In this document: piece by piece, positions 1-64,000 of the stretch
How positions within the stretch are numbered: position 1 is the first letter of the stretch
Layout of the letters: each line of letters starts with the position of its first letter
Source of the DNA: Squalus acanthias
Taxonomy: Eukaryota
Length of the DNA: 64,000 nt
Reading direction: 5' to 3'
NCBI GenBank assembly: GCA_030390025.1
Contig: CM059431.1
Location: 117,058,001 to 117,122,000, forward strand
Translations under genes and position numbers: made by a program
Notes under the pieces: model-generated
The model's input: only the letters and a program-made list of their open reading frames with translations
The model's database searches: none
What the model was told of the DNA's origin: nothing

Positions 1-637
1 ATCTATGCGGTACTGCTTTCTCATGGTTCCACGCTTAACTGTCGCCTTGAAAAAAACTCATTACCTCCAACAGATTATTCTCCCATGTCCACACAGTTAC
101 CTTTGGTATAGTCCAGGGTTCCAAATTTAGCTCTTTCCTTTTCACCGTTTACATGACTACCCTTCAACAACATTATCTAGGAACATGGGATAAGCTTTTA
201 CATATATGCTAAGAATAGTACGCTTCTTCCTTTGATTCCATTTCTTAGACCTTCTAGCCAAATGCCTGTTGGACATTAAGGGGTAGAAATTAGGTCGCGC
301 CCCATTTGGGGCGCAAATATCGTCTGGACGCAAATATTAGCGCCTGGCGCTAATTATTGGCACTGACAGGAAACTTCACTTTTACCGCCCCGGGAGGTGA
401 GTGGAGCGCTAAAGCAGGTGCTGCACACCTGTCTTAAGGCGCAAAGGCCAAGGAGTGAGGCGCTAACTCAGCGCGCGAGCGCAGCGCAGCTGCTGCCAGT
501 TAGCGAGGGAACACAGACACACTGGCGCCGGACACTTCTTAAAGCGGGGGGGGCCACTTGCTCCCCAGCCACACCCTGCTCATTGCAGCCTTGAATCTCA
601 GCCTGGAGAGACCTGTGAATCCATTTTGCTGCCAAGC

Positions 638-2561
638 ATGGAGAGGGTGAGAGAACGCGCTCATCGCTTCACCGAGCGGGTCTTGGATGCTCTGGTTGGC
701 GCAGTGGAGCGCAGACGATGTATGCTGTTCCCTGAGAGTGGCAGGAGGCCTTTGCCACGCGAGTTCAGAAGAGTGTGAAGGGAGGTGGCTCAGAGCGTCT
801 CCTCCAGGAGCATGGTGCCCAGGACCCATACTCAATGCCGCAAAAAGTTCAACGACCTCACTCGGGTCGTCAGGGTGAGTGGCTTTTTCTCAATACCTCT
901 CCATCCCTCCATCTCAACCTCACTCTATGGCCAGAGGGTCTTAAAACCCCAATGCACAACACTCATCCAACACCTATGGCCCTTTCATCAAACACACACA
1001 CACATTCCACACTTTGCATACAGTAAGGGCTATTCACCTATGGGAGGCACATCAGGCAAGACCATGGCTGCATACAGTAAGGGCTATTCACCTATGGGAG
1101 GCACATCAGGCAAGACCATGGCTGTATATTGTAAGGGCTATTCACCTATGGGAGGCACATCAGGCAAGACCATGGCTGTATATTGTAAGGGCTATTCACC
1201 TATGGGAGGCACATCAGGCAAGACCATGGCTGTATATTTACTCAGATGCTGTCCTTTTTCTTGCAGGCTAAGCTGGCTCATAATAGGAGACAGCAGCAAC
1301 GGACAGGTGGAGGGCGGCCTCAGCTGCAACCCCTCAGCGATCTTGAGGAGCACGTCCACAGGATTGTGGCAAGCCGGGTGATCGGTCCCGTCGCCACTGG
1401 AGATGCCGACCCCGTTCTGGACAACAATGGTAAGGTCATCACCTTTTTGTCCTCTGTCCTTCCACTTGTCCCTCACAACACCAGCCTTTGACACTTTCAA
1501 TCCAACTTGCTAACTCGCTGCACTTATTCCTCCCTTACTGCCACCCTGTCCTCACGCTAAAGCCACTCTTGTACCTCCCTGCTTTCAGATGGTGATTCAC
1601 CAGCTGAGGAGACGGGCCCTGAAGCTGCCACTGGGAGTGATGCTGCAGCTGAGGAGGAAGAGGAAGCCAGAGCATCAGTGCCACCCTCTCCCGAGGAAGC
1701 CCATGCCCACACTGGGAACACGCCTTCCCCGGAGGGGAGCAGGGGGGAAGGGGCTGATGAGGTTGAAGCTCCAGGACCCAGCGGGCTGCAGCAACGCCAT
1801 GGGGGGGTAGGGAAGAACGGGGGCCTTCTCCCCAGAGGGAGAGTATGCCAGACACTCCTACTGCAATGGACGCAGAGGAGGAGCGGCTGATTGCAGAAAT
1901 GAACACCCAGGCGGTGGGCATGCACACTGAGCTCATGGGTGCAGTGGGAAGGGTGCCCGAATGCATTGAGTCACTGGCAAGGAGTGTGGAGCACTTCGCT
2001 GTAGCACAGGTGGATGCCACACTAACGCTTAGTGCTGCAATTCAGTCACTGGCTGCCGTGATCCCATCTCTGACTGCTCTCATACAGACTCAGATGGAGG
2101 CCACGCGAGCACAGACTGCTGCCAACCTCGATGGTTCGTGCATATGTCCCCGGGGCTGTCACCGCGCCGCAGCAGGCCAGCAATCTGTTCTCCGGCAGAT
2201 TGCTCCGGATGCTGAAGTGCTGCCCCGTGGGAGTGCCAGTGTGTCGGGCGAGCAGAGAGTTGCTGTCCTCTCTCACGATGACAGCATTCCTGCTGCCAAC
2301 ACTGTCACTTCTCCACTGCACTTGCCTGTAGGACAGATTGCTGCCGCCCATGCAGAGTTGGTGCAGTCTGCAGCCGGGCCCTCCAGGCCCAGAAGTGGTC
2401 GAGGCCGTCCTTCAGGGGCATCTGCAGTGTCAGGGTCTGACGAGCAGCAGCCTTCCACCAGCCTTGCTGCAGCCACTGAGGTCCCATTACGGAGGAGCAG
2501 TAGGGTTAGAAGGGGGGAAGTGCGCAAGGGAAGGAGATCACCCTCGAAGGGCAAAAAGTAG
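638..2561 (+). pseudogene. Harbinger Myb/SANT-like DNA-binding protein, 3 exons (638-874, 1267-1429, 1589-2561)
   Basis: Exon 1 reads MERVRERAHRFTERVLDALV...QCRKKFNDL; GT-AG boundaries (agg|gtgagt, ttgcag|gct, g|gtaag, tttcag|at); TGA at 776-778 where Trp is expected; frameshift near the G run at about 1800. Confidence 0.8.
1017..1238 (+). repeat. 54-bp tandem repeat, about 4 copies, in intron 1 of the Myb-like gene
   Basis: Unit catacagtaagggctattcacctatgggaggcacatcaggcaagaccatggctg at 1017, 1071, 1125, 1179. Confidence 0.95.
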
Positions 2562-2855
2562 GATGTGTGACAAAATGCTGGTCATTTTTTTATTAAAGGC
2601 CGAGGTTCATGGTCCAACTTTTGTTTAGTGTTTTGGACATTATCTCCAGGTTGTGAGAACCAGTTATGTTATTGACTGTTTTTTTGTGTTTATTTCTATG
2701 AGTTTGTCATGAGGAATTGACACACACAGAGTTTGTAAAATAAATAAGTTTCTGTATTCAAAATATACATGGCTGGTGGTTGGAATTATTGGTGCCTTGG
2801 CCGGCTTAGGGGTTGCGTGCTGGGTTGATTAATGTTGGTAGCAATGGCAGGGGCC

Positions 2856-4016
2856 CTAGAAGCGGCTTGCTATTAGCCGTTGACGGACGGCCCTTGCAGT
2901 TTGACCATTGTGGGCCGCCCTCCCGCCTTGGTGCTGCTGATGATCATCGTCCTCGTCCTCTTCCTCCTCTTCCTCCTCCTCCTCTGGTGGTGCTACAAGG
3001 CCTGGTGGCATTGGCTGGGTCCTGAGGATTGCCATGTTGTGCAACATGCAGCACACGACTACGAAGTTCGATACTTGCTCAGGCGAGTACTGCAGGGCTC
3101 CTCCGGAATGGTCCAGACAGCGGAACCGTTGTTTCAGCACGCCGATTGTGCGCTCAATAATGTTCCTGGTTGCTTGATGGCTTTCATTGTACTGCAGCTC
3201 AGCAGGGGTGTTTGGCGTACGGAGCGGTGTCATCAGCCAGGTGCTCAATGCGTACCCCTTGTCCCCGAGAAGCCAACCAACTGGCTGATGCGGTGCCTCG
3301 AAAACTTCTGCTACAGTAGTCTGGCGCAGGATAAAAGCATCGTGGCAGCTGCCAGGATAGTGGGCATTGACAGCGAGTGTCAGCTGTCTGTGGTCACAGA
3401 CCAACTGGACATTCAAGGAATGGAACCCCTTTCTGTTCCTGAATTCCTCTGCATTCTCACGCGGAGCACGCAAAGCCACATGCGTGCAGTCAATGGCGCC
3501 CTGCACCATGGGGAAGCCCGCTACCCTCGCAAAGCCCAGAGCGCGGTCACGCTGCTTGTCTGGGGTCATAGGGAAAGAGATGAACTCTCGTCTCCTTCTG
3601 AAGAGGGCATTTGTGACCTGCCGGATGCAGCGATGCACCGCGAACTGGGAGATATTAACGAGGTCCCCAACAGCAGCTTGGAATGAGCCAGTGGCGTAGA
3701 AGTTCAAAGCCACTGTGACCTTCACTGCCACCGACAGAGACGTCCTGGACCTCAGTTGAGGCTGCAGATCTGGCTGCAGCAGGTGGCAGAGCTCAGTGAC
3801 CACCTCCTTGCTGAATCACAGCCTTCGCAAACACAGCTCCTCGGACATATGGATGTAGGAGAGCTGTTCACGATATACCCTGGGAGGGTAAGCTCTCCTG
3901 TACATGCGCCTGATGGCCCTCCTCCGTCTGGCCATCATTGCCACTCTCTCTCTGCGTCTCTGTATCCTCCGATTCAGCTGGAGCAGGACGACGCCCCCAA
4001 TCAGTGCAGCCCCCAT
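2856..4016 (-). pseudogene. Harbinger (HARBI1-like) DDE transposase with one in-frame stop
   Basis: ORFs 3816..4085 and 2856..3803 are in frame, separated only by TGA at 3816-3818 (RRL*FSKEV; likely CGA>TGA); motifs GAIDCTH, LLGDKGY, IERTIG; acidic tail. Confidence 0.92.
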
Positions 4017-5894
4017 ATTCTCTTTGTCAGAAAAGTAATGAGGGACAGCAACTAAAGTAGCAACAAAGTTAGGATGAATAGGCAAAACTACCTCACAAAG
4101 CGTTGAGTCAATGTAGAAGTCTCTCTCTCTCTCTCTCCGAATCTCTCTCTCTCTCTCAGAACGAGTGGTGCATAAATGTCGACCACAGAAAAAGACAGGA
4201 AGAGGCCCCCTTTAAATAGCGCCCCCCCCCAGCCCCACAGCGATTGATAGCGTTCCAGTCTTCCGGTCGTTGGAAGCGCCAGGCGGTAAGGCAGGGGGCG
4301 CCACTCAATTTCCGCTCCGGGGCACCCCAAGGGCGTTGCACCATGGAATGACGTCATAATCTGCGCGCGCAGGTGGTCGCAGCGGTAAGTTTTAGCGCCG
4401 CCGCACAATCTCAAGTTAAGTTCTCGAGCGGCGCAAACATCGCTGCGCCCGGGCGTTAGCGGCTTTGCGCCCCATTAGCGCCCTCTTAAGGAGCTAACGG
4501 GAGGCGCAACCAACTGAATTTTTACCCCTAAATCTCTATGATACCAAACGTCCTCAGGTAAATGTCACCAAAACGGAAGCGATCCTTTTTAGTTCTTGCA
4601 AACACCTTCACACCTCCAGCCTCAATTTCAACATGCATCCAGCTGATGCCTCATGGTAAGTCAAAAGATTTGAAACCTTGGAGGACTGTTAGATCTTGAG
4701 CTCAGCTTTCTCCTACACGTCAATTTTTTCGCCAAGACTACTTTCTTTCACTGCTGAAACGTTGCCTTTGTCTGCCCTTACCTTGCCCTGCTATTGCCAA
4801 AATCACTATCCATGTCTGTATCAAACAGAGGCTTAATGTCGCCGATGCTTTGGCCTCCTTGGTTGCACTGTCCAAAAATTACAACTCATCCAGAATTCCT
4901 TAGCCGACCTTCTCACCCGCTTTAGCCCTATTTTTGTTAAGCTCCCATGGCCAGACAATTGTCATTAACTTCAAATTCCTCTGATGGCCTTGACCCTCGC
5001 TACCTCCTCAATCTTCTCCAGCTGTTTGTTTCTATGTGAACCTTCCCCTCCTCTGACGGTGGACTGCTTCTCATTCGACGCTCCCTCTGACTCTCCATCA
5101 GCATACAATCCACCAACCATTAAGCCTCCAACCTCTGAAACTCCCTTCCTCAGGATCTCCTCCTGGTCTTCCACTCTACTTTCAAAAGCATCCAAAAGAC
5201 CTTTCTTCTTGGCCACCCAACCTCTCTCTTCCCTTTCTGTGAATCACTTCAAGACATCACTTTGTGTATGAAGTGCTTTATAGAAATATAGGGGGAGAAA
5301 GTCAGTATCACCCCGTTTGGAGTGGTAACTTTTGAAAGCTGGGACACTTAGTGCCAGGCGCTAATGATTCCCAACAGTAAAAAAATTGGGTTTTAGCACT
5401 CCAGGAAGGAAGTGGAGCGCTAAATCAAGTGCTCCACTTCCTTCCTGGAGCGCAACAGGCAGCAGGCGGGGCGGTAGGTGAGCAGCGCTGTACACTGGGC
5501 CGCGCATCGCTGCCGCGTTGGAAGGCTCCTTCCCTCCCTTAAAGGGAAGGGCCATCGCTGCAGGCTCTGCAAGGGGAAAACTTACCTGGTCCCTGACGGC
5601 AGCCGTGATCCGGCCCGATCAGCCCGATGCACTGCAGCAGAGTGCCGGGCTGATCAATCGCTGGCGAAGACAAAGGAAAAAAAAAGAGAAAGAGCATTTC
5701 AGAATTTTTTTTACTTACCTTGGCCACCTCGCCTTTAAATGTCGCCCCCGAAGTACCCGGCCTCCCGATGAACACCTCCTGCAGCTGCCGGTGTTTTTGC
5801 CTGGCAAAGCTGCAGGGGGTGGAACTGGAGTTCAGGTCTGTGGCGTTACCGGGATGCTGCGCAGCCGGATGATGTCACGATCTTCGGGCGCAGG

Positions 5895-7631
5895 TGTAAG
5901 GGGTTGTGTCGTGCTTGTATCGCAGGCGGTGCTGGTACGGGGTTAGGCCTTCGTTGCCTAATACTATTGCTTGCTCTGGTCTCCGGCCAGCCTTGTTGCA
6001 ATAAGCACCTGTGAGTGGTTCGACCCACTCGCCCTTACGGTTCTAACACTGGACTTAGGTGCGAGAGCAGTAATGCAGAGAAAAACTCAAATAGACCCGG
6101 TTGAATAGTACGAAATGGAAATCTTTATTGCATAGCGTCCAAGATCATGAAGTACATGTCATAGGCGCAAATTACTGAGAGTACAAGTATACATACATTC
6201 ATAAAGCTTGTTCTATGGTAATGAAGAACGCACGGCACATCATAAAAAGGGGAACACATTATACTTTATCCTTAATAAAACCACCCTCCCTTATCAATAC
6301 CTACACTACATCTAGATTTGTAGGATCGTGAAACATGCTCACCACTCGTGATACTTCGGAGAATTTTTAAGTGAGGCACTCGGCTCGTTTCGCTGCAGCG
6401 CCTGACTGTCACGTGTTTGGAGGGGTCTCTGTACCCCACTTGTTTATCTTCGCTGCTGCGACAAGCAGGCTGGGCTCCCCGTTGTCATGAAGAACTCGAC
6501 AGCACTCGGGCATGGTTCGAAGAAGAGTCTTCCTGTGCTCGACACCGGTTGCCGGTAGAATTCGAAAAAGAGTCTTTGACCAGTTCGTGCAGTAACCTGT
6601 AGAGTTCAAGAAATGGGTTGTATATTTTCGGGCGCGGTCGGGGTTTACTGACCGCGGCGGCACGTGGATTCTTCTCCTCTTCTTCTCGTCTCGTCTCGTC
6701 TCTTCTCTTCGGGCCTTCGGGTCCAGCCACCGTTTACCGACCCTCGGGATGGTGCACCCGGTCACCGGCCTTCGTCGAGTAGGCTCGTTCCGTTTGAGCT
6801 CCACCCAACATTCGAATAACTGTCCAGTTCAGCTAAAAGTCCAGAGTCAACAGAGTCCAGAGAAACACAGAAGGCTGCTCGTCCAGCAGAGTTCAGCCCC
6901 AGTCAAGAGTCCGCAGAGATAAGAGAAAATAAGAGCCGAATCAAGAGCATCAGCTGAGATAAGAGAATAAGAGTCGAATCAAGAGCATCAGCCGAGATAA
7001 GAGAAAAATAAGAGAGCGATGGACATTTGTTGTCTATGGTTATAGTGCTGTGTTCCCTTATCTCCCGCCCAAATCTTAATGTTTGTCCTTTGTGAAATAT
7101 TGGCGCTCAAAACTCCCAGCATGGGGTGATTCTTGTCTTTAACGGGTTTCGGTAGCACCTGAGACTGGCCAACTACCCGCTAATGTTTTCCCCATTGTTG
7201 AACCGGCTCGGAGCCTCCCTGGCTGGGTTCTGGGGGCCCCCGAATACTTGTTTAATCACCCGAGAATGGCTCTCTCATTGTAGAGCCATGGGGGTATTTG
7301 CGTATTGATGTGTCTGGATGGGCCTTCGATTGCCCAGTACAATGGTCCTTACTTGTGCATGGAAAACGATTCCAGCACTCATATCTTTTGCTATTGTCAC
7401 AAATGCAAACAGGTTGCATCCTGTCTTTATCAGTGCTTATCGAAAATGTTTATTCGAACGCCATCTTGTCTGCCCACTGTACTTCTGGAAACTTCTGCCA
7501 CGATGCGCGGCGGCCATTTTACAGGCTTCTGTGTCCTGTTTAATCATGACAGCATTTCGTTTAAATAAACTGATCAAACGAATCTGCTCCTATCTCGTTA
7601 TTTCGAATCGCGATAATTGCGAAACTTTACA
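5895..7631 (-). mobile_element. Solo LTR (1737 bp), sister family of the 43584-56167 provirus
   Basis: TGTAA...TTACA termini; CAGG TSD (5891-5894, 7632-7635); minus-strand start tgtaaagtttcgcaattatcgcgat resembles the provirus LTR start; shared TATA, splice-donor, AATAAA and U5 blocks. Confidence 0.92.
6916..7015 (+). repeat. About 38-bp tandem repeat, 2.5-3 copies, inside the solo LTR
   Basis: Repeated gagataagagaa(a)taagag(c/t)cgaatcaagagcatcagc. Confidence 0.8.
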
Positions 7632-8125
7632 CAGGAGATCATGGCGCTAAAGTTTACTGCCGCCTAAGACCGCCAGGTGAATTTCGCGGGCGGTGGTAAC
7701 ATCGCCGCGCCCAGGCAGTAAGTCATTAGCGCCCTGTTATCACCCTCCGGAGGTGCTAACAAGAGGCGCTAACCAACCAAATTTCTCCCCCATAGGTTGT
7801 TGTTAAAAGGTAGCAACAAATGGAAGTACTGTAACATTCTCATAATCCCAAAGAGCAAAAGTCAAGTCATTTTTAACATCAATATGTGCCTCTGGCGTAG
7901 CGTACATTGTTTTACATTCATGATTTTATTTTACTTTGTTATCTGGGATGTCTTGGCAGCAATGACAGAAGCAGATTCCCATAATTTGTTAGTAATTTGA
8001 ATAGCAGTGGAATTTATTTAACTGAAGGATTCAAAGGAATTTCATAGCTTCTATCAACAATAAAAGATTGTGTGATGGATATTAAAAATGTTGTTCTAGC
8101 TTGACAATTGCTTCTAAATATTAAT

Positions 8126-8625
8126 CATAGAATCATGGCACAGCACAGAAGGAGGCCATCATGCCTGTGCCGGCTCTTTGGTCGAGCTATCCAATTAGTC
8201 CCACTCCCCTGCTCTTGCCCCATAGCCCTGTAATTTTTTCCCTTCAAATATTTATACAATTCCCTTTTGAAAGTTACTATTGAATCTGCTTCCACCACCC
8301 TTTCAGGCTGTGCATTTCCGATCACAACAACTCACTGCGTAAAATAAATTGTCCTCATGCCGCCTCTGATTCGTTTGCCAAGTACCTTAAACCTGTGTCC
8401 TCTGGTTACCGACCCTTCTGCCAATGGAAACAATTTCTCCTTATTTAATCTATCAAAACCATTCATGATTTTGAACAGCTCTATCAAATCTCCTTCTTTG
8501 CTCTAAGGAGAACAACCCCAGTTTCTCCAGTCTCTCCAGATAACTGAAGTCACTCAACCCTGGTACCATTCTAGTAAATCTCTTCTGCGTCCTCCCTAAG
8601 GCCTTGACATCCTTCCTAAAGTGAG
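8126..8625 (-). mobile_element. CR1 LINE 3' fragment
   Basis: PHFRKDVKALGRTQKRFTRMVPG...LEKLGLFSLEQRR; CR1 3' UTR ending in an (atcatagaa)-type tail. Confidence 0.85.
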
Positions 8626-8929
8626 GACGGGGCAATAACGCCTCTTCCTTTGTTATGCTATTGCTCAAGCATTGTGTATGCTAAGACATGTTAAGACTTG
8701 TTGTCACGTATTAAATGAACGAGTAGAAACAAAATTAGTGTCAGGTTCGAATCAACTTACACATGTAAATAATGCTGTTGTGTATTCTTATCTAGGCACT
8801 TTCCTAAAGGTCTGCCACCTTCTCTTGCTTCTGTTGTAAGTAATGCTGTACTGTAAATTATATTAATACTGGTTATCAACTCCTGCTAACCATGCTGCAC
8901 TGCTTTTTTGGGGGGAGAGTGATCTAGAG

Positions 8930-9412
8930 TGCCAAACATGAGCAACTCTTCTTGCACTTGCACTTTGTCAGCTCATTGAACCTATTTTGGCACTGTGTGG
9001 CAGATTTTGGGGTGGTGGAGGTAGCACTCACTGCCTCTGCCATCTCCCTCCAGACAGCCTGCAGTTCCCAACAATCTTCTGGCTTCGATTCTGCCAATAG
9101 GACCTCCAGGGAAGCATCCAAGAATGTGGGATCCCTTCCGGCTGCTGGCACCCCTGAGGATGAAGCTGCTTCAGCCATTCTTGCAGAAAGGTGATGCTGC
9201 CCTTTAACTGACTGCAGCTTTTGAAATGCTGCCCCAGAACTGTGTACCCACCTCCCCCAAGAACATACCAGGAGTGTTATTACAGTTCCAAACCCGCCCT
9301 GCATAGCAAATGAGGATTTTTAGGAGGGAATTGCAGGTGAGCAGTGGATTCCCATTAGCGTGAGTATTCCCGCTCTGCAATTAACCCTCCAACTAGAGGG
9401 AAATCCAAGCCA
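8930..9412 (-). pseudogene. Harbinger end with Myb-like exon 1 remnant
   Basis: RDPTFLDASLEVLL...VWREMAEAVSA...QCQNRFNEL. Confidence 0.6.
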
Positions 9413-9868
9413 ATGCCGCCATGCTGCCAACAGTGCCATATTTCTATGATTGCACATGGAAGATCCCTACCTCTTGATTCCACCTGCAGTCACAGAGGTT
9501 CGGCCTTACATTTTTAATTCCAACCCCTCATGCCTTGACTATATGAAACTATATGCAAATAGCCCAGCGAATGTCCATTTCCTGCGCGTGCGGATGAAAC
9601 TTGACAGATCGCAAGTTCCGGGTTTTCGCGCATGCGCAGCGCATGAGGGCACTTACGACCGCACTTACTGTGTGTACACCGTCATAGACCCCGTAAAATC
9701 CGTGCCAATGTTGATTCACCAACATAGGCAGGTTAAAGTTAACTATTGCTCTTATTTATTTCACTGTATATAGAAATAGTTAATTCAAGTGTTAACTTTT
9801 TTGTTCAATACTTGCTCTATAAAACTGATTATTTTCGTTCTTTAGTCCAGCTCTTTGAATTCCCTTTT

Positions 9869-11230
9869 CATAGGATTACAAGAGATATACGGCACAGAAA
9901 CAGGCCATTCGGCCCAACCAGTCCATGCCGGAGTTTATGCTCCACTCGAGCCTCCTCCCGTCTTTCCTCATCTAAATCTATCAGCATAACCCTCTGTTCC
10001 CTTCTCCCTCATATGTTTGTCCAGCCTCCCCTTAAATGCATCTGTACTATTCGCTTCAACCACTCCCTGTGGTAGCGAGTTCCACATTTACACCACCCTT
10101 TGGGTAAAGAAGTTTCTTCTGAATTCCCTATTTGAGATCTTGGTGATTATCTTATATTGATGGCTTCTAGTTATGCTCTTCCCCACAAGTGGAAACATTC
10201 TCTCTGTATCCACTCTATCAAAACCTTTCATAATTTTAAAGACCTCTATTAGGTCACCCAGCAACCTTCTCAAGAGAAAGGAGACCCAGCCTGTTCATCC
10301 TTTCCTGTATGTATACCCTCGCTTTTCTGGTATCATCCTTGTAAATCTTCTCTGCACCCTCTCCAGTGCCTCTATATCCTTCTTATAATATGGCGAAGAG
10401 AACTGTACGCAGTACTCCAAGTGTGGTCTAACTAAGGTTCGATAGAGGTTTAGCATAACTTCCCTACTTTTCAATTCTATACCTCTAGAAATAAACCCTA
10501 GTGCTTGGTTTGCTTTTTTCATGGCCTTGCTAACCTGTGTTGCAACTTTTAGTGATTTGTGTATTTGTACTCCGAGATCCCTTTGTTCCTCTGCCCCACC
10601 TAGACTCGCACCCTCCAAGTGATAAGTAACTGCCCTATTCTTCCTACTAAAATGTAATACCTCACATTTATCTGTGTTGAACTTCATTTGCCAATTATAT
10701 GCCCATTCTGCAAGTTTATTAATGTCCTCCTGTAATTTGTTGCAGTCCTCTTCAGTATTGACTATCCCCTCCAATTTGGTGTCATCCGCAAATGTAGAAA
10801 TTGTGTTTTTGATTCCAAAGTCTAAATCGTTAACATAAATTGTGAACAACAGTGGTCCCAGCACTGATCATTGTGGAACACCACTACCCACCTTCTGCCA
10901 CTCTGAATAGCTACCCTTTACCCCGACTGTCTGCTTTCTGTCTTGAAGCCAGCGAGCTATCCATTCTGCTACTCGTCATCTGATTCCGCATTGTCTACTC
11001 TCTCTGTTACCTCTTCAAAAAATTCAATGAGGTTGGTCAAGCAAGACTTTCCCTTTTGAAATCCATGCTGACTATTCATTATTATGTTTTTGGTTTCTAG
11101 ATGTTCTTCTATTTTCTCCTTTAGTAGGGATTCCATTATTTTTCCTACCACTGATGTTAAGCTGACTGGTCTATAATTCCCTGGACATGTTCTATCCTCC
11201 TTCTTAAATATAGGTATTACGTTAGCTAGT
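9869..11230 (-). mobile_element. CR1 LINE, 5'-truncated RT and 3' end
   Basis: QHGFQKGKSCLTNLIEFFEEVT, LGPLLFTIYVNDLD, FADDTKL, LVRPHLEYCVQF. Confidence 0.92.
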
Positions 11231-11401
11231 CATCTTTCTAGCTAGTTAAGAAAATGGTAAGTGCGACCTAGCAAAAGAAAACCTTCATATTATGGTGGCT
11301 AGACTGTGAATGGCAGTACATCAAGTACCTACACTTTTTGTAGAAAACTGTCACGATGGTTTTCAATTTGCTGCCATCTGTTTGCATTCAAAAAATGGGG
11401 C

Positions 11402-11590
11402 CTCTACTTCTCTCCCCTCCTTTAAGACACTCCTTAAAACCTATCTCTATGACCAAGCTTTTGGTCACCAGTCCTAATATCTCCTTAAGTGGCTAAGTGT
11501 CATATTATGTTTAATAATGCTCCTGTGTTGTGCCTTGGGATGTTTTACTACAATAAAGGCACTATATAAATGCAGATGGTTGTTGTTGTT
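11402..11590 (+). mobile_element. L2-type LINE/SINE 3' tail
   Basis: ccttaaaacctatctc...ggcactatataaatgca followed by (gtt)n. Confidence 0.55.
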
Positions 11591-11649
11591 GGTAGAGGCA
11601 CCAAAATGCTGGCTGTTGGTTCAGCTGATTTACCACTGCTTTGACAATT

Positions 11650-11950
11650 CATAGAATATACACCACAGAAATAGGGCATTTGGCCCAACTAGTCTGTGCT
11701 GATGTTTATACTCCACACGAGACTCCTCCCATTTCATCTGCCTCATCTCAGCCTTTCAGCATATCTTTCTATTCCCTTTTCTCTCATGTACTCATCTAGT
11801 TTCCTTTTGAAAGCATCTAAGCTATTTGCCTCAAACACTTCCTGTGGTAGCAAGTTTCACATTCTAAACACTCTCTAAGTAAAGAAATGTCCCCTTATTT
11901 CATTGTTGGATTTATTGGTAACTATCTTGTATTTATAGCCCCTAGTTTTA
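11650..11950 (-). mobile_element. CR1 3' UTR fragment
   Basis: Similar to 9869-10170 (ggcatttggccc...ctccacacgag...ctgtggtagc). Confidence 0.65.
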
Positions 11951-13560
11951 AATTCTTAGTGCTGGGCCATTTCTTGTTAATTAATTTTAATTAAAATGAA
12001 TATCAAGTCTAACTCTATTTTTTTCAGGACATAGGCTTCGCTGGCAAGGCCGGCATTTATTGCTAGTTGCCCTGAGAAAGTTTGTTACAACTGAGTGGTT
12101 TGCTAGGTTGCTTCGGAGGGCAGTTAAAAGTCAACCATGTTGGTGTGGAACTGGAGTCACATTTTGACTAGATCAGATGAGGACTGCAGCTTTCCTTCCC
12201 TAAATGACATTAGTGAAACAATGTGTTTTTTTTAACAACACTTCAATAGCTTTATGATCACTTTCACTGATATCAGGAAGCCACCAGCGAGCAGGCGAAG
12301 AAGCGAAGCCGAAGGTGGGGGTGGGATTTGCAGAGGGGAAACCAGTGGTGCGAGGAACTCTGATTCCACCAGTAACTATAGTAACTCATTGAAATTGCAC
12401 TGATAAGTAATAGTAATTCAGGTAACAGATTCCCTTCATAATCAACAGTGATACAATAACTGACAGTGTATATGTAATTGGTAGTAATAGGTGTAATGCC
12501 CCAATATCCTTCCTGTAACTTGTAGCAATAAATGCTGGCCTTGCCAGCGACGCCCACATCCCATAAACAAATTAAAAACAACTGCTATTCAGCCTGTATC
12601 TACAGCCAGAATCCCCCTACACTGCACAGGTCAGGGTCCCCAGTCGCTGTTGCTTTTATAGACCTTTTTGCTCTCCCTATCTTCTTGGACACTGGTTTGG
12701 ATTCAGGTTCAAGTTCAACAAGGTGACAACTCTGAACTGGGAATCTCAGATACAGCCAATCTGTACTTGGACTTCACACGTCAAAACCGGCCGGGACAGT
12801 CCGATCTGAACCAAACTGAGAGATTGCACGGAAGGGCAGCGGTCTCAGTGTTTGAGGTACTTCTGACAGGGCACATCATCCTAAACTCAGCTCAGCACCA
12901 CCATTTCAAAACCACTCCCTGGGCTCAGACTCAATAAATTCTTCTTTTGCAACTTTTGAGGTACTGTATCAGTTTCATTTTATGAAAGAGTGAAGTGGAT
13001 TGGAAGTAGGTTTTATGTACGGGGGCATCTGTAGTTCATTGTTTGTAACATCGGAGATAATGGAAGAAGGAAAGAAACATTATACTTAGTATCTAGGTTG
13101 TATGTTTCTATTTTTAGTGGCAGTGATTATTATGCTTGCAAACTCTGGTTGGAGGTATTCCTGGAGGTTTGATCATGTGACATCTGATCATGTGACTCTT
13201 GCCCACAGTTTGCAAATGTTATTGCATTTATCTTATAAAGGTTGAGTCCCCTGCAGTTGAGAATTTTTGCTCATGGTTTTTATGCCCGCAGCTGTCATAT
13301 AAGTGGTTCCGAGAACCAGGAAGCCATCCACAAGCAGGCAAAGAACATACACAGGCGCAAACCACATATGTGAACTGAGAATGTGAAGAGCAAATTCTAC
13401 TTTTCATCTGGGTTGCTAGTTGTAGTACCGGGAGATTAATCTTTCATTCCTGGAGATTCCCTGGCAATCCTGGAGTGTTGGCAATCCTAGGTGTATTCCA
13501 GGCCTACCAACTGTCCCGCATTTATCAGGAGGTTTCAGCTGGAGATCATGCTCTTTAGAT

Positions 13561-13850
13561 GTCAGCCTTGGCTCAGTGGTAACACTCACCTCTGAGTCAG
13601 AAGATCGTGGGTTCAAGCCGCACTCTAGAAACTTGAGCACATAATCCAGGTTGACACTTCAGTGCAGTACTAAAAACAAATTATAAGATAATTAATCGCA
13701 TTGCTGTTTGTGGGTCCTTGCTGTGAGCAAATTGGCTTGTGTGTTTTCCTGCATTACAACAGTGATTACACTTCAAAAGTACTTCATTGGCTGTGAAACA
13801 CTTTGAGATATCCTGAGGTCATGAAAGGCGCTATATAAATGCAGGTTCTT
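13561..13850 (+). mobile_element. tRNA-derived SINE (SacSINE/DeuSINE-like), internally deleted
   Basis: A box TGGCTCAGTGG, B box GGTTCAAGCC, L2-like tail ggcgctatataaatgca. Confidence 0.7.
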
Positions 13851-14499
13851 ACTTTATCTTTTCTTTGACTGGAAGACCAGAATCTCACATCTTCATTGCC
13901 TGTATGTAAAAGATGCAGCTTACTGTTTTAGTCATGTATATATTGTTGTGTAAATTGGCATCTAGTTATACAGTTTGCAACCAAAAATCTATCATCTGGG
14001 GGTTTGCACAATGTTGATATTTGTATGTGATCTTTGGAACTGTACAGCAATAATGAATTTCTTCTCATATCCTGCATGCAGATCAAGATATGGACCTGTT
14101 CTGTACTGTAATTTATGTGGAATGACTAGTTAACTGGTCAATAACTAAGTCCAGTCACACTGGTACCAGCTGAAAAAGTTACAATTCCATCCTGTGGAAA
14201 TACTTTGTCAGTGTTGCAGAGCTATGTGGGTACTGATACACTCTGGATCCATTATGGAGAACATACTTAATCAATGCCGTTAAAATAGTCAGGGTGGAGG
14301 CCGAAAGAGATTTAGGATGGTGTCGGAGTGATGTCGAAGCTGGCGGACGGGCAGTGGGGGAAGTCAGTCGGGGGCTGGCTCACGGTGGGAAGGTGACTTG
14401 CTGAGCAGGAGGCAGTTTCTCTGCAGCGGCAGGCGATGATATCATAGAGCAGGGGGTGGGGGCTGCGGGGCCACTGCTGCATGGGAAATTTAAAGGACA

Positions 14500-15204
14500 C
14501 CCTAGTCACTGGGAGCCCAGGAGTTCCCCAGGGAACTGGAACGGGACCACTGGACTTCCTTGTCTACATCAACGAGCTGCCAGACAAACTACGCAGCACA
14601 GTCAGACTGTTTGCTGATGATTGCGTGAGCTACACCTCAGGAACACCAAAGGAAGACTTCGAAGTGCTCCAAGAAGACCTGAGAAGACAACAAAGTAAGA
14701 TGGGATGCACAATTCACAGAAGTAACGTCCAAAGCCAGTAAGGTACTGGGCTTCCTGAAACGGAACCTCTGGTCGACCGCAAGGAAAGTGAAAGAGCAAG
14801 CCCACACAATGCTAGTTAGACCAATTCTGGAGTACGTTAACCCTGCATGGGACCTGTGCGACAAGGGAAAGATCCAGGAGCTTGAGGCTATCCAGAGGAA
14901 AGCTGCTTGATTCTGTATGAACGGCTCCAAACAGACCAGTAGCGTTACTGCAATGCTGAAAGCCCTAGAGTAGGACATGCTAGAGAGGAGGAGGAGAGAC
15001 TCTAGGCTCCATTTGATGTATCAAATTATCAGTGGGCAAACTGGAATTAGAATGGAAAGCGTGCTACAACCTGCACGGAACAACAGATGAACAAGAGGCA
15101 ATAGCCAGAAACTAACGAGACGACTGGTCAAGAAAGTCGTGCACAGGTTCAGATTTTTTTCCCATGAACAATTGTCGACTGGAACCAGTTAGATAATAAA
15201 ATAG
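14500..15204 (+). mobile_element. CR1-group non-LTR retrotransposon RT fragment
   Basis: GVPQGT..GPL.FLVYINELPD...VRLFADDC; downstream LVRPILEY..PAWD. Confidence 0.8.
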
Positions 15205-15206
15205 TA

Positions 15207-15766
15207 CAGGAAACTCTCGTTTAAACGGCACCTAAATATCCGGAATTCTGTATTAACCGGCATAATTCAGGAGTAGGTTCAGGTAAGTTTTACTGAATAT
15301 TAGTGGCCGTGTAACCGGGGTTCCTGCACCTGTGGCCGTGTAACAGGGACTCCTGCACAAGTGGCCGTGTAACCGGGGCTCCTGCACCTGTGGCTGTGTA
15401 ACCGGGGCTCCTGCACAAGTGGCCGTGTAACCTGGGTTCCTGCACCTGTGGCCGTGTAACAGGGACTCCTGCACAAGTGGCCGTGTAACCGGGGCTCCTG
15501 CACCTGTGGCTGTGTAACCGGGGCTCCTGCACCTGTGGCTGTGTAACCGGGGCTCCTGCACAAGTGGCCGTGTAACCGGGGCTCCTGCACCTGTGGCTGT
15601 GTAACCGGGGCTCCTGCACAAGTGGCCGTGTAACCGGGGCTCCTGCACCTGTGGCTGTGTAACAGGGCTCTCGTACCTTGTCAGGTATACATCTCCGTTA
15701 TCCGGAATTTTTAATAAACCGGCACCATCCTGGTCCCGTACGTGCCAGATACCAAAGAGTTTCCTG
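15207..15766. mobile_element. Tc1/mariner-pogo-type MITE with an internal minisatellite
   Basis: TIR CAGGAAACTCT / AGAGTTTCCTG; TA TSD on both sides. Confidence 0.8.
15303..15671 (+). repeat. 29-bp minisatellite, about 12.5 copies
   Basis: Unit gtggc(c/t)gtgtaaccggggctcctgcac(ct/aa), head to tail with no spacers. Confidence 0.95.
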
Positions 15767-17246
15767 TAACAGCAAGCTCACTGGCCACATTTAACATAAA
15801 CTGAAGAATTTGAATTAGTAATTGCACTGTTGCGCTCACCCAGTGAGCTCACCCCTTACAAAGTTGGCGGAGTACAGCTAGGCTGCATATGCCGACTTAA
15901 CCAAGAGAAAAAAAATCTTTGGTTGCTTGACTTACTTGATAGCAGGTAGTATTATTTACTGCCAGTGCAATGTTGTCAAAGAAAACTATAGCTCAGATGC
16001 AAGAGTAAAGTAGTCAGCATGATTTTACGTCATAGCTCTAAAATCCACTGAAATACTTTGATGAGGTAACTGAATTGGTGGATGAGAACTATCGAGATTT
16101 TATTATTTGACAAAGCTCTACATATGAACCTTTTAAAGAAGATTAAGCCTAGCAAGCTAAGTTTAAAGCAACAACAATAGAAAGCACAAAGTAATGGTAA
16201 ATAGAACAGGCTTTGTCAAGGGGAGCAGTTACTGGTGAAATTTCATGCTGTTTGGTTTGAGATTCCTACTGTGCACATAAATGATATGGATGAGCATATA
16301 TTCAATTGGTCCTCTCCCTCGATCAAAGGATTTTGGTGCCTTTGCCTTTGCTACCTCAGGCCTACTGCAACCTTCCACCAGGTAGTCTCGGAGAGTGGTC
16401 GTAACTGGGGCAGAAAGGAGGAGAATGGGCTGGGAGATCAGGCCCTCACCCCACCAGCGTCTACCTACGACAGGCAGGGAAGGGGACAACTAGTGGCAGT
16501 CCTGACGGAGATGTGAGAGAAGTGATACAATGGATTTTTTCTGTAGGATTCTGCCCAAAATTGGGTGGGATTGCGGCGCAAATGGCAGGAAAATGGGTAG
16601 GCAGCAGTAGGCCTCACAGCCCCATTTTCCAGTTGTTTGTGCTGCAATCCTGCCCAATTTTGGGTGGGAACCTGGAAGAAAATCCAGCTGATTGAATCAT
16701 TTGGCTGAGGATGCACCATGGCCACTCAAAGTAATCAAAAGCAATTATCATTGCAATTTTTTTGGTTCATTATGTGGCAGTTGTTAGTTAATGACCAGTA
16801 GCTTCTCCTTCCTGTCTACGTTTGAGTGAAATGGCATGGTTAACTTATAAGAAGGCAATTACCTGAGTCAATTAGAAAAGTCTGATGGCCAATTTATCAA
16901 GCTAGGGACACATTTAAAGTGTGACACGCACATTTAATGTGCGATGTGTACGAGGTGCAAGACTTTTAAAATAACCTATCAAAATTGTCTTGTTTCTGTG
17001 TAAACAAGTAAAGGGCATTGGGAGAAAGCCTGAATCATACCATCAATTGCTAATGGCTCGATATTTCTTTTCCTCTGTAAAAACAACAGATTAGCTGAAA
17101 CCATTCCATAAAGAGAGAATGGCAGAACATCTTCTGATGAAGAACATTATAACAGAATGAAACTCTACTTTTATGCTTGAGCACCACGCAAAGTCATTTT
17201 TTTTTTAAAGTTACAATTTCATGGCAACAGATTAAGAGATTTGCAG

Positions 17247-17590
17247 CAGCTTACACATCCTCAGTGGACCATATTTGAGGAGCTTGCCAATTTGCTAAAG
17301 CCATTCAAACATGCCACTTGCGAGATGGATTGCAACTTAGCCTCCATTAGCAAAGTCATCCCAATTGCATTTGCATTGCAATAGTGCATGGTAGACATTT
17401 TCAGATGGAAAACTGTCCAAATTTGTATTGAGCTACCAATTGTTGTTAAGAATTTGTTTTTGAGAAACTTGATTTTCAAGGTATATGTTGCCGAACCTTT
17501 TCCTGCCGTGAATGCAGGTAATTTGTGTGAGCTAGTCTTTCGCATGGAGGGGCATGGCTATGTAAATGAGCACAGAGGGTGTTGGCGGAT
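17247..17590 (+). pseudogene. Degenerate hAT (ZBED-like) transposase fragment
   Basis: LTHPQWTIFEELANLLKPFKHATCE...SISKVIP; downstream ELVFRMEG...NEHR resembles the hAT ERxFS dimerisation motif. Confidence 0.45.
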
Positions 17591-18010
17591 GTATCTTAGA
17601 AGCTGCGCAAACAATCAAGGAAATTTTTGCATAGCGGTGTATCGGCATAAAACTGATACGCACGAATTTCCTTTGAAAAATCGTCGTAAATCTGCTCTGA
17701 CACCGCAGTTGTGCCGAAACTTGCCATTAATTTCCTTTTACTAATGATACAGGTAATATTGAGATTGGGTAATGGGAATGATTACTAGTATAATAATAGG
17801 AGAAACACAAAGCAATTTATTTTATTCTGCAGTTATACATAGATAAGTGTAATCTTATATGCGCATGCAAGTTTAATATAGTGGGTCTGTTATGCACATG
17901 TTACCTGATAGTCACTAGATTAGTACATGACTTTTCATGCCTTGGCAGGAAATTCTCTTTACTGCAATGGATAGGAATCAGATTTGTCCTAACTTCCCAT
18001 TTGTCCCATA

Positions 18011-20510
18011 TAGAATCATAGAACGATATAGCTCAGAAGAAGGCCATTTGGCCCATCGTGCTTGTGCCGGCTCTTTGGTAGAACTATCCAATTAGTTCCA
18101 CTCCCTTGCTCTTTCTCCATAGCCCTGTAATTTTATTTTCCCTCCAAGTATTTATCCAATTCTCTTTTGAATGTTACTGTTGAATGTGCTTCCATCACCC
18201 TTTCAGGCAGTGCATTCCAGATCACAACAACTCGCTATGTAAAAAAAAATGTTTCCTCATGTTGCCTCTGTTTTTTTTGCAAATCACCTTAAATCTGTGT
18301 CCTCTGGTTACCAACCCTTCTGCCACTGGAAACAATTTCTCCTATTTACTCTATCAAAACCATTCATGAATTTCAACAGATCTATCAAATCTCCTCTTAA
18401 CCTTCTCTGCTCTAAGGCGAACAACTTAGCTTCTCCAGTCTCTCCACATAACTGAAGTCCCTCATCCCCAGTAACATTTTACTAAATCTCTTCTGCACCC
18501 TCTCAAAGACCATGACATCCTTCCTAAAGTGTGGTGCCCATAATTGAACACAATAATCTAGTTGAAGCCTAACTAGTGTTTTATAAAGGTTTAGCATAAC
18601 CTCCTTGCTGTTGTACTCTATTCCTCTTTTAATAAAGTCTAGGATCCCACATGCTTTTTATCAGCCATCTCAACTTGTCCTGCTGCCTTCAAAGATTTGC
18701 GTACATACACCCCCAGGTCTCTCTGTTCCTGCACCCCCTTTAAAATTGTACCATTTAGTTCATATTGCCTCTCCTAATTTTTCCTACCAAAATGTGTCGC
18801 TTCATACTTCTCTGCATTAAATTTCATCTGCCATATGTCTGTCCATTTCATCAGTCGGTCTATGTCCTCCTGAAGTCTGTTACTATCCTCCTCACTGTTT
18901 ACTACATTACCAAGTTTTGTGTTATCTGCAAACTTTGTAATTATGCCCTGTATACCCAAGTCCACACCATTAATATATATCAAAAAGAGAGGTGGTCTGA
19001 ATGACTTTCATTTATTAGGCACCAAAAAGGAGATATTCTTGTGGAGGCAGAGAGTATGGCTAAGGTATTAAATGAGTAATTTGCATCTGTCTTCACTAGA
19101 GAAGAGGATGCTGCCAATGTAGCAGCAAAGGAGGAAGCAAGCAATTGGATAGGATAAAAATAGATAAAAGAGGAAGTACTTCAAAAATGTTATTTAATTT
19201 TCCAAATGCTGATTAATTTTGTTCCAGATTATTGCCTCTAAAAGTTTCCCCACCTCCTACGTTGGGCTGTAGTTGCTGGGTTTATCCCTCTCCCCTTTTT
19301 TAAACAGGGGTGTAACATTTGCAATCTTCCAGACCTCTGGCACCACCCCAAGATCCAAGGAGGATTGGAAGATTATGGCCAGCGCCTCCACAATTTCCAC
19401 CCTTACTTCCCTCAGTAACCGAGGGATGCATCCCACCCGGACTTTTCTCCTTTGAGGATTGGCAACCTTTTAAGTACAGGAAACTCTTTGGTATCCGGCA
19501 CCGACGGGACCGTCGTGGTGCCAGTTGATCGAAAGTTCCGGATAACGGAGAGTTATATCTACCGAGGCTATTTTTAACATAAAAAAATCAAGAAATGTGC
19601 AGTATACAGTATTTGGTTACTCACCTACAGAATGTTGTGTTAAATGGATGGTGGAAGATGCTTGATTAAGTACAGTACTGCCAGTTGAGGGTAATCCATA
19701 ACTCTTTAATTACTTAACAGTAAGTGAGACTCCCGGCAGCGCGGGAGAATCAGACTCCTGTTACTGCAGTGTTCGGACTTCCGACAGCGCCAGGAGGCCG
19801 AGTAGTGGCACTTTGGAGAACTACCCCCACTGACTAACTCGGCGTTCGCGGGAGACTCGACTCGGACTCGGCAACATTGCCGGTTATTTGAGAGGAGTTT
19901 TCGGAGTACTCGGCGTTCGCGGGAGGCTCGGACTCGGACTCGGCAACATTGCCGGTTATTTGAGAGGAGTTTTCGGAGTATGATTTTTGCCAGTTAAGAG
20001 AGAATTCCGGATATTTAGGTGCCGGTTAAACAAGAGTTTCCTGTACATCCTCTTTATCTTTTTGGAGTCGAATCATCCGCAACCTTTCTTTGAGTACCCT
20101 TCTACTATTTATTTGTTTCTAAAAGACTTTTGGGTTTCCATTTTTTGTCAGCAGCTAATCTATTCTCATACTCTCTCTTTGCCCCTCTTGTGCCCTTTAT
20201 TAGATCTTCTCTCTATTTTCTATATGCAGCTTGGTTCTCTACTGTATTATGAACCTTACAATTTTCATAAGCCTCCTTTTTCTGTCATTTTTACCTCAAT
20301 ATCTTTAGTCATGCAGGGAGCTCCTACTTTGTATGCACTTCCTTTTCTCCTTGTGGGAATGTGTCGACTCTGTACCTGAACCATCTCCTCTTTGAAGGCC
20401 TCCTATTATTCAATTACTGTTTTGCCTACCAATTTTTGATTCCAATCTACCTGGGCCAGATCCCTTTTCAACTCACTGAAGTTAGCCCTGTTCCAGTTAA
20501 GTATGTTTAT
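18011..20510 (-). mobile_element. Rearranged CR1 LINE (short inverted piece about 19020-19190; MITE insertion)
   Basis: IYINGVDLG...KFADNTKLG, LVRLQLDYCVQLWAPHFRKD; CR1 3' tail at 18011. Confidence 0.8.
19477..20043. mobile_element. Second copy of the pogo-type MITE, opposite orientation to 15207-15766
   Basis: CAGGAAACTCT...AGAGTTTCCTG with TA TSD; internal duplication of about 70 bp at 19837-19980. Confidence 0.8.
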
Positions 20511-20859
20511 GCTTTATGGCGACCACAATAAGGGAACATTTATTGCTGCTATTTTTTGCTGTGTTTGGAGATCTATCTGTCATTTGATGGGTTCGCGTTC
20601 AACTATGTATTCTGAAAGTGCAATATGGCTACATTTAATAGAATATGCCCACCAATTTTGTCTAATTCTTTTTTAGACTTTTGTTGTGTTTTAAACTTAA
20701 GTTGAAAATTGTGAACCTCGCACCAAAGTGGGACATTGTTTTGTGGTACATTTTACTGGTGTTTCCAGGTGCCTTTAAACCTTCTGCATTATTATGGACA
20801 ACTAGAGATCTGCCCTTTAAAAGTAAATGTCCTGGTTGCACCCCTGGCAGGGTCTTTTG

Positions 20860-21600
20860 CCAGCAAACGAGGATGGAAAAAGAAGCACAGCTGCCTGCCT
20901 GAGAAGCTTCCTTGTTCCTGGTTGCCAAACTCAGAGCCTTCTGGCTACTGTTGTCCAACAACAGTTAGGGCTCTGGTTGACCCTGTGGATATGCTTGTAG
21001 CAGAGTTCCGCAGCCAAACGCGGGTTCCTGAAAGGAGTCATAAGACATGTGCAGGGGATAACACTTGTCCCAAGCAGACAGCCTTTAACTTGCAGTGGGA
21101 GGGATGGACGATTGACACACTTAAAGCACTTGGCAGGAAAGCAGCCACAGACCTGCATGATGTGCAGCTGGCCATCACACACCCGTTGCATATTAATAGA
21201 GTGGAAGCTTTTGCAACTCACGAAGGCAGTCGCATTGTGTGAAAGGGCTTGAAGAGTGATGTGGGTGCAGTTAACAAGATCCTAGACTTGGGGGAATCTT
21301 GCAGTCTGTGTAAACCCCAGAGCCATATCCTCATGCTTGTTTGTGATGATTATTTGTGCCCTAGCAAATAAGGCATCAGTCAACTGTTTAATACATACAT
21401 GGAATGTAGATTGACTGATGTTGCTGACATCTCTTATGGCAGCCTGGAGGAGATGAGTCCCTCCATCATCTTGTGGAGGGAGTGAGAGCATGTAGGGAGA
21501 TTCTCTTCATCTACATTATCAGGTCGCCATCTTACCATGCAGCCCTCACACTGAGCCTCATCGTTATGCATTGACAGCAAATAACAACACAAAAGGAGGC
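20860..21600 (-). pseudogene. Highly degraded Harbinger transposase
   Basis: FHSINMQRVCD, LMTPFRNP, ISQSTFHVCIKQLTDALFAR, ARFPQV. Confidence 0.7.
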
Positions 21601-22357
21601 AACTTGGTATTGCCAACCCACTCCATCAAATTGTCAGTGTAAAGCTCTATGCCATTCCATTCCTTACACTCATACCATCACTCTCACTGAACCTTCTCTT
21701 CTTTCTCTCCTTGCAAGAAAAGATAGCCCACAATAAGAGGGAGAGGGAGAGAACGGGAGGAGGGCCTCCACCAACCATGTCATATCTGGCGAGTGCAGAG
21801 GAGGCAGCACTGGAGATTGCTGGAGTGGTGGACGTTCCGCAAGTGGGAGACGGAGAGAGGGGCTCAGTAGAAGAAGCTGGTGACAGAATGAATTTACATA
21901 CAATTGCATGCCTTTCATCATTGCCTCATATGGGGTGTGATGTTAAGACAAGTTGAATGCTCATCTTGTGGATAATGGCATGTGTCTGCAGTAGACATCC
22001 TGTATATCTAACTGATGTCTTCACTCTCCCACAGCTCCATCAAGAGCGTGCCCCAATGTCCAGGAGCAACAACAAATCTCCTCAGAGGAGCCTCCTGCCT
22101 CTGAGGGTGCAGCATCACCTCAGACAACAGCAACCCAGCACCAGCGCAGAGTCGCACACCTCAGTGGGTATGTCACGAGATAGATTGGTGTTGTCACCTG
22201 GTGTCTCACAGATCACAACTGAGCAACAGCAGATGGTGGAGACATTGACAGCAGTGGAGACTCCTCATTGGAGGGCGCAGGAGTCTCCTAGCTCTGCTCA
22301 GCTGCATGCAGACGCTGAGCCTCGGGGGCCATCCAGGAAGAGGGCGATCCTGGAGCT

Positions 22358-24037
22358 TGTAAGGGGTTTTGTCGTGCTTGTATCACAGACGGTGCTGGTG
22401 CGAGGTTAGGTCTTCATTGCCTAATACTATTGCTTGCTCTGGTCTCCGGCCAGCCTTGTTGCAATAAGCACCTGTGAGTGGTTCGACCCACTCGCCCTTA
22501 CGGTTCTAACACTGGACTTAGGTGCGAGAGCAGTAATGCAGAGAAAACTCAAATAGACCCGGTTGAATAGTACAAAATGGAAATCTTTATTGCATAGCGT
22601 CCAAAATCATGAAGTACATGTCATAGGCGCAAATTAACGAGAGTACAAGTATACATACATTCATAAAGCTTGGTCTATGGTAATGAAGAACGCACGGCAC
22701 ATCATAAAAAGGGGGAACACATTATACTTTATCCTAAATAAAACCACCCTCCCTTATCAATACCTACACTACGTCTAGATTTGTAGGATCGGGAAACATG
22801 CTCACCACTCGTGATACTTCGGAGAATTTTTAAAGTGAGGCACTCGGCTCGTTTCGCTGCAGCGCCTGACTGTCACGTGTTTGGAAGGGTCTCTGTACCC
22901 CACTTGTTTATCTTCGCTGCTGCGACAAGCAGGCCGGGCTCCCCATTGTCATGAAGAACTCGACAGAACTCGGGCCCGGTTGTAGAACTCACAGAAAAGT
23001 CTTCCTGTACCGACACCAGTTGTCGGTAGAATTCAATGAAGAGTCTTCCTATGTGATGAAGAAGTCGATGGACCCAAACCGGTTCGTGGAATAACCCGTA
23101 GAATTCAAGAAATTAGTTCTATATTTTCGGGCGCGGTCGGGGTTTACTGACCGCAGCGGCACGTGGATTCTTCTTCTTTTCTTGTCATTTCGTCTTGTCT
23201 TGTTGGGCCTTCGGGTCTAGACACCGTTTACCGACTCTCGGGATGGTGCACCCGGTCACTTGCCCTTGTCGAGGCGGCTCGTTCCGATTGAGCTCCACCC
23301 AACATTCGAAGCCGAATCAAAAGTACAGCAGTCAGCAGCGAGATAAGAGAATAAGAGACGATTCGAGCGAATAAGAGTCGAAAATCAAGAGACCGATGAA
23401 CATTTGTTCACTATAGTTATAGTGCTGTGTTCCCTTATCTCCCGCTCAAATCTTAATGTTTGTCCTTTGTGAAATATTGGCGCTCAAAACTCCCAGCATG
23501 GGGCAATTCTTTCCTTAACGGGTTTCGGTAGCACCTGAAACTGGCCAACTACCCGTTAATGTTTTCCCCATTGTTGACCCAGCCAGGATTGTATGAATCG
23601 TCTCCCTGACTGGTTTTGGGGGCCCCCGAATACTCGTTTAATCACCCGTCGATGTCTCTCTCATTGTAGAGCCGTGGGGGTATTTGTGTATTGATGTGTC
23701 TGGATGGGCCTTCGATTGCCCAGTACAATGGTCCTTACTTGTGCATGGAAAACGATTCCAGCACTTATATCTTTTGCTATTGTCACAAATGCAAACAGGT
23801 TGCATCCTGTCTTTATCAGTGTTTATCGAGTATGATCCAGTCTTATATTGAAATGTTTATTCGAACGCCATCTTGTCTGCCCACTGTAATTCTGGAAGCT
23901 TCTGCCACGATGCGCGGCGGCCATTTTACAGGCTTCTGTGTCCTTTATATCATGACAGCATTTCGTTTAAATAAACTGATCAAACAAATCTGCTTCTATC
24001 TTGTTATTTCGAATCGCGATAATTGCGAAACTTTACA
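22358..24037 (-). mobile_element. Solo LTR (1680 bp), same family as 5895-7631
   Basis: TGTAA...TTACA; AGCT TSD (22354-22357, 24038-24041); long near-identical blocks shared with 5895-7631; splits the Myb-like exon 3 frame (…AILEL|QEQVQEAL…). Confidence 0.93.
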
Positions 24038-24804
24038 AGCTGCAGGAACAAGTGCAGGAAGCTCTGACTGGTTTTGCGACCACGGTGACTGCGAGTGTGC
24101 AGAGAATGGAGGAGTCCATCTCCAGCATGAGCAACACCGTGGCACAGTCACTGGCAACTATAGCTTCCTCCATGGATAGGATGACCACCTGCATGGAGGA
24201 GACACGGCACCAGTCACATGAGAACATGTTTTCTCTTCAAAATAGATGCTCATCTATGGAGGAGAGATGGACATCTATGGAGGAGAGAAACCAGAGGTTC
24301 ATAGACGTCCTTTGTAGGAGAGATGTCAGCATAGAGGTTGGCCCTCATGGCCCCACTGAAGTGCAGCAAGGTGCTCTCCAGCTACTTGCTAGCAGGGAAG
24401 TGCTGGTGGCCCATGAGAGGGATGATGGTGAGAGGGGACATGGAAGTGGGGGCTCCACTCCAAATGCTCTGACTTCCACCCCCTTGCCAACCCCTCAGTC
24501 AGAGCCCCAGATGCCTCCCCGGACAGTGATGGCCGAGTCTGTGCATGCACAGTCACAGGGGGAGCAGACTTTGGCAGAACCATCAGTGGCTCCAAAACCC
24601 AGAGGATGACTGCCAAAGGCATCTAAGCAGGTGCAACATGGAGATGAGGAGGCTGACTCTACCTCTGCTGAAGCTGCAGGGGTAGCACGACATAGAAGCA
24701 CCCGGAAAAGAAAGATCCCACGCAAATAGTCACAAGGGTAGTCACTCAGGTGTGTCTTTCTTTAACAATGTCATGTTAGTATTCGATCAAGTGCTGTTAA
24801 TAAA

Positions 24805-26247
24805 TTATGTAATTGTCACAATTGGAGGTCGTTGGCAAATTTGTGCGATGAAATGGAAATGGCAGAGTGAAGGGTCAGGGCTCATTTCACACCCAGCAAT
24901 GGTGGTGAGAGTCAAAACAAGGGATGAATCATTGTTTGACTGCTGCATGGTGTTGATGTTGGGTGCTGCAAACAAGTGTACGTGGGTGGCAGCCACATGT
25001 ATGAGCTGCATCAAGTTATTGATGAGGGTATCCCTGGCGTGACGGGCTGCATCGTGCTCACATACTGGTCGCAGTGGGACTGCCGGCACATCCAGGTGTT
25101 CCTCATCCTCGTCACCAACCTCATGGTTAGCCTCCTCGTCCTCCGATGAGGCCCTGCGCTCAGCGCCATCTTCCTCATCCAGTACTAATCCTCGCTGCTG
25201 CCCTATGTTGTGCAGGGCGCAGCACACCATGATTATTCGGGAGACCCTGGCTGGTGTGTACTGAAGGGCTCCTCCAGATCTGTCGAGGCATCGGAAGCGC
25301 ATTTTGAGCAAACCTATTGTCCGCTCGATGACACTTCTTGTGGAGATGTGGCTTTGATTATAACATCCCTCAGGCTTGTTTGTTGGCCTCCTCAAAGGTG
25401 TCATGAGCCGCGTCTTCAGGGGATAGCCCTTTTCTCCAAGTAGCCAGCCGGCAAGACTGTTTGGCGGTGCGAAGAGCTGAGGGACGATGGAATGGTGCAG
25501 GATGTACGAGTCATGGCAGCTGCCAGAGAACTTGGTGCACACATGGATGATAATCTTCCTATGGATGCAGACCAGCTGAACGTTGAGGGAGTGGAAGCCC
25601 TTAAGGTTAACAAATGCCACTGGGTTGTGATGGGGTGCCCTGATGGCCACATGTGCATAGTCGATGACTCCCTGTACCTGTGGGAAGCCAGCTAGCGCGG
25701 CAAAGCCGAGCGCACGCTCATTGACACTGGCTTCATCAGTGGCAAAATGTGTATAGGTTGCGGACTTGTTAAAGAGGGCATGGGTTACCTGTGTGATGCA
25801 TCTGTGTGCGGCCGACTGCAAGATGCCACAAAGGTCTGCTGCAGATGCCTGGAAGGAGCCTGAGGCGAAGAAGTTGAGGGCAAGGGTGAGTTTGACAGCC
25901 ACTGGTAAGGAGTTTCCACCCCTTCCTCTGGGCTGCAGGTCTTGCTCCGGTAAAGCGCAAATGTCGGCGACAACCTGGCGCGATAGCCTGAGCCTCCTTT
26001 GGCACTGCTGCTCCGTCATGTTGAGGAAACTCACCCTCTGCCTGTATACCCTGTGTTGGGGGTATGATCTCTGACATAGTGCAGCCCTGCGCTGATGCTC
26101 ACTGCCCTGTGCAGCATCAGGTGGTTGAGGAGGAGGTTGGCGCTCTTGTTGTTGCTGCTGGTGGTGGTGTGGATGGTTCTGCTGCTGCTGCGGGTGATCG
26201 TCATCAGATTCGGAGTACCAAGGTGAGAGATCATAAACAGTGCCCAT
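24805..26247 (-). CDS. Harbinger DDE transposase ORF (480 aa), probably inactive
   Basis: Open frame with VIDYAH, LLGEKGY (D>E at the second catalytic Asp), IERTIG; the C-terminus appears to run past the usual stop. Confidence 0.85.
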
Positions 26248-26800
26248 TGTGATGTTTCAGATGCCAGGTGAAGTTGAGATGACAGAGCCAATCTATCAAG
26301 GGTGAGATATGATGTTGCAAGGAGGTGACAGTGAATAAAGAGTCCACTGCAAACACTTCCCAAATGCATAAAGCTGAAAAATCTCTTCTGAATACTGAAG
26401 GCTGAAGCTTCTGAGATTGGAAAGTGACCAGCTGTAAAATGGCAGGTTTTAAACCACTTTTGCAGCTGCCACCTAGTGAAAGAAATGTAGAGTTGTTCAG
26501 AACCCGACATACTTACCTGGCGAGATCCCCGAGTGACGGGAACCTCGTGGAAAACTTGGCAAAATGCTTTGGAACTGGGAAAATGGGGATTTAATTACTT
26601 TAAACACCCTCCTAACAAGCACAATTGAATGTCCCGCCACTTAGTGCCGTGTCTGCAAAGCGCAGGCAGAATCGGCACTTGGGAAACTGACAAGGAGGCG
26701 GGTTTAGAGCGGGATAACGGCCCACTGTCAATCCTTTGGATTTTGACAGCCGACCCGCCTCCAAACCCGCCCTCTGAGCGCCGGCAAAATTCAGCCCTAA

Positions 26801-27330
26801 GTGTGGAACCGGTTGAGGGCGCTCTCATTGAGCAGGACAACAGAAGATAGGCATTGGAGAAGGATGGTGTGGTCGACAATGTCAAAAGCTGAAGCGGTTG
26901 AGGAGGATGAGGAAGGATGATCCACCATGGTGACAGTCACAGGGAATGTAATTTATGATTTTGAATAGGTCCTGGGGCGGGGCAGAAACCTAATTGGAAG
27001 GAATTCAAACAAGAAGTTGGGGGAGAGGTCACAAATCTGGGAGGCAACAACACGTGCAAGGACTTTGGAGAGGAAAGGAAGGTTGGAGGTGGAGCAGTCG
27101 TTTGGAAGATTAGAGCGGTCGAGAGTGGGTTTTTTGAGTAAGGGGCTGCTGACAGCAGTTTTCAAAGGAAAGGGATAGTGACTGAGAATAGGGAACCATT
27201 TAGAATGTCAGCTAGCTATAGGGCCAGGTAAGAAATTTGGGTGGTCAGCAATTTAGTGGGATTGAGGTCAAGGGAGTGGAAGGTGGGTTTCACGGATAAA
27301 ATAAGCTTAGAGAAGACATGGGCGGAGATG
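26801..27330 (-). mobile_element. L2 LINE RT fragment
   Basis: PLLKKPTLD...SNLPFLSKVLARVVASQ. Confidence 0.7.
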
Positions 27331-28069
27331 GAGAGACACTAAAGAGAGGCAGGGATTCAGAACAAAGGTAGGGGGAGTTTGGGAAGAGGTTTAATGTGGT
27401 GGACAAAGGGAAGGGGGAAAGCAGAAGGACATCTGATGTAATAAATGTCTATTTGAAAATTGGCAATCTGGCAGCAGTAATTATTTTCAAGGTCATGGGG
27501 AGGTGACAGTAATTTAAATTTTTGTTTTCATTCTCTTTTGTTGTTTTTGGCAATTAGGTCCTCGTGAGCCTTTGTGCCAATTATGGCAGTTATTCAGGGC
27601 CGATATCCAATGTATGTGACGATATGTGCCAGCCAAGAACCTCCGCTGCTGACCCTGTCAGTTTGCGGAGTCAGTGGGAGGTTGCCAATTTAAAATATGG
27701 CCAATGGGTGTTTCTGCTACTACAGATGCATCTCGGGTACCAGCCAGTAGAAAGGAGGCGGGCAACACAGTGTTGGCAAGCTGCTCATATGTCTACCAGC
27801 ACCCATGGCCCAGAAAAGACCAAAAGGAGTCCCATCGGGCTTCCTTATAAGGAAAATCTAGGCTCATATCTCTTCTACCCTCTATTATTATTCATTATTT
27901 TTCTCCATTAATTATTATCATTTTATTTTTTTTAATTACTACCACCGCCCTCTGTCATATACTGGTCCTGACCCTTTCATAGACCCGTTACATTCCCCAC
28001 TCTCTCCATTCTTGTTGATGCCTCTTCTGCCTGTGACTGTCTCATTTGTGCTCAGTTCACCAGGCTGAA

Positions 28070-29944
28070 TATAGAAAGTTCAGAGGAGAATTGAAAAAGG
28101 AAATAAGAGGATCAAAGAGAGAGTATGAGAATAAAATTGGCAGCTAACATAAAAGGGAATCCAAAAGTCTTCTATAGGCATATAAATAGTAAATGGATAG
28201 TAAGAGGAGGGGTGGGGCTGATTAGGGACCAAAATGGAGACCTACTCATGGAGGCAGAAGGCATGGCTGAGGTACTAAATGAGTACTTTGCATCTGTCTT
28301 TACCAAAGAAGAAGATGCTGCTAAAGTCATAGTGAAAGAGGAGGTAGTTGAGATACTGGATGGACTAAAAATTGATAAAGAGGAGGTACTAGAAAGGCTG
28401 GCTGTACTTAAAGTAGATAAGTCACCAGGACCAGCTTGGACGCATCCTAGGATGCTGAGGGAAGTAAAGGTGGAAATTGCGGAGGTACTGCCCATAATCT
28501 TCCAATCCTCCTTAATATGGGGTTGGTGCCAGGGGACTGGAGAACTGCAAATGTTACACCCTTGTGCAAAAAATGGTGTAAGGATAAACCCAGCAACTAC
28601 AGGCCAGTCAGTTTAACCTCGGTGGTGGGAAGCTTTTAGAAACAATAATCCGGGACAAAATTAACAGTCACTTGGACAAGTATGGATTAATTAAGGAAAG
28701 CCAGCATGGATTTGTTAAAGGCAAATCATGTTTAACTAACTTGATTGAGTTTTTTGATGAGGTAACAGAGAGGGTTGATGTGTATATGGACTTCCAAAAG
28801 GCATTTGATAAGATATAATTTAATAGGCTTGCGATCAAGGTTGAAGCCCATGCAAAGAAAAGGGACATGGATACAAAATTGGCTAAGTGACAGGAAACAG
28901 AGTGTAGTGGTGAACAGTTGTTTATCGGACTGGAGGAAGGTATACAGTGGTGTTCCCCAGGGGTCAGTACTAGGACTGCTGCTTTTCTTGATATATATTA
29001 ATGACTTGGACTTGGGTGTACAGACACTATTTAAAAATTTGCAAATGACACAAAACTTGGAAGTATAGTGAACAGTGAGGAGGAGAGTGATAGACTTCAA
29101 GTGGACATAGACAGACTGGTGGAAGTGGCAGATACGTGGCAGATGAAATTTAATGCAGAAAAGTGTGAACTGATACATTTTGGTAGGAAGAACAAGGAGA
29201 GGCAATATAAAGTAAAGGGTACAATTCTAAAGCGGGTGCATGTACAGAGAGATCTGGGGGTATGTGTGCACAAATCGTTGAAGGTGGCAGGGCAGGTTGA
29301 GAAAGCGGTTAAAAGAGCATACGGGATCCTGGGCTTCATAAATAGAGGGATAGGGGACAAAAGCAAAGAAGTTATGATGAACCTTTATAAAACACTGGTT
29401 CAGCCTCAACTGGAGTATTGTGTCCAATTCTGGGTACCGCACTTTAGGAAGGATGTGAAGGCCTTAGAGAGGATGCAGAAAAGATTTACAAGAATGGTTC
29501 CAGTTACGTGAATAGACTGGAGAAGCTGGGGTTGTTCTCCTTAGAGCAGAGAAGGTTGAGAGGAAATTTGATACAGGTGTTCAAAATCATGAGGGGTCTA
29601 GACAGCGTAGATAGAGAGAAACTGTTCCCATTGGCGGAAGGGTCAAGAACCAGAGAACACAGATTTAAGGTGATTCGCAGAAGAACCAAAGGCTACATGA
29701 GGAAAAACATTTTAACGCAGCGAGTGGTTAGGATCTGAAATGCACTCCTGAAAGGGTGATGGAGGCAGATTCAATCATGGCTTTCAAAAGGGAATTGGAT
29801 AAGTACCTGAAGGAAAAAAAATTGCAGGGCTACGTGGAAAGGTCAGGGAAGTGGAACTAGCTGAAGTGCTCTTGCAGAGAGCCGGCATGGGCTTGACAGG
29901 CTGAATGGCCTCCTTCTGTGCTGAAACCATTCTATGATTCTATG
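28070..29944 (+). mobile_element. CR1 LINE, 5'-truncated and frameshifted
   Basis: AEVLNEYFASVFTKE, SGVPQGSVLG, LVQPQLEYCVQFW; tail attctatgattctatga. Confidence 0.92.
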
Positions 29945-30931
29945 AGTTCCTCTTTTCCCCCTCCCTCAGTGCCTCACCAGTTCCTACTCCCAGCTCTAAT
30001 CTTCCTAGCTTGTACTCATGATTTCACTCTTGACCCCAACCCATCCTGCTCGCACCTGGACACGCTCCACTACACACATCCTCTCCCACTGCACTGTGGC
30101 TTTAGGAGAGAATAAATCAATTCAAATGTATTTAGCAGACATAGTGAAGGTAGTGCCCAGTAGAAGTATTTTCTGGGAGTGCTTTTTTCATATAACGAAT
30201 GGGCTGCAGGACATAAGTCTTGAAGAAACAGATGCAGATGTCAGAGTGAACTTGCACAATTCAGTGGCCAAATACTATTCATTTTAACTATGTTGAAATT
30301 GTACAACGGTTTATTAAACTTTGAAGTTTAAATAAAGAATCCATTTAGCAAAGCAAGTTAAAGTATCCAAGTGATTTACTACAGTGCTTTGCTTCCAGCA
30401 ACTTTTCTGGCTTCAAATAATTGCCTTCGTTATTACTTTTGAGTCCTCTCTTCAGTGAAGCGATTCCTCATCTTGTTCCTAACTGGTTCTTATTATTTCT
30501 TGACAAAGCATTCATTCATTGGCTTGACATCCACCTTTTTGTTTGTTTATCTTAAAATCGCAATAGATGTTGCCCTTAACTATATTTGTCTCTTTTCATT
30601 TTAGGGTGTTTTTCTGATTTTTCCTCGCAACCTATTTGTATTTGTTTCTTCGAATGTTCTAATCTTGCTTGCCTGGCTTTCCTTTAGCAATAGAGGAAGC
30701 AACCTTTGTTCCTTGTGTCATTGTTCTTAACATTTCCTGTTCGGTCTTTCTTTTTTACAGCATTACATTACCTTTTCTTGGTAGCCCAAGAAATGGTGCA
30801 TCTCAGCAGCCATCAAAGGGCTGCAGCTAAAATTTAAAGGGATGCAGCTACTTAAAGGTAATCGGTCATAGTGGAAAAACGTGTTGCAATCTTTACAAAG
30901 GCTACGATTATTTTAAAATATTTCGGCACTG

Positions 30932-32190
30932 TCAGATGACAGATTTGCAGTGATAACAAAGTGGCTGGCCTAAAACGGGCAGCAGAACAGCTGCACTGCT
31001 GACCCAAAGCTGGCATCGAGAGGCCCGAACCAATTTTGGGTTTGGCCCACATTTGAACAATGCTCGGAAGCGGCAGACACTAAGTAAGTGCCCTGTTGCA
31101 GCTTGCCGGTTGTGGAAGGGCAGGAAATCAACTGATTCTGATGTTGAACCAGCCGATCGGGCCTGAGAGGGGGGGAGCCGATGCTGGAGGGAGTTGAGCA
31201 CAGACTGGCAGCGACCGCACAGTATTTTTGTGGAGCCAGGAGGAGCACCCTCGCTCCCCTTAATCCCACAAAAATGATCCCAAAGAAGTTTTTGAGCCTT
31301 TTCTTCATCAGCCACCAGCTGTACCTTTAAGGAACTCTGATGAGGCCTGGTACAAATGGCCAGAACACGCGCGGTGCCCACTCCGCCCATTTGTACCTGA
31401 AATTTCTAAACCAAAATGAAGATGTCGTTGCATGAGGCAGGAATAAGGAGAGTTACCTTGTTTGGCACTCTAGGCACCCTCTCCAGAGCACAGCAGTAGA
31501 GCATGCCAACAGGAGATGGTATCCAGCATCAATGCTGTGTGCATTACCTGTACAACTTGAGAGTGGATGCACAATACAAGTTTGGATGGCTCAGGTGTGT
31601 GTGCCACAATGTGATGTCTGTCAACCTGGCAATTCAACACTGAGCAGCAACGTGTTCCATTCTTGTACCATTGGTTTATATACTCCAGTATTTCTTAGGG
31701 TAAATTTTGAAAACTTCGCTCCTAGCATGAAGTCTGTCTTGACAAATTAATAACTGGAAAAGTGTTAGCACTTGGGGATGATTTTAACCCTACTTGCTCA
31801 GAAGAAACCTGGTGGACGGGCAGTTAAAATCTCCCTGGCTCTTACAGATGACAGATTTGCAGTGATGATAAAGTGGCTGGCCTAAAACGGGCAGCAGAAC
31901 AGCTGCACTGCCGACCCAAAGCTGGCATCGAGAGGCCTGAACCAATTTTGGGTTTGGCACCACATTTGAACAATACTCGCAAGTGGCAGACACTAAGTAG
32001 GTGCCGCCATGATTGCAGCATCGGCAATTTTAACCTGCTCTCCTGAGCAGGCAGCAAGGACACGCTCTCGGAGCCAACCTGTGTCCTTCTTTACATATGC
32101 ATGTTGCGGCCTGATGACATAATTGAGACCCGACTGTAATTTTAACTCAGGCCTGAGCGGGAATCCACCTGGAGTTAAAATCGGGGCCAC
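30932..32190. repeat. Two copies of a related non-autonomous element (about 30932-31090 and 31844-32003)
   Basis: Shared block of about 160 bp cagatgacagatttgcagtgat...gcagacactaagta; Harbinger-like ends (ggggatgattttaac / gttaaaatcggggcc). Confidence 0.6.
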
Positions 32191-33169
32191 CTGATTGTTC
32201 AATCCACATTCCCATGGAGTGAGAGTTTCTCAAAAAGTAGCCCTCAATATTTTCTTATTTTTGAATTTTCTTTCTCGGGAGTACCAACTCAGCTTCAGTT
32301 TCGTTTCCCTTCCACACTTTCCCCTCTTTTTCCTCCGATCCTGAAACACTGTTGCTTGGTAAATATATTTCCATTGGTGCCCGTGACACAAAATGAATTC
32401 CCTTCGAGATTTTGGCTTATTTTTCCCCTATCTAGCTAGTGGTGCTGAGGCCTATTCTGCTGCACTAGCTGCCTACCCTGGCTACATTTAGCTAACTCAA
32501 CATTTCGCTTGGGACTTGGGACCACATGGGCTGTGTGGTTAAGTGTTAAAATGACTTCAAGTAGAAGAAAAATTGGAGAGTTGTAAAATAGGTTCGCTAT
32601 CGTTCGTTTTACACTATCGCACAACATCAAGATCTACGCAGAGATCCTACACTAACCTTGACCAATGCCACAGGACATCTACGAGGATATCAATATAGTT
32701 GGTCAGGCCTGGTCCTGAATTTAAGTGGACAGGTCAATTTGAATCAGGCAAAGCCAAGGGTAGCCCTTTTATCTCTTGTTAAAGTGACTGAGACTTAAAA
32801 CACTGAATTTAGTTTTGCTCCTCTTGAACGCAGCAGTTATAGAAGAGCAGTGGATTTCAATTCAAATGCACGAAAGAGGTTTGTTTCTGGAATAATAATT
32901 TACATGTAAAATACAGACTGTCAAGGCACTTGATCGGATTACAGCACTTGAAAATCTATTCTAATTGATGTTCTGAAATGTCAGTCTGAAGCGGTTGAAC
33001 TACAGAAAGCGGGAGAAACATATCTTTGTAAAATTTATCAGGGCTTAATTGTATGCAGCAAGGAAAAAAAAAGACACTGAAAATAAATGCATGCAGTGTC
33101 CAGCACTTTGTATCATCACACATTATTATTTAAGATCAAGGGGCAGGTGGTTAACAGTACAGAAATTAA

Positions 33170-34096
33170 GGGGGGAATTTTAACCTAAAAATACATCTGG
33201 GTTTGGAGTGTGGGGGTAGTTAAATTGTTAGAAATCGGAATCCCGACCTCAACCTGCCTACTTCCGGTTTTAACAGAGGCGGGACAGGGGTAGGCAACTA
33301 ACCTGCTGCCAGGAGGCCGAATGTCAATTTAAATATTTTAATAAGGCTGGAAGCCTCTTCTTTAATCTCCATTTTGCTTTTAACTGCAGCTGTATGGGTT
33401 TTACACACATCGTAAAGCCCGGCAGTTACAGCAAGGCGGGGACTGTTGCATCCAGGAGGTGTCATTGCAACTTCATCCTGGATCCAGGGTCCCTGCCTAA
33501 CACACCCCTGCAATCGGAGTTCCCCTCACGAGGCCTCCGATCGCCTTCTCGGAACTCCCTCCACCCCCACCCACCGATGATCCTGAGGCCGGCCGCAATC
33601 CTCTGGTGGCTGGCCATGATCTTCTCTTCCCTCCCCCCCACAATCATCTTGAGGCTGGCCACGATCCCCTGGTGGCTGGCTATGATCTTCGCTTCCCTCC
33701 CCCCCACAATCATCTTGAGGCCGGCCACAATCCTCCTGTGGCCAGTCTCGATCTTCTCTTCCCTCCCCCCCGCCTGGTCCCTCGATAGCCCCGATCTTTC
33801 TTCTCCCCCTCCACCGGTCCCTCGACCGCCCCGATCTTCTTTATCACACCCCCCTCACCCGCCCAATCCTCCGGAGGCCGGCACGGCCCCCACCCGATCC
33901 CTCCCTCCCTCCTCTGTGTGGCCTAGTGCCACAGGCCTACCCACCTGCAGCCAGCCAGCCTTTCCATCTGGCTGGCTGCTGGTAGGAAACAAAGGCTTAA
34001 GATGCAAATCAGGCCCTGCCATTAAAGTCATCGGGAAACCCGTCCCTGCAACAGAGCCCCCCGCCCGCAACCGTCTTCCCCATGAAAATCCAGCCC
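33170..34096. mobile_element. Harbinger-type MITE with internal tandem repeats of about 63 bp (about 33575-33790)
   Basis: Ends ggggggaatttt / aaaatccagccc in TTAA/TAA context; repeated catcttgaggc(c/t)ggccac...ccctcccccc. Confidence 0.6.
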
Positions 34097-34544
34097 TTAA
34101 GAGTTCAGAGTTGAAGTGGATCTGAAGCCTGTGATTATTGCAACTGGACAGCCGAAGCTAAATTTGTCTGAGACCGTAAAAAATGTTGTTGCAAGTTAAT
34201 GTAGGTCTCGATATTTTCATGGCAAAAATATTTTGATTTCTTTTACAGAGATAGTTGTAAAGACAAGGTAAAAGAGCCAATGCTGTGAAGAGTTCCAGAA
34301 AGTGGAGGTTGATCCATGATTTTAAATTCAGCACACAAAAAGCACAACCCCTGCACCGGCACAATGTTTCGTGTGCACAATTAAAGAGCTCTACTCTACA
34401 TTTACACTCGACCCTGAAAGGTAACAGGGTAGATTTTCTGCAGTGGCGGTGGTGCTCGGGGATTGTTGCAGAGCAGGCTTTGTGCATGATTGAGTGATGT
34501 ATGTCTGACTCCGATGAATTGTCTGATTTTGGATTTAATTACAC

Positions 34545-34778
34545 AGAATCAAAAAAATTTACAGCACAGAAGGAGCCCATTCGGCCCATTCCACCTGTGC
34601 CAGCTTTCTGAAGGAGCCATCCATTTAGTCCCATTACATTCCCCATACCCTCTCAAATGTTTCGTTCCCAAATATTTATCCACTTCTATTTTAAAAGCTC
34701 TTGTAGATTCTGCTTCCATCATTGTTTTTGGTAGGACATTCAATTTCTTAACAATGCTTTATGTAAAAAAAATCCCCT
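34545..34778 (-). mobile_element. CR1 3' UTR fragment
   Basis: EAESTRAFKIEVDKYL; gcccattcggccc motif. Confidence 0.7.
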
Positions 34779-35841
34779 AATGCCTGTCTTAAGTGCTCGC
34801 TTACCAACTTCAGTGCACCTACAAAGTGCTCTCCTAGTGGCTACAGCTTGGCAGGTAGAAGTCTGCTGTGCCTCTGATGGAGACAGTTGAGATGGCTGTG
34901 GTCAGTGACCTCGAGCAGCTCAGGCCTGAGAAAACCTGGCTGTAGACTGTCACACCTCAGCTGCTGCCAGGTCAGTCTGTGCCATCTGGCTTTGCAGTAC
35001 CAGGACTGGCACTGGATGAAGTGTTGTTGGGGCAGCAGGCATGCCATCATCTCGAGAAAGGACAGCATGCACCTCTCCCATGGTGCCACTCTAACTCGCA
35101 TTTCAGCATTTCTATTGATCTGTGTGAGAGCAGGCTATAGGAGTGCTATGACATCTTGGAAGCCCCTATCCTTGCTTTCTATCAAGCTTAGTAAGCTGGT
35201 GGATCGCAGAGCCTGCATGGTGTCAGTATGTGCATCATTGAGAAATCCAACACTGGTTCCAGAGATTCCTGAACTGTGAGCCCAACTGTCTTCTGCATAG
35301 AGGTGACCACACACTCCATGTTAGACTGTAGTGAATTGATGGCAAGTGTGAATGCTACACACAAGTTGGAAGTAGACTCCTCCACACTTTCCAACATGGT
35401 GCGTAGTCACTTGACAAGCAGTTCCTGTGCACAGTTACAGTACATATTTTGTAATCTGGGCCCTGGAAGTCATCACCTGTGCCCTCTACAGCAGGGCGAG
35501 GCTGAGCATGCCCTCCAGTGACCTGTGTGCTGAGCTGTCCTCTCCCCCTGGCCTTGCTCCTGCATGGTGTAACAGCCAGTGCAGACGCCTTTCAGTCACT
35601 ATCTACAGATCGTAGGCTACCAATTTCTGAGTTGGTGCTTGCAAGGGTGATGATGCAACGCTATTTGGAATGTCCTTCTCCTCCACTATCACAGGACCCT
35701 GGACTTGCATAGGACCTGGAAAGAGGAGAGAAAGTAAATGGTTAGTAGCTAGAGGAAATGATAAGTCATTGCAAATGAATGGCCGCACAATACAGCACCA
35801 GGCTGTGATGCATTTTGTGCAAGGTGGATAGTTCAATGATT

Positions 35842-36170
35842 TGAGAAACTGTTTCCAACAGCTGAAGGGTCGATAACGAGAGGGCACAGATTCAAAGTGA
35901 TTGGCAAAAGAACTGGAAGCGACATGAGGAAAAACTTTTTTATGCAACAAGTGGTTAGGATTTGGAATGCACTGCCTGCTAGCGTGGTGGATACAGATTC
36001 AACAGTAGCCTTCAAAAGGGAATTGGATAAATACTTGAAGGAGAAAAAATGGCAGGGATATGGGGAAAGAGCGGGGGAGCGGGACTAACTGGATTGCTCG
36101 TCGAAAGAGACGGCGCAGACACGATGGGCCAAATGGCCTCCTTCTGTGCTGTCCTATTCTATGATTCTAT
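35842..36170 (+). mobile_element. CR1 3' fragment inserted in a Harbinger intron
   Basis: MRKNFFMQQVVRIWNALP...FKRELDKYL; tail attctatgattctat. Confidence 0.85.
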
Positions 36171-36699
36171 AAGAGCACAGAATAGTTAGACAGCCAAGCA
36201 TCCTGTGGCATGTTGTTTCTTGCCTCGCTCTGTGAATCCTCTGGCTTGCCCTCTGCCCAGAATTTCCATGACTGCCTCTTCTGCTGATGTGAGGACCTGA
36301 GAGGATGGTCTTCCTCCTCTGGGGTGAGTCCTCTCCCTTGCATTGTATGTTAGTTTGTCCAGCAAGAGGAAAGGGAGTGGTGTTGGTGAGTAGTGAGAGG
36401 GAAGAATAGCTTGGATGGTGCTACAAAGAAGCATCATGTGTGTGCAAGAGAAGACCTTGATTGTGAGTGCAGTGCAGAGTGTGGAAAGGGCAGCAGGAGC
36501 AGGGCCACTCAAGTGGTTGCTGTGATTGGATGAGAGGAATGTGAAGCAGGGGAGGTCGAACTTTGCTTTGCTGCTGTTACAGTAAAGTGATACAGGGCTG
36601 TGCTGACAATGACAGAACAATGCAAATGGGGAGTCTTACCTTAGCAGCCTGGTTCAGGTTATTAAACTTTTTTCAGCACTGCTGGGCTAAGCTTCGGAC

Positions 36700-37460
36700 T
36701 GTAAGATTAGGATCACAGGTCACACACAGATTACCCAAAGGGTCTTAGGAGTTGCAAGGCTTTTTATTAAAGTGCTACAGTTTTAAAGCATAATCAGATA
36801 TTACATATGGTATAAGCTGAGTATAATAGACATACAACCCGTGACAGTAGAGAGCGATCTACGACTCCCGAATCGGAATGCCACGACTGGACAGACGGTT
36901 GGTTAGATGCCCGATGAGACAGCATGGCAGTCTCGGGTCAGCGGGTCTCTGCAGCCAGTAACAGCAGTCACTTCTGTTGATTCGTCCCCCGAGCTGTTGG
37001 AGGTGTTAGGCATAAGCCAGCATTGATCCACCTCAGAGGCTAAACTTAGTCAAGGTGTTAGGCCTGAGCCAGCATTGATTTCCACCTCGAAGAAGCCTTC
37101 GCCCCTTGCTGTCTGATCCCCCCTCTCAGTCCTCTATATTTATAGTTATTTCGGTGGGCTGTGATCTATCTAGTGTCAATCATCTATAACCCAAGTGTGG
37201 TGCGGGAAGACATTTCTCACTGCCCCTTTCTGCATGGCTGACGAGGCCTTTCTCCTATCTTTCTGAGGAATGTTTTGTTATGTTTCTTTAAGGACATTTT
37301 ATGACTTTTCAGCTCCATTTTGTCTAGCTATGGTACCACCACCCTGTGTTGTCTTGCATTTTACGATCCTGTTATCACTTTCAGGCCTTTCGGTGTTTGT
37401 TATTCGACCTTGCTGTCAGTCTCTGTTCTAAGAATTAAAACCTCATCTATAAATCTAACA
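36700..37460 (-). mobile_element. Putative solo LTR of an unrelated family (about 760 bp)
   Basis: TGTAAGA...TCTAACA termini; minus-strand AATAAA (about 36763) and TATA (about 37135); abrupt break of the Harbinger exon; flanks differ (GGAC vs GCTA). Confidence 0.5.
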
Positions 37461-37660
37461 GCTATTTGAATATAGTTTTGTACCTCCTGCTGATGTCATC
37501 AGGTAACTGGCTTGTAAGGTTTCCAAAATTTACAGATCCCCAAAATCTCAGGAAAAGGACTTTGGAACTACCTCAGAGTGATAAAAATGCATTTTGGGCC
37601 TAACATAACGAATTTAAGACCAAAAACCAAGTTTTAGCATTTTAAAAACATGTCTGGGCC

Positions 37661-39180
37661 TGTAAAGGGAGAAAAGGCTGTGAAGGAAGTTGGGTTCGAC
37701 CTCTGTAAAAGCAGTTTGGGTATTGCAGTTAATTGCAATGTCTGGGGAACCGGGATGATCTCACTCAAAGCCCCAGCACGCATTAACATTTCGACAATAG
37801 ACCCTAGGAGAAGACAGTCCCACCCAAAACAATAGGTCCCATCAAACCGATTACAAGGCCCATCAAGAAATATGCATAATACAGAGCACCCAGGACTAGG
37901 CTATAGATCAGCCTAGGAACCCAAAACACAAAACCAATCACCAGCAATCAGCCAACAGATCGACAGGATGCAAACCATCCCAAAAACCCATTTGACACTT
38001 ACAGAGCAGTTACTGGTAGCAGGCCCGCCAAATTCAGACAATGAACTGAACAGATTTGGCGGGTAGATAAGGCCATATTCAATGGGTCAGATTGAAGGCC
38101 TGTTAAATCCCAGTTAACGTGCTAGTAAATCGTTACCGATTTACGAGCCCGCCAAAACTAGACAATGAACTGAACAGATTTGGCGGGTAGATAACGCCAC
38201 TTCAATTCAGTATAATTGAAGGCCCACCAAGCACACACCAGATGAAGAGAGATGACGAAGAAGAAGCAGGAGAGAAGAAGGAAGGAGAGACCAAGAAGAA
38301 GAAGGCCCGAGCTGGAAGCGAGTCGGCATCACTCACCACTCAGACACACCTGAGTCCAGCTCGCGAAGACACCACCTCGATGGACCTCCAACAACGGCCC
38401 CAACACAGTCACCCTGTGCAACAAGCAGCAACAAATCACCGACGGCTCCACGAGGTCGACCAACACACCAACCAAGGCCTAAAGTCATCGCGGACACCAA
38501 AGGCCTCACGAAACCAACAACCGCGCATTACCCCCAACTGACCGGGTAATCGCAGGCCACCGCGACCAACAAAGACTAACTCCAAGGAAGAAAACCAGAA
38601 AACTCGCAAAGTTTCCACACTACAAACTACTCCTGACTTACCCCTGGGTAAGATTTTCCATAAAAACTCTAAGCCCTACTGCTGAACTAAAGAAATTGGG
38701 TACTCACCAGATAAATCCACAACGACATCCTACTGCATCAGCGGACTCGCGAAGACTGACCAGAGACCCAGGTGAAGTCCTCTACCACGTACGGGGCACG
38801 GCAGACACTAACCGCCATAAACAGCGAACCCCAAAACCGCGATTTGGCCCAACTGTCAAAGGATTGGTGAGCATTATCCCTGGTCCTTCAAAACCTAACT
38901 TAGCTAGTAAAGTGGGGTTCGGAGGGGTGAAGTATTGTTCTACTGTCATTTCCCTCGCTTGTACCGACGTGTTCCCCACCTTTAAAGTGATAAGAGTGTT
39001 ATTATTTGTGTCTTACCTTTTAATAAAGATTGAAGTTCTTTCATCAAACTCAGTTGTCTGCTGCACCTTTTGTATCACAACCCCCAAATAAGTCCAAGGT
39101 CTAGAACCAAGGGAGTGGGAGCGATTCGAACCACTCAGAAGTCAGAGGTAAAGCTGACACAAAAACACCACCCCCTAGAG
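37661..39180 (+). mobile_element. Diverged LTR related to the provirus family (boundaries uncertain)
   Basis: AATAAAGATT at 39022; U5 block taagtcca.gtctagaacc..agggag..gattcgaaccactca (39089-39137) shared with the provirus LTR; GA-rich tract and gaaggcccg motif. Confidence 0.55.
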
Positions 39181-42043
39181 GCTCCCCTAACCCGCGCCCG
39201 TTTTTGGCCTAACGTGAACATCTCCCCCCCCCCCCCCGCCCCCGCCCATCACCGCCAGGTGTGGTAAAGTTCCTTACTACAAAATACAGCAGTCAGCAAA
39301 GGGCTATATTCTCCAAATGTTATTAAACTCTTTAAGCAAACGCATTTTCTGATTTCACCTCTCCCTACACCAGCAATCGATGCCACAGTGGTTTATGTGT
39401 TCTGAAAATATAATAACTTTAAAGCTATTTTATTGCGAAAGGGAAACACACAGAAGGCCCAACATATTTGAAAAACAAAAATGAAAAACTACAGATCAAT
39501 AATTTGCATCTTGTGCCTATATTATTGTGTAATCTTTTTTTATAGTAACTTCATAATTTTGCTAATATTACTTTGTTCTATTTAATGAATCTCAATAATA
39601 TTCAGACATGTAATTAGAAAACTGACATGATTGTCAAATTAGTGGTAATTACACTTATCTTTATGCAGACACATTTCAAGGACATTTTATTAATTCCTAT
39701 ACATAGAGTGCACTTGATTTAATATTCTCTGGCTGTAATACCTTTCTTGTTCTAAATTCAAGATGTTTTACCCCTGTGGGAAAACATTTTATTCCTGTTG
39801 TCCAATTGAGTTGCGCCATTTTCCTTGCAACATCTAATTTTTGAGTCGCTTGCCTCAAAATGCTTTCAGAGCAGCAGCCGGTTATTTTCTTTTCAGCTTG
39901 AAATAAAGGTTATTGCTTTTCATTGGCATAAAATAAGATTCAGCCTGAAAAGTGGGCTTCTCTAATTTTATAATAAAAGACCAATGCTGCTGAATCTACT
40001 TGGATTGTTATTCTGAGAAAATTCACCTCAGTAAAAGCATGGATGCAGTATGGTATTGATCTGGCCAGTCATTTAATTGAGGCAAGTTGTTATTAATGTA
40101 TCTTTTTATCTGAAAGTATGCCTATGTCTGCTGGGAATGGATCTGGTCAGCGCTGATGATATTACACCAGTGATAGATATCAATTCAGACTTTCCAGTTG
40201 ATAGGCGATCAGTCAGCGAGTGTCTCTGGAGGTTCAGTACAACCTTTTGTAGTAGTTCTTATCAGTGACCAAGCAAAATATATTGTACTTTGCTTGCAAT
40301 GTCTCTGGGGTAGGTCACTAATAATGCAACTAGTCAATAGATGATGCAGTCTTTGATGGACCTGGATCATAATGCACTGTAAAATGAATCACATATTGGA
40401 ATTTTGTCTTCTGAAAGAGTCCCAATTCTGCATAGTCGCTTAATTAGTCATACTCCATTCATGGGGACATATTTCAAAATCTCTCCTTAGTATAAAGGCT
40501 GGTCGCAAATTTATTTCTTTTAACTAACATATGACATATACAAATCCTTACATCTTTTGCATATAATTAATAGAAACTGCTGCGCTGATACATGACTGAC
40601 CCTGTTAATTGTGTGTGTGTCTCCAAAAGCGAAGAGTTTAGTTGCTGTCAGGGATGCTGTGAATAGCTGAGGGTGGGCTTGGCGATGATTCATTATGGCA
40701 AGAACTATGCACTTTAGAAATGTTTAGTTTTCAAACATGGTTGCCGCGGGGGTAAGGATCGTGCGCGATCTTACCTACCGCGCCTGCCGTTATGGTTTTG
40801 GCCCACACGAACTTCTGCTCCTGGGCCTCTCCCTGGTGCCGGCGTGCAGTGTGTGCGTGTCCCAGAGGCGCAGTTAGTTCGATGCGACCTCTGGGATCAC
40901 GTGGGCCAGTTAGAGCCAATGGCAGCACACCATCTTTCATTCATAGTTTTGACAGGAAGAGCTGTCAAAACTATGAGTAGAACAAGCCCCCAAAAGAACA
41001 GCTAAACCTCAATTAATTTTTTTTTAAAAACCATCACATTAATAAAATAACTATAGTTAAATAAATTAACCACTTTAAACAAAATTTAAATTTTTGAAAA
41101 AATTTAAATTCTTTTTAAAAGTTATAAAAATAAACTTACCTTTCTTTAAAGTCTCTAAAAAAGATAAACCTGTTGAAATTTTTTTAAATAATACTTAATT
41201 AACTACTTACCTTGTTAAAAGGGGGTCTTACGCCTCCTTTCTTCATGTGTAAAATCTTCAACACTTACCCTCGCGTTCAAACCTGAAAAAAAAACTAAGT
41301 GTGCTGCGTGCGCACAACCTGTAGTGCGCACGCGGTTCACTTAGGAACCGCCCCCTTCGCAATATCGGAAGTGCCGGTTTCCCACGCATGCGCAGTGCAT
41401 GCAGGAAACCGGCACTTCGGGACCGAATATGGGTGAGTACACAGTGCGTACTCCGTATTCGGACGAATTTCTGGGCCTTTCATTTTTGGAAGTTGTTATA
41501 AAACTTTGGGCTACTGTCCGGTGCAATACACTGGGCTAGAAATTCGGCTACATAGCGCCCGATTTTTTGGCGCTACGGGTGCCGTTCTGTGATGAAAATG
41601 GCGTCTGCATCGTACGCACACACTTCTGGTGCATGCCGCGCCGGCGCCATCTTGGTTAGGGCAGTAGGGCGGGCGTTAGGAGCGTGCGCTGGATGTAGGT
41701 TGAGTGGGCAGATCATGATGTCAATCAGCGTGCAACGCTAATTTGACGCCCGTGCTGTCCTTTTCGTCCTCAGCACTGGAGCTAACATCCTGTCATAACC
41801 TCGCAAAGCTGATCATGTGTTCAGCAGCAGCAAGGACCCCTCACCAGCGATATTTAAAGCGATCAGCAACTATTCTAAGGTTAGTTGCTGATTAATTTCG
41901 AATGGCTCTGTGTAAGTTTGTGGAAGTGTTTGGAGGTTTCTAGAGTTGTTTAAAGTTGGTGAGGTGACAGGGAGTGGTGCTGCAAGTGGAGAAGGCCTTG
42001 GTTCTGACTTCAAGGGTTCTGGTCAGACCACTTGCTCCCATTC

Positions 42044-43190
42044 ATGGGTGCTGTAGCTGTCATCCCCCTTGGCCTGCAGCATGACAGGGAGATGGAGCAG
42101 AGGCAGCGAAGAAGAGGACAAGCTGCTCGTAGAGGGAGGAGGAGGAGGGGGAGAAGGGCACTCAGCAGGAGGCCTTACTCACCTAGGGTCTTCCGAGAGC
42201 AATTCTCTTACCTCAGCCTGAGCCAGGAGCAGTGTGTGAGGCGTCTGCACTTTACAGAGGAGGTACTCACAGAACTCTGCCACCTCTTGCAACCAGACCT
42301 GCAGCCTCACACCAGGGCAAGGACAGCGCTGCCAGTGGCTGTGACGGTGACTGTGACCCTGAATTTCCTCGGGTCAGGATCTTTCCAGGCTGGAGCAGGC
42401 GACATTTGTAACATCTCCCAGTTCGCCATCCACTGCTGCTTAAGAGAGGTCACAGATGCTCTTTATGCCAGGAGAGGGGACTTCATTGCCTTCTATCTGA
42501 CCAGAGAGAAGCAGGCGGGGCATGCACATAGCTTTGCCAGGATAGCAGGCTTCCCCATGGTGCAGGGTGAAATCGACTGCATGCACGTGGCTTTGCGGGT
42601 GCCACATCTAAATGCTGAGATGTACCGCAACCGTAAAGTTTACCACTCACCGAATGTGCAGTTGGTGTGCGACCATGCTCAGCACATCCTCATAGTGACT
42701 GCTTGGTATCCTGGCAGCAGTCATGATGCTTTTATTCTGTGCCAGTCCATTGTTCCCGCAGTCTTTGAGCCATCACGACAAACCAGAGGGTGGCTACTGG
42801 GCGACAAGGGCTATCCACTGACCACCTGGCTCATGACGCCGCTCCGCAACCCACGTACATGTGGGCAGCATGCGTACAATGAGAGCCATGCTGCCACATG
42901 GAATCTGATGGAGCAGACCATTGGCATCCTTAAACAACACTTCCACTGCCTGGACCACTCTGGCAGTACCCACCAGAATGTGCCTCACGATTTGTCGTGG
43001 TCTGCTGCATGCTACACAACCTCACCATCATGAGAGTACAGCCCTTGCCACCAGACATACAGCGACCAGCTGAGGAGTAGGAGGAGGAAGCGGAAGAGGA
43101 TGAAGAGGAAGAGGAGGAGGCAACAAAGAGAGCCCTTTTCTGCCCGGGGTGTCTTTGAATGACTCATCCGATCACACAGCCAGTGAACAC
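42044..43190 (+). pseudogene. Harbinger transposase, frameshifted or deleted near the C-terminus
   Basis: GEIDCMH, LLGDKGY, MEQTIG; frame lost after CLDHSGS. Confidence 0.88.
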
Positions 43191-44148
43191 AACCCCAATT
43201 CCCCACCCCACACCTTACCTTCCCTCTGTTACTGACCATCACAGTTTCCTCTTAGCCACAATGGTAGAATAAAAGCCACCACAGAAGAAACAATCCAATC
43301 CAACTTTATACATCAATCCATCCAATATTACATAGCAAACTCAACTAATCACACTTGTGCATCCCCTTAGTGCCTGTTTTCAGTGTGCCTTTGCCTGTCC
43401 TCGTGCTCCTACGAAGTGCTACCCCAGTGGCTGCTGCATGGCTGGTGGAAGGCTGCTGACTTTCAGTGGGGGAGACTACAGAATGCCTTGCAGAAAAACC
43501 TTGAGCATCTCTGGGCCTAGAAGGCCCAGCTGCAGACTACACCACCACCTCACATGGGCTACAGCAGTCTGGGCTGTTTGGCTTGTAGAATTCGCAATTA
43601 TCGCGATTTCATTTTAATAAGGAGAAAACACAAGTTTCGTTCAAAACAGCTTTTATTTCAGCGGAATGCTGTCAGGTTTAAATTGGACACAAGCAGCCTG
43701 TAAAATGGCCGCCGCACCGCGTGACAGAACATTCGAGACTTTTCAGCAGGCAGACAAGATGGCGTTCCAATAAACATTTTTGCAGGATCGATAACGATTC
43801 AGCACAGTGAAGACAATACACAGGACATTATGGGTTTACAGTATAAACATCGATACTGGGATCGGTCTCCCAGGTACAAAGGAAAGCCATCAAGGGCCCA
43901 TCCAAAGGACATTAATATGTAAACTCCCAACGGCTCTACGATGAGAGAGCCGTTAGCAGGTAGTTATACAGGACACTTGGAAGCCCCAAACCCCTCCAGG
44001 GGGAACACCGACCGATTTAACAATGGGAGAAATATTAACAGGTACTCAAACATTCAGGAGTAGCCCCGAAACCCATTAAGGACAGAGATCACCCATACAG
44101 GACATTTTTGGGCGCCAAACCTTAAACAAAAGAATGGACATTGTAGTT

Positions 44149-44180
44149 AGGCGGGAAACGGAAGAACTGTGCACTATAAT
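44149..44180 (+). promoter_or_regulatory. Putative LTR promoter (GGCGGGA box and TATA)
   Basis: ggcggga...gcactataa is conserved in both solo LTRs. Confidence 0.55.
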
Positions 44181-44956
44181 TGCAGGCCCAAACCGTCCAT
44201 TCGCTCTCTTGCTCTTTTGCTCTTGACTCTTGCCGCTTGCTGCTGTTATCATCGTGGCTGCTCCTGTGTTTTATCCGGTCGATTCGTAACCTCGTGGCTG
44301 CTCCTGGGTAAAAGACTGTTGCAAAGACCTATGTTGGTAGCTGGCAGCGGAACCGAAGGCCCGGGATGAGATGAGATGAGATGAGATGAGAGGAGAAGAG
44401 AAGAAGACCTTATCCATCGCCACGGTCAGTAAATCCCGACCGCGCCTGTAGGTCGATCAGCCAAGTCTTCTCGACAGGAAGTTTTCTTCTTTAACAAGAC
44501 ATATTGCATCGATGATAACTGGACTGTGTAAACACATCGTATCAGTGATATTGACAACGGTGCTCCACGATTAAACTTTGAAGCCCACCAACAGAGGTCT
44601 TCACTACAGCGGACGGTCCAGCCGACTGACCGAGCAGCAGAAGCAGTAAACAAGTGGGACCAGGAGATCTCCTGACCAACACGTGGGTGCTGCGGTGAAA
44701 AACATCCGATCAGCTATTCGGGATTTCTCCGAGTTATTACGAGTGGTGAGCATGAGTCTCGGGATCCTACGAAGCTAGTTTTAGGATAGTTATTGATAGG
44801 GGAGGGTTTAAAGATTAAGGATATTTGTAATGTGTGCCCTATTTACGTTGTGCTGGTCGTTCCTCGTTTCCCTAAGAGTGATTATAACTGTTTGTAAGAT
44901 TGTACTGTCATTAATCTGTGCATATGACATGTATTTCATAATTTTAAGTATCATGC

Positions 44957-44962
44957 AATAAA
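44957..44962 (+). terminator. Poly(A) signal AATAAA (3' LTR copy at 55920-55925)
   Basis: atgcaataaagatt is conserved in the solo LTRs; aataaagatt also in the 37661-39180 LTR. Confidence 0.7.
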
Positions 44963-45208
44963 GATTTTCCATTTCGTACCGTTCAAACCAAGTCTACATG
45001 AGTTTTATCTCCATTACTGCTCTCGCATCTAAGTCCAGTGTCTAGAACCGTAAGGGAGAGTGATTCGAACCACTCACAGGGGTGTCTAGTGTTCCCAGAC
45101 TGGCTGGAGACCAGGCCTAGACCCGCACTGACATACAGGCTGCACAGAGCCGCGTGAACCTCACAGGCTACGAGACACGCAGGGTCAGGAGAGTATCCCT
45201 TACAGAAA

Positions 45209-47020
45209 ATGGCGACCGCGGCAGGACACTGGCAGCGAGAGGGTAGTGTGTTAGATTTTGGAATGACTGTACGAAATGTGATGCAGGAAAAGATAGCGGA
45301 TTACGTATTTGGAAAGGTTAATCTAACGAAAAAGTGGATAAGTGAACTGTTAGCGGATAAGAGCCCACTAGAGGCAGCTGAAAGGTGGACGGATAGTAAG
45401 GAGCATAAAAAGGCAGTTGAGAAAGCAGTCTGGCTTATGTGCTACAAAAGGCAGGTCCAGATTTCAAACCAGACCAATACAGCGCTAACCGCTCGAATCA
45501 AGCATCTAGAGGAGGAAATGGAGGAGAAGGTTTCTGGAGGGGAGGCGCTCATTAAGAGTTTAAATGAGTTACGCCAGGAAAGCCAGGAAGTCTCCAGCTA
45601 CCTTAAAACAAGGGTAGAGTATCTCGAGTGCCAGATCACTGAAGCAAAATTAAACGAGAGTAGGATGAAGGAAAGATGTAACCGTCAAGCTGCCCAGATA
45701 AGAACTCAAGAAGAGAGCTTAATGGGGGTTAGGTCGGCGTATAAGTTGGCCCTTGAGGATAAGTTTCAGGGAGCCGACCATAGCGCCTGCGAAAAAGAGA
45801 TAGAGAGCCTCAAAAAGGCCGTGAATAATGCGAACGGCATGGTGTGCCTTATTAATCCGTCGGCACGCCAGCCGCTAGTAAATGAGAGATTTAGAAATTC
45901 CCCACCAAGTAAAGCAGAAGAAGTAGTAGCCACTGCGCCCTCCGCGCCACCCAGCTATTCAGAAACCTGGGTTAGGGAGGAAGCAACGGAAGAAACAAAA
46001 GAGCCCGTTGAAAAGGAAGTAGAAAAGGGATCGTTGTATCCAGTAACGGGGATTAAAAGGGGCCCAAGCAGAAACGGTGGGGAAGAACCGGGGGATCTCC
46101 TCGGACAGCTGGTGTTGCCTCACAGTTCACATCAGCTGAGAGCCATGATAAACCACGTAAGGAAGCTGACCGAGATAGACGACCCTTCCGTACATTTCAG
46201 GGAAGTTGAGCAAGCCGCAGCCATTAACGGCTGCGATGATGGGGAGACAGCAAAAATGCTGCTGTTCTCATTAGACAGCTCGGTCCTTCAGTGCCTCTCA
46301 GGTGAGAGCAAGAGGGGAAACAAAAGTTATGAGGAATTGAAAAATGAGGTCCTAGAAGTAGTGGGAGCGAACGACGGAGGTCCGTTTGCTAGAGTGGGAC
46401 AGACAGTGCAGATGGAGGGAGAACCCCCGAAGGTTTTTGCCGACAGGCTGTGGCCAGTATATGAGCGCAGCTGTCTAGGTGCGCCCGAGCGCGAAGATGT
46501 GGAAGGCGCCGCTTTAATTCATTGGCTTAGGTGCATAATAGCCAACAGTTTACCAGCCGTTAGAGAGCAGGCAAAAGCCTGGTTCGATCCCAATGACCTC
46601 AACCTTACGGAAGAGTCGGTCTTGAATCGACTCACGTTAGGTTACCGTAACATAAGGGGTATGGCAACACGTCCCTTTAAGGGAAGAGTACATGAGGTAC
46701 GACCCGCAGCCCCGGCTCAAAGAGAGTGGCATCAGGAGGGTAATCGCGCCCCACAGGCAAGTAATGCCTGTTACGGGTGTGGGAAGACAGGGCACTGGCG
46801 CAAGCACTGCAGGAACCCTTGGAAGGATTCCAAGGATAAAAATCCCGCGGTCCGAACCCAGGCGCCTGTCCCGGCTAAGGAAGCAAAGGCACCCACCTCT
46901 CCCGAAGACCTCGAGGCAGTGTTAGGAGTCATGCGCAAGATGGTTTTGAATGCGCGTGGACAGGTGGCGGTCGCAACCGGCCCCGTAGGTGCCGCAGGAC
47001 CGTCTAATAGTGCCCCATGA
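45209..47020 (+). CDS. gag: Gag polyprotein (603 aa)
   Basis: N-terminal coiled-coil region, PSAPPSY late motifs, capsid-like region, CCHC knuckle CYGCGKTGHWRKHC (46769-46810); start codon uncertain. Confidence 0.9.
   Translation: MATAAGHWQREGSVLDFGMTVRNVMQEKIADYVFGKVNLTKKWISELLADKSPLEAAERWTDSKEHKKAVEKAVWLMCYKRQVQISNQTNTALTARIKHLEEEMEEKVSGGEALIKSLNELRQESQEVSSYLKTRVEYLECQITEAKLNESRMKERCNRQAAQIRTQEESLMGVRSAYKLALEDKFQGADHSACEKEIESLKKAVNNANGMVCLINPSARQPLVNERFRNSPPSKAEEVVATAPSAPPSYSETWVREEATEETKEPVEKEVEKGSLYPVTGIKRGPSRNGGEEPGDLLGQLVLPHSSHQLRAMINHVRKLTEIDDPSVHFREVEQAAAINGCDDGETAKMLLFSLDSSVLQCLSGESKRGNKSYEELKNEVLEVVGANDGGPFARVGQTVQMEGEPPKVFADRLWPVYERSCLGAPEREDVEGAALIHWLRCIIANSLPAVREQAKAWFDPNDLNLTEESVLNRLTLGYRNIRGMATRPFKGRVHEVRPAAPAQREWHQEGNRAPQASNACYGCGKTGHWRKHCRNPWKDSKDKNPAVRTQAPVPAKEAKAPTSPEDLEAVLGVMRKMVLNARGQVAVATGPVGAAGPSNSAP
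45210..45227 (+). other. Primer-binding site, tRNA-Arg
   Basis: TGGCGACCGCGGCAGGAC is the 18-nt complement of the 3' end (...GUCCUGCCGCGGUCGCCA) of vertebrate tRNA-Arg(TCG) as I recall it; 5 nt downstream of the LTR. Confidence 0.85.
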
Positions 47021-50000
47021 CTAGAACCAGCACAGCCCGTCTACCTGTGTCCGCTCAGCTATGATGCGTGGAGGCGACCTGTGGTGGAGATGGAGGTAGA
47101 GAAACAAAAGGGCAGTTATTTGTTGGACACGGGAGCTTCTTGCACCATAATCCATACAGATGACCCTTTTGACTCGCCGCTATCTACCAAGGTCCCATTC
47201 ACGCTAGCAGGGTTCACAGGGAAAGAACAGGCTGGCACGTTTTCCCTCCCGCTATCCATTCGTTTAGGGACACTTCGCCTTAAGTGGAAGTGTATACTGA
47301 TGGCATGGCAAAAGGGGGGTGGAAGAGGTATTCTCGGGTCCGATCTGCTAGCGGGACACGGGATCCTCGTGGACCTCAGAAATCACTGTCTCTGGGGGGC
47401 TAAAGGTGAAAAAGGCGAGGTAATGGTAATTCAAGGGGAGGAAGAAACAGGGGTCCTGTGTACCGTACAGCCATCCGGAGGCTACGACCTCAGGCTTATG
47501 GTCGCAGATGTCCCAACGGACATGCAAACGTACGTGACAGATAATATGCACGCGTTTGCAACCCACAAGCACGATTGTGGGAGGGTGGTCGGGTTTGAGG
47601 TCAGCGTAGATGGGGACCCCATGACCCGACCCCAAAAGCAGTATAACTTCCCCAAAGAAGCAGAACCCGATATGGAGGCAGCAATGTCTTCCTTGGTGCA
47701 GCAGGGCGTGTTGAGGCCGATAGCCACACACGTGAACTCCCCATTATGGCCGGTTAGGAAGCCGGATAATTCGTGGAGAGCCACGGTGGACTACAGAGTC
47801 CTTAACAGTAACATCCCCGCCTGCGCGCCCACAGTAGCAGCAGTTGCTGACCTAATAGGGAGCATCCCAGCGTCCGCGACCACGTTCACGGTGCTGGATA
47901 TCTCGAACGGTTTTTGGTCCATCCCGCTGCGGCGAGAGGACCAGTACAAGTTTGCCTTTACGTTTAAAGGGCAACAGTACACGTGGAACTGTTTGCCACA
48001 AGGTTTCCACAATAGCCCCAGTATTTTTCACCAGTGTATGGCAGGAAGTTTAAAGGAGTTTAGTCAGCCCAATCAGATAGTACAGTATGTGGATGATTTG
48101 CTCCTATTTACGGACTCAAGGGAGGAGCACGGACCACTGCTGGACGAGTTATTGGAGCTGTTAGCGAGAAAGGGTTTTAAAGTAAACCCAAAGAAAGCAC
48201 GTATCGGTCAGCAGGAAGTAAAATTCCTGGGACTGACCCTACGCGCTGGGGAAAGAGCCATAGACAAAGCAAGGAGGGAGTCGGTGCAAGAATTACCGAT
48301 TCCCAACAACGTAAGGGGTGTGAGGTCCTTCTTGGGACTGACCGGTTACTGCAGGGATTTTATCGAGGATTATGCGGCCACAGCGGCGCCGCTCCTCCGA
48401 CTCCTCCATAAGGGAGTAGAGTGGCTTTGGGACGAGGGCTGCCAAGCAGCCTTCGAGAAGTTAAAAAGGGATCTGCAGACCGCGCCAGCCTTAGGGGCCA
48501 TAGATGGGGGGAAGGAGTTTTTCCTGGAGGTAGCTGCCAGCGGAGACAGCTTAAGCGCCGTGCTGCTCCAAGAGCGTCACGGCAAGCTGAGGCCGGTTGT
48601 CTATTCATCCAGGGTATTAACGGATGTGGAGAGAAGTTTTTCCAATTGCGAAAGGCACCTTTTAGCCACGCATTGGGCTGTGAAAAGATCAGCGATCTTC
48701 ACAGGGCTCTCTCCCATCACTCTCCTCACACATCACACACCAACTAAGATGCTTCTGGATGGGAGGATTAAAGACGGGACCGTAAGCAGCGCACGCATTG
48801 CGCGTTGGACCCTTCTTCTCTCCCAGTTGGACATCAGAGTAAAAGGTCTTTGCGAGCCCAGGCTTGCGGCCAATTTGGTATACCCCGGTACAGCCCACCG
48901 GTGTTCGGTGGAGGGGGTGTGGGACGTCAACATAGGTTTACGGGCCGGGGTACATCCCACTGGGCGCGAGATTTATGTTGATGGGTCTAGCACAGTATCT
49001 GCTGGCGAGCGACTCACAGGGTGTGGAGTTTATGACCCTGCGGCAGACCTTGCCCTGGCGATCAAGCTCCCTAGCACCATGAGCGCGCAGCAGGCTGAGC
49101 TGTCTGCCGTGGTGTACGTGGTAACCCACCCAGACATTTTCCCAACCCCATACACGATTTGCTCGGACAGTATGTTCACCTGCAATTCGTGTACGGAATA
49201 CCTGGCCATTTGGTCCCGCCGTGGATACACCTCCGCGGACGGGCGACCTTTAACGGTAAAGCCCTTGCTGGAGAAGATCTTAGCAGCAGCAGTAGGGGAG
49301 GAAGGGGAGATTTTCATCCATAAGGTGAAAGCTCACTCCTCCACAGAGCCCCGTGGGGAGGGCAACCGGCAGGCGGATGCGCTAGCCAGGGAGGGTGCCC
49401 GCGACGGTACTTTCTGGAACCCCTATAGAACCGGACCCATAGCAGCGGTCCGAGGTGGGGACGGGAATACCGGGAACACCAGGGTAGCATTGCCCCTAGA
49501 CCTTAAGACCGTCCAAGCCCAGGATCCCGCCCTAAAAGCAGTCCTAAAAACGATTGCTGAGGGGAGGCAGGTAGAAGGTCCGTACAGTACGGCAACCCTC
49601 TCAGTTAAGGAAGGCATGCTGTTCCGCGAGGAGCAGTGGGTTGTGCCGCAGCAGCACAGGAGGGAATTCCTCCAGTTGGCTCACGAGGGACCAGGGGCAG
49701 GGCACCCCGGGCCCGAGGTTACCTGGCAACGGGTAGAGCAAGCGGGATGGTGGCCAGGGCTCAGGGAACAAGTCCGCGAGTTCTGTGCAAACTGTCTTGT
49801 GTGCGCTGCAAACAACCCAGACCCCCAGAAAAGGAAGGTGCCCATGGGACACGTAAGAAGGGTAGAGGGACCATGGCAGTCGATACAGATCGACTATATA
49901 GGACCCCTGCCCACCACCCAGGGAGGTTATAAGTACTGCCTCGTCCTGGTGGATGTGTTTTCCAAGTGGGTGGAAGCCTTCCCTTGTCGAACAGCTACGG

Positions 50001-51484
50001 CACTGGGTACAGCAAAAATCTTGGTCCGGGAAGTGTTCTCGCGGTGGGGACTCCCCCGTTTCGTGGAGTCAGACCAAGGGAGTCATTTCACCGGCCAGGT
50101 GATGCAGAACACCCTCATGCTTTTGGGCATTGAAGGGAAGTGGCACGTAGCACACAATCCCCAGTCATCCGGGATTGTTGAACGTATGAACCGGACCCTG
50201 AAGGAGAAATTGAGGAAAGAGACTAGGAACTCGCCCCAAAAATGGGCGGAAGTTCTGCCTTTAGTCCTCATGGGGGTCCGGGCCAGTCAGTCAAAAAGTA
50301 CGGGGTACTCCCCGCACGAGGTAATGACCGGCAGGCTCATGCGAACCCCCACCCATGTGCTAGCCCCGGTGCTCACTGAGGGTCAGCTTCAAGAGATCAG
50401 CAGGGACAAGTTCGCCCAAACTCTCTTGGAGCGCCTGAAGCAAGTTTATCAGCAGGCGGCTGGGAACATGGGAAGGCAGCACCAGGGCAATCGCTTGTTG
50501 CTGGAACCCCGCAAAACGCGGGAGTGGGAAGTAGGAGACCAGGTCATGGTCAGAAACTACGCCAGAGTAGGGAGTCTGGAACCACTGTATATGGGACCCT
50601 ACAACATTGTAGACAAGGCAAGTCCCATGGTTTACGCCGTAAAAGTACCTCGGGGCACTAAGTGGTTCCACATAAACCAATGTAAACTGTACCAGCCGGG
50701 TGCGCAAGGGAAAACTACAGGGGTAAATCCCGCCAATGGGAAAACACAGCCCCAGGTAGGACCACAAGGCACACAGGCAGGCGTAGCAGCTTGCATCAGG
50801 GGAAGGGACATCCCGGACGATCATGCAGCGTTTTTCTGGAGTTGGGGGTTAGATGACGAGGACCCCAGGGTACCCTGGTCAGATGAGGATAGTGCAGATG
50901 AGCATAGTGATGATGACGGGTGGTTTCAGAGGAACGGTCTGGAAGGATTGGGGCCGCTAGGTAGAGATCCATACGGGGTGGACACACAAGCTGCAGGTCC
51001 CGACAGCAGGAGGAAGGAGCTAGAGGAGGCCGGGCCAGCCGCTATGTGGTTCCCAGAGGTGTGGCCGCCCGCTTTGAACGTCCAGTCCTCAGGGGAGGCA
51101 GAGTTCGCGAGTGAAGGGCCGCCTGCTGGGCCGAGCAGGGCGGGGCCCCGAACTGCCAGCCCCGAGGTTAGGGAGGCGGAGTCAGCGGAGGCGGGGCTGG
51201 CGCCTGTGATGGAACCCCAGGTCATCCCGTTGAAGGTCTCGGGACCCGGTCCGTCCGTCACGGAGCCCCCGCCCATAGCAATTCCCCGTAGGTCAAGCAG
51301 AGTACCCCAGCCCAGGAAGATGTGGTCAGGTCCCCAGGCTGCCCTAGGGCGTAAGTTTCAGGTTAAGATAACCCGGGTAGAGACAGGCCACATCGAAGCA
51401 GTAACAGGCTGCGGCAGATCAGAGGAAAGGGTCAGTGCCCTCCCACCGTCGGGAAGAGCTCGCAGCAGCCTTCTCAGGATTTAA
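47021..51484 (+). CDS. pol: Pol: protease, RT, degenerate RNase H tether, RNase H, integrase, long tail; in frame with gag
   Basis: LLDTGAS; LPQGF, YVDD; IYVDGSS/AQQAEL/SDS/VKAH/GNRQAD; HHCC, D-D35-E (QIDY, SDQG, VERMN), GPY. Confidence 0.96.
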   Translation, partial: LEPAQPVYLCPLSYDAWRRPVVEMEVEKQKGSYLLDTGASCTIIHTDDPFDSPLSTKVPFTLAGFTGKEQAGTFSLPLSIRLGTLRLKWKCILMAWQKGGGRGILGSDLLAGHGILVDLRNHCLWGAKGEKGEVMVIQGEEETGVLCTVQPSGGYDLRLMVADVPTDMQTYVTDNMHAFATHKHDCGRVVGFEVSVDGDPMTRPQKQYNFPKEAEPDMEAAMSSLVQQGVLRPIATHVNSPLWPVRKPDNSWRATVDYRVLNSNIPACAPTVAAVADLIGSIPASATTFTVLDISNGFWSIPLRREDQYKFAFTFKGQQYTWNCLPQGFHNSPSIFHQCMAGSLKEFSQPNQIVQYVDDLLLFTDSREEHGPLLDELLELLARKGFKVNPKKARIGQQEVKFLGLTLRAGERAIDKARRESVQELPIPNNVRGVRSFLGLTGYCRDFIEDYAATAAPLLRLLHKGVEWLWDEGCQAAFEKLKRDLQTAPALGAIDGGKEFFLEVAASGDSLSAVLLQERHGKLRPVVYSSRVLTDVERSFSNCERHLLATHWAVKRSAIFTGLSPITLLTHHTPTKMLLDGRIKDGTVSSARIARWTLLLSQLDIRVKGLCEPRLAANLVYPGTAHRCSVEGVWDVNIGLRAGVHPTGREIYVDGSSTVSAGERLTGCGVYDPAADLALAIKLPSTMSAQQAELSAVVYVVTHPDIFPTPYTICSDSMFTCNSCTEYLAIWSRRGYTSADGRPLTVKPLLEKILAAAVGEEGEIFIHKVKAHSSTEPRGEGNRQADALAREGARDGTFWNPYRTGPIAAVRGGDGNTGNTRVALPLDLKTVQAQDPALKAVLKTIAEGRQVEGPYSTATLSVKEGMLFREEQWVVPQQHRREFLQLAHEGPGAGHPGPEVTWQRVEQAGWWPGLREQVREFCANCLVCAANNPDPQKRKVPMGHVRRVEGPWQSIQIDYIGPLPTTQGGYKYCLVLVDVFSKWVEAFPCRTATALGTAKILVREVFSRWGLPRFVESDQGSHFTGQVMQNTLMLLGIEGKWHVAHNPQSSGIVERMNRTLKEKLRKETRNSPQKWAEVLPLVLMGVRASQSKSTGYSPHEVMTGRLMRTPTHVLAPVLTEGQLQEISRDKFAQTLLERLKQVYQQAAGNMGRQHQGNRLLLEPRKTREWEVGDQVMVRNYARVGSLEPLYMGPYNIVDKASPMVYAVKVPRGTKWFHINQCKLYQPGAQGKTTGVNPANGKTQPQVGPQGTQAGVAACIRGRDIPDDHAAFFWSWGLDDEDPRVPWSDEDSADEHSDDDGWFQRNGLEGLGPLGRDPYGVDTQAAGPDSRRKELEEAGPAAMWFPEVWPPALNVQSSGEAEFASEGPPAGPSRAGPRTASPEVREAESAEAGLAPVMEPQVIPLKVSGPGPSVTEPPPIAIPRRSSRVPQPRKMWSGPQAALGRKFQVKITRVETGHIEAVTGCGRSEERVSALPPSGRARSSLLRI

Positions 51485-51768
51485 AGGGGCCGCCCTGAGA
51501 ACGGGCGGCATTGTAAAGTTATTAGTTTAAGGTTTTAAGTTTTAGTTTAAAGTTTTAAGTAGTTTTAATAAGGTTAAGTTTGTAGTGTTTTTAACAGATA
51601 ACGATAAAATGATGGGAGTTTTAAGGCTAGGTTTAGAGGAAGTCTATTTAGCAAACGTTGAAGTTTACGTGAGGCGAGGTCAGGGGACCCGCTCACCCTT
51701 CACAAAAGCCAGAGACTTTTTGCGAGGCTGGCTACCTCATTCTATCTGATCACAGGAACCAAGGAAGG

Positions 51769-54120
51769 ATGGAACGACTTCTAGTTTTGCTCGTGGCAAT
51801 CGGATGTGGATTGGCCTATCGGGGCCTCACCAAGGATGTCGTGGTGTTTGGATGTTCCGGGGACACGGCCCCCATCGCGGTGGATGGGACCGGAAGACGG
51901 AAGGCAGAAGGGACCAGCACCTATTTCCACAAGGGAAGGTGGCCAGGATGGCTGGGAACGAACTCAACGGAGTATTCCAGCACATCGGGGTTCGCCTACA
52001 AAGAGACTTCTTTAATGTGCCCCAAAGTACGGATCATCGCACCCAGGATCAGCGTCACCGTCGGCAAACGGATTTGTTTGACCTGCAGTGGGAATGTCCC
52101 ATTGAGCCGATGGTGGTGGCTGCGAAAGCTGAGCAAAACTATGAGGAACTCTTCGGTTGAGTGGGAGCGACTGGGTAATAATACCCATCGGACAATTACG
52201 GGGACAGATGGACAAGTGAAAGTCTGTTGGGACAAATGGTGGGAACCAGATGAGGGGATTTATGTTTGTATGTGGGGGTCAAAGTACGTTTGCCCCAAAG
52301 GCATCTCCATATTCTTTATTAACCAGTGGCAGGATAACGGACAGGGGATGAGGTGGGATGCGAGCACCAGGGGGTGCGGAGCCCCATACTCTCCGATCCC
52401 AGTAAATGCCACTGAGCTCATTACGCGCCCACGCAAAGCCCCGCCCACGATTCCGGTAGTTCTAACTGAGGAAGAAGGGTGCCCTAAAACTAGTAAGGGA
52501 CCCGGGAACGGTTTGGTACTGGTCCCCACAGACCAGATACTATTTCAGGGGGTACATTACGCGGTGGCCTCGGTGATTTTAAATCTCACTGAGGTACGGT
52601 TACCAGAGTGGTGCCCCAAAAAGACGGAACAGTTGTACCAGATCCTGTTGACCAAGATGTTCAGGCAATTTTACGAGTTTGATTTTGCAGAAATCGATAA
52701 GACAAGTTTATACACCGCACCGCAGGAAGTTTTGGACCAAGTAGGGAGGCAAAGAAGGGGTTTGGTGAACGATGCGTTCACTGCTTTTAACACAGGGACA
52801 TCTGTGGTCAACGCTCTAGACAGTGTGGAGCTGCAGACCCAGATTAATGGTTTAAAAACACAGTTAAAGGATATTCTTACAGATGAGAATAAAGTGGTAG
52901 GGTCGGGTCTGCACGAGGACCAAGCCATGACACTACACTTAAAAGAGATTATAGCAGAGCTGGAGAAACATGCGCGTACGGTAAATGCCCTGATTAGGGA
53001 AGATCGGAATGCATCCGATCAAGCTGCGCAGAACGAGGTGTGCGTGCTTTACGGGGCGTGGTTACTGGGCGAGGGCCGCAGTAATTTGGAGGATTTAAAA
53101 CAAGGTTTGGTCCCGTCCTGGATAAGTAACAAACACCTGCGGGCGCTCCACCCTTTTCAGAATGCATTAAGTCCGTGCCAGCTCAGGCTAGCTTCAGAAG
53201 CTTACCCAGTCCCCGTGGACTGCGGACGTTCAAACCATACTATTATGGGAATAGTATTACGCATGCCGGTTTTGGGCAACACAGCAAAGCCCGCCCCGGT
53301 ATATCGGGTAGAGAACATTGGTGTCATTCAGGGGGGAGCCCACATTCGTTATGCAGCGGTTCCACCTTACGTCATCCGCTGGGAGCAAACGATGACAGGT
53401 ACAGATCTCTCTGGTTGTCGTGGCAGGGGAGCACACATAATACTGTGCCCCCAGCACTTGAATGCCTTTTTAACACCACAGTGCGGGTTCAGAACGGCTG
53501 GCGCCAAGTCCATGAATTGCACCATGGAGGCAATGGCACAAGATCATGTGCCTCCGCAGGTAGCATACATCGGGGGTGGAACATATTGTGTTACCACTGC
53601 AGCGCAACACTACCAGCATGGAAACCGTAGCCGGTGTCCGGTGAGTGACAGCAGTTTCTGTTTTAAACCCAGGGCTGAAGTTCAAGTAGCACAACAGCGA
53701 ATTATCCCAATCCCTGAACCATCCACTGTTCATCTCACAGTAAAAGAGAATTTTACCGACTTGCAGCGATTTGTCGCACATTTTGGGTACCTCATTCCCC
53801 CTCTCCCTGAGCATTTAACCAAACTTCTAAAAGCCGTCGCGGTGTCACAAAAGCATTTCTATACATTAGAACAGAAAACCGTCGAGATAGGTACAGACAT
53901 TTTGGACATAGTGGTTCCACCGTGGTGGAATCTGTTCACGAATATTGAAGTGCCCTCATGGGTCAGAATAGCCTCCCACATTTTAGTCGTCTGTCAAGTG
54001 TTTATTGTAGTATACCTATTGTTCATACATTGTAAAAGAGACAAACGCCTCACCAAGCATGAGAACACGGGAGAATGGCGAGAACGTTACGTGCGCGTGC
54101 ACGACGAGAGCGCAGTGTAA
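51769..54120 (+). CDS. env: Envelope / class I fusion glycoprotein (783 aa)
   Basis: Signal peptide, N-glycosylation sequons, furin site RQRR (52747-52758), fusion peptide, heptad repeat, Cys-rich ectodomain, TM (about 53968-54033), short tail. Confidence 0.9.
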   Translation: MERLLVLLVAIGCGLAYRGLTKDVVVFGCSGDTAPIAVDGTGRRKAEGTSTYFHKGRWPGWLGTNSTEYSSTSGFAYKETSLMCPKVRIIAPRISVTVGKRICLTCSGNVPLSRWWWLRKLSKTMRNSSVEWERLGNNTHRTITGTDGQVKVCWDKWWEPDEGIYVCMWGSKYVCPKGISIFFINQWQDNGQGMRWDASTRGCGAPYSPIPVNATELITRPRKAPPTIPVVLTEEEGCPKTSKGPGNGLVLVPTDQILFQGVHYAVASVILNLTEVRLPEWCPKKTEQLYQILLTKMFRQFYEFDFAEIDKTSLYTAPQEVLDQVGRQRRGLVNDAFTAFNTGTSVVNALDSVELQTQINGLKTQLKDILTDENKVVGSGLHEDQAMTLHLKEIIAELEKHARTVNALIREDRNASDQAAQNEVCVLYGAWLLGEGRSNLEDLKQGLVPSWISNKHLRALHPFQNALSPCQLRLASEAYPVPVDCGRSNHTIMGIVLRMPVLGNTAKPAPVYRVENIGVIQGGAHIRYAAVPPYVIRWEQTMTGTDLSGCRGRGAHIILCPQHLNAFLTPQCGFRTAGAKSMNCTMEAMAQDHVPPQVAYIGGGTYCVTTAAQHYQHGNRSRCPVSDSSFCFKPRAEVQVAQQRIIPIPEPSTVHLTVKENFTDLQRFVAHFGYLIPPLPEHLTKLLKAVAVSQKHFYTLEQKTVEIGTDILDIVVPPWWNLFTNIEVPSWVRIASHILVVCQVFIVVYLLFIHCKRDKRLTKHENTGEWRERYVRVHDESAV

Positions 54121-54534
54121 TGGGAAAATGGCGTCACTCCCGCTCGCCACGTGCGCCGCGGAAGTTTGTACTCATTGTAAATACGTTGGAAACTCGACAT
54201 GTTTAAGAGTCGGGATTTGTTTATTTTGGTGATGGTGTTGATTGTTTGGTTTTTGGGTTTTGTTTTTCCTTCCCTTGAATAAAAGACAAATATACAGGTG
54301 ATGCGTGAGGTATCGGCCTGGTTACGCCGGGAAGGAAAACAAGTGGTGTAAGTTTAAGGGCAAATGATGCCTACGGTGATATAAAATGTGATTTTTTCTT
54401 GGGAAATGAGGACGACACAGAGACCCTAGTGAAGTTAAAATTTTATGGGATTAATTTACTGGATTCGGAGTGAAATCGAGATAAGATTGCTCACCACTGA
54501 GATTTTTGATACGATAAGCGGAGTTATTCGCATC

Positions 54535-54546
54535 AACAGGAGGGAC
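54535..54546 (+). other. Polypurine tract
   Basis: aacaggagggac immediately before the 3' LTR TG. Confidence 0.7.
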
Positions 54547-56167
54547 TGTAGAATTCGCAATTATCGCGATTTCATTTTAATAAGGAGAAAACACAAGTTT
54601 CGTTCAAAACAGCTTTTATTTCAGCGGAATGCTGTCAGGTTTAAATTGGACACAAGCAGCCTGTAAAATGGCCGCCGCACCGCGTGACAGAACATTCGAG
54701 ACTTTTCAGCAGGCAGACAAGATGGCGTTCCAATAAACATTTTTGCAGGATCGATAACGATTCAGCACAGTGAAGACAATACACAGGACATTATGGGTTT
54801 ACAGTATAAACATCGATACTGGGATCGGTCTCCCAGGTACAAAGGAAAGCCATCAAGGGCCCATCCAAAGGACATTAATATGTAAACTCCCAACGGCTCT
54901 ACGATGAGAGAGCCGTTAGCAGGTAGTTATACAGGACACTTGGAAGCCCCAAACCCCTCCAGGGGGAACACCGACCGATTTAACAATGGGAGAAATATTA
55001 ACAGGTACTCAAACATTCAGGAGTAGCCCCGAAACCCATTAAGGACAGAGATCACCCATACAGGACATTTTTGGGCGCCAAACCTTAAACAAAAGAATGG
55101 ACATTGTAGTTGGGCGGGAAACGGAAGAACTGTGCACTATAATTGCAGGCCCAAACCGTCCATTCGCTCTCTTGCTCTTTTGCTCTTGACTCTTGCCGCT
55201 TGCTGCTGTTATCATCGTGGCTGCTCCTGTGTTTTATCCGGTCGATTCGTAACCTCGTGGCTGCTCCTGGGTAAAAGACTGTTGCAAAGACCTATGTTGG
55301 TAGCTGGCAGCGGAACCGAAGGCCCGGGATGAGATGAGATGAGATGAGATGAGAGGAGAAGAGAAGAAGACCTTATCCATCGCCACGGTCAGTAAATCCC
55401 GACCGCGCCTGTAGGTCGATCAGCCAAGTCTTCTCGACAGGAAGTTTTCTTCTTTAACAAGACATATTGCATCGATGATAACTGGACTGTGTAAACACAT
55501 CGTATCAGTGATATTGACAACGGTGCTCCACGATTAAACTTTGAAGCCCACCAACAGAGGTCTTCACTACAGCGGACGGTCCAGCCGACTGACCGAGCAG
55601 CAGAAGCAGTAAACAAGTGGGACCAGGAGATCTCCTGACCAACACGTGGGTGCTGCGGTGAAAAACATCCGATCAGCTATTCGGGATTTCTCCGAGTTAT
55701 TACGAGTGGTGAGCATGAGTCTCGGGATCCTACGAAGCTAGTTTTAGGATAGTTATTGATAGGGGAGGGTTTAAAGATTAAGGATATTTGTAATGTGTGC
55801 CCTATTTACGTTGTGCTGGTCGTTCCTCGTTTCCCTAAGAGTGATTATAACTGTTTGTAAGATTGTACTGTCATTAATCTGTGCATATGACATGTATTTC
55901 ATAATTTTAAGTATCATGCAATAAAGATTTTCCATTTCGTACCGTTCAAACCAAGTCTACATGAGTTTTATCTCCATTACTGCTCTCGCATCTAAGTCCA
56001 GTGTCTAGAACCGTAAGGGAGAGTGATTCGAACCACTCACAGGGGTGTCTAGTGTTCCCAGACTGGCTGGAGACCAGGCCTAGACCCGCACTGACATACA
56101 GGCTGCACAGAGCCGCGTGAACCTCACAGGCTACGAGACACGCAGGGTCAGGAGAGTATCCCTTACA
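54547..56167 (+). repeat. 3' LTR
   Basis: Direct repeat of 43584-45204. Confidence 0.97.
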
Positions 56168-57345
56168 GGCTGACAGTTAACAGCAAGGGCACTGGTGGAG
56201 TGGCAGTGGTGGAAGCACAAATGCCGTCATCCTGAGAGAGGACAGCAGGTTTGTGATCCACAGAGCCATTGCCACTCCTACAGAGCGGCGTCTCAGCATT
56301 ACTAGCCATCTGTTGGAGGACAGATTGCTGGACTGCTGTGACACACTGCAAGCCCCTTTCCACATTGGTAAACACAGCCACGATGGCAGCAGTCTGAGCT
56401 TGCATGGCAGCAAGCTGAGCCTGCATGAGAGCAGTCTGAGCTTGTGTGACAGACGTCTGAGCTTCCACTGCAGTACTCAGACTTTGGGTGGCTTCTGTTT
56501 GTTCTACAGTGGAAGCTGAGACATCGGCCATCAGGCCCTGCATCATGGTTGGGCCACAAGTGCGCTAATGGAGTTGCCCATCACTTCCATGCTGGAAAGG
56601 ATGGGCTCCAAGCTCTGCGCAAAGCCCTGTGCAAGGTTGGTGCCAGACTCCTCCATGCTCCTTGACATTACACTCAGGCTTTCTGGCAGGCCTGCCAATG
56701 CAACAAGCATTTCATTGTGCATACCCATCAGCATTCTTCTGTAGGCCACCCCATCGAAGTCCTCATCTGAGTCCTGTGCCACAGAACTCATGTGCAACCT
56801 TGCCCTCCGGGGAGCTGGCACCTGTGCTACCCCCTGCCCTGGCTGCAGCCCATTCATGCCCGATGACTCAGCGCGTGCAGATCCCGCCTCTAAGTTACCC
56901 TCTAAAGTCCGCGCAGCGCCAGTATCTGAGCTGGTGGCGGCGAGTGTCTGATCGAGTGATGGTCTTTCTACTTCATCATCACTCTCCTCTCCCTCTTCTT
57001 CCTGCACCACTGCCTGGCCAGTTTGGATTTCTTCAGTCTCTGAAATGAGTAAGGCACCAGGGTACGGTTGTGGTGAGGGGAGGCGGGGAAAGGAAGAGAT
57101 GCATACTTACACCATGTGCAGCTTGTAAATCAGAAGAAATTGCGGGATGAGGGGGAAGTGGGATGTGAGAAGAAGGATTATGTATGAGGATACCAGCATC
57201 TTGTATTCTTTCAGCCCCTCTGCTGGCCACGTGCTCAGTGATGCCCCTCTCAATAATGGCCAGCACTGTCTTCTCCACGGGGATCGGGTTATGCAGGCGC
57301 ACCTGTCTCCTGCTGGAGCTGGTTGTAAGCCATCTTTTCCTGCAA
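56168..57345 (-). pseudogene. Harbinger Myb-like gene exons 2-3 (continues at 43583 and leftward)
   Basis: Acidic and Ala/Gln-rich ORFs 56543-57010 and 56163-56546, homologous to 60835-61323. Confidence 0.75.
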
Positions 57346-57726
57346 GAGAAAGGGAAGTGTGTCAATGAGTGTGGTGCAATGTGTTTGGGTGATATGCCTG
57401 TGAATAGCTGACAGTGTGTGCAAGCTGTGAGATGTGGGTGTGAGGCGGCAGCAGTGCTAAGTGTGTGAGGGCGAGTTGAAGCTATGAATGTGAGGTATGC
57501 GTGCTGCCTACATTCCTTTGAACGGGTGCAGGGTGATCGTGCATCACAGTCCCCACGCCTGTTTTCAAGGGCAAACAAATTTCTAGGCCACTCTCTTTTC
57601 ATTTGAATTCTGTTCTGTCAGATATCAGGATCTCAAGCAAAATTAGTCTGTGCATTTTTAACCCAGTTCTTAGAAGATGTGTGGATAACGCAGAGCTGAT
57701 GATAATTTGGCACTTATAGCCATTAT

Positions 57727-58115
57727 CATAGAAACATAGCAGATAGGAGCAGGAGTAGGCCATTCAGCCCCTTGAGCCAGCTCCGCCATTCAATACGATC
57801 ATGGCTGATCATTCAAATTCAGTACCCTGTCCCTGCTTTCTCCCCATATCCCTTGGTCCCTTTAGCCTTAAGAAATATATCTAACTCCTTCTTGAATATA
57901 TTTAATGAATTGGCCTCAATTGTCTTCTGTGGTAGAGAATTCCACAGGTTCACCACTCCCTGGGTGAAGAAATTCCTCCTCATCTCAGTCCTAAATGGCT
58001 TACCCGTTATCCTTAGACTGTGACCCCTGGTTCTGGACTCCCCCGCCATTGGGAACATCCTTCCTGCATCTAGTCTGTCTAGTCCTGTTAGAATTTTATA
58101 TGTTTCAATGAGATC
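57727..58115 (-). mobile_element. CR1 3' fragment
   Basis: SRTRGHSLRITGKPFRTEMRRNFFTQGVVNLWNSLP. Confidence 0.85.
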
Positions 58116-58724
58116 CTTAAAGAGGTTATTGTATAAACATTATAGTATCTTTGCATCCATAATCAAGTATTAGAAATTCTCACTGAGCAGGATGTGTCTG
58201 TACGGTTGACAACTGTATGTGATTAGTAGAAAATGCATCAAAAGTGAGCAGCATTTCTTTTTACGCTCTGAAGTCTTTTCTCATCTGTTAATCTCTAATG
58301 TTACTGACAAACACTTCACAGTGTCAGAGTAACTTACTCTGAATCTGTTAGAATGCTTTGAACAGAGATACAGGAGAGCAGAAAAATATTGAAACCAAAC
58401 AAGCTCGCTTCTCACAGCTTCATGTACTTTTTCAGCTAAGCAGTCTCCCCACTTCATTGTTTCATTTGTCACCTGCTGCGTGAGATGTTGTATTTTAGTT
58501 TAGCAGCTGATAAGTCATTTAAAACAAAACAAAATCAAAATGTTAAACACTGGAATGCAGCCATTGTACAGTTCTGCAAATCCATACTTTAAAATGTACC
58601 ATTCCCAGCAAAATGTGAGCTGGCAAGCAGTTAGTAAAATTTTAAGATGAATATGAGAAAGCCACGATTGCATCTTGTCTGATTATGCAGCCAAAAGGTG
58701 TCAGGACTGTTATACTAGTACCAG

Positions 58725-58865
58725 CACAAAGGCAAAATACTGCGGATACTGGAAAAATACTGCAGATGCTGGATGACCAAAGGTCATCGACCTGAAATGT
58801 TAACTCTGTTACTCTCTCCACAGATGCTGCCTGACCTGCTGAGTATTTCCAGCATTTTCTGTTTA
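58725..58865 (+). repeat. Short interspersed repeat with a degenerate hammerhead-like core
   Basis: aaaatactgc(g/a)gat(a/g)ctgg duplication, then atgacca-a-AGGTC-atc-GACCT-GAAA. Confidence 0.45.
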
Positions 58866-59007
58866 TATACTATTTACCAGTATGGGCAGCTTAGCACTGG
58901 AAAAAATAATGTTAAGTTTGAGACAGATAAAGACAAGATTGATGTAGGTTGTTCTTGCTAGAATGGAACAACTCTGTGTTAGAGAAACAAATTAAACCGA
59001 TGAACAC

Positions 59008-59372
59008 TTTGAGGGAGTGCTGCACTGTTGGAGGTGCTGTCTTTCGGATGTGATGTTAAACCAAGGCCCCAGCTGTCCTCTCGGGTGGATGCAAATGATC
59101 CCATATCACTATTTGATGAAGAGCAGGGGAGTTCTCCCAGTGCCCTGGCCAATATTTATCCCTCAACCAGCAGCACTAAAAAAAAAATCATCTGGTCATT
59201 TATCTCATTGCTGTTTGTGGGACCTTGTTGCATGCGGGACCTTGCTGTATGCAAATTTACTTACATGTTTACTTACATTACAACAACAGTGACTACACTT
59301 CAAATTGGTTGTGAAATGCTTTGGAACATCCTGAGGATGTGAAGACACTATATAAATGCAAGTTCTTTCTTC
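59008..59372 (+). mobile_element. DeuSINE (SacSINE1-like) body and L2-like tail
   Basis: gtgctgcactgttggaggtgctgtctttc...gttaaacc Deu-like core; 3' half matches the 13561 SINE; tail ctatataaatgcaagttctttc. Confidence 0.65.
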
Positions 59373-59781
59373 TTTCCTTGAACAACTGGGACCAAGTACC
59401 TGATGAAACAATAGAGCTGTATATAGTGAGTCTCTACAGATTAACTGGAACATGTAACTATTGGGCACTGGAAGAAAGCCTAATTTAATACAGAATATTT
59501 TTGCACATAGCACACTGATACTAGGAAGAAGTTTTTTTACAAGATTCAAAACTTTGATTATTGAAAGCTTGCACTGCCATATGTAAAACTGCTTAATTAA
59601 CAAAGCAACTGAAAGAAAACAAGTCTCAGAAAGACCACTTAATATTTTTCATGAAGAACATGACTTCAGATATGAAGCCCAATAAATTTTGGAAAGCTTT
59701 TTAAATCAACTATAAATATCACAAAAATATCCTAACAGGCCAGAAAGAAGGAAACCTGTCCTGCTAGGGTTTGGAAATATA

Positions 59782-62700
59782 GGGCTAAAAATTCGATTAG
59801 GCCTGAAAACGGGCGCGGGGATCGCGATCGGACTGTGCTCGTTGAAAGTAATGCAGGCAGCACGCGACCTTTGTGCTGCCTGCTAATTACCATGATTGAT
59901 GCGTGCAGCCAAACGCTGAGTGCGCTGATTAGTGGTTGGGCGCTCAGCAGGAGCCGGTATTCATGCGTGGCTAGCTCTACTTAAAGCTAGCTTCCACTTT
60001 TAAAGGCAGTCTGCACCTCTTAAAGGTGATATTCATTCTGCATTCAGCAGCTGCTGGAACTGATTGTGAAGACAACTGTGAGGGAGTAATGGCTCAACAG
60101 AGCAGTGAAAGGGCACTGAGGTTTTCGGATGCAGCACTAGAGGCCTTAGTGCAGGGGATAGAAAGGAGAAGACAGGTCTTCTACCTGCAGGAGGCCAGGA
60201 GGCTCTCTAGACCCACAGTCAGAAGGCAGTGGGAGCAGATAGCCAAAGTGGTCACTGCCCGAGGACCTGGATCCAGCGCCGAAAGAAGTTCGATGACCTC
60301 GCACAACTGGTCAAGGTCAGTGAATGCACCTTTAAAAGCCATTTCTCAACAACTGCATCGCTTGCCTCGCACACTGCTCAATGCACCACATCCTCAGCGC
60401 TCATCTACCAACAATCTCTAGCAATCATGACTCATACCTCACATTGATAGCCTCATCTCACCCTCACACACTTACCGCTGCTGCAAGTCACACACCCACA
60501 TCTCACACCTTGCACACACTGCCAGCTATTCAACCATGACGGGCACATCACCCCCTCACTGACACACTTCTCTTTCTCTTGCAGGGCAAAGTGGCTCAAA
60601 ACGACAGGCAGCAGCAGCTAACTGGCAGGGGACGGGCAAGCTGGTATATCCTGACCCAGCTGGAAGAGACCGAGCTCGACATTATTGGAGGGACCGTCAC
60701 TGAGGCTGTGGCGATCGGCAAGGCTGAAACCATTGAAGATGACGGTATACACATACCTTTGCAGAGGACGCAGATGAGGACTTCAAAGGGGCAGCCTTCA
60801 GAAGAAGGGTGATGGGCATGCACACAGAAATGCATTGGCAGGCCTGCCAGAGAGCCTGTTTTCACTGTCAAGGAGCATGGAGGAGTCCTGCTCCAACCTT
60901 GCACAGGGCTTAACACAGAGCTTGGAGTCCATGGAAGTGATGGGCAACTCCATTAGAGCACTTGTGGACCCAACCATGATGCAGAATCTGATGGCCGATG
61001 GTTCAGCTTCCATTGCAGCACAAGCAGAAGCAATCCAACATCTGACTGCTGCAGTGGAAGCTCAGACTTTTGCCATGCAGGCTCAGCTTGCTGCCATCGT
61101 GGCTGCATTTACCAGTGTGGAAAGGGGCTTGCAGTGTGTCAGAGGAGTCCAGCAATCTGTCCTCCAACAGATTATGAGGATTGCTGAGGCGCCGCCCCGG
61201 GGGAGTTGCAATAGCTCCGTGGAGCGCAAGCCTGATGTCTTTTGTCAGGATGGCAACATTTGTACTCCCACCATTGCCACTCTGCCAGTGTCATTGTTGT
61301 TGCCTATCAGCCAGCCAGCATAGACTTCTGCCACCCATGCCGAGGTGTAGCAGTATACAGCTGGGCCTTCTCGGCCCAGAGCTGCTCGAGGTCGTCCTGC
61401 AAGTCCATCTGCAGTCTGCCCCACTGTAAGTCAGCATTCTTCTACCATTCATGCTGCAGCCACTGGGGTAGCACTTTGTAGGAGCACTAGGACAGGCAAA
61501 GGCACACTGAAGACAGGCACTAATGGAATGTACAAGGGTGATTAGTTGACTTTGTTATGTAATATTGGATTGATTGATTTCTAAATGTGGTTTGGAATGT
61601 TTGTTTTGTTGTGGGTTTCATTTCAGTATTGCGGCCAAGAGGATGCTGTGATGTTCCGAGACAGAGTGATAGTAAGGTGGGGAAGTATTGAACAAGGTGG
61701 ATCTGGGGTTTCATTCAGGGGAACGGGAGTCTGATGATGCGCTCACGGACAGCACTGTGCAGAACATGGATGGGCAGGCTGCCTCCTCCCTTCCTCCTCC
61801 ACCACCTCCTCCTCTCCCTCATCCTCCTCTTGAGGTGGTCGTGGAAACCGTGTTCGCAAGGGCTGCACCCTCATGATGGCCAAGTTGTAGAGGTTGTAGC
61901 AGGCCACCAGGAATTGGGACACCAGCTCTGGTGCATACTGGTGGGCTCCTTCTGAGCGGTCAAGGCAATGGAATGGTTGCTTGAGCACCCCAATGGTCTG
62001 CTTGATGACGTTCCTTGTGCCAGCATGGCTCTCATTATGTGAGTGATGGCCACAAGCGGTGGGGTTGTGGAGGGGGTCATCAGCCAGGTGTAGAGCAGAT
62101 AGCCCTTGCCACCGAGCAGTCACCCTCGGGTTCGACATGGTGGCTGAAAGATTGCTGGTACTGGAGCAGCATGAACGCATCATGCTTGCTGTCATGATAG
62201 TGGACATTCACCAGCATGATGTGCTTGGCATGGCCACACACCAACTGCACATTAAGTGGGTGGAACTCTTTACGGTTACACAACATCTCACCATTGAGAT
62301 GCGGCACCTGCAAAGCCACGTGTGTGCAGTTGAATGTGCACTGCACCATGGGGAAGCCCGATATCCTGGCAAAGCCATTCCTGATTCTCTCTGTTTATAG
62401 AGAAGACAATGAAGTCCCCTCTCCTAGCATACAGAGCCTCTGTGACCTCTAGGATGCAGCGATATACGGTGAACAGCAAAATGTTTGCTATGTCGCTCAT
62501 TCCAGCCGGGAAGGATCTGCTGGCAAAAGAATTCAGGGCCACAATCACCTTGAGGGCCACAGGCAGCGCCCTGGTCACCCTGCTCTGAGGCTGCAGGTCT
62601 GGTTCCAAGAGGTGGCAGAGTTCTCTGACCATCCACTTGGTGAAGCGGAGGCGCCGAACACATTGCTCCTGGCTTAGGTGTGGGTAGGAGAAGTGCTCCC

Positions 62701-62918
62701 TGAAGACCCGAGGTGGGCAAGAAAATGGCACGTGTGCGTCAAATCAGCATTACACACTGACTGACGTCATGCCTACCCTGCATACTACTGGCTGTGCTCT
62801 CGCTGTCACCAAGATGACGAACAGGGCGGGCCGCGTGGAAGTGGGCGGAAGCGAGGAGGACGGCATTTTTTTTTAAACGGCTAAAACTACCGGTGCTACA
62901 AGGGTGAAATTCACAGCC
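59782..62918. mobile_element. Degraded Harbinger, same family as 41533-57589
   Basis: GGGCTAAAAATT / AATTCACAGCC ends with ATA TSD; Myb-like gene (+, from about 60089, RFSDAALEALV...RKKFDDL); frameshifted transposase (-, about 61710-62731). Confidence 0.85.
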
Positions 62919-63051
62919 ATAATACATGTGGAGAATGGTATCTTTTCTCAGCCAAGTATCCAGTATCTAGAAAACGAAGCAAAGGCAACAACGCCTGTAT
63001 CCTCTAGATGGAGCTACTTGTGACTCAGATGAAGGTTGTATTCTCTGGCTT

Positions 63052-63852
63052 TTTTAAATTCGTTTATGGGATGTGGGCGTCGCTGGCAAGGCCAGCATTT
63101 ATTGCCCATCCCTAATTGCCCTTGAGAAGGTGGTGGTGAGCCTCCTTCTTGAACCGCTGCAGTCAGTGTGGTGAAGGTACTCCCACAGTGCTGTTAGGGA
63201 GGGAGTTCCAGGATTTTGACCCAACGCCAATGAAGGATCGGTGATATACTTCTAAGTCAGGATGATGTGTGACTTGGATGGGAACTTGGAGGTGGTGGTG
63301 TTCCCATGCACCTACTGCCCTTGTCCTTCTAGGTGGTAGAGGTTGCGAGTTTGGGAGGTGCTGCCGAAGAAGCCTTGGCGAGTTGCTGCAGTGCATCTTG
63401 TAGATGGTATGCACTGCAGCCATGGTACGCCGGTGGTGGAGGGATGGAATATTTAAGGTGGTGGATGGGGCGCCAATCAAGCGGGCTACTTTGTCCTGGA
63501 TGGTGTTGAGCTTCTTGAGTGTTGTTGGAGCTGCACTCATCCAGGCAAGTGGAGAGTATTCCATCACACTCCTTACTTGTGCCTTGTAGATGGTGGAAAG
63601 GCTTTGGGGAGTCAGGAGGTGAGACACTCACTGCAGAATACCTAGCCTCTGACCTGCTCTTGTTGCCACAGTATTTATGTGGCTGGTCCAGTTAAGTTTC
63701 TGGTCAATGGTGACCCCCAGGATGTTGATGGTGGGGGATTTAGCGATGGTAATGCCGCTGAATGTCAAAGGGCAGTGGTTAGACTCTTGCTTGTTGGAGA
63801 TAGTCATTGCCTGGCATTTGTGTGGCGCGGATGTTACCTGCCACTTATCAGC
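63052..63852 (-). mobile_element. CR1-group LINE 3' fragment (second family)
   Basis: LGVTIDQKLNWTSHI, IYKAQVRSVMEYSPLAW; its 3' end (cgctggcaaggcc.gcatttattgc) recurs at about 12040 and 12525. Confidence 0.8.
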
Positions 63853-64000
63853 AGTTGGATCACGCAAAGGCTAATATGGAAACAAATGAAATGCCAACTT
63901 GTTCAAACAATAAGCAAATCAGGTTACATCTAAACTTTGGAACTACCCAAGAATGAATACTACAGACTTCACTACTCATGTTCAACAAAACAAAATTGAA

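Follow-up and report, generated by a model that had tools for sequence, protein, structure and literature searches.

Background

In alphaviruses the stop codon readthrough signal consists of UGA-CUA and an extended 3' stem, which starts at +12 to +16 and spans 126-177 nt (PMC3159437, PMC13517186). In human cells UGA-CUAG drives readthrough, with UGA-CUA alone giving 1.5%, and in the human genes with CUAG 12 nt past the stop suffice (PMC4132726). A screen of 765 variants of positions +1 to +4 found only CUAA to be superior to CUAG, and proline before the stop ranks among the worst codons for readthrough in human reporters (10.64898/2026.07.14.738498). The stem following UGA-CUA is dispensable in PSIV. 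Among retroviruses, according to a 2026 review, every experimentally tested readthrough signal is the gammaretroviral UAG with a pseudoknot, and the UGA cases given there are without the CUA motif. Among fungal elements, Tj1 needs its stop (PMC4600332), and the gag-UGA-pol junction of Candida Tca2 reportedly gave no readthrough in a reporter (PMC2194720). Here we analyze the gag/pol junction of an endogenous provirus in a stretch of 64,000 nt from Squalus acanthias, which we call the window.

Organization and affinities of the provirus

The intact, young provirus occupies positions 43584-56167 of the window and displays the Retroviridae layout of LTR-PBS-gag-pro-pol-env-LTR with a target-site duplication, all features being on the + strand. 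The 5' LTR (43584..45204, 1621 bp, TG...CA) and the 3' LTR (54547..56167), delimited by their ends and by blastn against each other, differ at 1 of 1621 bases (at 44149), and the duplicated GGCT lies at 43580..43583 on the left and 56168-56171 on the right. The primer-binding site (45210..45227) begins 5 nt past the LTR and presumably pairs with tRNA Arg-UCG; a literature search with its motif gave no matching paper. The gag gene (45209..47020) has 603 codons from its first ATG, in a frame open from 45158 up to the TGA at 47018-47020, and encodes one CCHC zinc knuckle; a Pfam search with Gag returned no match. By eye, Gag residues about 100-225 are coiled-coil-like; some lokiretroviruses have an smc-like gene with a coiled coil upstream of gag. 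The pro-pol frame (47021..51484) is open for 1487 codons, begins LEPAQPVYLCPLSYDAWRRP and is in frame with gag, a single TGA-CTAG separating the two. It encodes, in order, a protease (DTG), RT (YVDD), tether, second RNase H, integrase, an SH3-like domain and a tail of about 260 aa. The env-like ORF (51769..54120) shows, by eye, a hydrophobic N-terminus, an RQRR furin-like site and a C-terminal membrane segment. Homologs of it are present among the gene models of skate and sawshark, and it matched no Pfam family above the cut-off. Comparison with the paramyxovirus fusion protein, to which the Env of lokiretroviruses is related, yielded neither a PF00523 nor a PDB match, the Atlas lead stayed under 0.9, and the structure model (pLDDT 34) was too poor for use. 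Apart from the gag/pol TGA no ORF of the provirus is broken.

In the RT tree the provirus falls inside a 100/97 clade of 35 rows along with gamma-, epsilon- and SnRV-like Pols. Its retroviral affinity is evident both from this position inside the retroviral clade and from the tether plus second RNase H, Pfam having matched both RT_RNaseH and RNase_H in Pol. The RTs of lokiretroviruses form a clade of their own that is sister to the remaining retroviruses. We considered and rejected a lokiretroviral identity: the tree separates the provirus from P0023, the sole loki-like row (labelled by eye from its protease motif), and five RT-region motifs of the provirus's group are absent from the lokiretrovirus supplement. 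It is likewise distinct from foamy viruses, as pol is neither in another frame nor equipped with its own AUG and a Cys-His box is present, and from the class III elements ERV-L and XtERV-S, as it has YVDD in place of YIDD, a CCHC box and no dUTPase match in the Pfam search of Pol. No RT with three of the four motifs of the provirus was found in 12 of the 14 supplementary files of a 2023 ERV survey. Close copies occur in sequencing runs labelled as 7 organisms, and the 24 runs listed include no RNA run. Related DNA loci were found neither in viral contigs nor in a first metagenome scan, and a second scan recovered 79 loci at 26-35% identity, which we take to be at the Ty3/gypsy level.

The gag stop and its context

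The earlier note had described CTAG and an open frame leading into the protease right after the gag TGA, and both coordinates and translation bear this out. The resulting UGA-CUAG (47018..47024, + strand) is a type II readthrough context, a class in which UGA precedes CUA or CGG, here with CUA directly after UGA and in frame with the downstream coding region; the gammaretroviral type III arrangement of UAG-G with a purine-rich 8-nt spacer is absent from the junction. The codon preceding the stop is that for proline. The combination is rare: of the 2202 TGAs counted over both strands of the window, 6 (0.27%) precede CTAG, and of the 165 TGAs on the + strand of the provirus just one, that of the junction, precedes CTA. 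The 20 codons past the stop are open as had been noted, but they are more than a linker: in alignments, codons 7-20 correspond to the N-terminal region of related proteases. The Asp of the protease DTG is pro-pol codon 36 and the sole Met upstream of it is codon 24 (47090). As this Met lies past the conserved N-terminal protease motif, no AUG yields a whole protease. The single slippery-like heptamer found (at 46673) is out of register, and frameshifting is not needed because gag and pol share a frame.

Conservation of the junction

Two homologous Gags, P0128 (45% identical) and P0136 (39%), terminate within one residue of the same position; that no longer, fused Gag homolog occurs among 7999 candidates adds little weight. 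At the nucleotide level, diverged contigs part from the window at two points: X1, X14 and X15 cease to match toward gag at 47016/17, and X4, X14 and X15 toward pol at 47050/52. These edges delimit a conserved island of 36 nt (47017..47052, + strand), which comprises the stop, CUAG, the spacer and the 5' basal arm of the long predicted RNA rod described below. Conservation extends to +32 past the stop, over that basal arm. Further along the 5' arm, its middle (47053-47083) is diverged in the relatives; among the 24 listed loose ends, none marks the edge of a conserved 3' arm. The edges of the island hold 7 of these 24 loose ends (there are 186 further ones), with all 4 runs represented. By eye, six of the seven are open in the expected frame, and one diverged loose end retains the protease peptide despite changes at all 6 synonymous positions. 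Loose ends display flanks only, so that the two edges may sit on separate contigs and we infer the TGA-CTAG letters of the relatives from where the match starts. With this reading of the letters, the Gag ends and the island edges together point to conservation of both stop and type II context among the relatives. The position of the gag stop is inherited and marks a real junction.

This bears directly on the idea that the TGA arose by nonsense mutation in this copy alone, the family otherwise having fused gag-pol, the CUAG and the folding being coincidental. Fused frames do exist in distant relatives, 10 of 24 lokiretrovirus consensus entries being labelled fused gag-pol, and in the coelacanth gene model P0005 gag and pol are joined without a stop, as read from the gene model. 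Nevertheless, we consider a nonsense mutation scarcely credible: the LTRs are nearly identical with no other ORF broken, the two diverged Gags stop at the same place, and a chance TGA would rarely precede CTAG, at the frequency given above. The earlier note had pointed to a sense codon in other copies as an observation that would speak against readthrough; no variant site in 46946-47268 is found among the best 40 listed (393 further ones) in the four runs.

The island also informs the question of whether Pol is instead expressed from a spliced RNA in the manner of foamy viruses, with an acceptor AG at 47024, 47030 or 47035 joined to an upstream AUG, and CTAG representing a splice site. Three YAG sites do lie just past the stop, a branch-point-like CTAAT is present at 47005-47009, and the provirus is placed among the basal branches of the retroviral tree. 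A crude pyrimidine score offers no separation between these AGs (0.50-0.55) and the presumed env acceptor (0.55). However, conservation begins one base before the TGA and not at an AG, the three AGs rank 13th, 19th and 20th among the 86 YAGs of the region, and three lokiretrovirus junctions keep TGA-CTA without an AG. Of the 4 listed joints, not one has an end at any of these AGs; X4 and X15 are read as RNA by conjecture here, and the stretch compared lies outside the LTR donor region. Further, the shared frame of gag and pol and the zinc knuckle of Gag set the provirus apart from foamy viruses. Splicing is hence, in our assessment, a very unlikely source of Pol.

A predicted long RNA rod downstream of the stop

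Folding with ViennaRNA, which does not predict pseudoknots, yields an unbranched rod at 47023..47243 (+ strand), a prediction with 84 bp and -97 kcal/mol, in which 168 of 225 nt are paired. Its base starts at 47030/47033, i.e. 9-12 nt past the stop, and pairs with 47230-47236; further inside, 47044-47049 pair with 47215-47220, and the UGA itself lies outside. The rod has a z of -6.2 against 200 dinucleotide shuffles, and in each of two synonymous-codon nulls 0 of 300 sequences did as well. Across 823 windows of the provirus it is the longest unbranched stem (84 bp; next 72, median 22), and the prediction holds over 10-37 C as well as after masking of the first 9-12 nt. Other parts of pol also fold well, with 7 further windows of 40 at z below -3, and folding predicts additional long stems for the LTR and for the region preceding env. 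The 5 weak Rfam matches are below the gathering score and none is at the junction.

A different structure had been put forward in the earlier note, namely a local hairpin (47027..47087, + strand) pairing CCAGCACAG at 47027-47035 with CTGTGGTGG at 47079-47087. Both arms are indeed at these positions, and the hairpin is the MFE fold of the isolated 70-nt fragment (-26.7 kcal/mol, z -2.1, with 7 of 200 shuffles doing equally well). Its significance is gone at 80-140 nt (z -1.3 to 0.0), and with 200 or more nt of 3' sequence it has a pair probability of 0.00, being outcompeted by the longer rod on the same 5' arm; forcing it costs 18 kcal/mol. By eye, 4 of its 9 pairs would break in one diverged relative if the 5' arm there is as in the window. 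In these models the hairpin is thus probably the wrong structure, and may at most be a folding intermediate. A medium-range stem pairing 47035-47058 with 47079-47113 was also rejected, appearing only in a 103-nt fragment.

We give the rod about an even chance of stimulating readthrough. The distance from the stop to its base falls exactly within the 8-12 nt of known stimulators, and the conservation to +32 covers its basal 5' arm. Against this stands a serious contender, to which we accord a little less than even probability: CUAG alone may suffice, the rod serving to protect the long 3' region from NMD, in export or in packaging, or being a by-product of a structured genome. The short 3' requirement of the human CUAG genes (PMC4132726), the dispensable stem of PSIV, the long stems predicted elsewhere in the provirus and the lack of sequence conservation in the middle of the 5' arm all favor it. 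It concerns the rod only and overlaps with the readthrough explanation that we favor.

The rod also enters into proposals in which the inherited stop is bypassed without being decoded, through (re)initiation at Met 47090, a junction promoter like that of Tca2, or RNA editing beside the rod. The 84-bp rod could conceivably bind an editing enzyme, but the UGA is outside it, and a start at codon 24 would delete the N-terminal protease strand, which has a role in dimerisation and is kept by relatives. None of these routes accounts for CUA(G/A). Hence, even with the precedent of Tca2 (PMC2194720), we regard such a bypass as highly improbable.

A proposed model for Pol synthesis

Taken together, these observations make it very probable that programmed UGA readthrough, of the alphavirus type II and not of the gammaretroviral kind, gives rise to Pol. 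This had been proposed in the earlier note on the strength of UGA-CUAG; the proposal gains support from the conserved stop of diverged Gags, the island starting at the stop and the same motif in other lineages, with the exception of the particular stem that was named. Under this proposal, unspliced genomic RNA would be translated from the gag AUG, and most ribosomes would terminate at the UGA at 47018, releasing Gag. In a few percent of cases a near-cognate tRNA would decode the UGA, with protease, RT, RNase H and integrase following in frame, which would result in a high ratio of Gag to Gag-Pol. The CUAG would provide a basal leak, and the long stem, with its base 9-12 nt past the stop and hence at the ribosomal mRNA entry, could raise this leak in an alphavirus-like manner.

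Comparison with known systems

Among retroviruses, SSSV (UGAAGA), two fish/frog ERVs (UGACGA, UGAAGU) and XtERV-S (PMC8278194) likewise have gag-UGA-pol in one frame, with readthrough being assumed; the accessible parts of their descriptions contain no CUA motif or stem. The XtERV-S junction is UGA-CAG-G and that of a bullfrog relative UGA-CUA-G (PMC8278194 supplements). XtERV-S differs from the provirus in its YIDD, dUTPase, lack of a zinc knuckle and gamma-type Env (PMC8278194). The lokiretroviruses of Wang and Han (PMC7947760) share the LTR-gag-pol-env organization and dual RNase H, and their consensus sequences have UGA-CUA(G/A) at all 7 visible stop junctions, 4 with CUAG and 3 with CUAA (PMC7947760 supplement); readthrough and stop codons are unmentioned in the main text of that paper. 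They differ in having about 70 codons from stop to protease motif as against 35 in the provirus, in short local hairpins (by eye) and in an RT that groups apart.

This raises the tentative possibility that UGA-CUA(G/A) with a 3' stem represents a third class of retroviral Gag-Pol signal, one that is general but has been overlooked and that the present lineage of cartilaginous fish shares with class III ERVs of frogs and with lokiretroviruses. It might even be ancestral at the root of Retroviridae, with the UAG-pseudoknot and frameshifts being derived, and the stimulator here being an unusually long paired rod within the protease gene. If so, the recurrence of a type II gag-pol signal in three deep lineages would extend the known retroviral recoding sites by a new class, furnish a natural long-stem stimulator and bear on which Gag-Pol strategy is the oldest. 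Annotation pipelines will get such elements wrong if they reject ERVs with a premature stop or take the first Met as the start of Pol.

Beyond these lineages, the fungal Tca2 (PMC2194720) and Tj1 (PMC4600332) also have gag-UGA-pol; however, these are not retroviruses, and the Tca2 junction reportedly failed as a readthrough cassette (PMC2194720). The vertebrate UGA-CUAG genes AQP4, MAPK10, OPRK1, OPRL1 and MDH1 have the identical 7-nt motif, but their extensions are short and no 3' structure is needed. The gammaretrovirus MoMLV and the epsilonretrovirus WDSV have one in-frame stop between the zinc knuckle and the protease DTG, serving the same purpose; theirs is UAG-G with an 8-nt purine spacer and a 50-nt pseudoknot, whereas the provirus has UGA-CUAG and a long predicted rod. 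With nsP3/nsP4 of alphaviruses such as Sindbis and VEEV (type II of Beier and Grimm) it shares UGA-CUA and a polymerase made as a readthrough fusion (PMC3159437, PMC13517186). It differs from these in that the site is a gag-pro junction and that the predicted stem of ~220 nt is paired almost throughout, unlike the short basal stem closing a long loop.

Provirus structure, insertion site and affinities

The UGA-CUAG junction (47018-47024) lies in a complete provirus, bounded by a 5' LTR (43584-45204, + strand) and a 3' LTR (54547-56167, + strand), both 1621 bp long with TG...CA ends, which differ from each other at 1 base and are flanked on either side by a 4-bp target-site duplication, GGCT. 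Downstream of the 5' LTR a primer-binding site begins at 45210 (+), for which we take the tRNA to be Arg-UCG. This site is overlapped by the first gag ATG (45209-45227), and the first six residues from that ATG also open a Gag with 39% identity to that of the provirus (P0136). Long open frames on the + strand correspond to gag (to 47020), pro-pol (47021-51484) and an env-like gene (51673-54120). The Pfam models matched in pro-pol are those of the reverse transcriptase (RT), the integrase and two RNases H, one of them of the tether type, with the protease falling below the cut-off; Pfam gave no matches above the cut-off for Gag and Env. Past the SH3-like domain of the integrase, Pol has a tail of about 260 acidic, Pro-rich residues (50700-51484) with no Pfam match. 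The N-terminal half of Gag (45500-45850) has the appearance of a long coiled coil and recalls the smc-like part of lokiretroviruses, yet the RT is not of the loki type. Over parts of its length Env (51769-54120) shares 63-78% identity with skate and sawshark gene models; these are its only three homologs, with no family match, and two of them are fused to host genes (Niban-like and cadherin-related). A cartilaginous fish is the probable host.

Both flanks of the provirus match neighbouring parts of a second repeat copy at 61.0-61.7 kb, and Harbinger-type transposase frames are present at 42008 and 61746, which together indicate that the provirus inserted into such a transposon. Harbinger-type (DDE_Tnp_4) copies occupy 42008-43583, 56168-56700, 60800-62700, 2859-3815 and 24808-26256, one of them interrupted by the provirus. 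Tandem arrays, with repeat units of 29 nt and 54 nt, are present in the window at 15244-15736 and 961-1284, as is a piece of a different reverse transcriptase at 10298-10867 on the reverse strand.

In a tree of the RT-tether region (47 proteins, 2 of the 49 chosen having been dropped for short coverage; LG+G4, no mixture model) the element falls inside a retroviral clade (100/97), where it belongs to a basal grade, itself unresolved, that also includes frog and coelacanth Pols, and the one loki-like protein lies apart from it; the outgroup is not monophyletic, foamy virus and ERV-L references are absent, and the group labels of unnamed sequences were assigned by eye. The features tested rule out lokiretrovirus, foamy virus, ERV-L and gammaretrovirus as its identity, and no named family was found for it.

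An inherited stop between gag and pol

The sequence contains the gag stop TGA (47018-47020) and, directly after it, CTAG and the run of open codons; both arms of the stem described in the earlier note are there as well. CTA follows just 1 of the 165 TGA trinucleotides on the + strand of the provirus, namely the gag stop, and CTAG follows 6 of 2202 in the window. Codons 7-20 past the stop correspond in alignment to the N-terminal part of related proteases, and five of seven compared proteins align from codon 7-11, without gaps up to the region of the catalytic motif shown. The N-terminal strand of the protease has a role in dimerisation. As the sole Met ahead of the protease DTG is codon 24, initiation there would truncate the protease, which speaks against some other bypass of the stop and leaves it a very improbable route to Pol.

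Searching with the junction peptide yielded 23 proteins, including two complete Gags that share 45% and 39% identity with the Gag of the provirus and both end at most one residue from the same position. By this comparison the gag stop is inherited, and its origin as a mutation specific to this copy is extremely improbable. The candidate search found no fused, longer homolog of the provirus Gag, itself a weak indication. A coelacanth NYNRIN-like gene model (P0005) combines Gag-like and related Pol sequence within one protein; this may reflect a fused frame, or else the stop has been spliced out in the gene model.

Twenty sequencing runs, labelled as seven organisms, contain at least half of the sampled words of 46300-48300, and four of them were compared with 45200-47900 at 80% likeness. 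None of the 40 variant sites listed from these four (with 393 more beyond them) lies inside 46946-47268. Contig ends that cease to match the window cluster on two edges (seven among the 24 listed, with 186 more beyond them): a gag-side edge at 47016/47017, in X1, X14 and X15, and a pol-side edge at 47050/47052, in X4, X14 and twice in X15. By eye, the gag-side ends continue as three differing, open Gag C-termini, and three of the four pol-side ends as in-frame protease-like peptides, the fourth being out of frame; one pol-side end encodes the residues of the window with 6 of 6 synonymous positions changed. These edges suggest that diverged families share a nucleotide island of about 36 nt beginning at the stop (47017-47052), as read from match edges each of which may lie on separate contigs. 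A contig of X1, a DNA run, has a 1764-base skip (46032-47797) with GT..AG ends, a short side of 20 letters and low depth; either noise or a spliced copy that was reverse-transcribed could account for it.

Predicted RNA structure downstream of the stop

The local hairpin proposed in the earlier note, pairing 47027-47035 with 47079-47087, did not withstand further folding. It is the best fold only of the 70-nt fragment (z -2.1), is not significant at 80-140 nt, and its pairs have a probability of 0.00 in 500-800-nt contexts; forcing the stem costs 18 kcal/mol, and by eye 4 of its 9 pairs would break in one relative. With more 3' sequence its 5' arm pairs far downstream, and the predicted fold becomes a single rod without branches (47023-47243; -97.1 kcal/mol), in which 168 of 225 bases are paired. 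The rod is more stable than every one of 200 dinucleotide shuffles (z -6.2) and than all 300 sequences under both of the synonymous-codon nulls applied (z -5.3 and -6.5). Among 40 gag-pol windows its z is the lowest, with its bounds chosen post hoc and seven other windows below -3. An unbiased scan of 823 provirus windows ranks its 84 bp first among unbranched stems, ahead of 72 bp for the runner-up and a median of 22. Most tested pairs have probabilities of 0.94-1.0 in 500-800-nt contexts, one has 0.62 and the outermost 0-0.32; with the first 9 or 12 nt masked the rod starts at 47030 or 47033, and it is predicted to persist at 10, 20 and 37 C. Its segment 47053-47083 has diverged in relatives, no edge marking a conserved 3' arm occurs among the 24 loose ends listed (186 more lie beyond them), and Rfam has nothing at the junction. 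The chances that the rod stimulates readthrough are about even. Decay-protection elements are another kind of element that occurs after gag stops.

Other predicted unbranched stems of the provirus include one of 72 bp in both LTRs (44197-44393 and 55160-55356) and one of 65 bp at 44738-44933. The former starts just past a TATA-like site at about 44173, and may represent a TAR-like element within a long R region. Between pol and env a stem of 69 bp is predicted at 51557-51780; it spans position 51597, where the env splice acceptor presumably lies.

Related junctions and the expression of Pol

The lokiretrovirus supplement holds 24 entries, 10 labelled as fused gag-pol and 14 with separate pol; the junction DNA compared covers seven of these 14, with Aro, Bpe, Lca and Rca outside the comparison (PMC7947760). 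By eye, TGA-CTA-G stands in frame at the junctions of Ofa, Cne, Pyo and Sau, and TGA-CTA-A at those of Dcl, Lro and Bsp; Tfu has an ambiguous residue followed by Leu, and Ape and Lch begin without a visible gag end (PMC7947760). Loki-Sau, -Ofa and -Pyo have, again by eye, short hairpins that start about 10-16 nt past UGA-CUAG and resemble one another in their 4-base loops (PMC7947760). Readthrough, stop codon and frameshift have zero mentions in that paper's main text and in its follow-up (PMC9040795). ERV-S of X. tropicalis and X. laevis has TGA-CAG-G and a defective bullfrog relative TGA-CTA-G, the corresponding passage of text saying only that the TGA may be suppressed (PMC8278194 and its supplement). 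In human reporters CUAA is reported as the sole one of 765 +1..+4 variants to outdo CUAG (10.64898/2026.07.14.738498). As CUAA contains no AG, its presence in lokiretroviruses argues against the motif being a splice site there. Synthesis of Pol from a spliced pol RNA is very unlikely.

On the sequence evidence, Pol is very probably made by programmed UGA readthrough, as the earlier note had proposed from UGA-CUAG; the proposal gains from the inherited stop, the shared island and the motif elsewhere, and loses its own stem. Against readthrough count the Pro codon at -1 to the stop (10.64898/2026.07.14.738498), the gag-UGA-pol precedent of Tca2 (PMC2194720) and the fused coelacanth model P0005.

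Precedents exist for gag-pol readthrough as well as for in-frame UGA junctions (PMC13517186, PMC8278194, PMC2194720, PMC4600332). The retroviral UGA contexts given in the portion covered of a 2026 review are UGAAGA, UGACGA and UGAAGU, with lokiretroviruses unmentioned there (PMC13517186), and a literature search, with most subscription papers and Repbase outside its reach, found no retroviral UGA-CUA signal. The junction of the element resembles the type II signal of alphaviruses, in which UGA-CUA is followed by a stem from +12 to +16 (PMC3159437, PMC13517186), and would act in the same way. UGA readthrough here would serve the same purpose as the gammaretroviral gag-pol signal (PMC13517186).

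What the first reader, a model, noticed from the sequence alone, without database searches (positions are those of the whole stretch)
52021..52278. Immunoglobulin-like domain at the N-terminus of Env
Seen: residues about 85-170 follow an Ig pattern: ISVTVGKRICLTC (A'/B strands), a Trp cluster about 10 residues later, and DEGIYVC (D-x-G-x-Y-x-C F strand). A Pro-rich linker follows before the fusion module. Inference: a captured host Ig domain acting as a receptor-binding or immune-mimic module on an F-type fusogen, which normally needs a separate attachment protein. I do not know of this arrangement in retroviral Env.
Basis: partly seen in the sequence, partly recalled or inferred. Interest (0 to 1): 0.85.

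Follow-up and report, generated by a model that had tools for sequence, protein, structure and literature searches.

The report
Ig-like domain on shark retrovirus envelope
A very young, high-copy endogenous retrovirus of a cartilaginous fish has an antibody-like (immunoglobulin-fold) domain at the front of an envelope protein whose fusion part resembles paramyxovirus F, which probably gives this fusion machine its own cell-binding head.

Summary
Env (window 51769-54120, 783 aa) has, at aa 85-185, the immunoglobulin signature: B-strand C106, W115-117, D161-x-G-x-Y-x-C167.

Support is consistent, but each line is only moderate:
- All 15 of 15 divergent genomic copies give sub-threshold Pfam Ig_3 hits (best E 1.9e-4).
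- A profile-profile match to fish Ig domains beats 200 of 200 shuffles.
- Protein-language-model neighbours are Ig V/I-set clusters.
- The AlphaFold model (pLDDT 59) matches only antibody/TCR/receptor V domains (Z up to 7.5).

The domain is under purifying selection (dN/dS 0.08-0.19), and its variation sits in the CDR-like loops.

It lies in a 225-aa N-terminal extension: an unknown N1 part, the Ig domain, then a Pro-rich linker. Behind it is an F-like class I fusion module with an RQRR cleavage site. Of the 16 published lokiretrovirus env consensus genes I viewed, 15 go from signal peptide straight into the F2-like part.

I read it as an acquired receptor-binding head. No host donor was found. 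Lokiretrovirus membership and the F homology are not proven. I found no description in print. It is a new variant of a known kind.

The parts
43580..43583 (+). Target-site duplication GGCT (5' copy)
   Evidence: Same 4 bases directly flank both LTRs.
43584..45204 (+). 5' LTR, 1621 nt, TG...CA
   Evidence: Direct repeat with 54547-56167, 1 mismatch in 1621 (window 44149 / 55112).
45209..47020 (+). gag (603 aa)
   Evidence: ORF. Only a weak zf-CCHC hit at aa 520-535.
47090..51484 (+). pol (PR, RT, RNase H-like tether, RNase H, IN, then a long C-terminal tail); same frame as gag behind a single stop
   Evidence: Pfam RVT_1 9.5e-36, RT_RNaseH_2 2e-21, RNase_H 2e-19, Integrase_H2C2, rve. Best PDB matches are MLV/XMRV RT 2.6e-68, foamy PR-RT 8e-58, Ty3 1.7e-40. 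Read-through context.
51769..54120 (+). env ORF, 783 aa
51769..51816 (+). Signal-peptide-like hydrophobic N-terminus (aa 1-16)
   Evidence: Judged from the sequence only. No predictor was run.
51817..52020 (+). N1 region (aa 17-84): conserved W-P-G-W-L-G-x-N-S-T core, no known family, fastest-evolving part
   Evidence: Alignment. dN 0.39-0.50 against other lineages. No Pfam hit. AlphaFold model of aa 1-260 unusable, pLDDT 34.
52021..52323 (+). Ig-like (V/I-type) domain, aa 85-185: C106, W115-117, R141, D161-x-G-x-Y-x-C167; extra conserved C84, C103, C153, C175
52336..52491 (+). Pro-rich linker (aa 190-241) with conserved C203, C238 and an N-A-T sequon
   Evidence: 9 P in the 56 residues aa 190-245. 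dN 0.34-0.59.
52492..52758 (+). F2-like segment (aa 242-330), starting GPGNGLVL and ending at the furin-like site RQRR (aa 327-330)
   Evidence: Invariant G-P-x-N-G-L-V-L in 10 of 10 copies. Furin-like site. Same motif position right behind the signal peptide in published lokiretrovirus env consensus genes (read by eye).
52759..53955 (+). F1-like ectodomain (aa 331-729): moderately hydrophobic N-terminus, helical heptad-like stretches, Cys-rich middle
   Evidence: Language-model neighbours are Fusion glycoprotein F0 / Baculo_F / Gypsy Env clusters at 0.92-0.89. The heptad test is only weak: 64 of 500 and 24 of 500 shuffles reach the observed value. No HMM hit to F.
53956..54039 (+). Transmembrane anchor (about aa 730-757)
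   Evidence: The only 19-residue windows with Kyte-Doolittle mean above 1.6 start at aa 730-739.
54547..56167 (+). 3' LTR
56168..56171 (+). Target-site duplication GGCT (3' copy)

Best explanation
The stretch is a real, divergent immunoglobulin-superfamily-type domain (V/I-like beta-sandwich, aa 85-185). It sits in a 225-residue N-terminal extension of the surface subunit of a retroviral Env whose remainder is an F-like class I fusion protein.

Proposed working:
1. Env is made with a signal peptide, glycosylated, and cut at RQRR (aa 327-330). This gives a large surface subunit (N1, Ig, Pro-rich linker, F2-like) and a membrane-anchored F1-like subunit.
2. The N1+Ig head, held on the flexible Pro-rich linker, binds a cell-surface molecule through the loops at the CDR-like end of the Ig domain and/or through N1.
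3. That binding triggers the fusion module in cis.

In this way one gene would do what paramyxoviruses do with two (attachment protein plus F). The layout is convergent with the receptor-binding domain / Pro-rich region / fusion-subunit layout of gamma-type retroviral Env.

Shown: the motif, its conservation, purifying selection, Ig-type profile and fold matches, and absence of the extension from the published lokiretrovirus env genes I viewed.
Inferred: receptor binding, cleavage, triggering, and that the domain came from a cellular IgSF gene.
For: Ig nature:
- Pfam Ig_3 is the only domain family over aa 88-167. 15 of 15 divergent copies hit it, best E 1.9e-4.
- phmmer of the whole Env against PDB: 3 of 5 hits at E<=10 are Ig domains covering aa 80-175 (JAM-A, two antibody light chains), each at E about 1. 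They align C106 and C167 to the canonical cysteines.
- Family profile against PDB: 7 of 10 hits at E<=10 are Ig proteins (CRTAM x2, FcRL5 x2, light chains x2, VEGFR3), best Ig E 0.073.
- hhalign against sea-bass Ig domains: score 30.8, with 0 of 200 shuffles reaching it.
- Atlas neighbours at 0.91-0.94 are mostly V-set/I-set/Ig_3 clusters.
- AlphaFold on a 15-sequence alignment: pLDDT 58.8, pTM 0.54. Strands fall at aa 93-96, 102-107, 115-121, 141-146, 149-154, 161-170.
- Foldseek PDB: the 50 rows shown are all antibody V domains, E about 0.01, TM 0.42-0.49.
- VIA-align over 48,161 chains: the rows shown are nearly all Ig V-type domains, best Z 7.2, rmsd 3.1 over 90 residues. The second look gives best Z 7.5.

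A functional, selected element:
- C103, C106, W115-117, R141, C153, G163 and C167 are invariant in 15 of 15 copies.
- dN/dS is 0.08-0.19 in pairs where dS is not saturated.
- Variable columns cluster in the BC (107-113), C-C' (122-131), DE (144-149) and FG (171-174) loops, while strands B, C, E and F are constant.

A head added to a fusion module:
- Aa 17-240 are 48-59% identical between lineages, against 70-81% for aa 245-783.
- 15 of the 16 lokiretrovirus env consensus genes viewed lack any such extension.
- The fusion module's language-model neighbours are F0 clusters, 0.92 with 206 of 256 shared features.
Against: - No single line is decisive. Every Pfam score is below the 30-bit cut-off, every PDB sequence E-value for an Ig protein is above 0.05, and the top profile hit against PDB (E 0.016) is a spurious ArfGAP zinc finger.
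- The model is of middling confidence and lacks a G strand (aa 172-192 are below pLDDT 50).
- All structural Z-scores are below 8, a range the tool says is common for unrelated models.
- I could not read model coordinates, so the C106-C167 distance was not measured.
- The viral structure library gave nothing convincing, TM at most 0.41.
- Receptor binding is pure inference. N1 and the linker evolve faster than the Ig domain, so the specificity determinant may lie outside it.
- No cellular donor was found.
- F homology has no HMM support.
- My crude heptad test is weak.
Confidence: 0.6

Rival explanations
1. The Ig domain is a conserved scaffold or spacer. Receptor specificity lies in the N1 region (aa 17-84) or the linker, and the Ig domain only presents them or caps the prefusion trimer.
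For: Against the other lineages, N1 (dN 0.39-0.50) and the linker (dN 0.34-0.59) diverge faster than the Ig domain (dN 0.25-0.33). The Ig core residues are invariant in 15 of 15 copies.
Against: Variation inside the Ig domain is concentrated in the loops at one end, as expected of a binding face. N1 has no recognisable fold, so nothing positive points to it.
Confidence: 0.2
2. The domain acts on the host rather than in entry. It would be an immune-mimic or decoy, or an adhesion module on infected cells, as with captured Ig genes of large DNA viruses.
For: The Ig fold is the usual currency of immune receptors. One ERV lineage is reported to have captured a whole IgSF gene: nectin3 with three Ig-like domains replacing env in CrocERV31 (PMC4299795, passages read).
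Against: It is fused in frame to the only fusion protein of the element, upstream of the cleavage site. It is kept under purifying selection in every lineage that keeps the fusion module. No similarity to any particular immune receptor reached significance.
Confidence: 0.1
3. It is not a homologue of cellular Ig domains. It would be a beta-rich viral domain that happens to carry Cys/Trp/DxGxYxC-like spacing, either by convergence or with another fold.
For: All database scores are sub-threshold, model confidence is moderate, and Z is below 8. Identity to any Ig structure is only 8-20%.
Against: Five independent kinds of test point to the same family and the same register: Pfam, PDB sequence search, profile-profile comparison with a shuffle control, the language model, and fold search. 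The conserved R141 and D/E161 fit the V-domain Arg-Asp pair (a recalled feature).
Confidence: 0.1
4. C103-L-T-C106 is a CXXC disulfide-isomerase motif like the one in the surface subunit of gamma-type retroviral Env. The region would then be a gamma-type SU relic rather than an Ig domain.
For: CLTC is the only C-x-x-C in Env.
Against: There is no CC anywhere in Env, so the partner C-x6-CC motif of gamma-type TM subunits is absent. The motif sits in a predicted B strand.
Confidence: 0.03

Closest known systems
Lokiretrovirus Env (Wang & Han 2020, PMC7947760): F-like Env of a retrovirus lineage sister to canonical retroviruses
   Same: - A retroviral env with signal peptide, R-x-K/R-R cleavage site, long ectodomain and TM anchor.
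- The F2-like part begins with the same G-P-x-x-G-[IVL]-x-L motif.
- pol has a dual RNase H.
   Different: - 15 of 16 published env consensus genes viewed have no N-terminal extension. Here 225 residues (N1, Ig, linker) are inserted between the signal peptide and that motif.
- The post-cleavage peptide here is much less hydrophobic.
- No Pfam PF00523 hit here, whereas the paper reports E 2.2e-7 for one of theirs (passage read).
- Their screen lists 0 of 6 chondrichthyan genomes as positive.
- No RT phylogeny was done here.
Paramyxovirus/pneumovirus fusion protein F (PF00523)
   Same: Class I layout: a short F2-like piece, furin site, a long F1 with a globular Cys-rich middle, and a TM anchor. 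The nearest language-model clusters are F0.
   Different: - From recall, F has no N-terminal Ig head, and paramyxoviruses use a separate attachment protein.
- From recall, the Ig-like domain II of F lies inside F1, not at the N-terminus.
- No HMM-level similarity was found here.
Gamma-type retroviral Env (MLV-like): Ig-like-core receptor-binding domain, Pro-rich region, C-domain, TM (layout recalled; PMC9967133 seen in search listings only)
   Same: Same logic: an N-terminal beta-sandwich binding head on a Pro-rich linker in front of the fusion machinery.
   Different: - The fusion module is unrelated, with no C-x6-CC motif.
- The head here carries the canonical IgSF sequence signature, which, from recall, gamma-type receptor-binding domains do not.
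CrocERV31 capture of nectin3 (Chong et al. 2014, PMC4299795)
   Same: A retrovirus-like element that carries IgSF sequence in the env position (passages read).
   Different: There a whole host mRNA (three Ig domains, about 76% identical to the host gene) replaces env. Here a single, very divergent Ig domain is fused in frame to a retained fusion protein, and no donor is recognisable.

Membership tests
Immunoglobulin superfamily domain (V/I-type) | Two cysteines about 55-75 residues apart on strands B and F | tested here: met
   C106 and C167 are 61 apart. They are invariant in 15 of 15 copies. They lie in predicted strands 102-107 and 161-170. HMMER and hhalign align them to the canonical cysteines.
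Immunoglobulin superfamily domain (V/I-type) | Invariant Trp on strand C, 10-15 residues after the first Cys | tested here: met
   W115-W116-W117 lie 9-11 residues after C106, are invariant in 15 of 15 copies, and sit in predicted strand 115-121.
Immunoglobulin superfamily domain (V/I-type) | D/E-x-G-x-Y-x-C motif before strand F | tested here: met
   DEGIYVC at aa 161-167 in this copy. Other lineages have E/D-x-G-[IVF]-Y-x-C, and one of 22 aligned sequences has C in place of Y.
Immunoglobulin superfamily domain (V/I-type) | Match to a curated Ig profile above its threshold | tested here: inconclusive
   Ig_3 is hit by 15 of 15 copies, best E 1.9e-4. All are below the 30-bit gathering score; this copy scores 15.9 bits.
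Immunoglobulin superfamily domain (V/I-type) | Two-sheet Greek-key beta-sandwich | tested here: inconclusive
   The model (pLDDT 58.8) has six of the expected strands but no G strand. The rows shown in three fold searches are nearly all Ig V-type domains, but Z is at most 7.5 and TM at most 0.49.
Immunoglobulin superfamily domain (V/I-type) | B-F cysteines within disulfide distance | not testable with these tools
   Model coordinates are not returned by the tools.
F-type class I fusion glycoprotein (PF00523 / Baculo_F superfamily) | Profile-level sequence similarity | tested here: not met
   No PF00523 or PF12259 hit at E<=1 on Env, or at E<=10 on any of 10 copies. A profile against PDB gave no F protein.
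F-type class I fusion glycoprotein (PF00523 / Baculo_F superfamily) | Short F2, furin site, fusion peptide, two heptad regions far apart, TM anchor | tested here: inconclusive
   RQRR at aa 327-330 and a TM at about 730-757. The peptide after the cut is only moderately hydrophobic. Heptad periodicity is weak: 64 of 500 and 24 of 500 shuffles reach it. Language-model neighbours are F0 clusters at 0.92, which is a lead only.
Lokiretroviruses | RT phylogeny sister to canonical retroviruses | not tested
   No reference sequences were available through the tools. The RT-RH matches MLV RT (234 bits over 570 aa), foamy PR-RT (199 bits) and Ty3 (142 bits over about 380 aa) at similar bits per residue. 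That fits a deep branch but proves nothing.
Lokiretroviruses | Dual RNase H (tether plus new RNase H) | tested here: met
   RT_RNaseH_2 2e-21 at aa 447-535 and RNase_H 2e-19 at aa 627-770 of Pol.
Lokiretroviruses | Env similar to Mononegavirales F | tested here: inconclusive
   See the F-type rows. The start motif of the F2-like part is shared with published lokiretrovirus env genes, read by eye.

The most novel reading that the evidence does not exclude
An ancestor of this elasmobranch retrovirus lineage took one Ig domain from a host cell-adhesion or immune receptor and fused it to an F-type fusogen. The virus would then find its target cells by the stolen domain's natural (possibly homophilic) partner. 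That would be a natural one-gene solution to retargeting a paramyxovirus-like fusion machine. It may underlie the very large and very recent germline expansion of the family: at least 150 copies with identical head sequence, and thousands of candidates.
Probability: 0.2. Interest if true: 0.85.

Novelty: new variant of a known kind. Interest (0 to 1): 0.62.

Why it matters
F-type fusion proteins are usually discussed as machines that are triggered by a separate attachment protein or that work alone. A natural F-like Env with a modular, sequence-recognisable Ig head on a Pro-rich tether would show how such a fusogen gains its own receptor-binding domain. It would also be a convergent parallel to gamma-type retroviral Env.

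It extends retroviruses with F-like Env to cartilaginous fishes, where the founding lokiretrovirus survey reported none. The family is abundant and very young, with intact env frames. Many natural variants are therefore available for comparing head and fusion-module evolution.

It also explains several mis-annotated 'host' gene models in shark and skate genomes.

Tried and rejected
- AlphaFold on aa 1-260 with a 9-row alignment gave pLDDT 34 and was unusable.
- The PDB profile search with alignment A1 was hijacked by zinc fingers from a fused gene model, P0003. I repeated it with clean alignments.
- Foldseek against the viral library BFVD gave only phage tail-fibre-like rows, TM at most 0.41. 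No viral relative of the domain was found.
- P0010, a 5014-aa G/A/D-rich protein, E 4.8e-11, is judged a composition artefact from its sequence.
- IMG/VR scans with the fusion-module and head alignments found nothing. The metagenome scan with the head alignment found nothing.
- Word-index protein searches found only elasmobranch ERV fragments.
- Expression: no RNA holder is listed. Contigs of four runs cover the provirus, but no leader-to-env joint was seen and contigs cannot show transcripts. Nothing can be said either way.
- A host donor search in the window's own genome was not possible. Both own-genome searches return only the 150 best rows, and all of them are ERV copies.
- Published lokiretrovirus consensus sequences were read by eye only. 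I did not pass them to any tool, so there is no alignment or tree with them.
- The siglec-like reading of the extra B/E cysteines (C103, C153) is a recalled resemblance only. No siglec appears among the rows shown.
- Earlier-findings look-ups returned nothing relevant.
Full report
**What is at the coordinates.**
The window holds a complete provirus:
- Two 1621-nt LTRs (43584-45204 and 54547-56167). They differ at one base and are flanked by a GGCT duplication.
- gag at 45209-47020.
- pol at 47090-51484, in the same frame as gag behind a single stop.
- A 783-aa env at 51769-54120.

The finding's span, 52021-52278, is env codons 85-170. ISVTVGKRICLTC is aa 94-106, the Trp cluster is W115-117, and DEGIYVC is aa 161-167. 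A Pro-rich stretch follows: 9 P in aa 190-245.

**Is it an Ig domain?**
Sequence evidence:
- Pfam gives Ig_3 as the only domain family over this stretch. E is 0.43 on the whole Env, 0.079 on aa 17-230 and 0.019 on aa 78-192, covering profile positions 5-74 of 78. All scores are below the 30-bit cut-off.
- phmmer of Env against PDB gave 5 hits at E<=10. Three are Ig domains over aa 80-175 (JAM-A and two antibody light chains), each at E about 1.

To gain power I collected relatives:
- The exhaustive search of 1.84 billion representatives with aa 17-240 found 11 proteins. Nine are env fragments in gene models or contigs: Rhinoraja longicauda, Pristiophorus japonicus, Rhincodon typus, and two metagenome contigs.
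- One hit is a sea-bass protein with 12 Ig_3 stretches, E 7e-5 over 6 stretches.
- One is a G/A/D-rich 5014-aa protein that I take as a composition artefact.
- The window's own 3.7-Gb genome holds at least 150 copies whose aa 17-240 are 100% identical, out of 6073 first-look candidates. 120 of these 150 lie in an 815-codon open frame.
- The same genome holds many divergent lineages, 53-60% identical to P0006. I fetched 20 of these.

With a 15-sequence alignment of aa 78-192 (A2):
- 15 of 15 members hit Ig_3, best E 1.9e-4.
- The profile against PDB gave 10 hits at E<=10. Seven are Ig proteins, best E 0.073 for the CRTAM V domain. The top hit (E 0.016) is a spurious zinc finger.
- hhalign against five Ig domains of the sea-bass protein gave probability 68% and score 30.8. 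It places C106 and C167 on the B- and F-strand cysteines. 0 of 200 column shuffles reached that score: mean 11.3, sd 2.5, max 24.2.
- The language-model atlas puts the domain next to V-set/I-set/Ig_3 clusters at 0.91-0.94.

Structure evidence:
- AlphaFold failed on aa 1-260, pLDDT 34.
- On A2 it gave pLDDT 58.8 and pTM 0.54, with strands at aa 93-96, 102-107, 115-121, 141-146, 149-154 and 161-170. There is no confident G strand.
- Foldseek against PDB: all 50 rows shown are antibody V domains, E about 0.01, TM 0.42-0.49.
- VIA-align against 48,161 representatives: the rows shown are nearly all Ig V-type domains (TCR and antibody V, pIgR, TREM, NKp44, CD8, MPZ, PD-1, JAM-A). The best is Z 7.2, rmsd 3.1 over 90 residues.
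- The second look gave Z up to 7.5.
- All Z are below 8, which the tool warns is a common range.

Taken together, I put the Ig fold at about 0.85.

**Is it a working part?**
- C84, C103, C106, W115-117, R141, C153, G163 and C167 are invariant in the 15 copies. C175 is nearly so.
- Where dS is not saturated, dN/dS of the domain is 0.08-0.19.
- Variable columns fall in the BC, C-C', DE and FG loops, while strands B, C, E and F are constant. This is the pattern of a V-type domain with a binding end.
- The flanking N1 region (aa 17-84) and the linker evolve faster: dN 0.39-0.50 and 0.34-0.59, against 0.25-0.33 for Ig and 0.13-0.19 for the F1-like part.
- Overall, aa 17-240 are 48-59% identical between lineages, against 70-81% for aa 245-783.

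**What it is attached to.**
- After the linker, Env continues with an invariant GPGNGLVL at aa 242.
- A furin-like RQRR lies at aa 327-330, followed by a long ectodomain with 10 cysteines and a single TM at about aa 730-757.
- Pfam and PDB profile searches find no F protein.
- My heptad test is weak: 64 of 500 and 24 of 500 shuffles reach the observed value.
- The language-model neighbours of aa 243-745 are Fusion glycoprotein F0 clusters (0.92, 206 of 256 features), then Baculo_F and Gypsy Env clusters.

In the supplement of the lokiretrovirus paper (PMC7947760) I read by eye the first lines of 16 of its 23 env consensus genes. In 15 of them, the signal peptide is followed at once by G-P-x-x-G-[IVT]-x-L, and an R/K-rich cleavage site plus a hydrophobic peptide comes within roughly 120 codons. 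The coelacanth entry starts differently. The fusion module here therefore looks like a divergent relative of lokiretrovirus Env, and the 225-residue head is an addition.

That paper's tables list 0 of 6 chondrichthyan genomes as positive, including whale shark. Two of my env-fragment hits come from whale shark.

Pol has a dual RNase H. Its RT-RH matches MLV, foamy virus and Ty3 at similar bits per residue. I did not make a tree, so 'loki' remains a lead.

**How it most likely works.**
The head (N1 plus Ig) on a Pro-rich tether is the receptor-binding part of the surface subunit, and it triggers the F-like module in cis. The layout parallels the gamma-type Env layout of receptor-binding domain, Pro-rich region and fusion subunit (recalled). 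None of this was tested.

The rivals are a scaffold role with specificity in N1, an immune-mimic role, a non-homologous beta domain, and a CXXC isomerase motif. The last is disfavoured because Env has no CC, and so no C-x6-CC.

**Origin.**
No donor could be named. The only cellular hit is generic Ig similarity over strands A-C: BLASTP E 0.001-0.01 per repeat.

One precedent for IgSF capture by an ERV exists: nectin3 replacing env in CrocERV31 (PMC4299795, passages read). That case is a whole recent gene, not a fused single domain.

**Novelty.**
Four searches found no description of an Ig-type domain on a lokiretrovirus-like or F-type retroviral Env, or of this elasmobranch family:
- 'lokiretrovirus': 15 papers.
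- 'lokiretrovirus' plus 'shark': 3 papers.
- ERV / envelope / immunoglobulin-like domain / captured / receptor-binding domain: 55 papers with at least 4 of 5 terms.
- ERV / elasmobranch / env / fusion glycoprotein: 59 papers with at least 3 of 4 terms.

I also read passages of PMC7947760, PMC9040795, PMC13709493, PMC11089739 and bioRxiv 10.1101/2023.10.26.564294. None mentions it. Subscription journals and bioRxiv supplements were not searchable.

**Verdict.**
This is a new variant of a known kind: a class I viral fusion protein with an N-terminal binding head. Here the combination is unreported, an IgSF-type domain on an F-like retroviral Env. Interest 0.62.

Noticed in passing
window 43584-56171: The provirus has unusually long LTRs (1621 nt) that differ at 1 base, with a 4-bp GGCT target duplication. 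The gag ATG (45209) lies only 5 nt behind the 5' LTR and overlaps a TGG-starting stretch that looks like a primer-binding site (a recalled resemblance, not tested).
   Followed up: partly
own genome G000: The family is huge and partly very young. At least 150 copies have Env aa 17-240 100% identical to the window's, out of 6073 first-look candidates. 120 of these 150 lie in an 815-codon open frame. Several older lineages have saturated dS against this one.
   Followed up: partly
window 47018-47089: gag and pol are in the same frame, separated by a single stop codon. This suggests stop-codon read-through rather than frameshifting.
   Followed up: no
window 50717-51484: Pol carries a tail of about 250 residues behind the integrase, with no Pfam family. 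In three of the four runs laid, contigs show a variant with a 38-nt tandem duplication at 51398-51435.
   Followed up: no
window 51817-52020: The N1 region of Env (aa 17-84) has a conserved W-P-G-W-L-G-x-N-S-T...Y-S-S core and one invariant Cys (C29). It has no detectable family or confident fold. It evolves faster than the Ig domain.
   Followed up: partly
P0003, P0004, P0013: Public gene models of Pristiophorus japonicus fuse fragments of this env to host genes named zinc finger protein ZFP2-like, Niban 1-like and cadherin-related 5-like. These are probably annotation artefacts of ERV insertions.
   Followed up: no
window 2856-3569 (-), 24805-26247 (-), 42044-43033 (+): Three ORFs have DDE_Tnp_4 (PIF/Harbinger-type) transposase domains, E 2.1e-39, 5.7e-31 and 9.5e-25.
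   Followed up: no
window 51500-54200: Near-identical env words (share 0.54-0.72) are held by public runs labelled with seven different organism codes in eight studies. The element or very close relatives may therefore occur in several species. The labels are coded, and I did not pursue them.
   Followed up: no
window 45440-45780 (gag aa about 80-190): The N-terminal third of Gag gives only weak coiled-coil-type Pfam hits, E 0.1-0.7. The lokiretrovirus paper reports an SMC-like gene in some members (passage read). Any relation was not examined.
   Followed up: no
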